From: Adineta vaga | Lineage: Eukaryota; Animalia; Rotifera | Reading direction: 5' to 3' | Assembly (NCBI GenBank): GCA_021613535.1 | Contig: CP075492.1 | Span: 1,612,001 to 1,676,000 of the forward strand | Length of the DNA stretch: 64,000 bases | Shown: positions 1 to 64,000 of the stretch, one piece after another | Layout: the number at the start of each line of letters is the position of its first letter | Numbering within the stretch: position 1 is the stretch's first letter | Position numbers and translations under genes: made by a program | Notes under the pieces: model-generated | What the model was told of the DNA's origin: nothing | Databases searched by the model: none | What the model saw: the letters and a program-made list of their open reading frames with translations, nothing else

Positions 1-1016
1 TTTCTTTGATGGTGCATCAACATCAATCTTTATTCGTGATCTTTCTCTTGCTTATCAAGACGATAGTTCGCTTTTTGTTGATGTCAATTCATTTCAATAT
101 ATTGATTATTCTATTCATGAACATATTATGGCTATGACATTAGCTCGTGAATTTTGGTTTGCTCAACTTCATGGATGTGATCTTCAACATTCATTATCAT
201 TACCATATGATCGATCTCATTCATCAAACCACCACCGATCTGGCTTAGCTTCTACAACTCAAATAACATTAAATGAGTCTGTATGTACATCATTTCTACA
301 TTATGCATCATCACATCATCTAACACTTTTTCAACTTGGACTATCGATATTCTATGTATTTCTATTCAAATTAACTCACAATGACACTGATTTGTGTGTT
401 GGTACTATCAATGCCAATCGATATCGATCTGAATTATATAATATGATAGGAATGTTTGTAGCAACATTACCATATCATATTCACCTCGATGCAGATTGGT
501 CATTTGATGAACTTGTTCATCATGTAAGAGAAATGTGTGTATCAATTCTTGAACATTCTCATTATCCACTTCAACACATTCTCAATGACTTTCATCTCAA
601 TCAATCTAATCTTAGATTTCTGGAAACAATGTTCGATTTTATCACTTTGTCCGAAAATGAGACGTACTTATCGATGAATGATACAAGATTAGAAGAAGTA
701 TCATTAGATCAATCATATGAAGTTAGTAAATTTGATTTCATGTTATCATTTGTTTATAATCCAACGTTAGAAAATAATACCAGATTGTCATTCAATTTTA
801 TATGTTCTCATGATTTATTCGATGAGAAAACTGTTGCAAGTATAGCTGAACGATTTTCGTATTGTATGGAACAATTGTTGTTTCGATCGAATGAAATAGT
901 GGATGAAGTGAAGACCTGTGTGACCACTGTACCGAAAGTTAACCTAATATTACCGAAGGAAGGAAATGAAATCAATGATGTTATATTTCAGCGACAATCA
1001 AATATCACAAATGAAG
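1..1016 (+). CDS. NRPS exon: 3' part of a post-T condensation domain belonging to an upstream module
   Basis: Near-identical to the C domains at 15499-16998 and 32452-33951. Starts inside the FFDG motif and ends at donor GAA G|GTAGG. Confidence 0.9.
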
Positions 1017-4000
1017 GTAGGTTTATCTTCTAATAAAAAATTTGTCGTTGGTGTTAAAGTTGCATATTAGGATTAATATCTGATATAAGTCTGTTGTGCA
1101 GACGCCAAGTAGCATTGCTACGATTTGCATATACGACTAGTGTTCGCATGCTTTTTCCTTGTAGAAGCAGCGGCATCTGCAAAGTTACTGTACAATATGT
1201 TGGTTAGCATTTTAGGAAATGCGTTGGTATGAAAATTGTGAGAAGTACCTCATTCAAGAGAAATGTTTCGTTCTTGATTTTTTTTGAAATTTATTTCTTG
1301 AATTTTGACATCGGAGTTCGAACACAGTATCTTGTCGATTTATGTGGAGTAGCATAGGAACTTGGCCGTTACACGTATGAAAGACGAATGGTTAATGTTC
1401 ATTTGATCAGTTTGCCGTCGCCAAAAAAAGAAACATTCTGTTGCTTTACTTTGTGGTAGAGAACGTAATATCTCAAAATTGCACGTTCACCAGTAGTATG
1501 TTTCGTGCATTTACTGTTTAGGGGAAATAAATAAAGTGATAATTGGAGAGACAGATCTAAAGAGGGGCTTGATTTAATTTTTTCGCTACAATAACTGAAA
1601 CAAAAATAGTAACTCCTTAACGTCGAATTCAGTGTGTACCCTTATGACAGTTCTAAAGAGTAATCGTGTTTAATATTGCAATCACTCCAGCATAATTTAA
1701 AACGGTTTCTCACGTAATTTCGCCGTGTTTTAAGAGCAGTCACACTCTTCAATTTTTTTATTCCCAACTCATTTTCGAAAACAAAAGTTAGCCATCACTC
1801 GCACGAGCACTGAATTTTTAATCATAAGGAGAAAAGACAAGGAAAACGGCTAGTAGGCGAAATGTTACATCATCCCGATCTAAATCATTGATACTTCTAC
1901 TGTAGCACCAGCATCGTATGCACAAACTCGCATTTGGCTTGATGAACAAATGCGATTTGATCCTGATCATCCGCAAGTTGCAATCTATAACATGCCTTTC
2001 GTTTATCACCTTTCCTCACACAATACTATATCAGTGAAACAACTACAACATGCACTTTATCTCACTGTCAACAAACACCTTTCACTTCACACAGCATTCA
2101 TTTTCGACAAGGATACGAATATATTGATGCAACGAATTGTGGAAATTAATAACAATCACATGACTTTATTTGCATTTACTGAGAGCACTTATCAAACACA
2201 AGAACAACTCAACAATATCATACAAGAAGAGAAAAGAAATCCTCAACTTTTTAATCTTGCTCAAGGTCTTGTCTTTCGATGTCATCTTGTTTATTACAAA
2301 CAAATCTCTTCCGAAAAGCTACTCTCAGAAAAAGATATAATCATCTTCAATTTTCATCATGCAGCATTTGATTTTCCATCAATGCAGATATTTCTTCATG
2401 ATCTTAATCAAGCATATAGGACAGATGAATTACGCAACGACAATCACGAAACGGATTTACGTTATCTTGATTGTAAATATACACACTTATTACACTTTTC
2501 TCTTTATCATATGTCACTTGTCATCATTTTCTAGATGTTGCCATCGAACAACAAATGTCAATGACTGGTGCGCAAATGTTTTGGCTTGATACTCTACATA
2601 ATAGTAGACTTGATCAATCTCTTTCATTACCATACGATCGATATCGTCTTGCAAATGAACATCGAACTGGTCGTGGAACATCGATTTCTTTTGATTTTGG
2701 ACAAGATCTTTCACATTACTTTCTTTCGTATGCATCGACAAATAACATGTCACTTGAATATTTGTCACTCATCACTTACTTCATCTTCTTATTCAAATTA
2801 ACCAACGGAGAAAAAGATCTATGTATTGGAATGAATACACATGGACGATATCGAGATGAACTTCGATCGATCATTGGAATGTTTGCCAATGCTATTCCTC
2901 TTCGATATCAACTTGATCCTCACTCATCCTTTCATAAAGTCACTGAAGAAATGCGATCAGTGATCAGCAATACTATGAAATATTCATATTTTCCACTTCA
3001 GCGTATTCTTGCTCAACATCCTCATCTATCAAATCCTGCATTTCTTGATACATCATTCGACTTTACATCATCTATGACAAAGGCTGATGAAAACAAAATA
3101 ATGCTTGGTGATAATGCACTTATTCTAGCACCATATTCGATTGAGATTAGTGAAGATGAAATCATGAGTGAATTTGATTTTATTGTCACTTTCCATCATA
3201 CTTTGGATCTTAATGAACTCTCATGTTCAATCAATGCATCATTCGATTTATTTCACATAGAAACTGTTAATAAGATTACACAACAGCTTCATTCGATGTT
3301 ATATCAATTATCGACATCTGGTCATAGTCAATTGACGAAACCACTCTATGAATTGTCATTAACATTACCAAATGAACAATTACTTCTACAATCAATGAAT
3401 AATACAGAAATATCATTTCCGTCTGCCAAATGTATTCATCATGAGTTTGTTTCTAAAGCAATGAAATATTCACAAAAGCTTGCTGTTGAATTAGATGATC
3501 AATCGTTGACATATTGTGAGCTGTTGTATTATGTTCAGGTATTATCTTTGACTTTATTGAATAACTATTGTATAAAAGTTGGTGAAATCATTTGCCAATG
3601 TGTCGAAAGAAGTATATCAATGGTAAGTTGATGAATGAGAAACTTATCTCTTGATATATTCATGGGAAATCGTTCTTCACTCTAGGTGATTGGCATAATG
3701 GGAATTCTGATGGCTGGTGGTGCATATTGTCCACTATCACCTCGAGATCCAAAAGATCGTTTACATGCACTTATGCAACAAACTCAAAGTCATTTTGTAG
3801 TTGTACACTGGTTAACAAAGTATAAAGTAGATGAGGGAAATGTATAGTCAATATTGATTCAGTATTGATCAATAATGACATTCAGAATGGTATAAATGTT
3901 GATCAATTGGCAAAAGTCATGGTGACATCAGAAGATATTGCATACATAATTTTTACAAGCGGCTCGACGGGAGCACCAAAAGGGGTACGTAATTGTGAAA

Positions 4001-7000
4001 ACTGTAGTTGACTATAGGAATAGTTTCTTTTGTACCGAATTCCAGGTTCAAATCCGGCATGCTAATTTCATCGATTTTATCTACTCTTGGATAAATATTG
4101 GTATCACGAAAGTCACTGATACAATATTGCAATTTGGTCGGTGTTCTTTTGATGGTCATTTGTTAGATATAATGGGAGGATTTATGGTTGGAGCCAGTTT
4201 GGTTATATTACATCCACGAGGAGTTTTAGATTTTGTTTATATCGCGCACACCTTGAAGCGAAAATACATAAGCTCGTTTGTTGGTGTTCCTACCGTGATT
4301 TATAATGTCATCCATTTCCTACAACGAATAAATGACCTCCCTGCTTTGGATTGCTTTCGATTACTTGGTTGCTGTGGTATTGATTTTGAATTTTTTTTGT
4401 AAAACTTCGTTTGTCAATTTATTTCTATTGTAGGTGAGCCGTTTTCTGTACCACTGATGAAGCTATTACCAAGTGCTTTAAGAAACACATGTAACATATG
4501 GAATTTATATGGTCCAGCAGAGGCAACCATTGGTTGTACTGTTCATCTTTTGGAGCATAACATGCACCATGAAAATATTCCAATCGGACATCCGCTACCA
4601 AACTATCGTCATCTAATTGTGGATGAATATTTGCAGAGTGTATTGATAAACCAAGAAGGGGAGCTACTTGTTGGAGGAGTAGGCGTCTTTGCTGGTTATC
4701 TTGGCCGTGACGATTTAACATCGAAAGGGATGGTTTATATCAATGATGTGTTGTTTTATCGAACTGGTGATCTTGTCAAGATAGATCATCATAATCTTAT
4801 TCGATATCAAGGAAGAAAAGATTTTCAAATCAAATTACATGGACAAAGAATTGAACTTGGTGAAATTGAACGATGTCTACTGAGTATATCGTCCATCTCA
4901 GCTTGTGTTGTCATCAAATGTGGTGAAGATCATCTTGTTGCTTATGTTCAAAGTTCAGTCATAAATGAAAAGGAATTACGTGACTATTGTCAATCACATC
5001 TTCCACCACATATGATTCCATCTCGCTTCATTATTCTTGATAAGTTACCTCTAAATGCAAATGGAAAAGTTGATCGAAAACGTCTTCCAGCACCTGACTT
5101 CATTTCTCTCTCTTCAATAAATCTCAACGATGTTAACCGATTGTTAGAACCAACAAGTGAAATTGAATCTATCATCCATCGCATATGGTGTGATCTATTG
5201 AAACAAAAACAAATCTCTATAAATACAAACATATTCACTATTGGTGGTCATTCATTAATTATCATGCAACTTCTGCATCGATATAAAGTAGAATTTCGAT
5301 TAGAAATAATCTCAATTGCCATTAGTGATCTATTTCAACATCCAACAATCATTGATCATGCACAACTTATCTATCAGATTGTGCATTCTAAATTGAATAA
5401 AGATGATTATTGTTGGCATTCATTAAATATCCTCACAGGTAAAGGTATCCTTTGAAAAAGAGTCTAATAATCACATTCTATTTCTTATTTTAGCTAAGGC
5501 ATCCTTTGCCCAAGAACGCATTTTCTTAGATGAAAACATTCGCTTTTGTGCTTCTGCAGTAGATGATATTACAAACATGTATGTTATTCCATTAATATAT
5601 CGTGTTTCATCGCTAAATATTCATCATATATCAATTTCACGATTATATCATGCATATCAATGTATCATTAGAAAACATAAGATTCTTCGAACAGCACTTT
5701 ACCTTGATCGAAATGGTGTCATTGTACAAGACTGTCGAAAATACGAATTACTCGCACAATGATATCGAAACATATGCTTTTTCAATAGTGAATGTCTCCA
5801 AAGAAGATCACGATAAGAGTGAAGCTGTGAAGAGAATCTTGAATAAATCTGATTTATTTGATTTATCAAAAGGACATGTCATTAATTGTCACATTCTTCG
5901 TTCTCAGAATAGTTCAAATGGAAATGATGATGACATGTTGACTAGAGATGATTTGATATTATTTACTATACATCATGCTTTCTTTGATGGTGCATCAACA
6001 TCAATCTTTATTCGTGATCTTTCTCTTGCTTATCAAGACGATAGTTCGCTTTTTGTTGATGTCAATTCATTTCAATATATTGATTATTCTATTCATGAAC
6101 ATATTATGGCTATGACATTAGCTCGTGAATTTTGGTTTGCTCAACTTCATGGATGTGATCTTCAACATTCATTATCATTACCATATGATCGATCTCATTC
6201 ATCAAACCGCCACCGATCTGGCTTAGCTTCTACAACTCAAATAACATTAAATGATTCGGTATGTACATCATTTCTACATTATGCATCATCACATCATCTG
6301 ACACTTTTTCAACTTGGACTATCGATATTTTATGTATTTCTATTCAAATTATCTCACAATGACACTGATTTGTGTGTTGGCACTATCAATGCCAATCGAT
6401 ATCGATCTGAATTATATAATATGATAGGAATGTTTGTAGCAACATTACCATATCATATTCAACTCAATGCAGATTGGTCATTTGATGAACTTGTTCATCA
6501 TGTAAGAGAAATGTGTGTATCAATTCTTGAACATTCTCATTATCCACTTCAACACATTCTCAATGACTTTCATCTCAATCAATCTAATCTTAGATTTCTG
6601 GAAACAATCTTCGATTTTATCACTTTGTCCGAAAATGAGACGTACTTATCGATGAATGATACAAGATTAGAAGAAGTATCATTAGATCAATCATATGAAG
6701 TTAGTAAATTTGATTTCATGTTATCATTTGTTTATAATCCAACGTTAGAAAATAATACCAGATTGTCATTCAATTTGATATGTTCTCATGATTTATTTGA
6801 TGAGAAATCTGTCGCAACTATAGCCGAACGATTTTCGTATTGTATGGAACAATTGTTGTTTCGATCGAATGAAACAGTGGATGAAGTGAAGACCTGTGTG
6901 AACACTGTATCGAAAGTTAACCTAATATTACCGAAGGAAGGAAATGAAATCAATGATGTTATACTTCAGCGACAATTCAACAACTTCGATGAAGGTAGGT

Positions 7001-10000
7001 TTTCTAGTTTCCGCTGTTTTCCGTTGTTAAGGTTTACTCAAAAAGATTCTTGAAAACGTTGGGTAATCTGTGACTATACATTCTAAAAAAGTTTACATTC
7101 TACAGAAGCTTGAAAAGACTGCGTAGGTGTCAAAAAGCTTCTTAAAGCATTGAAGTGCCAAAAGAAACAGCCATTGAATTTTGCATGGGATGGAGAATAT
7201 GATTTTGTAACAGAATCATTATCATTAATAACAAATTAAGTTGCAGAAAAGTATAATTCGAAGAAAACCACTAATCGAGCGGCATAGCGGTATAAGGATA
7301 TATTCTAGTAGTATGGTGATTTTGCGGTATACCTATGTACAGTAATACAGCAATACTACTATAGCATATCAGGGTGCCATTATGTAATTGTAGAACTGGA
7401 TGGTGCACATGGTTAGATAGTTTACTTCTGAAAGCAATTTTGAAGGAGATTCTAGAGAAAAATAGAAATAGATTTCAATTGACTACAAATTCACGTATTC
7501 CATGAATTATAAATCTGCGAACATTCAAGTTTTTGGATTGTGTTCAAAATAAGAATTATCGTACATGAAACCTTTTAAAATTAAGTAGAGTAAAAAAGAA
7601 GGTTCCGTAGGAGAATATGCATTCTTGAAAGCTCTTTATGAGTGCTAATGGTTGCCAGCAAAATTGCATCGATTTAGCGGGCGTTTTGTACAAAAGTTTT
7701 GAACTTAACCCTTCCACATTAAAACTATTATTTCTGAGACGTTTTAGTTAACTTTCAAATTAAATACGAAGATAGAGAAAGCAATTGAAAAGAAGATATA
7801 TGAAGACAATATTTATAAGTATTCAGCTCACAAGATTTTATAAAATTCTTCAGTATCTTGATGCAGAAGAATTCATATTATTTCATAAAAATTGAATTAT
7901 TCAACGTGTGCAGCTTTTTGATGCTACGGGACTGAAAGGATTCATGGAAAATTTCGAAGGTTGCGTATTCTCATACACCGTATTTGTGAGGGCTCTCGTA
8001 CTATATGGATCTACTTTAGAGTTTACATTGTTCTATAGAGACCGTAATAGGTAACATTTGTTTGATTAATTTGAGGGTATCTGAAAAAGAAAGCTCATCT
8101 AGTTGTACGTACTACTTTACAGAGAAACTATTATATTTCACTTCGTTTACCTCCATGATATATTTAATTCTTTTATTCTCTGACATAACGAGTATAAAAA
8201 AACTAACATAACTACAGCTTTAATGTGAGTGAAAAATTTAACATTCTCCGTGAAAAAGAGATATAAGATTATTCTACGTTCTCAAAATCTAACACGTGTT
8301 AAACATATTTCTGCGTTATTGATGAATCAATGAATAATTACAAAAGGAAACGCCAACTATTTAATGACGACTTACGAGGAACACTATTTAGGTGTAACAA
8401 GCCGATTTCATTCATTCATATGGCATTTGATAGACTATAGTGGGGTAGTCAAAACCTAAAAATATTAGCTGCCACCTCCCGCTCGTTGAGTCGTAATACG
8501 CATATTTCTCTCAAATTTTTCGATTACAAATAAACATAAAAAAATGCCTAATTCGATTTAGGAGATGTTTTAACCTATATAAATCTTCATTAAATGTGGT
8601 TATATAACCTTTTTTTTCTCTTCTCAATCATATGTGGGATGTTTCTCTTCCCTTCTCAGTCATATATGTACATGTATATATCACACAATACGTTTTTTCG
8701 AAAAATATGAAGAAAAGATGATATAATCGGTTCTTTCTTAAAGTTTAATGAAAATGATACTTTTCAAAAAAATGTTCAAAACATAAAACATCATCACAAT
8801 ATGCGCAAGTAATGAATGGAGTCGGATCTATACAGCTTTGTGAGTGGCAGTGATTGTCGATGAATGAAAAACAGGTTTCTTTGACATTTTTAAAAACACC
8901 TGGACTGATTGTCGAATAACCAGACTGGTACCACGAGTATTGAATCATTGCATGGAACTTTGGCGACGATAACTGATTAAAAACGAGTGAGTTGAGTTTG
9001 ATAATGTTATTTCGTTGCGCCAAATTAATATCCATACCATACAAACGTACATGATGATACATTTTACGAACTAAATACTTATATTGCCGATTGTAATACA
9101 CATCACATGGCTGTATCATTGCTGTTGTTTTCTTTGGAATCTCTAAACGTTTTAAATACTTCAGATCGGCATATAATGTTTCATCACGTTGACCACCCCA
9201 ATAATCGGAAAGAAGAAGACATTTTTTATCTCCGATAGTTGGTTTGAGCACATTGTCGATCCAATATTTGACTAGACTAGTAGTAAGTTTCCCTGACTTG
9301 GAACAGGTAATTGCAATGTTGGAAGCAGTAAAAAGATTTTTTTTAATATTTTCACTTAAATGTCCACTGCCTTCTTTTAAACAGAGAAAAAGAGGGCCAA
9401 TATGACGACCAGACATAGAGATCATCGGTTGAACTGTATAACTATGAGTCGTGTTGTTGATAGATTGAACTTTGCCTAAAGTGAGATGCTCACCTTCAAA
9501 GCTCAATGTACGATTAGAGAATAATTCCAACTGAAGACCCGATTGATCGGTATTGAAAACATTGACTAGGTTGTATTTTGGGTATGATCTTCTGCACCTT
9601 TGCCACGAACTGATCAGCTGATTGTTTGATATCTTCATCATTATCGACCTGTCTTTTTGTCACAAGCTTCGTAATTTTTCTACCACATATATGATGACGT
9701 CGCTTGAACTGGTGAAGCCAAAAGTCAGTTGCAGCAAATGTTGTGTCATTAATTTCTCTCGCTTTCTTCATTGCCCAATGTTTTAAATCGATTTCATGCA
9801 CCGATAAAAGCTGTGCTCTTGCTTTTTCAAAACAACTGAAGGTGAAACTATCAATTTCTTCAAGTTTTTGCTTTTTTGTTCCACCAGCAGCAATATATTT
9901 GCGAAAACGTTCGATATAATTTCGGGATTTGACTGATCTAAAGCTATGTTGGAGCGCGCGCCAGCTGTGTCTCTTTTTACCTGTTCGAGGATTGACTTCA

Positions 10001-13000
10001 TCATAATAAAAAATGACTTTCTTCATGTACTCTATGGAAAATTGATTGAGTAAACTCTTGTCATCATCATCATTTTCTTCTTCGTTATAATCACTATCGT
10101 GAGAATCGTCTTCATCTGAATCGCTGTCATCATCTTCACCAAACTGATCAATAATGAAGGAGTAGTCGAGGGTATCTTGATGTTCGAAATGGTACTCTGT
10201 GCTATTTAAAATTGAGAGAAGAGTTTCGAATAATTGTTTTGCTACGTCTTCATCGCGAACAGTTGGATCAGTTGAACGGACGATCGAACGAGGAAGTTTA
10301 AGTATATATTTTGACAATAATCGTACAACGTGTTGTGGATTGATCATGCCTGATTGTGAGCGTGTAATTCAACGAGAATAGATAAGATAAGTGATAAGTG
10401 AATCGAATCGAATGATTTATTGTAGAAAATCAGGAGTATAAATAGCACGAACGACAAAGGTGAAGAGATGATTTTACATAACAAAGACAGAGATGATGAA
10501 ATTGAACTGAAAAATGGTAAAAGATGATGAAACTAGGCTGAACAATGGTAAAAGATGATGAAACTAGGCTGAACAATGGTAAAAGATGATGACATGAATA
10601 TGAACAAAGAGAAGTGATGATGAAATGTAGAACATACGTTATCATATGTTCACGAGTGCAGAAAAATATTCGTCATATATACATGTACATATATGACTGA
10701 GAAGGAAAGAGAAACATCCCACATATGATTGAGAAGAGAAAAAAAAGGTTATATAACCACATTTAATGAAGATTTATATAGGTTAAAACATCTCCTAAAT
10801 CGAATTAGGCATTTTTTTATGTTTATTTGTAATCGAAAAATTTGAGAGAAATATGCGTATTACGACTCAACGAGCGGGAGGTGGCAGCTAATATTTTTAG
10901 GTTTTGACTACCCCACTATAGTCTATCAAATGCCATATGAATGAATGAAATCGGCTTGTTACACCTAAATAGTGTTCCTCGTTAGATGCGTTATTTTCTA
11001 ATAGTTGTAAAGGATAAACTCGTGAAATGTTTGATTTTTTTGACAACGTTTTGAATCAATCAGACTTGCGTAACATATAATCAAGCAACAGAAGAATATC
11101 CAAAGGCATGATTATAGTCTAAGGTGATTAGTAATGGAGTTATACACATGGATGTTGTGTGTGTGATCACATTTATTCCTTAATTTTGAACTTTCGCGAA
11201 TAAATGCACTCAAGTACTTGATTTTACAGTAAAATAAAGGTTCAGTGTAGTGCATGACTTCGTAAAAGCGATATTGTTAGATTATCGATAATGCAGTCGA
11301 TTATTATAGTTTTACTATGATTCGTACGATAAAAATTATGAGAGACTGTGACAAACAGCGAATCAAAAAAACAAATCCACTTTCGATAATCTTTGTGACA
11401 CGGATCTCTTATAAATCTTTGTCAGCAAAAACTTACCTGATAATGATCGAATATTAAAATATCTACTACAATAATAAAACCTTCACTACAAGATCAATAA
11501 CGAGAATTTTTCTTTATCCACAACAGTGTATCAATAAAACAGGTCCAGCGTTCTTATAATAACTTTCATCAATTTTCTAAACTCAGTAAAGAGTGTGCCC
11601 TGTGGTCTACTGTTCTCTAATTCGGAGCACATCTACAATCTCTTCCAAAATTCAGTGAAGCGAGCTCAAAATATCCTGAGCGTTAAATGTTTCACATCTC
11701 CCGTGAATTCAGATTTGACTTTTTATTCGATTCTTTTCGAACGACTCACCTTTCAAATAGGCGCTTACCTATCACTGACAAGAGTACTAGATCTACTGTA
11801 CGGGAGAAAGACAGAATATACATGAACTTAACAGTAGGCAGAATGCTACGTCGTGTTCTCGACGCCATTCATACTTCTATGGTTACAACAAATATCCTAC
11901 AATGATTGTAGCACCAGCATCGTATGCACAAGCTCGCATTTGGGTTGATGAACAAATGCGATTTGATCCTGATCATCCACAAGTTGCAATCTATAACATG
12001 CCTTTCGTTTATCACTTCTCGCCGAATAATACCATATCAATCAAACAACTACAACATGCACTTTATCTCACTGTCAACAAACACCTTTCACTTCATACAG
12101 CATTCATCTTCGACAAGAATAAGAATATATTGATGCAACGAATTGTGGAAATTAATAACAATCACATGACATTATTTACATTTACTGAGAGCACTTATCA
12201 AACACAAGAACAACTCAACAATATCATACAAGAAGAGAAAAGAAATCCTCAACTTTTTAATCTTGCTCAAGGTCTGGTCTTTCGATGTCATCTTGTTTAT
12301 TACAAACAAATCTCTTCCGAAAAGCTACTCTCAGAGAAAGATATCATCATCTTCAATTTTCATCATGCAGCATTTGATTTTCCATCAATGCAAATATTTC
12401 TTCATGATCTTAATCAAGCATATATAACAGGCCAATTACTTGACGACAACAACGATAAAACCAATCTTCGTTATCTTGATTGTAAATATACACACTTATT
12501 GCACTTTTCTCTTTATCATATATCACTTGTCATCATTTTCTAGATGCTGCCATCGAACAACAAATGTCAATGACTGGTGCACAAATGTTTTGGCTTGATA
12601 CTCTACATAATAGTAAACTTGATCAATTACTACCATTACCATACGACCGATATCGTCTTGCAAATGAACATCGAACTGGTCGTGGAACATCGATTTCTTT
12701 TGATTTTGGACAAGATCTTTCACATTACTTTCTTTCGTATGCATCGACAAATAACATGTCACTTGAATATTTGTCACTCATCACTTACTTCATCTTCTTA
12801 TTCAAATTAACTAATGGAGAAAAAGACCTATGTATTGGAATGAACACAGAGGGACGTTATCGAGATGAATTTAGATCTATCATTGGAATGTTTGTCAATG
12901 CTATTCCTCTTCGATATCAACTTGATCCTCACTCATCCTTTCATAAATTCACTGAAGAAATGCGAGTGTTGATCACAAATACTAAGAAATATTCATATTT

Positions 13001-16000
13001 TCCACTTCAGCGTATTCTTGCTCAACATCCTCATCTATCAAATCCTGCATTTCTTGATACATCATTCGACTTTACATCATCTATGACAAATGCTGATGAA
13101 AACAAAATAATGCTTGGTGGCAATGAACTCATTCTAGCGCCATATTCGATTGAGATTAGTGAAGATGAAATCATGAGTAAATTTGATTTTATTGTCACTT
13201 TCCATCATACATTGGATCTTAATGAACTCTCATGTTCAATCAATGCATCATTAGATTTATTTCACATAGAAACTGTTAATAAGATTGCACAACAACTTCA
13301 TTCGATGTTATATCAATTATCGACATCTAGTCATAGTCAACTGACGAAACCACTCTATGAATTGTCATTAATATTACCAAATGAACAATTACTTGTACAA
13401 TCAATGAATAATACAGAAATATCATTTCCGTCTGTCAAATGTATTCATCATGAGTTTGTTTCTAACGCAATGAAATATTCACAAAAGCTTGCTGTTGAAT
13501 TAGATGATCAATCGTTGACATATTGCGAGCTGTTGTATTATGTTCAGGTATTATCTTTGACTTTATTGAATAAATATTGTGTAAAAGTTGGTGAAATCAT
13601 TTGCCAATGTGTCGAAAGAAGTATATCAATGGTAAGTTGATGAATGAGAAACGTATCTCTTGATATATTCATGAGAAATTGTTCTTCACTCTAGGTGATT
13701 GGCATAATGGGAATTCTAATGGCTGGTGGTGCATATTGTCCACTATCACCTCGAGATCCACCACATCGTTTGCATTCACTTGTAGAGCAAACTCAAAGTC
13801 GAATTATTCTTACTCATTGGTTAACAAAAAATAAGCTGGATGATGAAAATATCGTAGTCAATATTGATTTACTAGTGACTAATAGTGAGATGCAAAGTAA
13901 TATGCGCATGGAGGAAATTTCGAGCGCCTCGGTCAGATCAGAAAATATTGCATATATCATTTTTACAAGCGGATCAACGGGAGTGCCAAAACCGGTGGGT
14001 GATAGATGGAGGAGAAGTAGTGAATAGAGTATGATTTTTTGTTATTTATAGGCTCAACTTCGACACAGAAATTTTACTCAATCTATTCAATCTTTAGTAA
14101 ATATTGATTTATTCAACAGAAGGGATACTATTATACAAATTGCTCGATGTTCATTTGATATTCATGTTCAAGAAATACTTGGAAGTGTATCGGTTGGAGC
14201 AACTGTAGTGATGTTACATCCGGGAGGAAATTTAGATTTTGAGTATCTGTCCGTGACACTGGAAAGGAAAGAAGTCACTTTCCTATATACTGTACCAACA
14301 TTACTGCAACATCTTTTCACTTTTATTACCAACAATAAACAATCTTATGTTACCAAATATTTGCGATCTTTGTGTACAGGAGGTAAATGGAGTCAATATT
14401 TTAATTGTTTCCTATTGTTGTTTTTTCTATAATACTAGGTGAACGTTGTTCCGTCAATCTTATTAAGTCAATAGGAAGTAATATTGCTCAGCAATGTACT
14501 CTGTGGAATTTATGTGGTCCAGCTGAAACAACGCTTCAATCTTTATTCCATCGAATCGACTTAAGAGCAGATGCAGAAAATATACCTCTTGGTAGACCCC
14601 TTCCAAATTATCAATGTACAGTTGTAGATTGTTTTGGTCAACGTAGTTTTGTTGGTCAAGAAGGTGAAGTTTTAGTGAGCGGCGTAGGCATCTTTGCTGG
14701 TTATCTTAGACATAATGACTTGACAGCGCAAGCCTTTTTAGAAATTAATAGTGATATAAATTATCGTACAGGTGATCTGGTTAAAATGGATTCCAACGGT
14801 GTCTTTCATTATATCGGTCGAAAAGATTTTCAAATCAAATTACACGGACAAAGAATTGAACTTGGTGAAATTGAACGATGTCTACTCGGCATATCATCCA
14901 TCTCAGCTTGTGTTGTCATCAAATGGGGTGAAGATCATCTTGTTGCTTATGTTCAAAGTTCAGTCATAAATGAAAAAGAACTACGTGACCATTGTCAATC
15001 ACATCTTCCACCACATATGATTCCATCTCGTTTCATTATTCTTGATCAATTACCACTGAATGCAAATGGAAAAATCGATCGAAAACGTCTCCTATCACCT
15101 GATTTCGCTTCTCTCTCTTCAATAAATCTCAACGATGCTAACCAATTGTTAGAACCAACAAGTGAAATTGAATCTATTATCCATCGCATATGGTGTGATC
15201 TATTGAAACAAAAACAAATCTCTATAAATACAAACATATTCACTATTGGTGGTCATTCATTAATTATCATGCAACTTCTGCATCGATTTAAAGTAGAATT
15301 TCGATTGGAAATAAACTCAATTGCCATTAGTGATCTATTTCAACACCCAACAATCATTGATCATGCACAACTTATTCATCAGATTGTACACTCCAAATTG
15401 AATAAAGATAATTATTGTTGGCATTCATTAAATATCCTCACAGGTAAAGGTATAATTTGAAAAATACTCTAATAATCATATTCTATTTCTTATTTTAGCT
15501 AAAGCATCTTTTGCCCAAGAACGCATTTTCTTAGATGAAAACATTCGCTTTTGTGCTTCTGCAGTAGATGATATTACAAATATGTATGTTATTCCATTAA
15601 TATATCGTGTTTCATCGCTAAATATTCATCATATATCAATTTCACGATTATATCATGCATATCAATGTATTATTAGAAAACATAAGATTCTTCGAACAGC
15701 ACTTTACCTTGATCGAAATGGTGTCATTGTACAAGACTGTCGAAATACGAATTACTCGCACAATGATATCGAAACATATGCTTTTTCAATAGTGAATGTC
15801 TCCAAAGAAGATCATGATAAGAGTGACGCTGTGAAGAGAATCTTGAATAAATCTGATTTATTTGATTTATCAAAAGGACATGTCATTAATTGTCATATTC
15901 TTCGTTCTCAGAATAGTTCAAATGAAAATGATGATGACATGTTGACTAGAGATGATTTGATATTATTTACTATTCATCATGCTTTCTTTGATGGTGCATC

Positions 16001-19000
16001 AACATCAATCTTTATTCGTGATCTTTCTCTTGCTTATCAAGACGATAGTTCGCTTTTTGTTGATGTCAATTCATTTCAATATATTGATTATTCTATTCAT
16101 GAACATATTATGGCTATGACATTAGCTCGTGAATTTTGGTTTGCTCAACTTCATGGATGTGATCTTCAACATTCATTATCATTACCATATGATCGATCTC
16201 ATTCATCAAACCGCCACCGATCTGGCTTAGCTTCTACAACTCAAATAACATTAAATGATTCGGTATGTACATCATTTCTACATTATGCATCATCACATCA
16301 TCTGACACTTTTTCAACTTGGACTATCGATATTTTATGTATTTCTATTCAAATTATCTCACAATGACACTGATTTGTGTGTTGGCACTATCAATGCCAAT
16401 CGATATCGATCTGAATTATATAATATGATAGGAATGTTTGTAGCAACATTACCATATCATATTCAACTCAATGCAGATTGGTCATTTGATGAACTTGTTC
16501 ATCATGTAAGAGAAATGTGTGTATCAATTCTTGAACATTCTCATTATCCACTTCAACACATTCTCAATGACTTTCATCTCAATCAATCTAATCTTAGATT
16601 TCTGGAAACAATCTTCGATTTTATCACTTTGTCCGAAAATGAGACGTACTTATCGATGAATGATACAAGATTAGAAGAAGTATCATTAGATCAATCATAT
16701 GAAGTTAGTAAATTTGATTTCATGTTATCATTTGTTTATAATCCAACGTTAGAAAATAATACCAGATTGTCATTCAATTTGATATGTTCTCATGATTTAT
16801 TTGATGAGAAATCTGTCGCAACTATAGCCGAACGATTTTCGTATTGTATGGAACAATTGTTGTTTCGATCGAATGAAACAGTGGATGAAGTGAAGACCTG
16901 TGTGAACACTGTATCGAAAGTTAACCTAATATTACCGAAGGAAGGAAATGAAATCAATGATGTTATACTTCAGCGACAATTCAACAACTTCGATGAAGGT
17001 AGGCTTATTTTCTAATAAAAAATTTGTTGTTGGTGTTAAAGTTGCATATTAGGACTAATATCTGATATAAGTCTGTTGTGCAGACGCCAAGTAGCTATGT
17101 TATGATTTGCATATGCAATTGGTCACTGCAGTCTTTTTTATTTTATGTCAGCGATATCGAAAGCCTTTCTGTGTAATATTCTGATTCGTATTGGAGGTAA
17201 TAGAGTAGTGTATGATACATAGGAAATGATACATTGGAGAGAAGTTTCGCGTTTGTGATGTATAAAGTACTATTTCATTTATGATAATTCTGAGGCTTGA
17301 ACAAAGTATCCATTTGATATATGCCAAACAGCAAAATCACGCTGTTTTCGCATATATTACAGATATATAGTTGATATTTACTATGTAGGATATATCTAAG
17401 GTATCGTACATCGTTTACGTCACATATTTGCGAGTTTCTAAAAAGAAAAGGTTATTTAGCTTTACTATTGAGTAGGTAACAGAGTGTCCCTGATTTTTTT
17501 ATAAGCAGTTTATTGTTTCCTTTTTTTAAAGGGTTAACATATGGTATCATCATTTAACAAAAAGGAAAAAGATGTAGAAAGTATAAATAAAAGACATGTA
17601 GTGAAAAAAAGGGGGGTTATGAACTAGACGTTCATCAGACAACTAAGCAGCAGGAGTAAAAAAAAGAAGAGGAAGTAAAAGTGATGAGACACAGAGAAAG
17701 AGAGTAAGGATTTAAACCATATAATAGATTCGAAGGAAGCTAGAAAGATAACAGATATTTATTTATAAAATCATTTATTTGCTTGATATCATTACAGTAG
17801 AATAGCTGTTGCTTCTTCTGTATAGTGAAAAATTCGAAAAGGTCTATGTATGTATGGCGAACTCTCTTAGCTAGTCTCTCGGGAAATTTACTATTTGATC
17901 TAAAGTTCATACTTCTCTGGTATGTTGTAAATCTGGTGGGTGAAGTTATTATCAAGCAGACCTCGAAAATCCGGTTGAATGCATTTTCCTCATTTGGCTT
18001 ATCTAAGTGAATTTTTATTTTTCTCCAATAAGTGTAGATATAGTCGTTTAAGCTTTTTTCCCTAGCTAGTATCAAAGTATTATGCTCGTTCCAATTCCAT
18101 AGCGAGTATACTATTCTTATCCCTGATAAGTAGACATGCTCGATTTCATTTCTTTGGTTCTCTGTAAAAAAGAACCATAGGATAAAGATCCACACAAAAT
18201 GTGGTAAGGCAAAAGTTAGAAAAAGTAATTTTCTTTTTCCATATTCTTTTCCCTCTATCCGAGTTTTGGTCTTAACTCAATCCCTAGATACTTAAATTTG
18301 GATACGTATTCTAGTTTTTGGTTTTGGTTTTGGTAAAAGACGTTTGGATGAGGTGGAGCTACAGCAGTATGAAAGAGTATTAGTTTCGTTTTGTTTATAT
18401 TTACTGGTAAAAAAATATCACTGGCAAATTGTTGCAGTGTATTCATAGCTGTTTCTGCATCTTTTCCTATCTGTATGATGTTTTTCGATAGTTTCTTTTC
18501 TATTGAGCCTTGGGTCAAGATCGCCAGATCATCCGCAAAAAGATGAGTGGTAAATTGTCCTAGAATTCTAGGTAAGAAATGTAGATGAATGCGAAATAGC
18601 GTAGCCGCTAAGACGGACCCCTGAGGTGTAACTACATTTATTTTTATTTTTCTAGACACCATTTCTCCATATTGGATCTGTAATGTTCTATTAGTCAACC
18701 ATTCGTAAATAAATATAATTAAATTAATAGGCATATCTGACGATACGAGATTTGATATGAGTACTGGATGCTACATCTTATCAAAAGCATTTTTGAAATC
18801 TACAAAAATACCTAATGTAGGTCGATTTGGAGCAGCAGGTGTTAGACGTATATCTTCTGTTATAGTGAGTACTCTCGTTTGGAGTCGTTTATCTGGTGCA
18901 AAGCCTGACTGCTCATCAATATATATCCCTTGCTCTTCACACCATTTCAATATTTTAGTATGTATATATCTTTCTAAAAGCTTACTTAAGTTGGGTAGTA

Positions 19001-22000
19001 ATGAAATAGGCCGTAGACGGTCTTCTGTTGGATAGATACCATCCTTGGATATACATATAACTTTTGCTATCTTTCCTACTTCAAAAAATTCTCCTTTACT
19101 TAAACATTTGTTAAACAAAATGGTAATAGTTTGTATATAATTAGCAGGTAGATTTTTTAATAAAAAAGCTGATATACCAGAAATGTCTGTTGATTTCTTT
19201 GATGACATTCTAATCCATTGTTTATGTACTTCTTCTATACCAATTGGTTCTATCTCCATTTTGGAACGATTTGCTATTTTTTCGTAGATTTTTATATATT
19301 CTTTATGTTTCTTATTTTCTTTATCATGAATAAGTTTCTCAAAATGTTTCTCAAAGAAATCTGCTAGTTGATTCACTATTACTTCACCATCTCTTATTAT
19401 TTGATTATTATTTCCTTTAAGTCCACGAAATGATGGAATATAAGGACGAAAAATAGGTTTAACTACTTTCCAAATATTTTGTTGGTTGTTTATGTTTTCC
19501 ATATATTTTTCTCTTCTTTCATTTTCTAACATTCTTTTTGCTGTTCTAAACTGAGATCTAAGGATTCTGTATTGATATAGGTATTCTAAGTAATAAGTAT
19601 TTCTGTATTTACGTCTCATTCTATTCACTTGTCTTGCAAGTGAAACTAGATGGGATGGCCATGGTGGTCTATATTTAAGGACGATTTCGTATTACTAGTG
19701 CGATCCCAAAGAGTTTTCAGAAATTTTGAGAAGAGTACGAAAAACTCTTGTGCTTCAATATTATATACACATGAATTCGAATATTGAAAAACACACGATA
19801 GAAAGAAGTTAAATATTTTCCAGTTTATTTTTTAAAAATAATTTGTTTTTCTGTTGTGTATGGTGATGAAAATAAAACGGGAAAGTGGTCGGAAGTTCCT
19901 GAATCTATTATTTCATTGCTCCATCCTACTAAAGAATATCCTACTCCAAAATCTATTATTTAATCTGATCTTTTAGAAGTAGGTGTTGTTGGAAAAATTC
20001 CTTCATAATCATTTTGTTCTAACCATTCTTTCATCTTAATTCCATTACTATTATTTATTTTACAACCCCATATTATATGTTTAGCGTTAAAATCTCCAAA
20101 TAAGAAAAAAATTTTGTCTCTAAAGATTTCGAATGTTTTTGTCGGTATTTCTTCATCTGGTGGAACGTATACAGACTCTAATAGAATTTCTTCTTGTCCG
20201 AGTTCTAGTTCAATTGCTAGAAAATGTTCTGTTTTATCTATTATCTTTGATTTTAATGAACTATGCAATAGTATAGCTACACCTCCAAAACTATTCGTAC
20301 CTTTCTGACTGTGCCAATAATAATTTAGAATATAGGGTAGTTTATTGACCATTGATCCTACCCCAGTCAAAATTATTATTTGAGGAGTAAATTGGTTTAG
20401 GATTATATCGATATCTTGCGTATGAGTACTTAAACACTCGCTGTTATATAGCATAATAAGTATATTTTCTACTTTTTCTGTTGGTCTTTCTTTATTCCAT
20501 TTACTACATACATCTGAAATTCCTTTTCTTTCATTCCATTCTTTGATAATTTCTGCTAAGATTAATAACTTTTCTCTCTCTGTTCCTTCGAATCTACTAC
20601 TTATACAGTCAAAATTTTGTTTGAGTCGGTGAGAATTTGAAATCTTTATTGTTCATTGGTGGGATTGGTTATTTGTTGTTCTAATAATTCGTCGATATTA
20701 TCTGTTTGTTTCGTCCATAGTGTTTCTAATGTTTTCACGTAGTTATTGTAAGTTGCTTGTCGTTCAGTTGCGTACTTTTGATAGTTCTTTAAATCTTCCT
20801 TGAATACACCGATTTTTTGTTTTGCTTGTTGGCTTGTCGTTCTTTCTTCCATTAATTCGAAACATTTATTAATCCTATTCATTACGTTTTGGTTTACATC
20901 GAATGTTAAATCCTTAATAATTTCTAATGTTGACTCAGCTATCTCTTTTTGCGTACTGATATTCACCTTCATAATTGAACAAGCTATGTGTAGATAATTA
21001 GTTTGCTTTTGAAAGTCGTTATTTATTTTTTCAACTTCTTGTTTATATGTTGATTTAGAGCTGTCGAGTTCGTTTTTTAAAGTTTTTATATCTTGATTCA
21101 AGTTAATGTTATGTGTTGTTTGTGAAAGATAAGGCCATTCTTGTTTATTTGTAAGAAGAGGCATTTCATGATTGGATTGTTGTTGAAGATAATCTTTGGT
21201 ATTGCTTATTACTTTTTCAGCACGATCATTTCTGCAATCAAATGGAATGAACATTTGAATATGTGGTGGCAATCGATTGGGATTTACCTTGAGTTGTTCA
21301 ATAAGATTTCTTCTAAATTGTATCATAGTTGGACATTTGTAGTCATTTGCTTGATTGTCATCTCCACAATGATGACATGTAATATGACATTGATCATGGT
21401 TGTTAATCTTTCTGTCTTCTCCGCATCTTCTACATCTTTCATACTCCAATCGGCAGGTGTTCCTTGAATGTTCTGGGCACTTACACCTTGTGCATATTAA
21501 TATTCTTGGAGCTGGTAAATATTCATCAACTTCGCATAATAGACCACTTAAAGTGATAGTACCACTATTTGATGTCTTTCTATGTTCATCTTTATTATAA
21601 ACATCCAACCGAATGTGTCGACTATGAAATCTCATTGTACCTTTCATTTCTTCGATGTTATAGATTGATGCATATCGTTTCTTGAGTTCTTCTTCAAGAT
21701 CACAAAAAGAATAATCATTTGGTACGAATTTTATCACTAATGCATGTTGCGGTAGTAAAAGTAAAGGCAGTATTGGTGTTAAGCGAATATCATTGATTTC
21801 TTCAGAATAATGTCTAACATCACAAAAGTAAATGTATAATTCCAAATTTTTCGTAATTAAGACCAGTTCGCCTTCTTTATTTATCCACCATAAGTCACAT
21901 CCAATTTGGTCTTTTTGACTTGAATTCTTATTTTTGAATGACATTTTTATTTTTTCAAAAATTCTTTGACAAAAGGTAAAGATGATTGTCGATCCGTTAA

Positions 22001-25000
22001 TTTCGGGTTGCATTTAATTCGAATAGGTGTAAGGTGCATATCAGTTGCATAGTTTAATGATTGATTATTTATTGTGTAAGAACTTTTGTATCCCATTTTT
22101 GATTTTTCAAAATCCGATGAGTTCGTTTTCTTGTACGATTATAATAATAGTTTGATTTCGTGTTTGCGCTTGCACTTGTATTTGTCCTTGAATCATTTGT
22201 TTGATGGAATTTATCGTATAATTTCTGCATTCCGTAACCATCTACATGTTTATCTTTCTCATAAGATGATTCGTTGTCATAGTGGTTATAGTCGTATGCC
22301 ATTTTATTTCTTAATTTTGGATAATTAAGAAAAATGTGATTTAGATATTTTTTTGACTTTTAACCTTTTCTATTTCGTATTCTCTTCTATAGATATATAC
22401 GTCTTATCGTTAGAAGAGGATATAGGGGAGTGGCAGAGTGTCCTTGATTCCGTTGTCATCTATGGCATGTTCCGTTCATTTACTTTTCTCCAAAAAAACG
22501 ATTAAAGGATTTAATAGAAACGGAGGTATAAATAGAAGCATGATGAACCATTCTTTATGGAAAAACGTAAACTACACCGATAACTACTTCATTTAGAATT
22601 AAATTTGTAGTTTTCTGATAGTTCAAAGGAATAATCATGTTAAATGTTTCAAAAACTTTAGAGAAATTCATAGCTGCTCCTTGTTGCCTTTACAGCAGTT
22701 CAAAAGCAGTCACGTTCTTTCATTTCTCATTCACAACTGATATCTAACAGATGAGCACTTAGCTGCCATTTGCTTGAACACTAAATCTACTTCTCATAGA
22801 AAGAGAGAATATACATGAACTTAACAGTAGGCAGAATGCTACGTCGTGTTCTCGACGCCATTCATACTTCTATGGTTACAACAAATATCCTACAATGATT
22901 GTAGCACCAGCATCGTATGCACAAGCTCGCATTTGGCTTGATGAACAAATGCGATTTGATCCTGATCATCCACAAGTTGCAATCTATAACATGCCTTTCG
23001 TTTATCACTTCTCGCCGAATAATACCATATCAATCAAACAACTACAACATGCACTTTATCTCACTGTCAACAAACACCTTTCACTTCATACAGCATTCAT
23101 CTTCGACAAGAATAAGAATATATTGATGCAACGAATTGTGGAAATTAATAACAATCACATGACATTATTTACATTTACTGAGAGCACTTATCAAACACAA
23201 GAACAACTCAACAATATCATACAAGAAGAGAAAAGAAATCCTCAACTTTTTAATCTTGCTCAAGGTCTGGTCTTTCGATGTCATCTTGTTTATTACAAAC
23301 AAATCTCTTCCGAAAAGCTACTCTCAGAGAAAGATATCATCATCTTCAATTTTCATCATGCAGCATTTGATTTTCCATCAATGCAAATATTTCTTCATGA
23401 TCTTAATCAAGCATATATAACAGGCCAATTACTTGACGACAACAACGATAAAACCAATCTTCGTTATCTTGATTGTAAATATACACACTTATTGCACTTT
23501 TCTCTTTATCATATATCACTTGTCATCATTTTCTAGATGCTGCCATCGAACAACAAATGTCAATGACTGGTGCACAAATGTTTTGGCTTGATACTCTACA
23601 TAATAGTAAACTTGATCAACCATTATCATTACCATACGATCGATATCGTCTTGCAAATGAACATCGAACTGGTCGTGGAACATCGATTTCTTTTGATTTT
23701 GGACAAGATCTTTCACATTACTTTCTTTCGTATGCATCGACAAATAACATGTCACTTGAATATTTGTCACTCATCACTTACTTCATCTTCTTATTCAAAT
23801 TAACCAACGGAGAAAAAGATCTATGTATTGGAATGAATACACATGGACGATATCGAGATGAACTTCGATCGATCATTGGAATGTTTGCCAATGCTATTCC
23901 TCTTCGATATCAACTTGATCCTCACTCATCCTTTCATAAAGTCACTGAAGAAATGCGATCAGTGATCAGCAATACTATGAAATATTCATATTTTCCACTT
24001 CAGCGTATTCTTGCTCAACATCCTCATCTATCAAATCCTGCATTTCTTGATACATCATTCGACTTTACATCATCTATGACAAAGGCTGATGAAAACAAAA
24101 TAATGCTTGGTGATAATGCACTTATTCTAGCACCATATTCGATTGAGATTAGTGAAGATGAAATCATGAGTGAATTTGATTTTATTGTCACTTTCCATCA
24201 TACTTTGGATCTTAATGAACTCTCATGTTCAATCAATGCATCATTCGATTTATTTCACATAGAAACTGTTAATAAGATTACACAACAGCTTCATTCGATG
24301 TTATATCAATTATCGACATCTGGTCATAGTCAATTGACGAAACCACTCTATGAATTGTCATTAACATTACCAAATGAACAATTACTTCTACAATCAATGA
24401 ATAATACAGAAATATCATTTCCGTCTGCCAAATGTATTCATCATGAGTTTGTTTCTAAAGCAATGAAATATTCACAAAAGCTTGCTGTTGAATTAGATGA
24501 TCAATCGTTGACATATTGTGAGCTGTTGTATTATGTTCAGGTATTATCTTTGACTTTATTGAATAACTATTGTATAAAAGTTGGTGAAATCATTTGCCAA
24601 TGTGTCGAAAGAAGTATATCAATGGTAAGTTGATGAATGAGAAACTTATCTCTTGATATATTCATGGGAAATCGTTCTTCACTCTAGGTGATTGGCATAA
24701 TGGGAATTCTAATGGCTGGTGGTGCATATTGTCCACTATCACCTCGAGATCCACCACATCGTTTATGTAAACTTATCGAACAAACGCGGAGTCTTCTTGT
24801 TCTTGGTCATTGGATGAACAAAAAATAAGCTAGATGATGAAAATATCTTGGTTAATATGGACTCAGTCTTGACTAATAATGACAAACAAAATAACATAAA
24901 CTTTGATGCTTTATCAAACGTCGAAGTGGCACTAGAAAATATTGCGTATATCATTTTCACAAGTGGCTCAACTGGATTACCAAAAGCGGTTCGAAAATAG

Positions 25001-28000
25001 ATTATTTTTTCATTTAACAATATTTACTATAGTTCATTATAGGTCCATGTTCGTCATAAAAATTTTACTCAATTCTTATACTCATTAAGTTACACTGATG
25101 TTATAAATAAAAACGATACTATTCTCCAGATGGCGCGTTGTTCCTTTGACGTGCATCTACAAGATATAATGGGTACCCTTATCAGTGGCGGTACGCTAGT
25201 TATGCTACATCCAAGTGGAATTCTTCAGTTTGACTATCTAGTAACAGTTATAAACGACAAACAGACTACTTCGTTTACAACGGTTCCAAGTCTGCTGAAT
25301 GGTTTCTTTACGTTTCTGCGCCAAAAAAGGCATCGCAATAATCTAAAGTATTTGCGGTCAGTCGCCATTGGTGGTGAGTAAAACTAAGGGAAGTTGTTCG
25401 ATGTTGTATGAACGGACTTCAATTATAGGTGAACCGTGTTCGTCGAAGCTGGTAAACTTGATTTTCAGTTTGTTGACAAATAGTTGTCAATTATGGAACT
25501 TATATGGTCCAGCCGAAACGACAATTGATAGCACATATCATCTGTTGAATTCCCAAAAATTATCGAAAAACATTCCGATTGGTCGGCCACTTCCAAACTA
25601 TCACCATCTAATTGTGGATAAATATTTGCAAAGTGTATTGATAAACCAAGAAGGAGAGCTACTTGTTGGAGGAGTAGGCGTCTTTGCTGGTTATCTTGGC
25701 CGCGACGATTTAACATCGAAAGGGATGGTTTATATCAATGATGTGTTGTTTTATCGAACTGGTGACCTTGTCAAGATAGATCATCATAATCTTATTCGAT
25801 ATCAAGGAAGAAAAGATTTTCAAATCAAATTACACGGACAAAGAATTGAACTTGGTGAAATTGAACGATGTCTACTCGGCATATCATCCATCTCAGCTTG
25901 TGTTGTCATCAAATGGGGTGAAGATCATCTTGTTGCTTATGTTCAAAGTTCAGTCATAAATGAAAAAGAACTACGTGACCATTGTCAATCACATCTTCCA
26001 CCACATATGATTCCATCTCGTTTCATTATTCTTGATCAATTACCACTGAATGCAAATGGAAAAATCGATCGAAAACGTCTCCTATCACCTGATTTCGCTT
26101 CTCTCTCTTCAATAAATCTCAACGATGCTAACAAATTGTTAGAACCAACAAGTAAAATTGAATCTATTATCCATCGCATATGGTGTGATCTATTGAAACA
26201 AAAACAAATCTCTATAAATACAAACATATTCACTATTGGTGGTCATTCATTAATTATTATGGAACTTCTACATCAATATAAAGTAGAATTTCGATTAGAA
26301 ATAAATTCCATTGCTATTAGTGATCTATTTCAACAACCAACAATCATTGATCATGCACATCTTATTCATCAGATTCTACATACCCAATTGAGTAAAGATG
26401 ATTACTGTTGGTATTCATTAAATATCCTTAGAGGTAAAGGTATAATTTGAAAAAAGCTCTGGTAATCAGATTCTATCTCTCATTTTAGCTAAAGCATCGT
26501 TTGCTCAAGAACGCATCTTCTTACATGAACAAATTCGTTTCTCATCAGATCACAGAAATAACATGTATGTTATTCCATTACTTTACCGAGTTTCATTTTC
26601 TACAGATCATATACTCATATCTCGATTTTATCATGCATTTCAACTCGTCATTAAAAAACATAGTATTCTTCGTACAGCACTTTATCTTGACACAAATGGT
26701 ATCATAATGCAACATTGCATAGGTGAAAATACTACTCAAGACGATATGAAAACTTATGAATTTTCGGTTAGAACTCTTCACAGTGGTAATGATTTTGAAC
26801 TGGCTGACGTTATCAAAGGAATACTAAATAAATCTGATCTATTCGATTTATCAAGAGGACATGTTATCAATTGTCATATCCTTCGTCATCATTGTTCTGA
26901 TAATGATTTATTGACAAAAGATGATTACATATTGATAACTATTCATCATGCAATGTTTGATGGATTTTCTACGGAAATCTTTCTTCGTGATCTTTCTCTT
27001 GCTTATGATTCGAATGATGACCTTCTGTCGAATGATAATACTTTGCAGTATATCGATTATTCTATTTATGAACATAGTATGGATATGACATCTGCTCGTC
27101 AATTCTGGCAATTCGAACTTCAAGGATACAATTTTCAACATCGGTTATCATTGCCATTTGATCGACAACATTTAGGAAGTGATCAACGATCAGGTTTAGC
27201 TCATGTTACTGAAATGACTTTTGATAATGATATTGTACACTCATTTATACAATATGCATCATCACATAATCTTACATATTTTCAACTTGGATTAGCTACA
27301 TTCTATGCATTTCTCTTCAAATTAACTCATCATGAAACTGATCTATGTATTTCTTCTATTAATGCTAATCGATATCGAAACGAACTACAAGATATGATAG
27401 GAATGTTTGTATCAACACTACCACATCGTTGTCAACTTGATCATCATTGGTCATTTGATGAACTTGCTCAGCATGTACGAGAAAAATGTGTATCAATTCT
27501 TGCATATTCTCATTATCCATTACAACATGTTCTTGATGATTTTCAAGTTAATCGATCAAATGTTTCATTTCTTGAAACAATGTTTGATTTTATCACAATC
27601 TCATCTGAAATCGATCGTTTATCTTTGGGCAACGAAAATTTGCAGCAAGTATCAATAGAACAATCGTTGGATTTGGCAAAATTTGACTTTTCATTGACAT
27701 TTATTTATAATTCATTCTCGAATGACGATCAGTTAGCATTTTCTATGATTTGTTCACGTGATATTTTCGAAAAAACATCAGTCACACAATTTGCTGAACG
27801 ATTTCACTGTATAATGGAACAACTTTTCGAAATGGAATCGAACAAGACTCTGTCGAATGACTTGGAAATATCGATAGATCGAATTTCTCTTATCTTAAAA
27901 CAGGAAGCTGAAGAAATGAAACTGACTGTTTTTCGTCGAATGGAAAATATTGTTGATGAAGGTTAGGAAATTAATATTGATTTAGCTATTTCCTGTTTTG

Positions 28001-31000
28001 CATTTATGTGAGACTATAAGTTGATTCTGATGTTGACAATAGATTAACCAATATTGTAATGAGAGATACTGTTTATTATCAATATTAGACTTACCAATGA
28101 CTTTTCTAAGATTTCATAGGATCAAGCTGTCTGTCAACTGTATAATTGCATTCAACGTCAGATAGCAAGTTAAAGATGTATATAGAATAAATCTACTAGT
28201 GAAATGAAACGAAATTTTTGTATTGTTTGTCACATCAAATTTTTATATGAATTGAAAACATTACAAAGAGATAAAACATGATGCTATAGTGACTACCATG
28301 ATGTAAGCAAAAGTGTCTTATTGAGTATGAATATTTTCTTCATTTATCTTTTTCTTCTTCGTTGTTTTGTGTTTTATTCTTTTCTCTTTGAGTTCCTTTC
28401 TTTTTGTCGTATCTGATAGATATCTATCTGATTTCAGGTTTCAGGAGTGGAAGTCTAGGTGTATCTTGGTGTTTACATTTGTCAATTTTTGAGTAGTCCA
28501 AAGTGAGACAATTTCAAAATTTCCTTCATATATTTCGATTGGAATGATATTGAGACCTATAGTTATCACCATTGAACAGAGAACATGAAAATACAACGAA
28601 CAATGTGTAGAAAAAAATAACGATTATTTTTCTGACCTGTTTCTGAATTCTTTTCGAAGACTAGTAGTTACAATTACTTCCTTATATGTTGAGTGTACAT
28701 TCTCTAATCTTGAACAAACTGTGAGTTATGTGAATCATTAAAGTATGCTGCTTTTATCTCATAAGAAAATAACTCTATTCACGTGTGCTAGTTTTTTTAA
28801 ATAAAATAGCAACTAAGTAATGGTTGTGATTATGAGAAAGGAAATTTTCATAGATATTATGTTGATTCCACTTGATAAACGTTTGTATACTGTAGCGCCA
28901 GCTTCATATGCTCAGAGTCGCATTTGGCTTAATGAACGAATGCAGTTTGATCCTAATAAACCGCAAATAGCAATCTGCAATATATCATTCCTTTATCGTC
29001 TCTCGCATCACCATACTTTATCAATTGAACGACTTCGACATGCACTTCAGCTACTAGTCATGAAACACCAGTCACTTTGTACATTACTTACTTTCGATAA
29101 AGAGAAGAATCTGCTTATGCAAAGAATCGCCAATTTTAATAACGTGACAAGTGAATTGTATACATTTGTCGAAAGTGTTTACGAAACTGATGAGCATCTT
29201 AACGATATAATATACGAGGAAAAACGGAACCCTCATCTTATCGATCCTTCTCGAGGTCTTGTCTTTCGATGTCATATTGTCTATTACAAGCAAATCTCTT
29301 CAGATGATCTTCTCACCCATAAAGATATCATCATTTTCAACTTTCATCATTCTTTATTTGACTATCCATCTGTGAATGTATTTCTTCATGATCTCAATCA
29401 AATATATACAACAGGTCAGTCAACAAATGATATTGAGACCAATCTACGATATCTTGATTGTAAGTATTCCATATTTTTGTCTATTTATTTGAATCAATCA
29501 TCCTTCACCTCTCTTTCTACTTGCAGATGCAGTCATCGAACGGCAACTACCAATGACTAGCGCAAGTATGTTCTGGCTTGATACTCTTCATAATTGTGAT
29601 CTCGATCGGCGACTATCATTACCATTTGATCGACATCGACTTCTCAATGAACATCCAACCAATCATAATACATCCGTTTCTTTCGATTTTGATTCAAATC
29701 TTTCTCATCATCTTCTCATTTATGCATCATCGTACAACGTATCATTGCAACATCTTGTACTCACCATCTACTATATCTTTCTATTCAAAATAACAAATGG
29801 AGAAAAAGATTTAACGATTGCAATGACTATTGATAATCGATATAGAGAAGAACTTAAACCAATCATTGGATTATTTGAGAATATTGTTCCATTCAGATGT
29901 CAATTAGACTCTCATTGGTCTTTTCGTCAATTACTTGATTATATTCATGAGATAACAACCAATACGATGAGATATTCATGTTTTCCTCTTCAACGCATAC
30001 TTGATCAACATGGAACTGTTTCGAAACCTAGATTTCTTGATACTTCATTTGAATTTCGATCATATCAAAACAATAAAAGTATGATTGACAATAGTGAACT
30101 TTATGAGATGCTTATTGACAATATCAATAATGACGATGTAACCATGCGTGAAAGTGATTTCTCGTTTCTAATCAATCATGATACCCATATCGATCAAGTC
30201 TCCTGTACAATCAATGCATCACTAGACTTGTTCAACATTGAAACTATTCATATTATTGGACAACGATTTCATTTCATGTTACATCAATTATCTTCCTCGA
30301 TTGCCAATCAACCGAAAAAGCCAATTTACGAATTGTCATTAATATTACCAAATGAACAATTACTTGTACAATCAATGAATAATACGGAAGTGTCATTTCC
30401 TTCTGTCAAATGTATTCATCATGAATTTGTTTCTAAAGCAATGATATATTCACAAAAGCTAGCTGTTGAATTAGATGAACAATCGTTGACATATAGTGAA
30501 CTATTGTATTATGTTCAAGTATTATCTATGAATCTTCTAAATGAATATCATATATCTCCAGGTGAAATCATTTCTCAATGTGTCGAAAGAAGTATATCAA
30601 TGGTGAGCTACTTGATATAAGTATCTGCTGTTTTAAATTAGGAAATCTGGTATAATTTAGATAATTGGTATAATGGGAATTTTAATGGTAGGTGGTGTAT
30701 ATTGTCCGTTATCACCTCGAGATCCAAAAGATCGTTTATATGCATTAGTACAACAAACGATGTCTTGCCTTATTCTTGTTCATCGGTCTACTGTGACGAA
30801 AATGCTAGATGTTGCGAAGTTATTAGATATTGAAGTAATACTGACTAATGCGAATTGGAGCGACGATCTCAAATTAGATAAAGTATCAAGCATAATAGTA
30901 TCACCTAATGATGTAGCTTACATTATTTTTACAAGTGGATCGACTGGCGTACCGAAAGCGGTATGCTTTTCACACTCTATATCAGATCGCTTTTAGTTTG

Positions 31001-34000
31001 TTGCTTTATCCTAGGTTCAAGCCAGACACCGAAATTTTTCAAATTTCATACAAGGTTTGCATCATACTGGTGTATTGCAGACGAACGATGTTGTGGCGCA
31101 AATATGTGCTCCTACGTATGATGTGCATGTCATGGAAATTATTGGTAGTTTAGTTTTGTGTTCATCTCTTGTACTGTTACGCCCTTATGGCAACATGGAC
31201 TTTTTGTATTTTACAAACATATGTGAAACTAAAAAAATCACATGTATTGCACCTGTTCCGACTTTCCTAGATTATTTGTGTGATGCTATTGAACATTTAC
31301 AGAGTGATTCTTTGTTGACGATACGATCACTTTGCTTTGGTGGTAAGTAAATTATAAAAAATAGTGTTCAATGCATTTATCAAATTTCAAGGGGAACCTA
31401 TATCAAGTAAACTTGTTCAACGCTTACAAAAACACACTACCAACAATTGTGCCATGTATAATATATACGCGCCAGCTGAAACTACAGTTGTTTCTTTCTA
31501 TCACCGTGTCAATTTTATACGCCGTGAATCACATATTGCTCTTGGTAGATTACTCTCTAACGAGCACTATAAAGTATTGGATATTTACTTCCAGTATACA
31601 CCTGTCGGTCAACAAGGTGAATTATTTATTGGTGGAGCAGGTGTATTCGCTGGCTATCTTCACCGTATGGATTTAACATCCAAAGTTCTTCTTGAAATTA
31701 ACGATGAAAAGTTTTATCGGACGGGTGATCTCGTAAAAGTAGACCATGAGGGTCTTCTCCATTATGAAGGTAGAACCGATCATCAAATCAAATTACATGG
31801 ACAAAGAATTGAACTTGGTGAAATTGAACGATGTCTACTCAGCATATCATTCATCTCAGCTTGTGTTGTCATCAAATGGGGTGAAGATCATCTTGTTGCT
31901 TATGTTCAAAGTTCAGTCATAAATGAAAAAGAACTACGTGACCATTGTCAATCACATCTTCCACCACATATGATTCCATCTCGTTTCATTATTCTTGATC
32001 AATTACCACTGAATGCAAATGGAAAAATCGATCGAAAACGTCTCCTATCACCTGATTTCGCTTCTCTCTCTTCAATAAATCTCAACGATGCTAACAAATT
32101 GTTAGAACCAACAAGTGAAATTGAATCTATTATCCATCGCATATGGTGTGATCTATTGAAACAAAAACAAATCTCTATAAATACAAACATATTCACTATT
32201 GGTGGTCATTCATTAATTATCATGCAACTTCTGCATCGATTTAAAGTAGAATTTCGATTGGAAATAAACTCAATTGCCATTAGTGATCTATTTCAACATC
32301 CAACAATCATTGATCATGCACAACTTATTCATCAGATTGTACACTTCAAATTGAATAAAGATAATTATTGTTGGCATTCATTAAATATCCTCACAGGTAA
32401 AGGTATAATTTGAAAAATACTCTAATAATTATATTCTATTTCTTATTTAAGCTAAAGCATCGTTTGCCCAAGAACGCATTTTCTTAGATGAAAACATTCG
32501 CTTTTGTGCTTCTGCAGTAGATGATATTACAAATATGTATGTTATTCCATTAATATATCGTGTTTCATCGCTAAATATTCATCATATATCAATTTCACGA
32601 TTATATCATGCATATCAATGTATTATTAGAAAACATAAGATTCTTCGAACAGCACTTTACCTTGATCGAAATGGTGTCATTGTACAAGACTGTCGAAATA
32701 CGAATTACTCGCACAATGATATCGAAACATATGCTTTTTCAATAGTGAATGTCTCCAAAGAAGATCATGATAAGAGTGACGCTGTGAAGAGAATCTTGAA
32801 TAAATCTGATTTATTTGATTTATCAAAAGGACATGTCATTAATTGTCATATTCTTCGTTCTCAGAATAGTTCAAATGAAAATGATGATGACATGTTGACT
32901 AGAGATGATTTGATATTATTTACTATTCATCATGCTTTCTTTGATGGTGCATCAACATCAATCTTTATTCGTGATCTTTCTCTTGCTTATCAAGACGATA
33001 GTTCGCTTTTTGTTGATGTCAATTCATTTCAATATATTGATTATTCTATTCATGAACATATTATGGCTATGACATTAGCTCGTGAATTTTGGTTTGCTCA
33101 ACTTCATGGATGTGATCTTCAACATTCATTATCATTACCATATGATCGATCTCATTCATCAAACCGCCACCGATCTGGCTTAGCTTCTACAACTCAAATA
33201 ACATTAAATGATTCGGTATGTACATCATTTCTACATTATGCATCATCACATCATCTGACACTTTTTCAACTTGGACTATCGATATTTTATGTATTTCTAT
33301 TCAAATTATCTCACAATGACACTGATTTGTGTGTTGGCACTATCAATGCCAATCGATATCGATCTGAATTATATAATATGATAGGAATGTTTGTAGCAAC
33401 ATTACCATATCATATTCAACTCAATGCAGATTGGTCATTTGATGAACTTGTTCATCATGTAAGAGAAATGTGTGTATCAATTCTTGAACATTCTCATTAT
33501 CCACTTCAACACATTCTCAATGACTTTCATCTCAATCAATCTAATCTTAGATTTCTGGAAACAATCTTCGATTTTATCACTTTGTCCGAAAATGAGACGT
33601 ACTTATCGATGAATGATACAAGATTAGAAGAAGTATCATTAGATCAATCATATGAAGTTAGTAAATTTGATTTCATGTTATCATTTGTTTATAATCCAAC
33701 GTTAGAAAATAATACCAGATTGTCATTCAATTTGATATGTTCTCATGATTTATTTGATGAGAAATCTGTCGCAACTATAGCCGAACGATTTTCGTATTGT
33801 ATGGAACAATTGTTGTTTCGATCGAATGAAACAGTGGATGAAGTGAAGACCTGTGTGAACACTGTATCGAAAGTTAACCTAATATTACCGAAGGAAGGAA
33901 ATGAAATCGATGATGTTATACTTCAGCGACAATTCAACAACTTCGATGAAGGTAGGCTTATTTTCTAATAAAAAATTTGTTGTTGGTGTTAAAGTTGCAT

Positions 34001-37000
34001 ATTAGGACTAATATCTGATATAAGTCTGTTGTGCAGACGCCAAGTAGCTATGTTATGATTTGCATATGCGACAATTGTTTGCATGCTTTTTCCTTGTAGA
34101 AGCAGCGGCATCTGCAAGGTTACTATCCAATATGTTGGCTAGCATTTTAGGAAATGCGTTGGTATGAAAATTGTGAGAAGTAGCTCATTCAAGAGAAATG
34201 TTTCGTTCTTGATTTTTTGAAATTTATTTCTTGAATTTTGACATCGAAGTTCGAAAACAGTACCTTGTCGATTTATGTAGAGTAGCATAGCAACTTAGCC
34301 GTTACACGTATGAAAGACGAATGGTTAATATTCGTTTGATCAGTTTGCCGTAGCCAAAAAAACAAAAATTCTGTTGCTTTACTTTGTGGTAGAGAACGTA
34401 ACATCTCAAAATTGCACGTTCACCAGTAGTATGTTTCGTGCATTTACTGTTTAGGGGAAATAAAAAAAATGATAATTGGAGAGACAGATCTAAAGACGGG
34501 CCTGATTTAATTTTCCGCTACAATAACTGAAACAAAAATAGTAACTGCTTAACGTCGAATTCAGTGTCTACCCTTATAACAGTTCTAAACAGTAGTCCTG
34601 TTTAGTATTCCAATCACTCCAGCATAATTTAAAACGGTTTCTCACGTAATTTTGCCGTGTTTTATGAGCAGTCACACTCTTCAATTTTTTTATTCCCAAC
34701 TCATTTTCGAAAACAAAAGTTAGCCATCACTCGCACGAGCACTGAATTTTTAATCATAAGGAGAAAAGACAAGGAAAACGACTAGTAGGCAAAATGTTAC
34801 ATCATCCCTCTCTAAATCATTGATACTTCTACTGTAGCACCAGCATCGTATGCACAAGCTCGCATTTGGCTTGATGAACAAATGCGATTTGATCCTGATC
34901 ATCCACAAGTTGCAATCTATAACATGCCTTTCGTTTATCACTTCTCGCCGAATAATACCATATCAATCAAACAACTACAACATGCACTTTATCTCACTGT
35001 CAACAAACACCTTTCACTTCATACAGCATTCATCTTCGACAAGAATAAGAATATATTGATGCAACGAATTGTGGAAATTAATAACAATCACATGACATTA
35101 TTTACATTTACTGAGAGCACTTATCAAACACAAGAACAACTCAACAATATCATACAAGAAGAGAAAAGAAATCCTCAACTTTTTAATCTTGCTCAAGGTC
35201 TGGTCTTTCGATGTCATCTTGTTTATTACAAACAAATCTCTTCCGAAAAGCTACTCTCAGAGAAAGATATCATCATCTTCAATTTTCATCATGCAGCATT
35301 TGATTTTCCATCAATGCAAATATTTCTTCATGATCTTAATCAAGCATATATAACAGGCCAATTACTTGACGACAACAACGATAAAACCAATCTTCGTTAT
35401 CTTGATTGTAAATATACACACTTATTGCACTTTTCTCTTTATCATATATCACTTGTCATCATTTTCTAGATGCTGCCATCGAACAACAAATGTCAATGAC
35501 TGGTGCACAAATGTTTTGGCTTGATACTCTACATAATAGTAAACTTGATCAATTACTACCATTACCATACGACCGATATCGTCTTGCAAATGAACATCGA
35601 ACTGGTCGTGGAACATCGATTTCTTTTGATTTTGGACAAGATCTTTCACATTACTTTCTTTCGTATGCATCGACAAATAACATGTCACTTGAATATTTGT
35701 CACTCATCACTTACTTCATCTTCTTATTCAAATTAACTAATGGAGAAAAAGACCTATGTATTGGAATGAACACAGAGGGACGTTATCGAGATGAATTTAG
35801 ATCTATCATTGGAATGTTTGTCAATGCTATTCCTCTTCGATATCAACTTGATCCTCACTCATCCTTTCATAAATTCACTGAAGAAATGCGAGTGTTGATC
35901 ACAAATACTAAGAAATATTCATATTTTCCACTTCAGCGTATTCTTGCTCAACATCCTCATCTATCAAATCCTGCATTTCTTGATACATCATTCGACTTTA
36001 CATCATCTATGACAAATGCTGATGAAAACAAAATAATGCTTGGTGGCAATGAACTCATTCTAGCGCCATATTCGATTGAGATTAGTGAAGATGAAATCAT
36101 GAGTAAATTTGATTTTATTGTCACTTTCCATCATACATTGGATCTTAATGAACTCTCATGTTCAATCAATGCATCATTAGATTTATTTCACATAGAAACT
36201 GTTAATAAGATTGCACAACAACTTCATTCGATGTTATATCAATTATCGACATCTAGTCATAGTCAACTGACGAAACCACTCTATGAATTGTCATTAATAT
36301 TACCAAATGAACAATTACTTGTACAATCAATGAATAATACAGAAATATCATTTCCGTCTGTCAAATGTATTCATCATGAGTTTGTTTCTAACGCAATGAA
36401 ATATTCACAAAAGCTTGCTGTTGAATTAGATGATCAATCGTTGACATATTGCGAGCTGTTGTATTATGTTCAGGTATTATCTTTGACTTTATTGAATAAA
36501 TATTGTGTAAAAGTTGGTGAAATCATTTGCCAATGTGTCGAAAGAAGTATATCAATGGTAAGTTGATGAATGAGAAACTTATCTCTTGATATATTCATGG
36601 GAAATCGTTCTTCACTCTAGGTGATTGGCATAATGGGAATTCTGATGGCTGGTGGTGCATATTGTCCACTATCACCTCGAGATCCACCACATCGTTTACA
36701 TTCACTTGTAGAACAAACTCAAAGTCGAATTGTTCTCACTCACTGGTTAACAAAAAATAAGCTAGATGATGAAAATATCGTAGTCAATATTGATTTACTA
36801 GTGACTAATAGTGACATGCAAAGTAATATGCGCATGGAGGAAATTTCGAGCGTCTTAGTCACCTCAGAAAATATTGCATATATTATTTTTACAAGCGGAT
36901 CAACGGGAGTGCCAAAACCGGTGGGTGATAGATGGAGGAGGAGTAGTGAATATAGTATGACTTTTTGTTATTTATAGGCTCAACTTCGGCACAGAAATTT

Positions 37001-40000
37001 CACTCAATCTATTCAATCTTTAGTAAATATTGATTTATTCAACAGAGGGGATACAATTATACAAATTGCTAGATGTTCATTTGATATTCATGTTCAAGAA
37101 ATACTTGGAGGTGTATCGATTGGAGCAACTGTAGTGATGTTACATCCGGGAGGAAATTTAGATTTTGAGTATCTGTCCGTGACACTGGAAAGGAAAGAAA
37201 TCACTTTTCTATATACTGTACCAACATTACTGCAACATCTTTTCACTTTTATTACCAACAATAAACAATCTTATGTTACCAAATATTTGCGATCTTTGTG
37301 TACAGGAGGTAAATGGAGTCAATATTTTAATTGTTTCCTATTGTTGTTTTTTCTATAATACTAGGTGAACGTTGTTCCGTCAATCTTATTAAGTCAATAG
37401 GAAGTAATATTGCTCAGCAATATACTCTGTGGAATTTATGTGGTCCAGCTGAAACAACGTTTCAATCTTTATTCCATCGAATCGACTTAAGAGCAGATGC
37501 AGAAAATATACCTCTTGGTAGACCCCTTCCAAATTATCATTGTACAGTTGTAGATTGTTTTGGTCAACGTAGTTTTGTCGGTCAAGAAGGTGAAGTTTTA
37601 GTGAGCGGCGTAGGCATCTTTGCTGGTTATCTTAGACATAATGACTTGACAGCGCAAGCCTTTTTAGAAATTAATAGTGATATAAATTATCGTACAGGTG
37701 ATCTGGTTAAAATGGATTGCAATGGTGTCCTTCATTATATCGGTCGAAAAGATTTTCAAATCAAATTACACGGACAAAGAATTGAACTTGGTGAAATTGA
37801 ACGATGTCTACTCGGCATATCATCCATCTCAGCTTGTGTTGTCATCAAATGGGGTGAAGATCATCTTGTTGCTTATGTTCAAAGTTCAGTCATAAATGAA
37901 AAAGAACTACGTGACCATTGTCAATCACATCTTCCACCACATATGATTCCATCTCGTTTCATTATTCTTGATCAATTACCACTGAATGCAAATGGAAAAA
38001 TTGATCGAAATCGTCTTCCAAAACCAGATTTCCGGTTATCAGCAAACTTAGATGATAGTGACAATGTACCTCGCACAACTTTGGAACAACAATTGCAGAA
38101 TATTTTTAGTCAGGCTTTTAGTATTGAATCGCCACACTTCGAGGTATCCTTTAGTCATCTTGGTGGAACATCGCTGAATGCTATTCATGCACTTACATTG
38201 ATTCGTCAGGAAATTAATGCTAACATTGACATCGGACTTATTTTCACTAATCCATCCATTCGACAGTTGGCTCAAGCTATTGAAGCTTCATTAATATTTG
38301 ATAAACAAGAAGACATACTTCTCATTAACAGTGAAGATCATGAAACATGTATTCATCTTGAACCATCATTTTTGATAGAATCTTTGGGCATTATAGCTCT
38401 TATTTGTCATGGGGTACTACCAATCCTCATAATTGCTAAATGGTGCCCACTCCTGTTCTTCTTATTACCTGCAATTCATCTTCTATTCTATGCCATTTGT
38501 TCCCGTCTACTCTTGTTACAAAACAATACCGTTGACAACATGTTCTCATGGAACTATTATAGATGGTGGATTTTAGATCGACTATGGAACAACAATACAT
38601 TTTGGTTGAGACATATACTTGGCACATCATTCTACAATTATTATCTTCGTCTATGTGGTGCTCATGTTAATCTCCATGCACATATTTATACGACAACTAT
38701 CGATGCTCCATGGTTGTTAGAGATTGGTGATGGAACTTGGATTGCAGATAAAACTATTCTGAATTGTCTGCATTTCAATAATAATTATACCTTTGAACTA
38801 CGTTCGATTAAAATCGATTCTGATTGTTCAATTGGTACAAGATCAACTCTGTTTGATGGAGTAGAAATGCAAAGTAATGTATTTGTTCAACCAATGTCTG
38901 CAGTCACTGGTTTTATTCCATCTCAAACAATTATTGATGGTGAAGAATATAAATCAGCTTCATCAGACATCTCCATGACAGTTAATAATAGATCATTCTC
39001 AGTATGGCACAAGATCTATCAAGTTTTTGTACTTATGTTGTTAACTTGTATCCATTTTATCCTTTTAATTATTATCTACAAAGTTTATTTACTTGTGCCA
39101 CTACGGTTCCCTCTTAATGTTGCTCTTTGTTGGACTTTGTGGTCATTTATTGGCTGTTGCGTCTCACTTTTCCTACTCAAATTTGCAGTTGGTTATTGTG
39201 TTGCTGGTGAAACATATCCGATTGCATCATGGTCATATCTAAATAAATTGTGGCTACGTCAACTGATCGTCTCAAGTTTTCATCATACTTGGTTACTAAC
39301 GACAAATTATGATCATCTTTATCCTGTTATACTTCGTTGGTTAGGTGCTCATGTTGAAAATAATGTTAAACTTGCTGAAATCCATACGTATCTAGCTTAT
39401 CCAACAAATCTACTAAGAATAGAAACAGGTGTTACTAGTTTTGGTTATGTTCTCTTAGTCCCAACGGAGGTGACATTTTCAGGTGGACATCTTATAGATC
39501 ACATAACAGTTGGATCTTATACAAATATTGCCAACAAATGTTCAATATTACCGGGCAGTTGCCTTGCACCTTATACTATGGTTGGTAATTTCACACGCAT
39601 CACTCGAGAAACAGCAACTAATGAAGGAAACATTGTTATGGGTGTGCCAGCTCGTGTCATGCCGTTTCAAATGCCTATAGTATCGACTATGGAAGATCAA
39701 ATTGAAGTGATTCCATTTTGGAAGACATGGTTTACTTATTTCACTAGTAAATATCTTCTCGTGGTCATATATTCTTTATGTGGACTTGTTGGTGGTTCTA
39801 TTATTCATACGATATTTGTTTGCAGTTTCTATCGATGTCGCTCATACATACATCATCAAACCGTGGATCTAATAATATCACAATTACAACAAGATCATCA
39901 ACGATTTATTTGTCCATTCCTGGGCAATACACAATGGTTGGTTCGATTGTTCCGAGCATTTGGTGCTCACATTGGGAAAAACGTAGTATTACCTGATATT

Positions 40001-41361
40001 AATTCTCTCTTTGATTATAAGTTAGTGACTATTGAAGATGATGTTCGATTCAATATCAATGCTCACATTATGGTAAGACATGACTATTTATTTATTATCT
40101 TCATATCAAAGATGGGCACGATTCGGTTCGACAAAACACTTCTGTAATTTCTCTCGGTTTCGGTTCGGTTGAGTTTTTGCTTAAATTGATTTAACTTAGA
40201 TGACTACTTATATTGATATACGCGTAATTGAAATCGTATTATTAGATGCTTTTATTGGTAGATCTAAAGTCTGGAAAAGTGAAGGTATGAAATGAAAATC
40301 AAAGAAATTCATGTTACCATATATAAAGCAAAGTTTATATCTATATGAAGTTGGTGTAGAATTGCGGAATTAAATTAGTATCTTTATAATTATGATGTTA
40401 TCCACAAGCCGCAGCGTTGAACTGATAACTTTTGATTAGAGATAAACAAAATCATTTATAGAAACTCGAAAATTTGTACTGCGCGTCTTTATATGTAAAA
40501 TGTTCAGAAAGCTTAATATCTTACTACACTTTTTGAAAGAATGTTCCAATTCTTTAAAAGTTCTACGAATATTTTCCGAAATTGCCTAATATTTCTCAAA
40601 AGTTCTTCAGATCTTTCCCTATGTTTTGATGTGTTTCTAAATACTTGTTGAAGTATTAAAAAGACCCGTATCTCATTGAGAAGAAGTTGCAAACTTTTTG
40701 GTTTATTAACAAAGTAATACATGAACTAGGATACTCGTTGTCATTGTTCTACTAATACTGATTTTGAAACTCTCATTACTCGATAGAGTTTGTTTAGGCA
40801 AATAGTGTTATTTTCTAAACAGGCAAAATTACATACTTTCGATTAATATACTTTCATGAGACTAATTGTTCACAGAAACGACGCAAAGGAACTGCTAATA
40901 ATGTTACCTAATTTTATTTGTTACTAAGCGATTTTTCTCAACATATATGATTCGGGTCGGATCGGTTCGGATCCAGTTTTGACAAAATCGGTTCGATTCG
41001 GTTCGAATTTACTCCTAGAAATTTTCATAGGTTTTGGTTCGGTTCCGTTCTAAATCATGAATTTTTTCGGTGTCTCGGTTAGGTTTAAATTTTGAAAAAC
41101 ATAGACCGTGCCCATCTCTGCTTCATATACAATTCTTCTTATTATTCATTTCAGTGCCATACTTTTGAACAACGAATTTTAAAGCTAGCTCCTGTTACAG
41201 TCAAAAATTCATGTGTGTTCATGAGTCATTCAGGTGCGATGCCGGGATGCAAATTGATGGGCAATAATCGACTTTATCCTAATACGTTAATTATGAAAAA
41301 TGACATATTACCGGCGAATACTCATTGGAAAGGATTTCCTGCGCGTCAGTCACGCAATTAA
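1..41361 (+). CDS. Giant multi-exon, multimodular nonribosomal peptide synthetase (5'-partial): C-[C-A-T-C]x4-C-A-T-Pls-like terminal membrane region
   Basis: Repeated C motifs (HHAFFDG, HHAAFDF, HHAMFDG, HHSLFDY), A motifs (YIIFTSGSTGxPK, YGPAE, YRTGDL, GRKDFQIKLHGQRIELGEIE, LPLNANGKIDR) and T motifs (GGHSL, GGTSL). The ORF fragments are joined in frame by GT-AG introns. Inter-module introns (1017-1905, 6995-11911, 16999-22904, 27962-28895, 33952-34837) are all phase 1 (GAA G|gt...ag|CA or CG CCA GCx, giving E-A-P-A-S-Y). The stop is at 41359-41361. There are three apparent 1-nt frameshifts. Confidence 0.85.
1906..6994 (+). CDS. NRPS module 1 (C-A-T-C)
   Basis: Introns 2473-2534, 3623-3685, 3985-4045, 4377-4433 and 5439(or 5445)-5493. 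Apparent frameshifts near 3843 (one base missing, TAG results) and near 5740 (extra A relative to paralogous copies). Confidence 0.88.
8745..10347 (-). CDS. Transposase (CENP-B/Tc5-type HTH, DDE_1 domain, C-terminal Cys/His cluster), split by a 1-nt frameshift
   Basis: HTH motif FAATDFWLHQFKRRH. Catalytic motifs NTDQSG, LLSDYWGGQ and IQPCDVYYNRQYK. ORFs 9514-10347 and 8745-9641 join if one base is removed from the T run at about 9576-9579. Confidence 0.88.
10513..10591. repeat. 31-bp tandem repeat (about 2.5 copies) in the transposon 5' region
   Basis: The unit aatggtaaaagatgatgaaactaggctgaac is repeated directly. Confidence 0.85.
11912..16998 (+). CDS. NRPS module 2 (C-A-T-C), no lesion seen
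   Basis: Introns 12482-12543, 13632-13694, 13995-14051, 14383-14438 and 15444(or 15450)-15498. The spliced frame is open and the core motifs are present (the A5 motif reads NLCGPAE). Confidence 0.9.
17740..20640 (-). pseudogene. LINE ORF2 (APE endonuclease plus reverse transcriptase), multiply frameshifted
   Basis: APE motifs GGVAIL, VYVPP and GDFNAKH. RT motifs RPISLLPNLSKLLE, QSGF, VDFKNAFD, PQGSVLA, FADD and KYLG, spread over at least four ORF fragments. Confidence 0.9.
20646..22302 (-). pseudogene. LINE ORF1 (gag-like, three zinc-knuckle-like motifs, C-terminal coiled coil), broken near the 5' end
   Basis: Motifs CTRCKCPEHSRNTC, CRRCGED...HDQC and CHHCGDD...KC. Split into ORFs 22069-22302 and 20646-22013. 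Confidence 0.75.
22905..27961 (+). CDS. NRPS module 3 (C-A-T-C) with a divergent second C domain
   Basis: Introns 23475-23536, 24625-24687, 24989-25042, 25374-25428 and 26434(or 26440)-26488. An extra A near 24817 causes a frameshift. The second C domain has HHAMFDG. Confidence 0.88.
28896..33951 (+). CDS. NRPS module 4 (C-A-T-C) with a divergent first C domain and A domain
   Basis: Introns 29460-29526, 30603-30660, 30961-31014, 31343-31391 and 32397(or 32403)-32451. The first C motif is HHSLFDY and the A5 motif is NIYAPAE. Confidence 0.9.
34838..41361 (+). CDS. NRPS terminal module 5 (C-A-T) plus Pls/PosA-like transmembrane and hexapeptide-repeat terminal region
   Basis: Introns 35408-35469, 36558-36620, 36921-36977, 37309-37364 and 40073-41154. 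The T motif is LGGTSL. It is followed by hydrophobic helices alternating with three repeats (YLRLCGAHV, ILRWLGAHV, LFRAFGAHIG) and beta-helix-like segments. The last exon reads CHTFEQRILKLAPVTV...WKGFPA. Confidence 0.88.
40107..41120. mobile_element. Non-autonomous hAT-type element (MITE) in the last NRPS intron
   Basis: 8-bp TSD cttcatat (40099-40106 and 41121-41128). TIR CA(A/G)AGATGGGCACG. Clustered subterminal TTCGG repeats at both ends and no transposase ORF. Removing it leaves a 60-nt intron. Confidence 0.9.
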
Positions 41362-41701
41362 ACGAACTTGACATTTGTACACATATTTTTAACATGTTCT
41401 CTAACATTTTGTTGGTAACAGAGCATGTATTGATGTTAGCTTACGATATAACACATATATACATAAAAACATAAAGACACGATACAGAACAAAACAAAAT
41501 ATATGATAATGTCTTACAAAAGTTGAAAAACGAAAAGAAAGAAAAAGTGGATGAACAACGTTTGTCTTCTGTCCAGATTGTGTTTTTCTAAAGGGGAAAA
41601 GTGCAGGCACCTGCACACCTAAAACTATGGTAGGTGCTGCGGTGTTGGCAACGCATAACCTGCACTTTCCTCTTTGGATTTTTGTCATTCACTCTTACGA
41701 T

Positions 41702-41759
41702 AGGGTGGGTGTGGGTGAGGTTAGTGCTTACTGAATCTTCACCCACCTACACCCACCCT
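41702..41759. repeat. Telomere-motif hairpin element (copy 1)
   Basis: Inverted arms agggtgggtgtgggtga ... tcacccacctacacccaccct. Confidence 0.8.
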
Positions 41760-42023
41760 TCTGAAAGGTTATTTATATATAATTTAACATCTGCGTCAAA
41801 CGCATTTACATCATCGTGACACAATTCTAAGTATGAATTGCAAATTCAAATAAATATTTCATAGTCGAAGTATGTTCTGTATTTGATAGAATTTGAATAA
41901 TAATAAAATGAAAGCATCAATACAAGAAATATATAGAAAGAGGCGGATAACACGATAGGTGATTCTTTGCGAAAACATATTTGATCTTTCTCTCGTTTTA
42001 TAGTCTGTAGTTTATCTTCTTGT

Positions 42024-42998
42024 TCAATTATGTTTTGAAATCGTAAAAGGATTTTTTGTATGTTGGGTATTAATGGGAATCACTTGATCATTTTGTAAAT
42101 GAAATAAACGTTTAAGATATGTTTGAATTGTTTTTCTAAGACGTGATGAAGAAAGAAAATAAATATAAAATGAAGAAGAAAAATTCATTGTTATTATAAA
42201 TAAAGTTAATTGATCAATAAAATATTCAATTATAATTTGATCAAAACTTCTCATTGAAGATTCTTTAACTGTTGATATTGCATAAATTAAATAAATTGAT
42301 CGAGGAAGTGTACAAAATATACTGAAAATGGTTTGAATAATTATTATTTTTGTCATTTGTTGTTCCCAAATTGATACATGTGTAAAATAATGAATATTTT
42401 TATATGTTAAAATACCAAAGATTATTAAAATGAGTAAGGGGAAAAGAGTAGAAAAGATTGGAGCAAGAAAATAAACTGAAATATATGCAAAGAATTCATT
42501 AGTAAATAAACATCGATTTACGATTGAAATTAAATCACAATAAATTAAATAAGGAAGATTTATTAATAACCAAAATAGAACGAAAAATAAAGATAAATAA
42601 CGAACATTATGAATTGAACTTAATTGACGAATTCGAACAGATCTTGATGTACATGACCAACGATCAAATGATGATAAACAAAGAAATGTCATTCCACATG
42701 AAACTGTTACTTGACTAAAATAAATCATTAATTTACATGAAACTGATGATTGTGATATTGATGTCGAAGGATTTATTTGTAGAAGAAGTATTAATAAAAT
42801 ACCAAAATCAGATATTGATTGACCAATTATATAATAAACAATTGAAGATTGACGACTTGATTTTGTTCCAAGAAATATAATTAAATTTAAAATTATTCCA
42901 GGAATTCCAATTGAAAAAAGTATTATTGGACTCCAATAGGATAATTCAAGAGAGATTTCGTAAAGACGCAAAGACATTTTTTTTCTATTTAATGACAC
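42024..42998 (-). CDS. Intronless rhodopsin-like 7TM GPCR
   Basis: Seven hydrophobic segments. Conserved Cys before TM3 (CKLMIY), a DRY-like FDRW motif, and a TM7 SSSFYIY motif. Confidence 0.85.
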   Translation of the reverse strand: MSLNRKKMSLRLYEISLELSYWSPIILFSIGIPGIILNLIIFLGTKSSRQSSIVYYIIGQSISDFGILLILLLQINPSTSISQSSVSCKLMIYFSQVTVSCGMTFLCLSSFDRWSCTSRSVRIRQLSSIHNVRYLSLFFVLFWLLINLPYLIYCDLISIVNRCLFTNEFFAYISVYFLAPIFSTLFPLLILIIFGILTYKNIHYFTHVSIWEQQMTKIIIIQTIFSIFCTLPRSIYLIYAISTVKESSMRSFDQIIIEYFIDQLTLFIITMNFSSSFYIYFLSSSRLRKTIQTYLKRLFHLQNDQVIPINTQHTKNPFTISKHN

Positions 42999-43263
42999 AA
43001 TTCGAGTTTTTTTTCAATAGAATAATATAATCCAAATTTTATAGAATATTCTAATCATTTCCAGATAAATCAAAACCATAGATTTGCGTTCTTCTGTCAA
43101 AGACTAGCAATTCATTATGTCGCATTTTCAATTCATGCATTTTATTACGTATAAAACTACAAAAGATAAGTCGAAGAGTATAACTAATTTATACAAATAT
43201 CCACCTTATTGAAATAGTTATTATTAAAGTCATAAAATGTTCAAAAAAAATGAAAGTTATGCT

Positions 43264-43980
43264 TTATTCCTTTTTAATATAAGAAGCTGCCGATGATGCT
43301 AAACCACTGATGACAGATATAAATACCTTAATGGCAAGTCTATGATCAATAACAAGTCCAAGTAATTTGACAGCATTTTTTCTTTTTCCATTTTCCATAT
43401 GCTTAATAACAGCATTTGAATATTGTTCATTTTCAGTTCCATAATTCATTTTAAACGTCGTTAAATGTAAAATTAAATCATATGTTATGAGTTTGTTAAT
43501 TAATACAATAATAAATAAAAAAATTAAAATAAATATTGATAAAATTAAAATATCAATAAAACACCAAATTGTTAATAAATTATATGAATAACCATACATA
43601 AATAAATGTATTAAAGTAGTTAGAATTAATAAACCATCTATAAATAAAGCACAAGCCATTATTGAAAGATGAATATTATATGGATCGATTCTTTTTTTAG
43701 TTGATTGAAAAAGAGAAAGAAAATATTCAACATCATCTGATTTGTATAAATTCAAAAAATTCCCACTTTCCGAACCAATGTTTCCAAATAAATTTGTTAT
43801 TGATAAAAGATCTTCTAATTTCGTTAGAATTGAATAATATTTTTGAATACTTTCGAACATCATCCAAAACAAAAGAGGAGAAAAAAGACACGAAAATGCA
43901 ACATATGAATAACAAATTGAATTTACTTGCCAATAACTATCAATAAGAATTTCACTTGTTCGAGTACGTCGATAAATTAT
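43264..43980 (-). CDS. Multi-pass membrane protein, probably only the 3' part; possibly gustatory-receptor-like
   Basis: Several TM segments. The C-terminal KLLGLVIDHRLAIKVFISVISG loosely resembles 7TM ion-channel TM7. There is no convincing ATG, and the predicted start overlaps a hairpin repeat. Confidence 0.45.
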   Translation of the reverse strand: MIYRRTRTSEILIDSYWQVNSICYSYVAFSCLFSPLLFWMMFESIQKYYSILTKLEDLLSITNLFGNIGSESGNFLNLYKSDDVEYFLSLFQSTKKRIDPYNIHLSIMACALFIDGLLILTTLIHLFMYGYSYNLLTIWCFIDILILSIFILIFLFIIVLINKLITYDLILHLTTFKMNYGTENEQYSNAVIKHMENGKRKNAVKLLGLVIDHRLAIKVFISVISGLASSAASYIKKE

Positions 43981-43984
43981 TGGA

Positions 43985-44026
43985 AGGGTATGGGTGTTAA
44001 ATAGATGTGGTGTCAACACCCATCCT
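43985..44026. repeat. Telomere-motif hairpin element (copy 2)
   Basis: Perfect 9-bp stem atgggtgtt ... aacacccat. Confidence 0.65.
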
Positions 44027-44732
44027 ATTTTAATTATTTGAATATTTTTATTTTATTATTTTGGAAATGAATTTTTTAATAGTGTGTAAATGTTGATTGA
44101 GTAATCAAATGCTTTTAAAATATGTACATTTCTTTTTCTCCAATTTTGTTATTTCGCAATCCTGTTTTCGAGGAAATAAGTTAAAGATAAAAAACATTTT
44201 TGATGAATCTATCTAAGCGGGATGAGGGTAAGAATATATATTTGTTGCAAACACACACACTTACCCATACCCTTCTTTTTCTTAATGAGTTTTTATATAC
44301 TTAGTGTTGATATTTAATTCGTTCTGATTTTATGGAATATATGATGCAGTAATACATCATTTCTCTTTCTTTTATCAATTGAAAAGAGTATTTTACATTT
44401 CTATGAATCTTTTCTTTCGTATTATTCAACATATATGTAAACCAGTCATTCTTTTTCAGAATCTGTGTTTTTTCTTTTGAGAAAATCTCTCTTGTGTCCA
44501 ATCAACTGTATTTAAATCATTTATCATTATTGAAACATCAAAAATAGGAAGAAAGAATGAAATCGTGGATTCCATTAGGTTTTCTATGGTTTTCTTCAGA
44601 ATCCATGAGAATAATTGAATTTTATCACTTAGGATTCCGTCAAGTTTCAAGAATTCATGATTTCGCTCGTCTCCCCTTGCTAAGCATACTACAAATTGGT
44701 TAAATCGAATGTCTTCAATAAAGAATTTCTCG

Positions 44733-45647
44733 TTATTTAGGACGATTAAGTGATGTAACTTGTGCAGGAGCAATTCTTGTTAATCTACCAAATTTTAATT
44801 TTTTTCCACATTCAATGCAACTTTGTCGTAGATCTGGTGTAAAATATAGAAGAATAATCAACATAGGTGACAAAGGTAAACTCGCCATGAAAAATATAAT
44901 ACGCGTTGTTCTTGGTGGTAAAAGATCACTACGAATAAGAATGAGGGTAATATGAATAAGTACTGGAATTCCAGCTACGGCCAACTGAGAATTGAGTAAA
45001 ACAATACGACGAACTACAGTAAGATCTCGTTGCATTTTCATTTGTTGATTATTATTAAGTCTTGATGAAATCTGACGCATATGACGTATCAACAAGCGAT
45101 AAATTATACTTAGACTGATATCGGTTAATAAAAATGCTGTTCCAGCTAAAACCAATACTAAATCGGGTCGTGTCAATATTACAAAGCAGGCATTTTCTGA
45201 TTGTACTTTCGGCATATTACCCGTTATAAAAACAGGCAACGGAAAAGTAAAATCAAATAACCATTGAATAAGAACCATGGAAATCTTTCGATAACGATTC
45301 TTAAGAAGTGTTAGATTACGAATCTTACAAAATCTTTCAAGTGCTAATAAAATAAACGAATGATGAATAGAAGCAATGCTTGAATGATGAAAATAGGCAC
45401 GTAATGAACATAATGAATCGATTTTAGGGTTTTCATATTGATCCCAAATAAGCATGTAAATACCAATTGAGAAATGATTAGCAGAATTAAACAAAACGGC
45501 GAATGCAGTGTTACAAGCTAAGAGTGTTGGATAATTGAAACATCGATGTCGATAGATCAAAGCTAATGTGAGAAAAGCAAATGCAACACAAAAATCCCAG
45601 GAACTAAATATGATGTATAATCTGTTGATTATTGAAGTAAAATCCAT
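44733..45647 (-). CDS. Intronless rhodopsin-like 7TM GPCR
   Basis: Seven TM segments, CSLRAY at the start of TM3, a LERF motif, and a TM7 SPMLIILLYFTP motif. Confidence 0.82.
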   Translation of the reverse strand: MDFTSIINRLYIIFSSWDFCVAFAFLTLALIYRHRCFNYPTLLACNTAFAVLFNSANHFSIGIYMLIWDQYENPKIDSLCSLRAYFHHSSIASIHHSFILLALERFCKIRNLTLLKNRYRKISMVLIQWLFDFTFPLPVFITGNMPKVQSENACFVILTRPDLVLVLAGTAFLLTDISLSIIYRLLIRHMRQISSRLNNNQQMKMQRDLTVVRRIVLLNSQLAVAGIPVLIHITLILIRSDLLPPRTTRIIFFMASLPLSPMLIILLYFTPDLRQSCIECGKKLKFGRLTRIAPAQVTSLNRPK

Positions 45648-45959
45648 GGTAATCAGGATGATATGAAGAATAAAGTTAGAAGAAATGAATGTTCGACGTA
45701 TATATTGATATGAAGAAGAAAAAAAAGAGAATCTTCGTCTAGAAAGAAATTACAAGGAGTATGTGCATTGTGCGGGAAAAAAAGATTTTAGTTGATGAAT
45801 TTGAAAAGCATTATTAAATAGAAATAAAAACATTCATTTTCCATGAATTATATTCAGATGAGCAGATTAAAAACATATTCATTAGAGACTATCAATCAAG
45901 GTGCGTAAGTGATTTGGAATAAGAGTATTGAAGCAAATATTCTTATTCAATCGGAATAA

Positions 45960-46260
45960 TCTTATCATATATTACCTTTGCCAAATTTTGTTTTTGTTAA
46001 AGTTGGCCGTTTCATTATCTACAAATTGAATAATCTATTTACGAAGAATAGGAAATGATCTCTGTTTCTGTTGATTTTAAATCAAGTGTATATTGATACT
46101 GAGGACCAAAATAATCTTCAGTACAATTGTAGAATCTTCTCATGGGAAAATTATGAAATTCATTTGAATTTTTTAGAAAAATTTCGTACTGTTTATAGCT
46201 ATATCAATTAGAGATGATCAATGAAGAAGAGATTCACAAGTTACATTTTTCTCTGCTAAT
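45960..46260 (-). pseudogene. Relic of the N-terminus of an LDLa/EGF-GPCR family gene
   Basis: Minus-strand translation gives NVTCESLLH*SSLIDIA...QYEIFL...RFYNCTEDYFGPQYQYTLD. This matches NITSQQLLSWSASIDLAERYEMFL...FYNCTLSSFGPFCRFTFD in the 1547-aa gene. It has stops and frameshifts. Confidence 0.65.
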
Positions 46261-46344
46261 CGAAGAATTGTCCTAGAAGTATTATTTGATCTATTTTACT
46301 GAACAAAAAATCTTTTTCTTGAATTTATTTATTTAAAATTATCT

Positions 46345-46547
46345 TCTTGAGGGTGTGGGTGTGGAGAAAGAAGAGATACCTTGACTAACACTCTCACCCA
46401 CCCACTAGAAGATACATTTAAAGATTTATTCATGTCATATTGTCGAAAGGAAGAGAATAAGATGCATATACGATGCTATTTGTGCATCTTGAGGGTGGGT
46501 GTAGGCGAAAGTATATGTTTCATGAAAACACTATCGCCCACACCCTC
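46345..46547. repeat. Two telomere-motif hairpin elements (46345-46405 and 46487-46547)
   Basis: tcttgagggtgtgggtgtgg...ctcacccaccca and tcttgagggtgggtgtaggcga...tcgcccacaccctc. Confidence 0.8.
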
Positions 46548-47071
46548 TCTTGTAAATAAGTATTACTAAAAAGAGAGAACATATCTGATTGTTAATGCTG
46601 GATTTTTTTTGTTTCATTCTAGTTGATTATTACATACAAAAGAAAGGTCTTTATTTTATCACATGCGTCAACAATAGATTATTTCTTTCGTTGAAAGACA
46701 TATAGATTTGTGCTAAAATACGTGCAGTTAATTATCAAACGACTTAAGAAACTAAATCTCTTCATTTTTAGATCAATTTTAGGTTGACACTAGTAAAATG
46801 TTGCCAAATGGCAACATACGATAAGTATTCATAGAACAAAAACAAAAATCTCAAATGACAAAGAAAATAAAGAAAAACATTCGCCACATGTACGAAATAA
46901 AATGAATTTATATTTATCCATTTGTTTCTTTTACATTTTTGCTTTGCCATTTAGTATTGACAAAATTACCCAAAAGAAAACAGGTAATTGTTACTGCTTT
47001 ATATGGTTTCAATAAATTCATTTGTTCTTGTACATAGAATATAATTGTAACTATCGCAACACGTTTATAAT

Positions 47072-48535
47072 ATGACAAAGATTTCATCTGAAGTTCGTAA
47101 TTATGTCAAACTTGAGCTTTTCTTGGATCGTTCACCTACTCTGTTTCGTCAAATTTTTAAAAAACGTTATTTTCAATTTAATGGTGGTCAAATATGGGAT
47201 GATACATCTATATGTGGAATAAATTATTTAAATAATGTTATTATAAAAAATAAAAAATTTAATTTAACACCGGTACAAAAAATAGATGTTTCAAATGGAA
47301 ATTCAAATAAATGGGATTTAAGTATGGTAGTTAATATTCTAATTTATGGTGATCGTCCAACAACATTAAGTCCAATTGAAATACAAGAACTTGATGAGGA
47401 AAAGAAAGTTTTAGAACAATTGAGAAATATTCGAAATACAATGGCACACTTTGCATCAAAATCTGTTAATCCTATTGAATTTAGTCAATTGTGAACTGAT
47501 ATATCGATCATTTTAGTTAAATTTGGTGACATCGATACTGAAATAGATAAACTTAAAGATGACAGCATTTTCGAACCACTTACTCAGGAAATAAATGAAA
47601 CTAATGTGAAAGAAGCATTACAATTGAATTCTCTGGGTGCTCAAGCTCATAAAGATGGTCAATTTTCGGATGCAATCAGTTATTTTACAAAAGCAACAGT
47701 TTTACCAGGTGTTGCAGATCATGACCGTGCTATTTTCTTTTCTAATATGTCTTCAAGTCGTCTAAAATCGTATGAACAACAAGTAGGTCACTCCAGAAGA
47801 TATGAGATTGATAATCCAACGGACGAGCGATATCGTGCATTACAAGATGCGAAACAAGCTCGAAATCTTTGGCCTTTATGGTGGAAAGGACATTTCTGTG
47901 TGGGAAATGTTTATGTTACGTTAAATGAACTTGAAAAAGCGATTAATTCATTTGAACGAGCATGGGCTCTTGATCCAACAAATAACGATGTAAAGAAAGC
48001 TTTAGATGAAAATCATTATGAACTTGGCCGACAACAACGGCAAGAACATTTGGATCCAGAAACAAAACCAAAATCGATACTCGAACAATTAAGTACTTTG
48101 GGAATGGATCCTGAAGAAGTGCGCAATACTTATAAGTCACTTCAGACTAATGATCCATCTTTAGTCGATGTAGAAAAAGGATATAAATATGAACATGGAG
48201 ATATTGATATTAAACAGAATTATGGCGAAGCTGCTAAATATTTTGCAAAAGCAGTAAGACAAGGCAATGCAGAAGGAATGTTCAATTTAGCTCGATTCAC
48301 TGATTGTGGCCTAGGTGCCAAGAAAGATCATGATTTAGCACAAAACCTTTATGAACAAGCAGCTTCACAACCATCAATTTATCCAAAATCAGAAAATTTG
48401 CGAAATCCAGGTGTAGCGGAAGCTGAACATGCTTTAGGCCTTCGCTATGCTGAAGGTGTCATGATTGGCAAACGACTAGGAACTGCAGCATGTTGGTATA
48501 AACGTGCTTTTGATCATGGCAATATTATATCTTGA
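47072..48535 (+). pseudogene. DZIP3-like HEPN + TPR + Sel1-repeat gene with an in-frame nonsense codon and probable 3' truncation
   Basis: HEPN motif RNIRNTMAH, TPR motifs and Sel1 repeats (AAKYFAKAVRQGNAEGMFNL). The two ORFs share a frame and are separated only by TGA at 47492-47494 (likely TGG to TGA). The ORF ends inside a Sel1 repeat. Confidence 0.75.
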
Positions 48536-48864
48536 AGGTGTGTAAGGTCTGTATGGTCTAAACAATCTGGAGGAGAAAAACCATTGATTCCTTTCGTATG
48601 ATGAATTAAAAGTTATTATTTCATAATGTTCAACTAAAGTTTCTTTTACAAATATTTGAATATATACTAAAAAAATTGTTTCCATTACGTCATTTTCATG
48701 TTTAATCTAATTCTTTGGTTTATTAAATATCTTCAATCTAAAATAAATACGTACTATTATTTCACGAATATTTTATTCAAAGAAAAACATAAAATCGATA
48801 AAAATGATTATTTCTTGTTTAAATATGATGAAATGCTTGATTTAGAGACGAAGAAAAAAAGTTT

Positions 48865-50193
48865 TCATCTGCATTGACATTTCGGTAATTTTTTATTTGC
48901 CCATCTATAAAATGGCATTTCAATAAAATGACGAGCAAAAACAGCTATACCAATACCAGCAAATAATTTCATAATTACACTCTTTTCAATCATGACACCG
49001 ATTAAAAGTGAACATACTTTAGGTAATGTTTCACTTAAACAATAGAATGCATAAGAAATTTCACCCATTTTAATTAATAAAGATTTTGTTAATAATCTCG
49101 ATGTTAATGATAAAGGATATCTGGCAGACGCATATAGATAGATACACATCATAAACGACATCAATGATCCCATACGTAATATAGCAGCATATTTAAATAC
49201 CATAAGACTAAGAAATAAAATTGGTGAACCGATAAAAAATAATATTCCTAAAAAGAAATAAATATTCAACATCCAACAATGACCATCATGTTTTGAATGT
49301 GATGACAACGGAGATGGTGTGTTTTGTTGCTGATTATCGTTTGATAATAAAGTAATGCTTACATTGTTATCAGATTGATTAGTAGGATTATCTGACGATG
49401 ATTTTAACATGAAAATAATACCTGTGAGTATTCCAAGAATAAATTCAGGAATTCTTGCTAATGGTGAGGTATATAATATTACTACTGGATTAAAATGATC
49501 TGTTATATTTTTAGATATTAACTCTTTATATGTCTTGAATTGAAATGGTAAAGGTATTGATGATATAAATAAAACTATAATACACATAAAATATAATCGT
49601 TTCAATGCTTTTTTCTTAGCATCTCGATTATTAAGAAGACTAATTTGATTTGTATTTAAAAAATATCGAATTAGACGAAGAATAAAAGGAAACATAAGAT
49701 AGAAAAACCATTCTGTTTGCACACTCCATACTGGTACGTTCCATGAACGCACACCGAAATGATAAGGAATCCATGTTCGTACAGTAAATAAAGTCAATAA
49801 GATATATATCACATTTCCATTAGTACATGGTTCAACTTTACTCCATATGCATCTAATATCATAAATAGATAAAAGTAAGGAAAAATAATATAATGGAAAT
49901 AAACGAGCTGCTCGTCTTCCAATGAAAGACCAATAACATTTAGCTGATTTAAATTTACAATCACCATAAGTCCAAACCATGACAAATCCACTTAAACAAA
50001 AAAATAATACAACACCTGCTGATCCATTCCACGGTAACCACCATAAATGAAATTTTATTAGTTCCTTTGTGTCTGTACTATGCGACATAAATATCCATAG
50101 ACATGATAATGCTCGAAACCCAGTAAAAACATGAATTATTGGACGACGAGTTGATTGAGTTTGTTCATTATTGACAGCAGGCGATGTTTCCAT
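48865..50193 (-). CDS. Acyltransferase-3 family (OafA/YrhL-like) membrane acyltransferase
   Basis: Motifs GFRALSCLWIFMSH, GVVLFFCLSGFV, RRAARLFPLY, WSVQTEWFFYLMFP, GEISYAFY and HFIEMPF. Intronless. Confidence 0.92.
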   Translation of the reverse strand: METSPAVNNEQTQSTRRPIIHVFTGFRALSCLWIFMSHSTDTKELIKFHLWWLPWNGSAGVVLFFCLSGFVMVWTYGDCKFKSAKCYWSFIGRRAARLFPLYYFSLLLSIYDIRCIWSKVEPCTNGNVIYILLTLFTVRTWIPYHFGVRSWNVPVWSVQTEWFFYLMFPFILRLIRYFLNTNQISLLNNRDAKKKALKRLYFMCIIVLFISSIPLPFQFKTYKELISKNITDHFNPVVILYTSPLARIPEFILGILTGIIFMLKSSSDNPTNQSDNNVSITLLSNDNQQQNTPSPLSSHSKHDGHCWMLNIYFFLGILFFIGSPILFLSLMVFKYAAILRMGSLMSFMMCIYLYASARYPLSLTSRLLTKSLLIKMGEISYAFYCLSETLPKVCSLLIGVMIEKSVIMKLFAGIGIAVFARHFIEMPFYRWANKKLPKCQCR

Positions 50194-51240
50194 ATCTTTC
50201 TTCTATGAGGATTTTATCTTAATTAAATGATGTAAACACCATATTGAATAAATACTATCGACAAAAACTATACCATATCTGGGAAATTCCCAGATATTTG
50301 AAGAAAGAACAAAATATGACTTATCTATATCATTATGCAAATATTTGTATTCAGATATGCAAATGAAAAAAATACATTCTTCAAGATTATACTAGAAAAA
50401 GTAAAGTATTCAATTTCAACTAACCATTATTTCACTTAATTTACCTCTACAACGATGTCCATGCTTTGTTTGTATTTGTTAGATTTTTTCAAACAATATC
50501 TGAGTATAGCTTTGTCAAACTCTATTTAGAAACTTGAATAAGTGCAGGATCATAGAAATTGTTTTTCAGCGACATCTGGTAACGAATATTTTTTATTACA
50601 ACCATGACTAACCATATTTCGCATTCGTCGATGACAATACGCAGGCGAATATGTTCGTATCTTTATAATCTTGGATGTGAGTATGGATAAAAACGAGATT
50701 CAAATCCACACCCTTTATTATCTTCTGTATATAAACTCAAAATCATTCATCTTGTTCTTTTATGATATCGACAAAAAATTCAACATACTTTAAATTAGTG
50801 TTTTCGTCTGAAACAAAAAGAAAATGTGACTTTTCATTTAGCTTTTAGAAATCATTAATAGAAGAAATGGTTATTTTTTTTCAATTTTTATTTGCTTTTA
50901 GTCATTTTCTGCTGTATTTCATCATAAAATGAATATAAATATTTACACATATAAGTCAGTTGTATTTGTTAGGAGCAAGTCAAAAAGTTATTGCTGTGAT
51001 TTACATGTATAAAACAAAATGCGTGCAATTTTTTTTGACAAAGTTGAGAGAAATACCGAAGAAAACCTTATTGAGCATAAAGAGATGAATAATTTACATC
51101 TATTGTGAATAGGAACATGGTGATGTTTTCGAGTCAGCATGACAAAATACATTAATAAATATCAATTGAAAGAAATCTTGAATAATATAGTTTGTTCTCA
51201 TCAAAAGTAGATTTGATCGCGAAGGGATGAAATGTTAGGT

Positions 51241-51329
51241 AGGGTGTTTGGGAGTGTGGGTTAGACTATTAAATGTCGGTGTGGATATTCATATTATCAG
51301 AAACCCTTTCTCTCACCCACACCCACCCA
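51241..51329. repeat. Telomere-motif hairpin element
   Basis: agggtg...gagtgtgggt ... cacccacacccaccc. Confidence 0.7.
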
Positions 51330-51389
51330 TTTATTCAAAAGATCAAAGCGATAAGAATAACAAAGTTCGAAGGTGAGGGAAGATTTGCC

Positions 51390-51526
51390 TTTGCCATATT
51401 CTGCTTTGTTAAAGTTGGTCGTTTCATTATCTTCAAATTGAATAATCTATTTACATGAATAAAAAGAGGAATAGGAAACGATCTCTGTTTCCGTTGATTT
51501 TAAATCGAGTGTATATTGATATTGAG
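51390..51526. repeat. Dispersed duplicate (about 130 bp) of 45977-46102
   Basis: Both copies share gttaaagttgg(c/t)cgtttcattatct(a/t)caaattgaataatctatttac...gatctctgttt...gtgtatattgata. Confidence 0.8.
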
Positions 51527-51733
51527 CATCTGAATATACCTTATTAGCTGTACACTAAAAGAAAATCTTATATTCATATAATAAAGTGAAGTATTTATTA
51601 AATCATGGAAATGTATATTTTTCGTCAACATTTCCCTACTTGTGTTAGATTCTAAAGAAAAATTGTTAGAGTAATTTCTATTTTTGTTTATTTAAAATTG
51701 TATTTGTCATACATTTTGTTGCATTAGACAAAG

Positions 51734-54700
51734 TTAAATTATCTTGTCCAAAATTCGTTTAATTGATTGAGTAAATTCGTCTCTATAGACTCGCGATGGT
51801 AGAACAAACACAATGAAAATCATCATTGATGGAATAAACGAAATGAAATAACCTGTTAGATATAACCATGGATTTCGAGCTGATTTCATACATCCAAATA
51901 AAAATGAAATAATCAAACGAGGAAAAGCTAATAATATGAGAATAATTGGTGTAATTAATAGATGTTTGTGTTGTTGAAATTGTTTATGTAAAATTTTCTT
52001 TCGCGATTGTTTTTTGTGAACATTTGAACGAATACGAGTTGCATTAATAATTATAATCAATGCTGATATAAAATTGATTAGAAATGGAACAAGAAAATGT
52101 AATAAATTCATAGTCCAATCAAATATTTGTAAAGATGATGAATATTTCGTCATACACCATATACGATGTTCTTCATCATCATCAATTAAATGACGATGAT
52201 TTGGATCATGAATATAAGAACAAATAGTCAAAATAAAAACAAATAAAATAATCCATTTTGCAATTTTTTTACTTTTTACTTTATCAAATTTGATTCCTTT
52301 CGAGACATTTACTGCTCGTTCAATAGCAACACATGCACTAAGCCAGTCACCAAAACTTAGAAACAATCGAAGAAGAAAATCAATTGATACACATTGTATA
52401 AACATAAATAATCGATTATTAATTAAACCAATTTGAAATATTAGAAGAAACCAAAATTTTATTGTAAATATAATCATTATAATCATTGAAATAATCGAAG
52501 ATATAAATAAATAAAGACCACAACCAACATTACGTGTTGTTTCTCTTTGAAAAGTTATAAGTGAAAAAATATTACTAAGAAATCCTAAACAAAACATTAT
52601 CACGAAAAGTATAATTGTGATTTTAATGACGATTGGTTGTTGACTAATTGACATGTTTGGATAAATTTGATAACCTAAAATAACATCTAATGAAAGTGTT
52701 GATCCTATTGTAGAAAATTGACATCGTGATCCATAATAACATTCAGGACATGAACAAATTGCTGATTTTGGACATTTTTTATCATCTTGAAAACATTGAC
52801 CTCGATTTTCACAGAAATTATATCCGTAACAATCATAAGTCATATTATGATTAAATTCAAAACAATTTGCTTGTCGATCAAGATCACATAAACAAAAATG
52901 AATTTCATCATAAAAACAAATTAATTCTTGTCGTTTTTGACATGGTTGATGATAATATTTAATACGTTTTAATAAATGTTGATTTGCAAGAGTCGAATTA
53001 AATAATTCATAAATTGATGCACAACGATAAGAAGGAAGAATTCGAGTAGAAATATTCGCAGCAGTAATGATTTCTTCTCGAAGAATAATCAAATAATAAC
53101 TGTTGAATATTTTTGCAAAAGAAATATGAAATGAAAATGTTATAGAAAATACAAGAATACTTTCATAAAATGCAATTTTTTTCATAACACTTCTAAAAAT
53201 AGGTAATGCATTAGGTTCAACTGTAATAAAATGAATAAGTAATGATGATGAAATAGGAATATCATTATCAAATGAAATTTCAATTTGAGTTTGATTTAAT
53301 TGATATTCACAATTAACACCTGTATATCCGAAAGGACATATACATGTTGATTTCTTTTGATTTAAAAGTTTATAACGTTCATCTATTGGTACACATTGAC
53401 CATCGTTAATACATGAATTAAAATGACATGAAGATGAAATCAGATAACATCGAGGACCAAATCGATTTAAAGGACATACACAAATTGAACTATCAATACA
53501 TAAAGAACCATATGCACAATCACATTTCTTCTCAATCATACATTGAAGTCCTGACCAATTTGAATTACATTGACAAAATGTTAAACTTTGATTATTTATA
53601 TAGGGAAAACATTGACCATGAATACATGATGGTGTACATTTGTCAAGTGGTTGAATATTTGAATAAGGAATTGTGAGAATAGTAGATAAACGATGAACTG
53701 GGAGAAATGTAAATTGAAGTGGAAACATCCAACTTGCTCGATATGTTAATTTTGTTTTAAGGTATGCATCAATTCGTATCGAATAGATTTTTGATGAATT
53801 TTTTGGTCGACTTGAATAGAGTAAATAAATATTGAATTTTGTAACACAATCTCGAATAGCTAAATATTCAATGAAATCATGTGATTCAATATTTCCTTCG
53901 ACATCCATTAGAATTATGATGAAAGTGAATAACTGCTGCCAATCTGATGTTGCTCGTATTTGAATTGTAAGACTGACACGTTGATTTTGATATTGACATG
54001 TATCTCCATAGTAACTGGGTGGACATAGACAATGTAACTCTTGTGTATCATCCGTCATTCGATTATAAAAGAGAATTCCACGATTACAATACAATACGTT
54101 GATCATTTCTGTTCTGAATATTGGTATTCTTCGAATCGATGATGTTATTGTTTGAATTGGTGGTAGTTTCGGAAAATCTACTTTCATTGTTAATCGTAAG
54201 AAATAGTTTGGGATATTCCTTAAAATAAAATAGATCGTTTCTTTTTCTGACCTTTCATCTAGATCGAATAAATCACAGAAGAAGTCTTCGACTTCTGTAC
54301 GATTATCTGCCCATAAATCACACGCTGTACATGTTTGTCCTTCATAGGTTGTGCAGAATATCTCATCGTCATCGAAAGAACAATCGCCGATATTGTCACA
54401 GAGTTCTATAATAGCAAGACAATTTGAATAGTCCGAACAGGCAAATCGGAATTCTTCTTGCTTTGGATAAAGTGAATGACAGTGGTATGGTTCATCTGAA
54501 CCTCCAAGACAGTCCATAATACCATTACCAGCTTGAGTAATAGGTAAACATGATATTTTTGATGTGTCATTTGGAAAGATACAAGGATGTTCAAAATTAG
54601 CACATGTCAAAGGCAAACAATTAACTTCGTCAGCACCATTTCGACATGACCAAAATTGATCACACCTTGTGTACGTATTATTACATAACCAATGTTCGCA

Positions 54701-56377
54701 TTCTGTTTCATCCGTTTCATATCGTCCATCGATAAATATGGGTAATAATTCTTCAATTCCATCACATATTTTTTGAAAATATATGTAATCATGTTTCAGC
54801 ACCACATTCTCCTCGCGTTCATCTACTCCGTCTGTGCAGTCATCTATTCCATTTTTAATAATTAATGGTGAGAAACAGACTTTCGAACCATCGACTACAC
54901 ATGCGTAACGACGATAAGCATCGCTAAGTGAACAACTTCCATCAAATGTTTCATCATCATTGAAAGGACAATCTTGAATTGTATCGCGTAGACGATGTAT
55001 TGAAATACATTTTATTGAATTATTGCATTGATACATCATCGAATGATTGCAATGATATATGTCACTCAGTCCTAAAAAGTATGCACGAAACATATTTCGA
55101 AGATTTACTTCGAACGAGAATGATTGACCCATCGATTCTACATCCAATTCATTGGGATCAAAACGACGGCAATTTGAATTATTTAAATGTTCTTTAGCTG
55201 AACGAAAATCTACAAAATTTGTTTCGTTATAACAAATATAATGTGGTAGAAAATTTGTGTAACTTTTCGTTTGCAAATCTTTGTTTATAATCAAGAATCG
55301 TGCATATCCAGCCAAGATGGGACCATAAGAAAATTCATGTAAAGATAAACAGTTATCTTTCACGCAATCGCCATCCGGACAGAATGTATCACACCATTCA
55401 TAACAGAATTGACTTCTGATGCTTATAAGACAGGCCACTGAAAGTGAACATGCATCATCGAGTAAAAACATACCGCGACCATTTTTACATTGATCGAGTG
55501 AGTATGCTCCCACAACACACTGACCATCACCACACGGAAATTCCTCCATTCCCGATCGACATGTTTGTTCTTCACAACGAAATGTTGGATCAGAGTAACA
55601 CCGCGAACTATCAATAGGAAAACCTTCATCAGATTGATCCAAACAATCAGGATTCAATGAAATATCATGAAAAAATTCTTTTGGAATACATTGCCCATTA
55701 TGACAACGATATTCATCGAGAGTACATTCATTTAATTCTAATTGCCAACAATTAATTTCATCAGATCCATCTAAACAATCGAATTTTCTATCACAAATCT
55801 CACGCCAATCCAAACAAAGCATTGATGTATTGCACTTAAGATGTATATAACATGTTGTATTGATATCTTTTGTGATTGGATCTGTTCTATTGAAGTAAAA
55901 TTCAACAATTTCATCAAAAGATATCTCATCTTCTAAATCAAAAGTAAATCGACAAAAAGGTCCAAATGATGATAATGTACAATTATAGAATAATGTTTCA
56001 TTATCAAATAATGAATTTGTAATATTATTTAGAAACATTTCATAACGTTCTGCTAAATCAATCGAAGCCGACCATGAAAGTAATTGTTGACTAGTTATAT
56101 TTTGTTGTTGTAATTCAGTAAAAGTAAAACTTATATCATATTTATTAGTATAATTCAATTCAAAATTCGAAATATTTCCATCCAACGATCGAAGACAATA
56201 CGAAATGATTTGATGAGTGACTACATACCGAAGATCATAATTCAAATACTCTTCATGTAAATAATATAAAAGACAATACCTATCTTTATTATTATCAGTG
56301 TTATATAAATTAAATTGTCCTTGTATCAATCTTTCTATTTGCCCAACAATTATTAAAATATAAAACAGTAACATCAT
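51734..56377 (-). CDS. Large intronless GPCR with multiple LDL-receptor class A and EGF-like repeats
   Basis: Signal peptide. LDLa repeats (CDRKFDCLDGSDE, CRNGADE, CLGGSDE) and EGF repeats (CLCPPSYYGDTC, CICPFGYTGVNC). C-terminal 7TM with AIERA. Confidence 0.92.
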   Translation of the reverse strand: MMLLFYILIIVGQIERLIQGQFNLYNTDNNKDRYCLLYYLHEEYLNYDLRYVVTHQIISYCLRSLDGNISNFELNYTNKYDISFTFTELQQQNITSQQLLSWSASIDLAERYEMFLNNITNSLFDNETLFYNCTLSSFGPFCRFTFDLEDEISFDEIVEFYFNRTDPITKDINTTCYIHLKCNTSMLCLDWREICDRKFDCLDGSDEINCWQLELNECTLDEYRCHNGQCIPKEFFHDISLNPDCLDQSDEGFPIDSSRCYSDPTFRCEEQTCRSGMEEFPCGDGQCVVGAYSLDQCKNGRGMFLLDDACSLSVACLISIRSQFCYEWCDTFCPDGDCVKDNCLSLHEFSYGPILAGYARFLIINKDLQTKSYTNFLPHYICYNETNFVDFRSAKEHLNNSNCRRFDPNELDVESMGQSFSFEVNLRNMFRAYFLGLSDIYHCNHSMMYQCNNSIKCISIHRLRDTIQDCPFNDDETFDGSCSLSDAYRRYACVVDGSKVCFSPLIIKNGIDDCTDGVDEREENVVLKHDYIYFQKICDGIEELLPIFIDGRYETDETECEHWLCNNTYTRCDQFWSCRNGADEVNCLPLTCANFEHPCIFPNDTSKISCLPITQAGNGIMDCLGGSDEPYHCHSLYPKQEEFRFACSDYSNCLAIIELCDNIGDCSFDDDEIFCTTYEGQTCTACDLWADNRTEVEDFFCDLFDLDERSEKETIYFILRNIPNYFLRLTMKVDFPKLPPIQTITSSIRRIPIFRTEMINVLYCNRGILFYNRMTDDTQELHCLCPPSYYGDTCQYQNQRVSLTIQIRATSDWQQLFTFIIILMDVEGNIESHDFIEYLAIRDCVTKFNIYLLYSSRPKNSSKIYSIRIDAYLKTKLTYRASWMFPLQFTFLPVHRLSTILTIPYSNIQPLDKCTPSCIHGQCFPYINNQSLTFCQCNSNWSGLQCMIEKKCDCAYGSLCIDSSICVCPLNRFGPRCYLISSSCHFNSCINDGQCVPIDERYKLLNQKKSTCICPFGYTGVNCEYQLNQTQIEISFDNDIPISSSLLIHFITVEPNALPIFRSVMKKIAFYESILVFSITFSFHISFAKIFNSYYLIILREEIITAANISTRILPSYRCASIYELFNSTLANQHLLKRIKYYHQPCQKRQELICFYDEIHFCLCDLDRQANCFEFNHNMTYDCYGYNFCENRGQCFQDDKKCPKSAICSCPECYYGSRCQFSTIGSTLSLDVILGYQIYPNMSISQQPIVIKITIILFVIMFCLGFLSNIFSLITFQRETTRNVGCGLYLFISSIISMIIMIIFTIKFWFLLIFQIGLINNRLFMFIQCVSIDFLLRLFLSFGDWLSACVAIERAVNVSKGIKFDKVKSKKIAKWIILFVFILTICSYIHDPNHRHLIDDDEEHRIWCMTKYSSSLQIFDWTMNLLHFLVPFLINFISALIIIINATRIRSNVHKKQSRKKILHKQFQQHKHLLITPIILILLAFPRLIISFLFGCMKSARNPWLYLTGYFISFIPSMMIFIVFVLPSRVYRDEFTQSIKRILDKII

Positions 56378-56707
56378 AGAATTGAATCTCTTTTCAAATG
56401 AATAAAATTTATAGCTTAGAGATTATTTTCTCTTATTCAAATATAGATTCTATGTGATTAAATGTTTGACACGTTCACTAAAATCAAATAGATTTAATTC
56501 ACATTCTTTGAATAAATATTGAAAAATAAAAATGCGATCAATAAGAAATTAAATCATTGAACAAAGAAAAGTATATAGTTGTGTTACTTTTATCCTTAAT
56601 TGTTGATGTTGTATTCGAATTCTTAATCGATATTATACCAAACTTTTTCAAATAAAGCACGTTCTTGTTCATTTGGTTCATAAGTTAACAAAAGAGATGA
56701 ATCTGTT

Positions 56708-56750
56708 TCTTGAGGGTGTGGTTTAATAGAAGACACCCACACCCACACCC
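56708..56750. repeat. Telomere-motif hairpin element
   Basis: tcttgagggtgtgg ... cacccacacccacaccc. Confidence 0.78.
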
Positions 56751-56832
56751 TTTTGGTTTCGTATAAAACCTTTTCTGTTTCTAGTGTAGGATTAGTATGT
56801 ATTTTAATTTAGAAAAATTAACAAAAGAATTC

Positions 56833-58833
56833 TTATGGCAACAGAATAAAGTTTGAACAGACGACTATAAAAACAGATGTTGCTAAAGCAGCGAGATGTC
56901 CATTTATTTTAGCACCTCCATTACAACCAATTATACCTGGTCGGCATGGTATTGTACTCTCTTCAATCATCGTTTCTACTATTACTTCAGCTTCATTGGT
57001 TGTTTGTTGTGTGATCTGCGTTATATTTTGTAATACATTATTTATTTCTTCGACATCCATTTCATCTCTATGTATCAAAATATCTGTGATGACATTACTA
57101 ACAGACTGTTCTGCGAACTAAAAAAATAATGAATTAACTAAGATTGTGGAACGAAAAAAGATTCTGATTACCTGAGTACTTCCTGTAACAGTAACATCAA
57201 TAACACAAGCCTGTCGAACAGCATCAAGATATCCTGGTGTTGATTCCACATTAGACTCATTTAGTGGCAAATGTTGTGTTGCTTGTTTTATGAAAGTATT
57301 GCAAATACTATCTGCCATTGCACTTGTTACAACTTCTTTATGAGTAGTAGATTCTGTTATTATCATCTGAGGCGCATTTCGATTACGCTTGCACCCATCA
57401 ACACATAAGCCAGTTGTAGTATTCGCATTGATATGTGACAATGTCGTAAACAGAGTGAATTTATAATGACCACTACTCCAAGACTGCACAAACATAGGAA
57501 AAGAAACTATAACCAGTGGAATAAATTATTTTTTGTTTCTTACACTATATCGAATCCAGATAGCAAATGAAGCCTTTCTGTATGCAACATTTAATTCAGA
57601 ACCCATTTTCGAAATCGATACGTCTGTATAGATAACCGATCAGGTCGAATAAAAGAAAATGAATGTAAGACAGAAATTTTATATACCTGGACCACATGAG
57701 TGAGGAGTGTTTGTTACATCGAAAGGCGTCAAAGTACAAAGTGGATTATTATCACTACTATAAAGTGTCATATCAAACTAGGTAGAAAAAATATTGGTAT
57801 TAAAATAAGTCAAAGAATAAGACATATACTTAATCATCATTCATACTCACACTTGTGATAATATCTCCCCTTTGTGAACCCGAATTTACTACGTTAATCA
57901 AAACGTATGAACTTTGAAAAAGTATGGAAGGACCAGCCATCTGACACCATGTACTCGACGCTATGCTGCCGTCAGATTTCGGGAACTGTATTAATTGTGG
58001 ATCACCCCAGTAATCACATTTATATAGCGGTTCTTGTTGCTCTTGTGAACTGCAATCAAAAATATATCAAAATACTGGCCAGTGTGCAACTAGTGTCAAT
58101 TGAAATATAAAGATATACCCTGTAGTTATACATAGATTATCCATTGCAAACTGTGTGGCAAAGCCTTGACTAGTGGCAGGAGTGCCTCCAGATGTTGTGA
58201 ATGTGATCTTGTCAATTTCCTTCCAATCTAATACAACGTTTGTTGCTGATTTCACTTGAAGTATAATTGTTTCAGTATAAACCCCCACTCCTGATCGTTC
58301 ACCAGTCATGGACAATTGTAAATCATTGTTCCAAGCTGCAGCAGCTACAAACGATTTAATATTGAATACTTCAAGTGAACTAGACATGCCGATACCAATA
58401 GACATAGGTTTTCCAAAAGCATTATAACCTACGTATTTTCCACTACTCAACGCAGTGACATAACCGCTCTCAGGATATTTTGTATCATCAACAACATATA
58501 CATTTGTCCATTCTAGTCCATGGTAGAAGGGGGGTATGGGTACTTCTACACCACTGAATTCGTCAAAATCAATCAACGTATATCCTTTTGGACAACCTGT
58601 TCAAAATAGAGCGAATAGTCAACAAATATATATTTATCGAAGAACGATGATGTTTCTGTGCCACATTCCTTCAGCTGATTTTAGAAGGGAATAGTAAGTA
58701 CTTACGAGAACATACTACACATGGGAATCTAATATTACAGAAATAAAGTATGAACAAGATGAGTAACACTTGTTACTTACATAAGCGCAGACAGCAATCC
58801 ACCCAAGGCGAGTAAGATTAGTTGGATAGACAT
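56833..58833 (-). CDS. Multi-exon secreted, probably GPI-anchored RGM/hemojuvelin-like (vWD-related) protein with an extra N-terminal domain
   Basis: Signal peptide MSIQLILLALGWIAVCAY from 58833. Motifs CDYWGDPQLIQF...TWCQMAG, GLCVDGC and QACVIDVTVTG, and a hydrophobic C-terminal tail. Several short introns. The 5' micro-exon structure could not be resolved. Confidence 0.6.
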
Positions 58834-59189
58834 TTTATCTTGTGTGAAAACAATCGCTGTTTTCGAATAAGAACGTGTTAATATTTGATGAATTCTGCTC
58901 TGTATATATAAGTTATCTCTTATCTAACTATACATTCTTTCGTTGATTCGAGCACTGATAACAATATACTTGTGCATCAACAGAAATTCTTCACGAATCA
59001 TCTTTTGTATCAAATTATATATCAGCGAAAAACTTACTCTCATATAAAAAGAAATTTTCTTTCAGGTAGGAAGATAACTAATATTTACACTTTACATAAA
59101 CATTCTCGAAGTATGATGTTGCTGTTCGAAGAAAAACGGTAACTTCGATTACTTTTAATATACTTTAAATGCAAACTTCACAAAACCCA

Positions 59190-59257
59190 TCTTGAGAGTG
59201 TGGGTGTGGGTGTGCCTGTGAGTGTCGTTAAGAATGATATGTAAAACCCACACCCTC
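59190..59257. repeat. Telomere-motif hairpin element
   Basis: tcttgagagtgtgggtgtgggtgtg ... acccacaccctc. Confidence 0.78.
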
Positions 59258-59686
59258 TGTGAAACAGGGTATCTCATCATGAGATCAAGAATATGTGAGT
59301 ACATTTTTCTTTTATAAATAACACTCATACCTTCAAAATAATCACAGTAGAAAGAATTATTCTAGCGTAATAATTTGAGAAATAAAAGCATAGAGTTTAC
59401 ATATATATAGAGAGAGAGAAAAATCACATTAGCTCTAAGCAACTTATGTTTTAACAAAATACTTGAGAATATTTCATGATAAATAACAACAATCAGGTGA
59501 ATTACATGAATATTCAATAAAATACTTAAAATATATTTCGAGCATAAAAATAAATGTAATATTAAACGATAGAAATCATTGAAAAACGATCAGATCTTTT
59601 CAATATAATTTTCAATCAAATATATTCATATAATAAAATAAAAATATACATATATTATTGATTTAAAATCAATTATTAGATTACAA

Positions 59687-62224
59687 ATGCTTATCTATTT
59701 GTTATTTATATTAACTATATTCAAATATCATATAGAAGCAATTTGGCCTTCATCAAATTCATCAAAAATACACTTATTAGGTCTTTTTCCCGATGAAAAA
59801 AATACATCTAAACCTACCGAATTATCAGTTCATTCTCATGCAATGTTTCGAGCAGCTATTTTACTTTCTCAACAATATAATATAACTATTGAAGGACAAT
59901 TTATTGAATGGAAATCAATTCAAACAGGTGGTAATGCAATTGATGGACTTAGTGAAATCTGTCAAATCATTTCTAATTACAATATAAATGGTATTATTGG
60001 TCCAGGATTTTCTCGTGAAACATCTATTATTGCTAATTTTGCTGAGAAAATAAATATACCAATTATATCTTATAGTGCAACTAATTCTGAATTATCTGAT
60101 CATAATGCTTATCCGAATTTTTATCGAACAGTTCCTTCTGATAATGCAGCTGCATTAGCTATTATGAAATTATTTATTCGTTTTAATTGGACATCATGTA
60201 TAATTATATATCAAAATGATGCATTTGGATTAGGTGGTGCAAAAATAATTAATGAAATATTTATTAAAAATGATTTAACTGTTATTAATACAATTATATT
60301 TGATATTGAAACACTTCGTATTCGAGGTAATTTAAAGAATATTTTAATTGATTGTTCAACACGAATTGTTATTGTATGGGCTATTGAAAATTATATCTCA
60401 TTAATTATCAATGAAGGACTTGATTCTGATGTTATTGGTCCACATTTTACTTGGATATTAAGTACAAGTATTTCATTAAATTCTTTTAATCAATCATTTT
60501 ATTCAAAATTAATTGGAATATTAACAATAGAACCAACAACAGCAATGTTAATGAATAGAACATTATTCAATTCAGCATATAATCTATGGAAACAATATGA
60601 ACCTGAAACACTTCCTCAATTAGATAATATTAATCAATATGGTTTATTTACATTTGATGCAACTTGGTTATTAATTCAATCCTTACAACAATATTGTTTA
60701 ATATTTAATAATAAGAATTGTTTATTATTTAAAAATTCTTCATTTTGTTTTTATCGTGAATTTTATAATTCAAATTTCTTATTCAATATAATAAATAATT
60801 TAACATTTCTTGGTATTTCAGGTCATATACAATTTCAAATCAATCAAACTGATCGAATCAATGGTAGTTATTATTATATACAGAATATTCAAACTTCAAC
60901 AACTGGTCTTAATTTTGTACCTGTATTAAATTATTCAGATTATAATGGTTGGAAAGAATATACAGAAACAAGTGTTATTTTTTGGCCAGGTAATTCATTA
61001 ATTCCTTCAACAGATATTCCACAATTAAATGGTGTTACTTTACGAATTTGTATGGTCGGTTCAGATCCATTTACTATAAGAACTAGTATAACGAATTATA
61101 CTGGTTATATTCCTGAATTGATTTCTTTTTTACAAAATAAATTAGGTTTTATTCCAAATATAATAATACCATCAGAAAATCAAACACGTAATCAATTGAT
61201 AAAAGCAGTAGCTGATGGTTTCTATGATATAATGATAGGTGATATAACAGTGACATCATCAAGAAGAAAAATAGTTAGTTTTTCTAATTCAATATTTGAT
61301 ACATCAACACGTATTATTATGAGAGATACTTCAAATGTAGCAATTGATTTAATATCTTTTTTAAAACCATTTTCGCGTAATCTTTGGTTATTAATCTTAG
61401 GTGCAATTTTATTTTCTAGTATTTTATTTTGTTTTTTTGAAAGAAAAAATAATGAAATGTTACAAAATAGATCAATTATTTCATTATCAACAATGGGAAT
61501 ATGGTATTGCTTTGGTACTTTAACAGGATGTGGTGCAGATTTTCATGTTACAACTGCTGCTGGACGTTTATTAACTGCTGGTTTATATATTTTAAATATT
61601 GTTTTATTAGCATCTTATACAGCTAATTTAGCATCTGATTTAACATTACAAAAATCTAAAAGTATGATTACAGGAATTAGTGATATTAAAAATGGAAAAT
61701 TACAATATAATCGTATTGGAATAATTGCAGGTTCATCTCTTGAAGATTATTTTTTAAGAGAAATTTCTGGAGGAAAAAGAGATTTTTATCCATTACAAAC
61801 TGTTGATGATCTATTTGATAAAATATTAAATGGTATCGTTGATGCCTGTTTTCTTGATAGTGGTTTGGCAGAATATTTAACAAATAATGTTTATTGTAAT
61901 TTGACATTAATTGGTGAAAGTTTTGATGGTGGTGTATTTGGTATTGTAACGTCAAAACAATGGATTTATCGACAAGATTTAGATGTTGCTATATTAGCAT
62001 TACGAGAGGAAGGTATTATTGATGATTTAATATCAAAATGGTTTCAGAAAAAGAATTGTCCAGATGTTACTCAAACATCAACGGCAATGGGAATTGATTC
62101 TATGGGTGGATTATTTTTTATTTTTGGAATTATTGTTCTTTTATCAATTGGATTATTTACATGGACAAAACGATCTTTTATGAAAGAACATTTATTTATA
62201 TTCATTCAACAGAGAAAGAATTGA
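59687..62224 (+). CDS. Ionotropic glutamate receptor-like channel (ATD, LBD, M1-P-M3-M4), AvGluR1/GLR-like
   Basis: Signal peptide, ANF-receptor-type ATD (PIISYSAT, YPNFYRTVPSD), S1 motif GDITVTSSR, pore FGTLTGCGAD, gate motif SYTANLA and an M4 helix. Intronless. Confidence 0.92.
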   Translation: MLIYLLFILTIFKYHIEAIWPSSNSSKIHLLGLFPDEKNTSKPTELSVHSHAMFRAAILLSQQYNITIEGQFIEWKSIQTGGNAIDGLSEICQIISNYNINGIIGPGFSRETSIIANFAEKINIPIISYSATNSELSDHNAYPNFYRTVPSDNAAALAIMKLFIRFNWTSCIIIYQNDAFGLGGAKIINEIFIKNDLTVINTIIFDIETLRIRGNLKNILIDCSTRIVIVWAIENYISLIINEGLDSDVIGPHFTWILSTSISLNSFNQSFYSKLIGILTIEPTTAMLMNRTLFNSAYNLWKQYEPETLPQLDNINQYGLFTFDATWLLIQSLQQYCLIFNNKNCLLFKNSSFCFYREFYNSNFLFNIINNLTFLGISGHIQFQINQTDRINGSYYYIQNIQTSTTGLNFVPVLNYSDYNGWKEYTETSVIFWPGNSLIPSTDIPQLNGVTLRICMVGSDPFTIRTSITNYTGYIPELISFLQNKLGFIPNIIIPSENQTRNQLIKAVADGFYDIMIGDITVTSSRRKIVSFSNSIFDTSTRIIMRDTSNVAIDLISFLKPFSRNLWLLILGAILFSSILFCFFERKNNEMLQNRSIISLSTMGIWYCFGTLTGCGADFHVTTAAGRLLTAGLYILNIVLLASYTANLASDLTLQKSKSMITGISDIKNGKLQYNRIGIIAGSSLEDYFLREISGGKRDFYPLQTVDDLFDKILNGIVDACFLDSGLAEYLTNNVYCNLTLIGESFDGGVFGIVTSKQWIYRQDLDVAILALREEGIIDDLISKWFQKKNCPDVTQTSTAMGIDSMGGLFFIFGIIVLLSIGLFTWTKRSFMKEHLFIFIQQRKN

Positions 62225-62991
62225 TTTTCTATCAAAAAAACATATTCGATGTACATTAAAACTGAAGAAGAAAAAACAATTCGAAACTCATATTTATTTT
62301 TTTAAGGATGTGTAAATATGCAATAGGCTACCATAGAGCGTTCTATTCCATATTATTGATCTTCTCAGATGACTTTTTATTTTATTTTCACAAGATAAAT
62401 ACCTATATCTAATATTTATAAAAATATTGAAAGTAAATTTTCTTTGACGTTTCTTTTTTTCTCATTCATTAAATCAAATAGTTAAATCGATGAGAGTAGA
62501 AGGATTTGAGAATGAGGGTCACATTCTTCGTTAAGAACTGACCACTCATAGTCAAAAATGAATATTATAATAAAAATGTTGTTGTCATTTCGTTCAATTC
62601 ATGTTTAAACCCTATAAATTCGCTTCTACCATTGGATTTTAATGAACGCTTTCTGATTCGAATCTAAATTTATAAGATCGAACTCCACTTGTCATTGAAA
62701 AAATCCAACGTATGAAAAAGAAAATAAAAAAAACTTATGAAAAGGACGATGTCGTATGTAGGTAACATATAAATTCAAATGTTATCTGACACATTCATTT
62801 TCTTATTGTTTTTTTTTGCACTATAAAGAACTATAATAAAGTAGGCATTTTGTAACTTTTTTTCATCTAAAATGAGTCATTAACAAAGATATAGTTTTCA
62901 TTGTCATATTTTATGACTAAATTAGTCTTTTACGATAAGTTTTTAATACAACAAATAGTAGTCAAATGTTTCGTATTAATATATTTTAGAT

Positions 62992-64000
62992 ATGTCAGTA
63001 TCATTAGTTACCACAATTGAACAATTTTCAAATGAACTATTTATAGAAATATTTGATTATTTGGATGGATATCGTTTAGTCTGTGCATTCTATGAATTAA
63101 ACAAATGTCTATCGACGTTAGTGGATTACTTCAAAATTAAATATATTGACTCGCGACATATAGAACATCAGGATTGTCGAAGTGTAAAGCGATTAAATAT
63201 TTACAAAAAAGATACAATAGTTATTTTTATGTTTACAGATATTGACAATGATTAACCCAGAGCATTTGATTTCTCTAAAAATATCATATACTACAAGTGA
63301 TGAACAAATTAAGCAACTATTCGATAACGGTTTGAATAATTTACGTTCTCTCACTCTTGATTCTATACCCGTACTTGAAATGGATTCCATTCTTCACCAA
63401 TTTAACGCTAACAGTCGTCTAGAATCAATATGATGAGAAAACACATGCAGCATATACATGGCTTTTCGAAAGAAATTTATCATATTTTCAATCATTGAAA
63501 TATTTTATTATTCATAAGGATGGCGCTGGTGATCTTCATGATCAAATATTTCATTCTTTATTTGGTTATAGACTAAAGTCATCTCTGAAACGAAAGAAGT
63601 ATCAATCATTGAAACATCTATCACTACCTTCCACTAGCATTTTTGAATTTTCAACGTTTCTATCTTCTTTATCGAATCTTCAAACACTTGAGGCAGGTAC
63701 CAAATTAGATGCGAACACTACTATATATCCAATGATGCGATACATAAAACGATGTCAACTTCAGATTTACGATTCGTCATTTGAATTAATCGCTAACTTT
63801 TTATCTTATTGTCCAAATCTTCAGCAATTATTATTTAGAATAGCCTCACCGGATAGTGATACATTGGATGGTAAACAATGGCAAATTATTATTGAACGTC
63901 ATTTATTGCAACTTAAACGATTGAACATTGATCTGTTGATATCGTGGCAGTCTCAACATGCAATTGAACATCAGTACGCAGATGGCTTTCAAAATGATAC
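62992..64000 (+). CDS. F-box/LRR-like protein, 3'-partial, with an apparent frameshift near 63430
   Basis: N-terminal F-box-like FSNELFIEIFDYL and a phase-0 intron at 63184-63238. LRR-like LRSLTL, LKHLSL, LQTLE and CPNLQQL motifs continue in another frame after 63430 to the window end. Confidence 0.7.

What the first reader, a model, noticed from the sequence alone, without database searches (positions are those of the whole stretch)
37365..41361. Multimodular animal NRPS assembly line ending in a poly-amino-acid-synthetase (Pls-like) membrane domain
Seen: after the last A-T didomain there is no thioesterase, reductase or terminal C domain. Instead about 650 aa of TM helices alternate with three tandem repeats (R-x-x-GAHV/I followed by hexapeptide/beta-helix-like sequence), ending CHTFEQRILK...WKGFPA. 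Known: this layout is that of the epsilon-poly-L-lysine synthetase Pls / TIGR02353 NRPS terminal domain. Characterised Pls-type enzymes are single-module A-T enzymes that polymerise one amino acid at the membrane. Inference: placed behind at least five elongation modules with at least four different A pockets, it could polymerise a pre-built oligopeptide, or transfer/export the peptide to a surface acceptor. That would be a hybrid membrane-anchored system in an intron-containing animal gene. I know of no characterised example, but could not search.
Basis: partly seen in the sequence, partly recalled or inferred. Interest (0 to 1): 0.92.

Follow-up and report, generated by a model that had tools for sequence, protein, structure and literature searches.

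The report
Rotifer peptide synthetase with membrane release domain
A bdelloid-rotifer gene for a multi-module non-ribosomal peptide synthetase really does end in a membrane-embedded domain of the poly-lysine-synthetase type instead of a normal release domain. This layout is shared by about ten loci in the same genome and by proteins already in databases, but nobody has studied what it does.

Summary
One open exon (37365-40072) encodes the end of an A domain, a T domain and then three helical hairpins alternating with three beta-helix repeats. A last exon (41155-41361) completes the third repeat. Both exons hit NCBIfam TIGR02353 (Pls/PosA terminal domain; E 1.8e-29 and 3.8e-11), but far below its curated cut-off. 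AlphaFold2 models (pLDDT about 91) show the expected layout. RNA contigs cover the exon, and one shows the 56-nt intron just upstream spliced out.

The locus is not unique. The genome (100.8 Mb, 6 contigs, probably Adineta vaga) has about 17 such terminal domains, at least 9 of them behind arrays of condensation domains. A 4805-aa A. vaga protein of this type has been in GenBank since 2008. Multi-module versions also occur in a bacterial MAG, in metagenomes, in a chytrid and in another eukaryote. In a tree, the bdelloid domains form one clade, separate from the classical single-module polymerases.

No paper found links bdelloid NRPSs to this domain or characterises a multi-module enzyme of this kind. 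Other first-stage readers flagged the same architecture at two other loci of this genome.

The most likely function is chain release by transfer of the peptidyl thioester to an amine at the membrane. Whether all modules here sit in one transcript is untested, because transposons lie in the long spacers.

The parts
2..1030 (+). Second condensation-family domain (C') of the module whose C-A-T lies just upstream of the window
   Evidence: 97% identical in DNA to the C' copies at 5979-7005 and 15983-17114. The same domain continues upstream at G000:C3:1611516-1611998.
1884..7005 (+). Module 'A': C (two exons), A (three exons), T, C'
   Evidence: Open pieces and block identity to the scanned modules. 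Pocket code DGLVGCLIGK by manual anchoring.
8371..10985 (-). pogo/Tc5-type DNA transposon inside the spacer between modules A and B
   Evidence: DDE_1, Transp_Tc5_C and HTH_Tnp_Tc5 hits on ORFs 8745-10347. It has 314-bp terminal inverted repeats, 99% identical.
11907..17012 (+). Module 'B': C-A-T-C'
   Evidence: Open pieces. 98.6% DNA identity of 11907-15106 to 34833-38032. Pocket code DIQYCGLLQK.
17740..22013 (-). Remains of a reverse-transcriptase-bearing element in the spacer between modules B and C1
   Evidence: RVT_1 hit on ORF 18771-19628, with several broken minus-strand ORFs around it.
22900..27960 (+). Module 'C1': C-A-T-C'
   Evidence: Pfam Condensation, AMP-binding, AMP-binding_C, PP-binding, Condensation. 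Pocket code DVQTAGLIDK.
28889..33951 (+). Module 'C2': C-A-T-C', ending at a conserved GAAG|GT donor
   Evidence: Pfam hits. Donor position. Pocket code DVMACGIVVK.
33952..34837 (+). Predicted 886-bp intron between C' of module C2 and C of the last module
   Evidence: Phase-1 donor and phase-1 acceptor are conserved at all five junctions in the window. The A. steineri orthologue has the same sites with a 190-bp intron. There is no in-frame ATG before the C1 motif of the next exon. No RNA evidence.
34838..36557 (+). Condensation domain of the last module (exons 34838-35407 and 35470-36557; the second also starts the A domain)
   Evidence: Pfam Condensation on both pieces. The HHxxxD motif is present. 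Splice sites and phases.
36621..38032 (+). A domain of the last module (exons 36621-36920 and 36978-37308, plus the start of the exon beginning at 37365)
   Evidence: Pfam AMP-binding and AMP-binding_C. Intron 37309-37364 is removed in an RNA contig. Pocket code DIQYCGLFQK.
38087..38281 (+). Last T (carrier) domain, with an LGGTS phosphopantetheine site. Its sequence differs from the other T domains.
   Evidence: PP-binding at residues 242-306 of the exon. Block identity to the other modules stops at 38032.
38369..40072 (+). Pls/PosA-type terminal domain, first part. Helical hairpins at about 38369-38512, 39002-39190 and 39716-39841. Beta-helix repeats 1 and 2, and the start of repeat 3.
   Evidence: TIGR02353 E 1.8e-29. 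Hydropathy and motifs. AF2 model of the exon: pLDDT 90.7, pTM 0.90. RNA contigs lie on 38083-39699.
40073..41154 (+). Last intron (GT..AG, phase 0), enlarged by a dispersed repeat of about 1 kb at roughly 40107-41120
   Evidence: The sequence shows GT and AG at its ends. 14-nt inverted ends. At least 6 copies at about 70% identity elsewhere in the genome. The A. steineri orthologue has a 64-bp intron at the same codon.
41155..41361 (+). Last exon: end of beta-helix repeat 3, with the family motif H-x-F-E-x-R-x-x-K and the final W-K-G-F-P-A, then the stop codon
   Evidence: TIGR02353 profile positions 633-695, E 3.8e-11. Motif conservation counted across the 36 aligned family sequences.

Best explanation
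This is the 3' end of a horizontally acquired, intron-bearing NRPS locus in a bdelloid rotifer (most likely Adineta vaga). Its last module (C-A-T) is fused in a single exon to a divergent member of the Pls/PosA terminal-domain superfamily. That domain has three transmembrane helical hairpins carrying three left-handed beta-helix acyltransferase-like repeats, and it replaces a thioesterase, reductase or terminal C domain.

By analogy with Pls and PosA, the domain most likely off-loads the product. In those enzymes the domain lets a free amine attack the aminoacyl thioester on the T domain. Here it would take the peptidyl thioester from the last T domain and transfer it to an amine (or other) nucleophile at the membrane. 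The peptide would then be released amide-capped, or, if the peptide itself offers a free amine, joined into oligomers.

Shown: the domain identity, the fusion, the transcription and splicing of the terminal exon, and the family-wide recurrence. Inferred: the acyl-transfer chemistry, the acceptor, and that all upstream modules feed this T domain.
For: Domain identity:
- TIGR02353 hits on both terminal exons.
- The family consensus motifs run across the exon junction without a gap.
- Three hairpin-plus-repeat units by hydropathy.
- AF2 models with pLDDT 90.6-90.7.
- Foldseek finds only hexapeptide-repeat acyltransferases: LpxD, LpxA, maltose O-acetyltransferase, GlmU, QdtC. This matches the published AlphaFold description of PosA (PMC10522769).

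Fusion and expression:
- A(C-terminal part)-T-terminal domain lie in one 2708-nt exon.
- A spliced RNA contig joins this exon to the previous A-domain exon, and further contigs lie on the membrane domain.

Multi-module polypeptides are real in this family:
- The paralogue at G000:C5:34.8-50.5 kb has T-C-A in one uninterrupted 1839-codon frame. It then reaches its Pls-type exon through introns of 29-62 nt.
- The A. steineri orthologue has the same C'-to-C splice sites with a 190-bp intron.
- At least 9 terminal-domain loci lie downstream of same-strand condensation-domain arrays.

Conservation: 61.7% identity to the A. steineri orthologue over 908 aligned residues. The Q/H/F/E/R/K motif of repeat 3 is largely kept.
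Against: - The match is far below TIGR02353's curated cut-off (102.6 and 42.1 bits against 423.1).
- The domain belongs to a clade separate from every characterised polymerase (FastTree only), so the chemistry may differ.
- No RNA contig covered 33700-37100, so the link from module C2 to the last module is untested.
- Spacers of 4.7-5.9 kb hold transposons.
- One upstream C' copy shows two apparent frame changes.
- The modules are 94-98.6% identical blocks, so misassembly is possible.
- Expression is low and patchy.
- No catalytic residue of Pls-type domains is established, so activity cannot be read from the sequence.
Confidence: 0.6

Rival explanations
1. The locus is a partly decayed, transposon-ridden array. 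Only the last one to three modules plus the membrane domain are made, or the C-A-T-C' units are separate proteins acting in trans. On this reading the 'five-plus module assembly line' is not one polypeptide.
For: Spacers of 0.85-5.9 kb separate C' from the next C, against 56-63 nt for the other introns. There is a structurally intact pogo/Tc5 element and a reverse-transcriptase element in two spacers. An ATG sits three codons before the C1 motif in modules B and C1. One upstream C' copy has two frame changes. No RNA contigs lie on 33700-37100.
Against: The donor GAAG|GT and the acceptor ...tgtag|C(A/G)CCAGCA are conserved in position and phase at all five junctions, including the 73-80% diverged module. 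The A. steineri orthologue keeps them. The last module's first exon has no in-frame ATG before its conserved C1 motif. A C' domain with an intact HHxxxDG makes little sense as a protein end. Repeats also explain missing contigs.
Confidence: 0.3
2. The terminal domain works as in classical Pls. It repeatedly polymerises only the amino acid loaded by the last A domain, through a side-chain amine, and the upstream modules are irrelevant or supply a primer.
For: This is the only chemistry demonstrated for the superfamily (PMC10522769). The genome also holds two canonical single-module copies.
Against: A complete C domain with HHxxxD sits directly before the last A domain. The last pocket code, DIQYCGLFQK, has no acidic residue of the kind used to hold a second amine (manual). 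The domain clusters with assembly-line-fused versions, not with the homopolymer synthetases.
Confidence: 0.08
3. The membrane domain is catalytically dead. It serves only to anchor the synthetase at a membrane or to help export, and release is done by another enzyme.
For: The score against the family model is low. No catalytic residues are known for the family. The Q of the repeat-3 motif is M here.
Against: The beta-helix repeats, the three G-A-x-I/V-G motifs and the H-F-E-R-K motif are retained across bdelloid paralogues that are only 30-40% identical. No other release domain is present in the gene.
Confidence: 0.07

Closest known systems
Epsilon-poly-L-lysine synthetase Pls (Streptomyces albulus) and delta-poly-L-ornithine synthetase PosA (Acinetobacter baumannii); NCBIfam TIGR02353
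   Same: A C-terminal domain directly after a T domain. Six membrane helices in three pairs alternate with three beta-helix repeats of about 180 residues. The G-A-x-I-G motifs and the final W-x-G-x-P-A are shared. There is no thioesterase.
   Different: Those enzymes are single A-T modules loading a diamino acid. Here a C domain and further modules precede the last A-T, and the pocket is not acidic. Sequence identity is only about 19%. The score is well under the curated cut-off, and the domain falls in a separate clade.
Adineta vaga NRPS-like proteins ACD54728.1/B3G4I0 (4805 aa) and ACD54724.1 (4858 aa); UJR17611.1 (3646 aa)
   Same: Same organism or genus, and the same architecture: several C-A-T modules ending in the divergent Pls-type domain. 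ACD54728.1 maps to G000:C5.
   Different: These are paralogues with 33-40% identity in the terminal domain. ACD54728.1 has one C between T and A in at least one module, not the C'-C tandem seen here. They are annotated only as 'NRPS-like' or 'hypothetical'.
Adineta steineri CAF0891652.1 (2464 aa), the likely orthologue
   Same: 61.7% identity over A-T-terminal domain. The intron positions are the same at the C'-to-C junction and inside repeat 3.
   Different: Its introns are short (190 and 64 bp). The gene model starts at C' and runs on into a methyltransferase, probably a merged neighbour. No further modules were found within about 10 kb upstream.
Multi-module fusions outside rotifers: MAG Pseudomonadota MFH0784194.1 (A-T-C-A-T-terminal domain, 2443 aa); metagenome proteins up to 4817 aa; chytrid KAJ3098703.1 (4025 aa); an intronless F-A-T-C-A-T-terminal-domain gene in eukaryotic assembly GCA_017884045.1
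   Same: A Pls-type terminal domain sits behind more than one NRPS module. In the tree they lie on the same side as the bdelloid clade.
   Different: About 19-25% identity. They have no introns and no C'-C tandem. All are uncharacterised.
Terminal condensation-type release with an amine, for example the putrescine-capped glidonins (PMC10587159, seen in the title and abstract listed only)
   Same: The functional analogy I propose: release of a finished peptide by aminolysis rather than hydrolysis.
   Different: That release uses a soluble condensation-fold domain, not a membrane-embedded beta-helix domain. There is no sequence relationship.

Membership tests
TIGR02353 (Pls/PosA family NRPS terminal domain) | HMM score at or above the curated cut-off (423.1 bits) | tested here: not met
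   102.6 bits (first exon) and 42.1 bits (last exon), scored apart. 92.1 and 43.6 bits in the six-frame genome search. Two other loci of the same genome reach 508-513 bits.
TIGR02353 (Pls/PosA family NRPS terminal domain) | Last domain of the protein, directly following a carrier (T) domain | tested here: met
   PP-binding at exon residues 242-306. The terminal-domain match starts at residue 364 of the same open exon, and the stop codon is at 41359-41361.
TIGR02353 (Pls/PosA family NRPS terminal domain) | Six transmembrane helices in three pairs alternating with three homologous soluble repeats | tested here: met
   Hydropathy and three R-x-x-G-A-H-V/I motifs. AF2 helices 17-41/43-64, 228-258/263-290 and 466-507, each followed by strands. 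The orthologue's full domain shows three hairpins and three beta-helices.
TIGR02353 (Pls/PosA family NRPS terminal domain) | Repeats fold as left-handed beta-helices (hexapeptide acyltransferase-like) | tested here: met
   Predicted only. Foldseek top hits are all LbH acyltransferases, at weak E values of about 1e-3. Pfam Hexapep is sub-threshold (E 0.0087). No solved Pls-type terminal domain exists to compare with.
Characterised cationic homopoly(amino acid) synthetases (Pls, PosA and relatives) | Single A-T module, with no condensation domain | tested here: not met
   A complete C domain lies directly upstream of the last A domain, and further C-A-T-C' modules lie on the same strand.
Characterised cationic homopoly(amino acid) synthetases (Pls, PosA and relatives) | A domain selects a diamino acid (Lys, Orn, Dab, Dap) | tested here: inconclusive
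   The manually anchored code DIQYCGLFQK has no acidic pocket residue. No predictor or assay was available.
Characterised cationic homopoly(amino acid) synthetases (Pls, PosA and relatives) | Iterative isopeptide bond formation with a free, untethered acceptor chain | not testable with these tools
   Needs enzymology or product analysis.
Modular NRPS | C, A and T domains in order, with an HHxxxD motif in C and a Ser in the T-domain GGxS motif | tested here: met
   Pfam Condensation, AMP-binding, AMP-binding_C and PP-binding in every module. HHAAFD in C, HHAFFDG in C', LGGTS in the last T.
Epimerisation (E) domain, as an identity for C' | Closest to E-type domains, with E-type N-terminal motif | tested here: not met
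   C' begins with a C1-type S-x-A-Q-x-R motif. Its best solved relatives are ordinary C domains (AB3403, TycC, Txo), and no chain among the 20 matches is titled as an epimerisation domain. Subtype models were not available.

The most novel reading that the evidence does not exclude
The bdelloid NRPS family, and a wider unstudied clade of Pls-like domains fused to multi-module NRPSs and PKSs in bacteria, fungi, algae and plants, uses a membrane-embedded triple beta-helix acyltransferase as a general release domain. On this reading the domain couples finished peptides to an amine acceptor. It may do so iteratively, producing oligomers of a pre-built peptide at the membrane of an animal cell. That would be a release logic not described for assembly lines.
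Probability: 0.3. Interest if true: 0.85.

Novelty: new variant of a known kind. Interest (0 to 1): 0.62.

Why it matters
Bdelloid rotifers carry dozens of horizontally acquired NRPS genes, some of which are switched on against a fungal pathogen (PMC11258130). Their products are unknown. The two surveys I could search do not mention how the chains are released.

A large share of these genes end in a Pls-type membrane domain. This gives a concrete, testable idea of what the products might be: amide-capped or oligomerised peptides made at a membrane. It also points to a separate, widespread clade of this domain attached to assembly lines, whereas all biochemical knowledge comes from single-module homopolymer synthetases. 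For enzymology it offers a candidate new off-loading mechanism. For rotifer biology it offers a handle on an animal-encoded antimicrobial chemistry.

Tried and rejected
- RNA test of the C'-to-C junction. All runs were Logan contigs, so depth and transcript ends could not be read.
- Solved-structure comparison with Pls. The PDB holds only A domains of Pls-type enzymes. Neither the window's domain nor a canonical bacterial homologue hits a terminal-domain structure. Foldseek E values are weak.
- E-domain identity for the single-exon domain after each T. Rejected on motif and nearest solved relatives.
- Named bacterial genomes with the multi-module variant. One scan of species-representative genomes with the MAG's terminal domain returned only that MAG.
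- Literature. TIGR02353, 'Pls-like' plus NRPS, bdelloid plus 'lysine synthetase', and multimodular plus poly-L-lysine synthetase gave nothing relevant.
- Joining exons. All searches were exon by exon, by reference. The complete terminal domain was folded only as the database protein of the A. steineri orthologue.
- dN/dS. Not attempted, because at about 60% protein identity synonymous sites are saturated.

Full report
**What is in the window.** The window is G000:C3:1612001-1676000 of a 100.8-Mb, six-contig genome. Closest proteins, and one identical sequence, are from Adineta vaga and other bdelloid rotifers, so I take it to be A. vaga. That identification is an inference.

The + strand from base 1 to 41361 is filled with NRPS exons. 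Pfam gives the repeating order Condensation (two exons), AMP-binding (three exons), AMP-binding_C, PP-binding, then a second single-exon Condensation-family domain that I call C'. There are five A domains in the window. Four more modules in the same orientation lie within 36 kb upstream.

Modules are near-copies of each other at the DNA level, 94-98.6% identical for most blocks and 73-82% for two. Downstream genes are ordinary metazoan ones: rhodopsin-type GPCRs, an ionotropic glutamate receptor and an LDLa protein. This is animal chromosome, not contamination.

**The terminal region.** Exon 37365-40072 lies in a 938-codon open frame.
- It encodes the C-terminal half of an A domain, a T domain (LGGTS) and then no thioesterase, reductase or C domain.
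- NCBIfam TIGR02353 (Pls/PosA terminal domain) matches exon residues 364-770 (E 1.8e-29).
- The 68-codon last exon, 41155-41358, matches the very end of the same profile (positions 633-695, E 3.8e-11).
- Hydropathy shows three pairs of membrane helices.
- In an alignment with 35 relatives, the family consensus of repeat 3 (A-x-x-Q-x-H-x-F-E-x-R-x-x-K) runs straight across the proposed exon junction. His, Phe, Glu, Arg and Lys are kept, and Gln is replaced by Met.
- The intron 40073-41154 has GT..AG ends. It is long only because it holds a dispersed repeat of about 1 kb. The A. steineri orthologue has a 64-bp intron at the same codon.

**Structure prediction.** AlphaFold2 gave pLDDT 90.7 and pTM 0.90 for the window's exon part. 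It gave pLDDT 90.6 and pTM 0.90 for the orthologue's complete domain. Both show three helical hairpins, each followed by short helices and a beta-helix. This is the layout published for the PosA model (PMC10522769). Foldseek against the PDB returns only hexapeptide-repeat acyltransferases, weakly. No Pls-type terminal domain has been solved.

**Transcription.** Four runs of one 2024 study hold parts of the exon. One contig skips 56 nt with GT..AG ends between 37306 and 37363, so it is spliced RNA. Other contigs lie on 38083-39699. Coverage is low and patchy. Nothing was laid on 33700-37100, which consists of repeated module sequence.

Splice sites and phases of the last module are mutually consistent: 34838-35407, 35470-36557, 36621-36920, 36978-37308, 37365-40072 and 41155-41361.

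**Is it multi-modular?** Every C'-to-C transition has a long spacer:
- 0.85-0.89 kb in three cases;
- 4.9 kb in one case, holding a pogo/Tc5 transposon with 314-bp inverted ends;
- 5.9 kb in one case, holding reverse-transcriptase remains.

All five transitions keep the same phase-1 donor (GAAG|GT) and phase-1 acceptor before the C1 motif, including the diverged module. The last module's first exon has no in-frame ATG before that motif. The A. steineri orthologue has the same two sites only 190 bp apart.

In the paralogue that encodes GenBank ACD54728.1 (4805 aa, G000:C5), T-C-A lie in one uninterrupted 1839-codon frame. The route from there to its Pls-type exon uses introns of 29-62 nt. So multi-module polypeptides ending in this domain are real in the family. 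For this locus, continuity is well supported for the last two modules. It remains plausible but unproven across the transposon-bearing spacers. One upstream C' copy shows two frame changes. The near-identical blocks also leave room for assembly error.

**How common is it?** The genome has 34 exon-level matches to TIGR02353, which I group into about 17 loci. Two loci score over the curated cut-off and are collinear with bacterial single-module enzymes. The others score about 100 bits, like this one. At least nine of them lie downstream of same-strand arrays of condensation domains.

An exhaustive profile-free search found 559 relatives. The close ones are from bdelloids (Adineta steineri and Rotaria by name), and the annotated long ones include UJR17611.1 (3 modules).

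Outside rotifers the domain follows:
- two or more NRPS modules in a Pseudomonadota MAG;
- large NRPSs with condensation domains in metagenome proteins of up to 4817 aa and in a chytrid;
- two NRPS modules in an intronless gene of another eukaryote;
- a PKS in a green alga.

A FastTree of 173 domains puts all 23 bdelloid divergent copies in one clade (support 100). That clade sits next to these fused versions and apart from a 117-member clade of classical single-module enzymes. Long branches and the quick method make the deeper joins provisional.

**Mechanism.** In Pls and PosA the domain lets a free amine attack the aminoacyl thioester on the T domain. Placed after a complete module chain, the same chemistry would release the finished peptide by aminolysis at the membrane. 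Oligomerisation would need a free amine in the peptide.

My manual reading of the pockets gives DGLVGCLIGK, DIQYCGLLQK, DVQTAGLIDK, DVMACGIVVK and DIQYCGLFQK. No acidic pocket appears in the last module, which speaks against classical diamino-acid polymerisation. This reading is weak evidence.

The domain between T and the next C is not E-like by motif or by nearest solved relatives. Its role is open.

**Novelty.** I found no paper that links bdelloid NRPSs to this domain or characterises a multi-module enzyme ending in it. The sequences themselves have been public since 2008. Two other first-stage notes on this genome describe the same architecture elsewhere. I rate it a new, uncharacterised variant of a known kind. 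It is real, recurrent and testable, but it is not a singular hybrid.

Noticed in passing
window 5617-7005, 15456-17012, 26446-27960, 32451-33951 (and 2-1030): Each module carries two condensation-family domains in tandem between T and the next A. The first is a single-exon C' with canonical HHAFFDG and a C1-type start. The second is a two-exon C with HHAAFD-F. C' is not E-like by motif or nearest solved structures, and its role is unknown. A paralogue (G000:C5) has only one C at one such position.
   Followed up: partly
window 11907-15106 vs 34833-38032: 98.6% DNA identity over 3.2 kb between module B and the last module. The identity ends exactly at the A/T boundary (38032), so only the last T domain is distinct. 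This suggests recent module duplication or gene conversion, and it is also a possible assembly hazard.
   Followed up: partly
window 8371-10985: A structurally intact pogo/Tc5-type DNA transposon on the minus strand, with 314-bp terminal inverted repeats 99% identical, sitting between two NRPS modules.
   Followed up: partly
window 17740-22013: A string of broken minus-strand ORFs, one with a reverse-transcriptase hit, filling the 5.9-kb spacer between modules B and C1. The 455-aa ORF at 20646-22013 has no Pfam hit.
   Followed up: no
window 40107-41120: A non-coding element of about 1 kb with 14-nt inverted ends, inside the last intron. At least six copies of about 70% identity lie elsewhere in the genome, so it looks MITE-like.
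   Followed up: partly
G000:C3:1575366-1612000 (upstream of the window; L015-L018): Four more modules on the same strand. One is split by about 7.5 kb between its C and A parts. One C' copy (1589636-1591147) has two apparent frame changes.
   Followed up: partly
G000:C1:11882475-11884550 (L001) and G000:C1:880858-882927 (L002): Two canonical Pls/PosA-type genes. They score 508-513 bits (over the curated cut-off) and are collinear with a bacterial single-module A-T-terminal enzyme, with short introns. The rotifer may therefore also make a classical homopoly(amino acid).
   Followed up: partly
L014 (GCA_017884045.1, JABBYD010000051.1:20207-49722): An intronless 3171-aa gene (formyltransferase-A-T-C-A-T-Pls-type domain). 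It lies among histone, DWNN and GPCR genes of an unidentified eukaryote, and is among the nearest non-bdelloid neighbours in the tree.
   Followed up: partly
proteins P0210 and P0225-P0237: The same terminal domain follows a full reducing PKS in the green alga Coccomyxa. In grasses it follows catalase/amine-oxidase-A-T fusions that are annotated as 4-coumarate-CoA ligase.
   Followed up: no
window 48865-50193 (minus strand): A 442-aa ORF with an Acyl_transf_3 membrane acyltransferase domain, 7.5 kb downstream of the NRPS end, among metazoan receptor genes. It is unclear whether it is related to the NRPS.
   Followed up: no
L013 17952-18942 (A. steineri): The orthologue's gene model runs on from the Pls-type domain into a class I methyltransferase after a gap of about 740 bp. 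This is probably a merged neighbouring gene. No such gene follows in the window.
   Followed up: no
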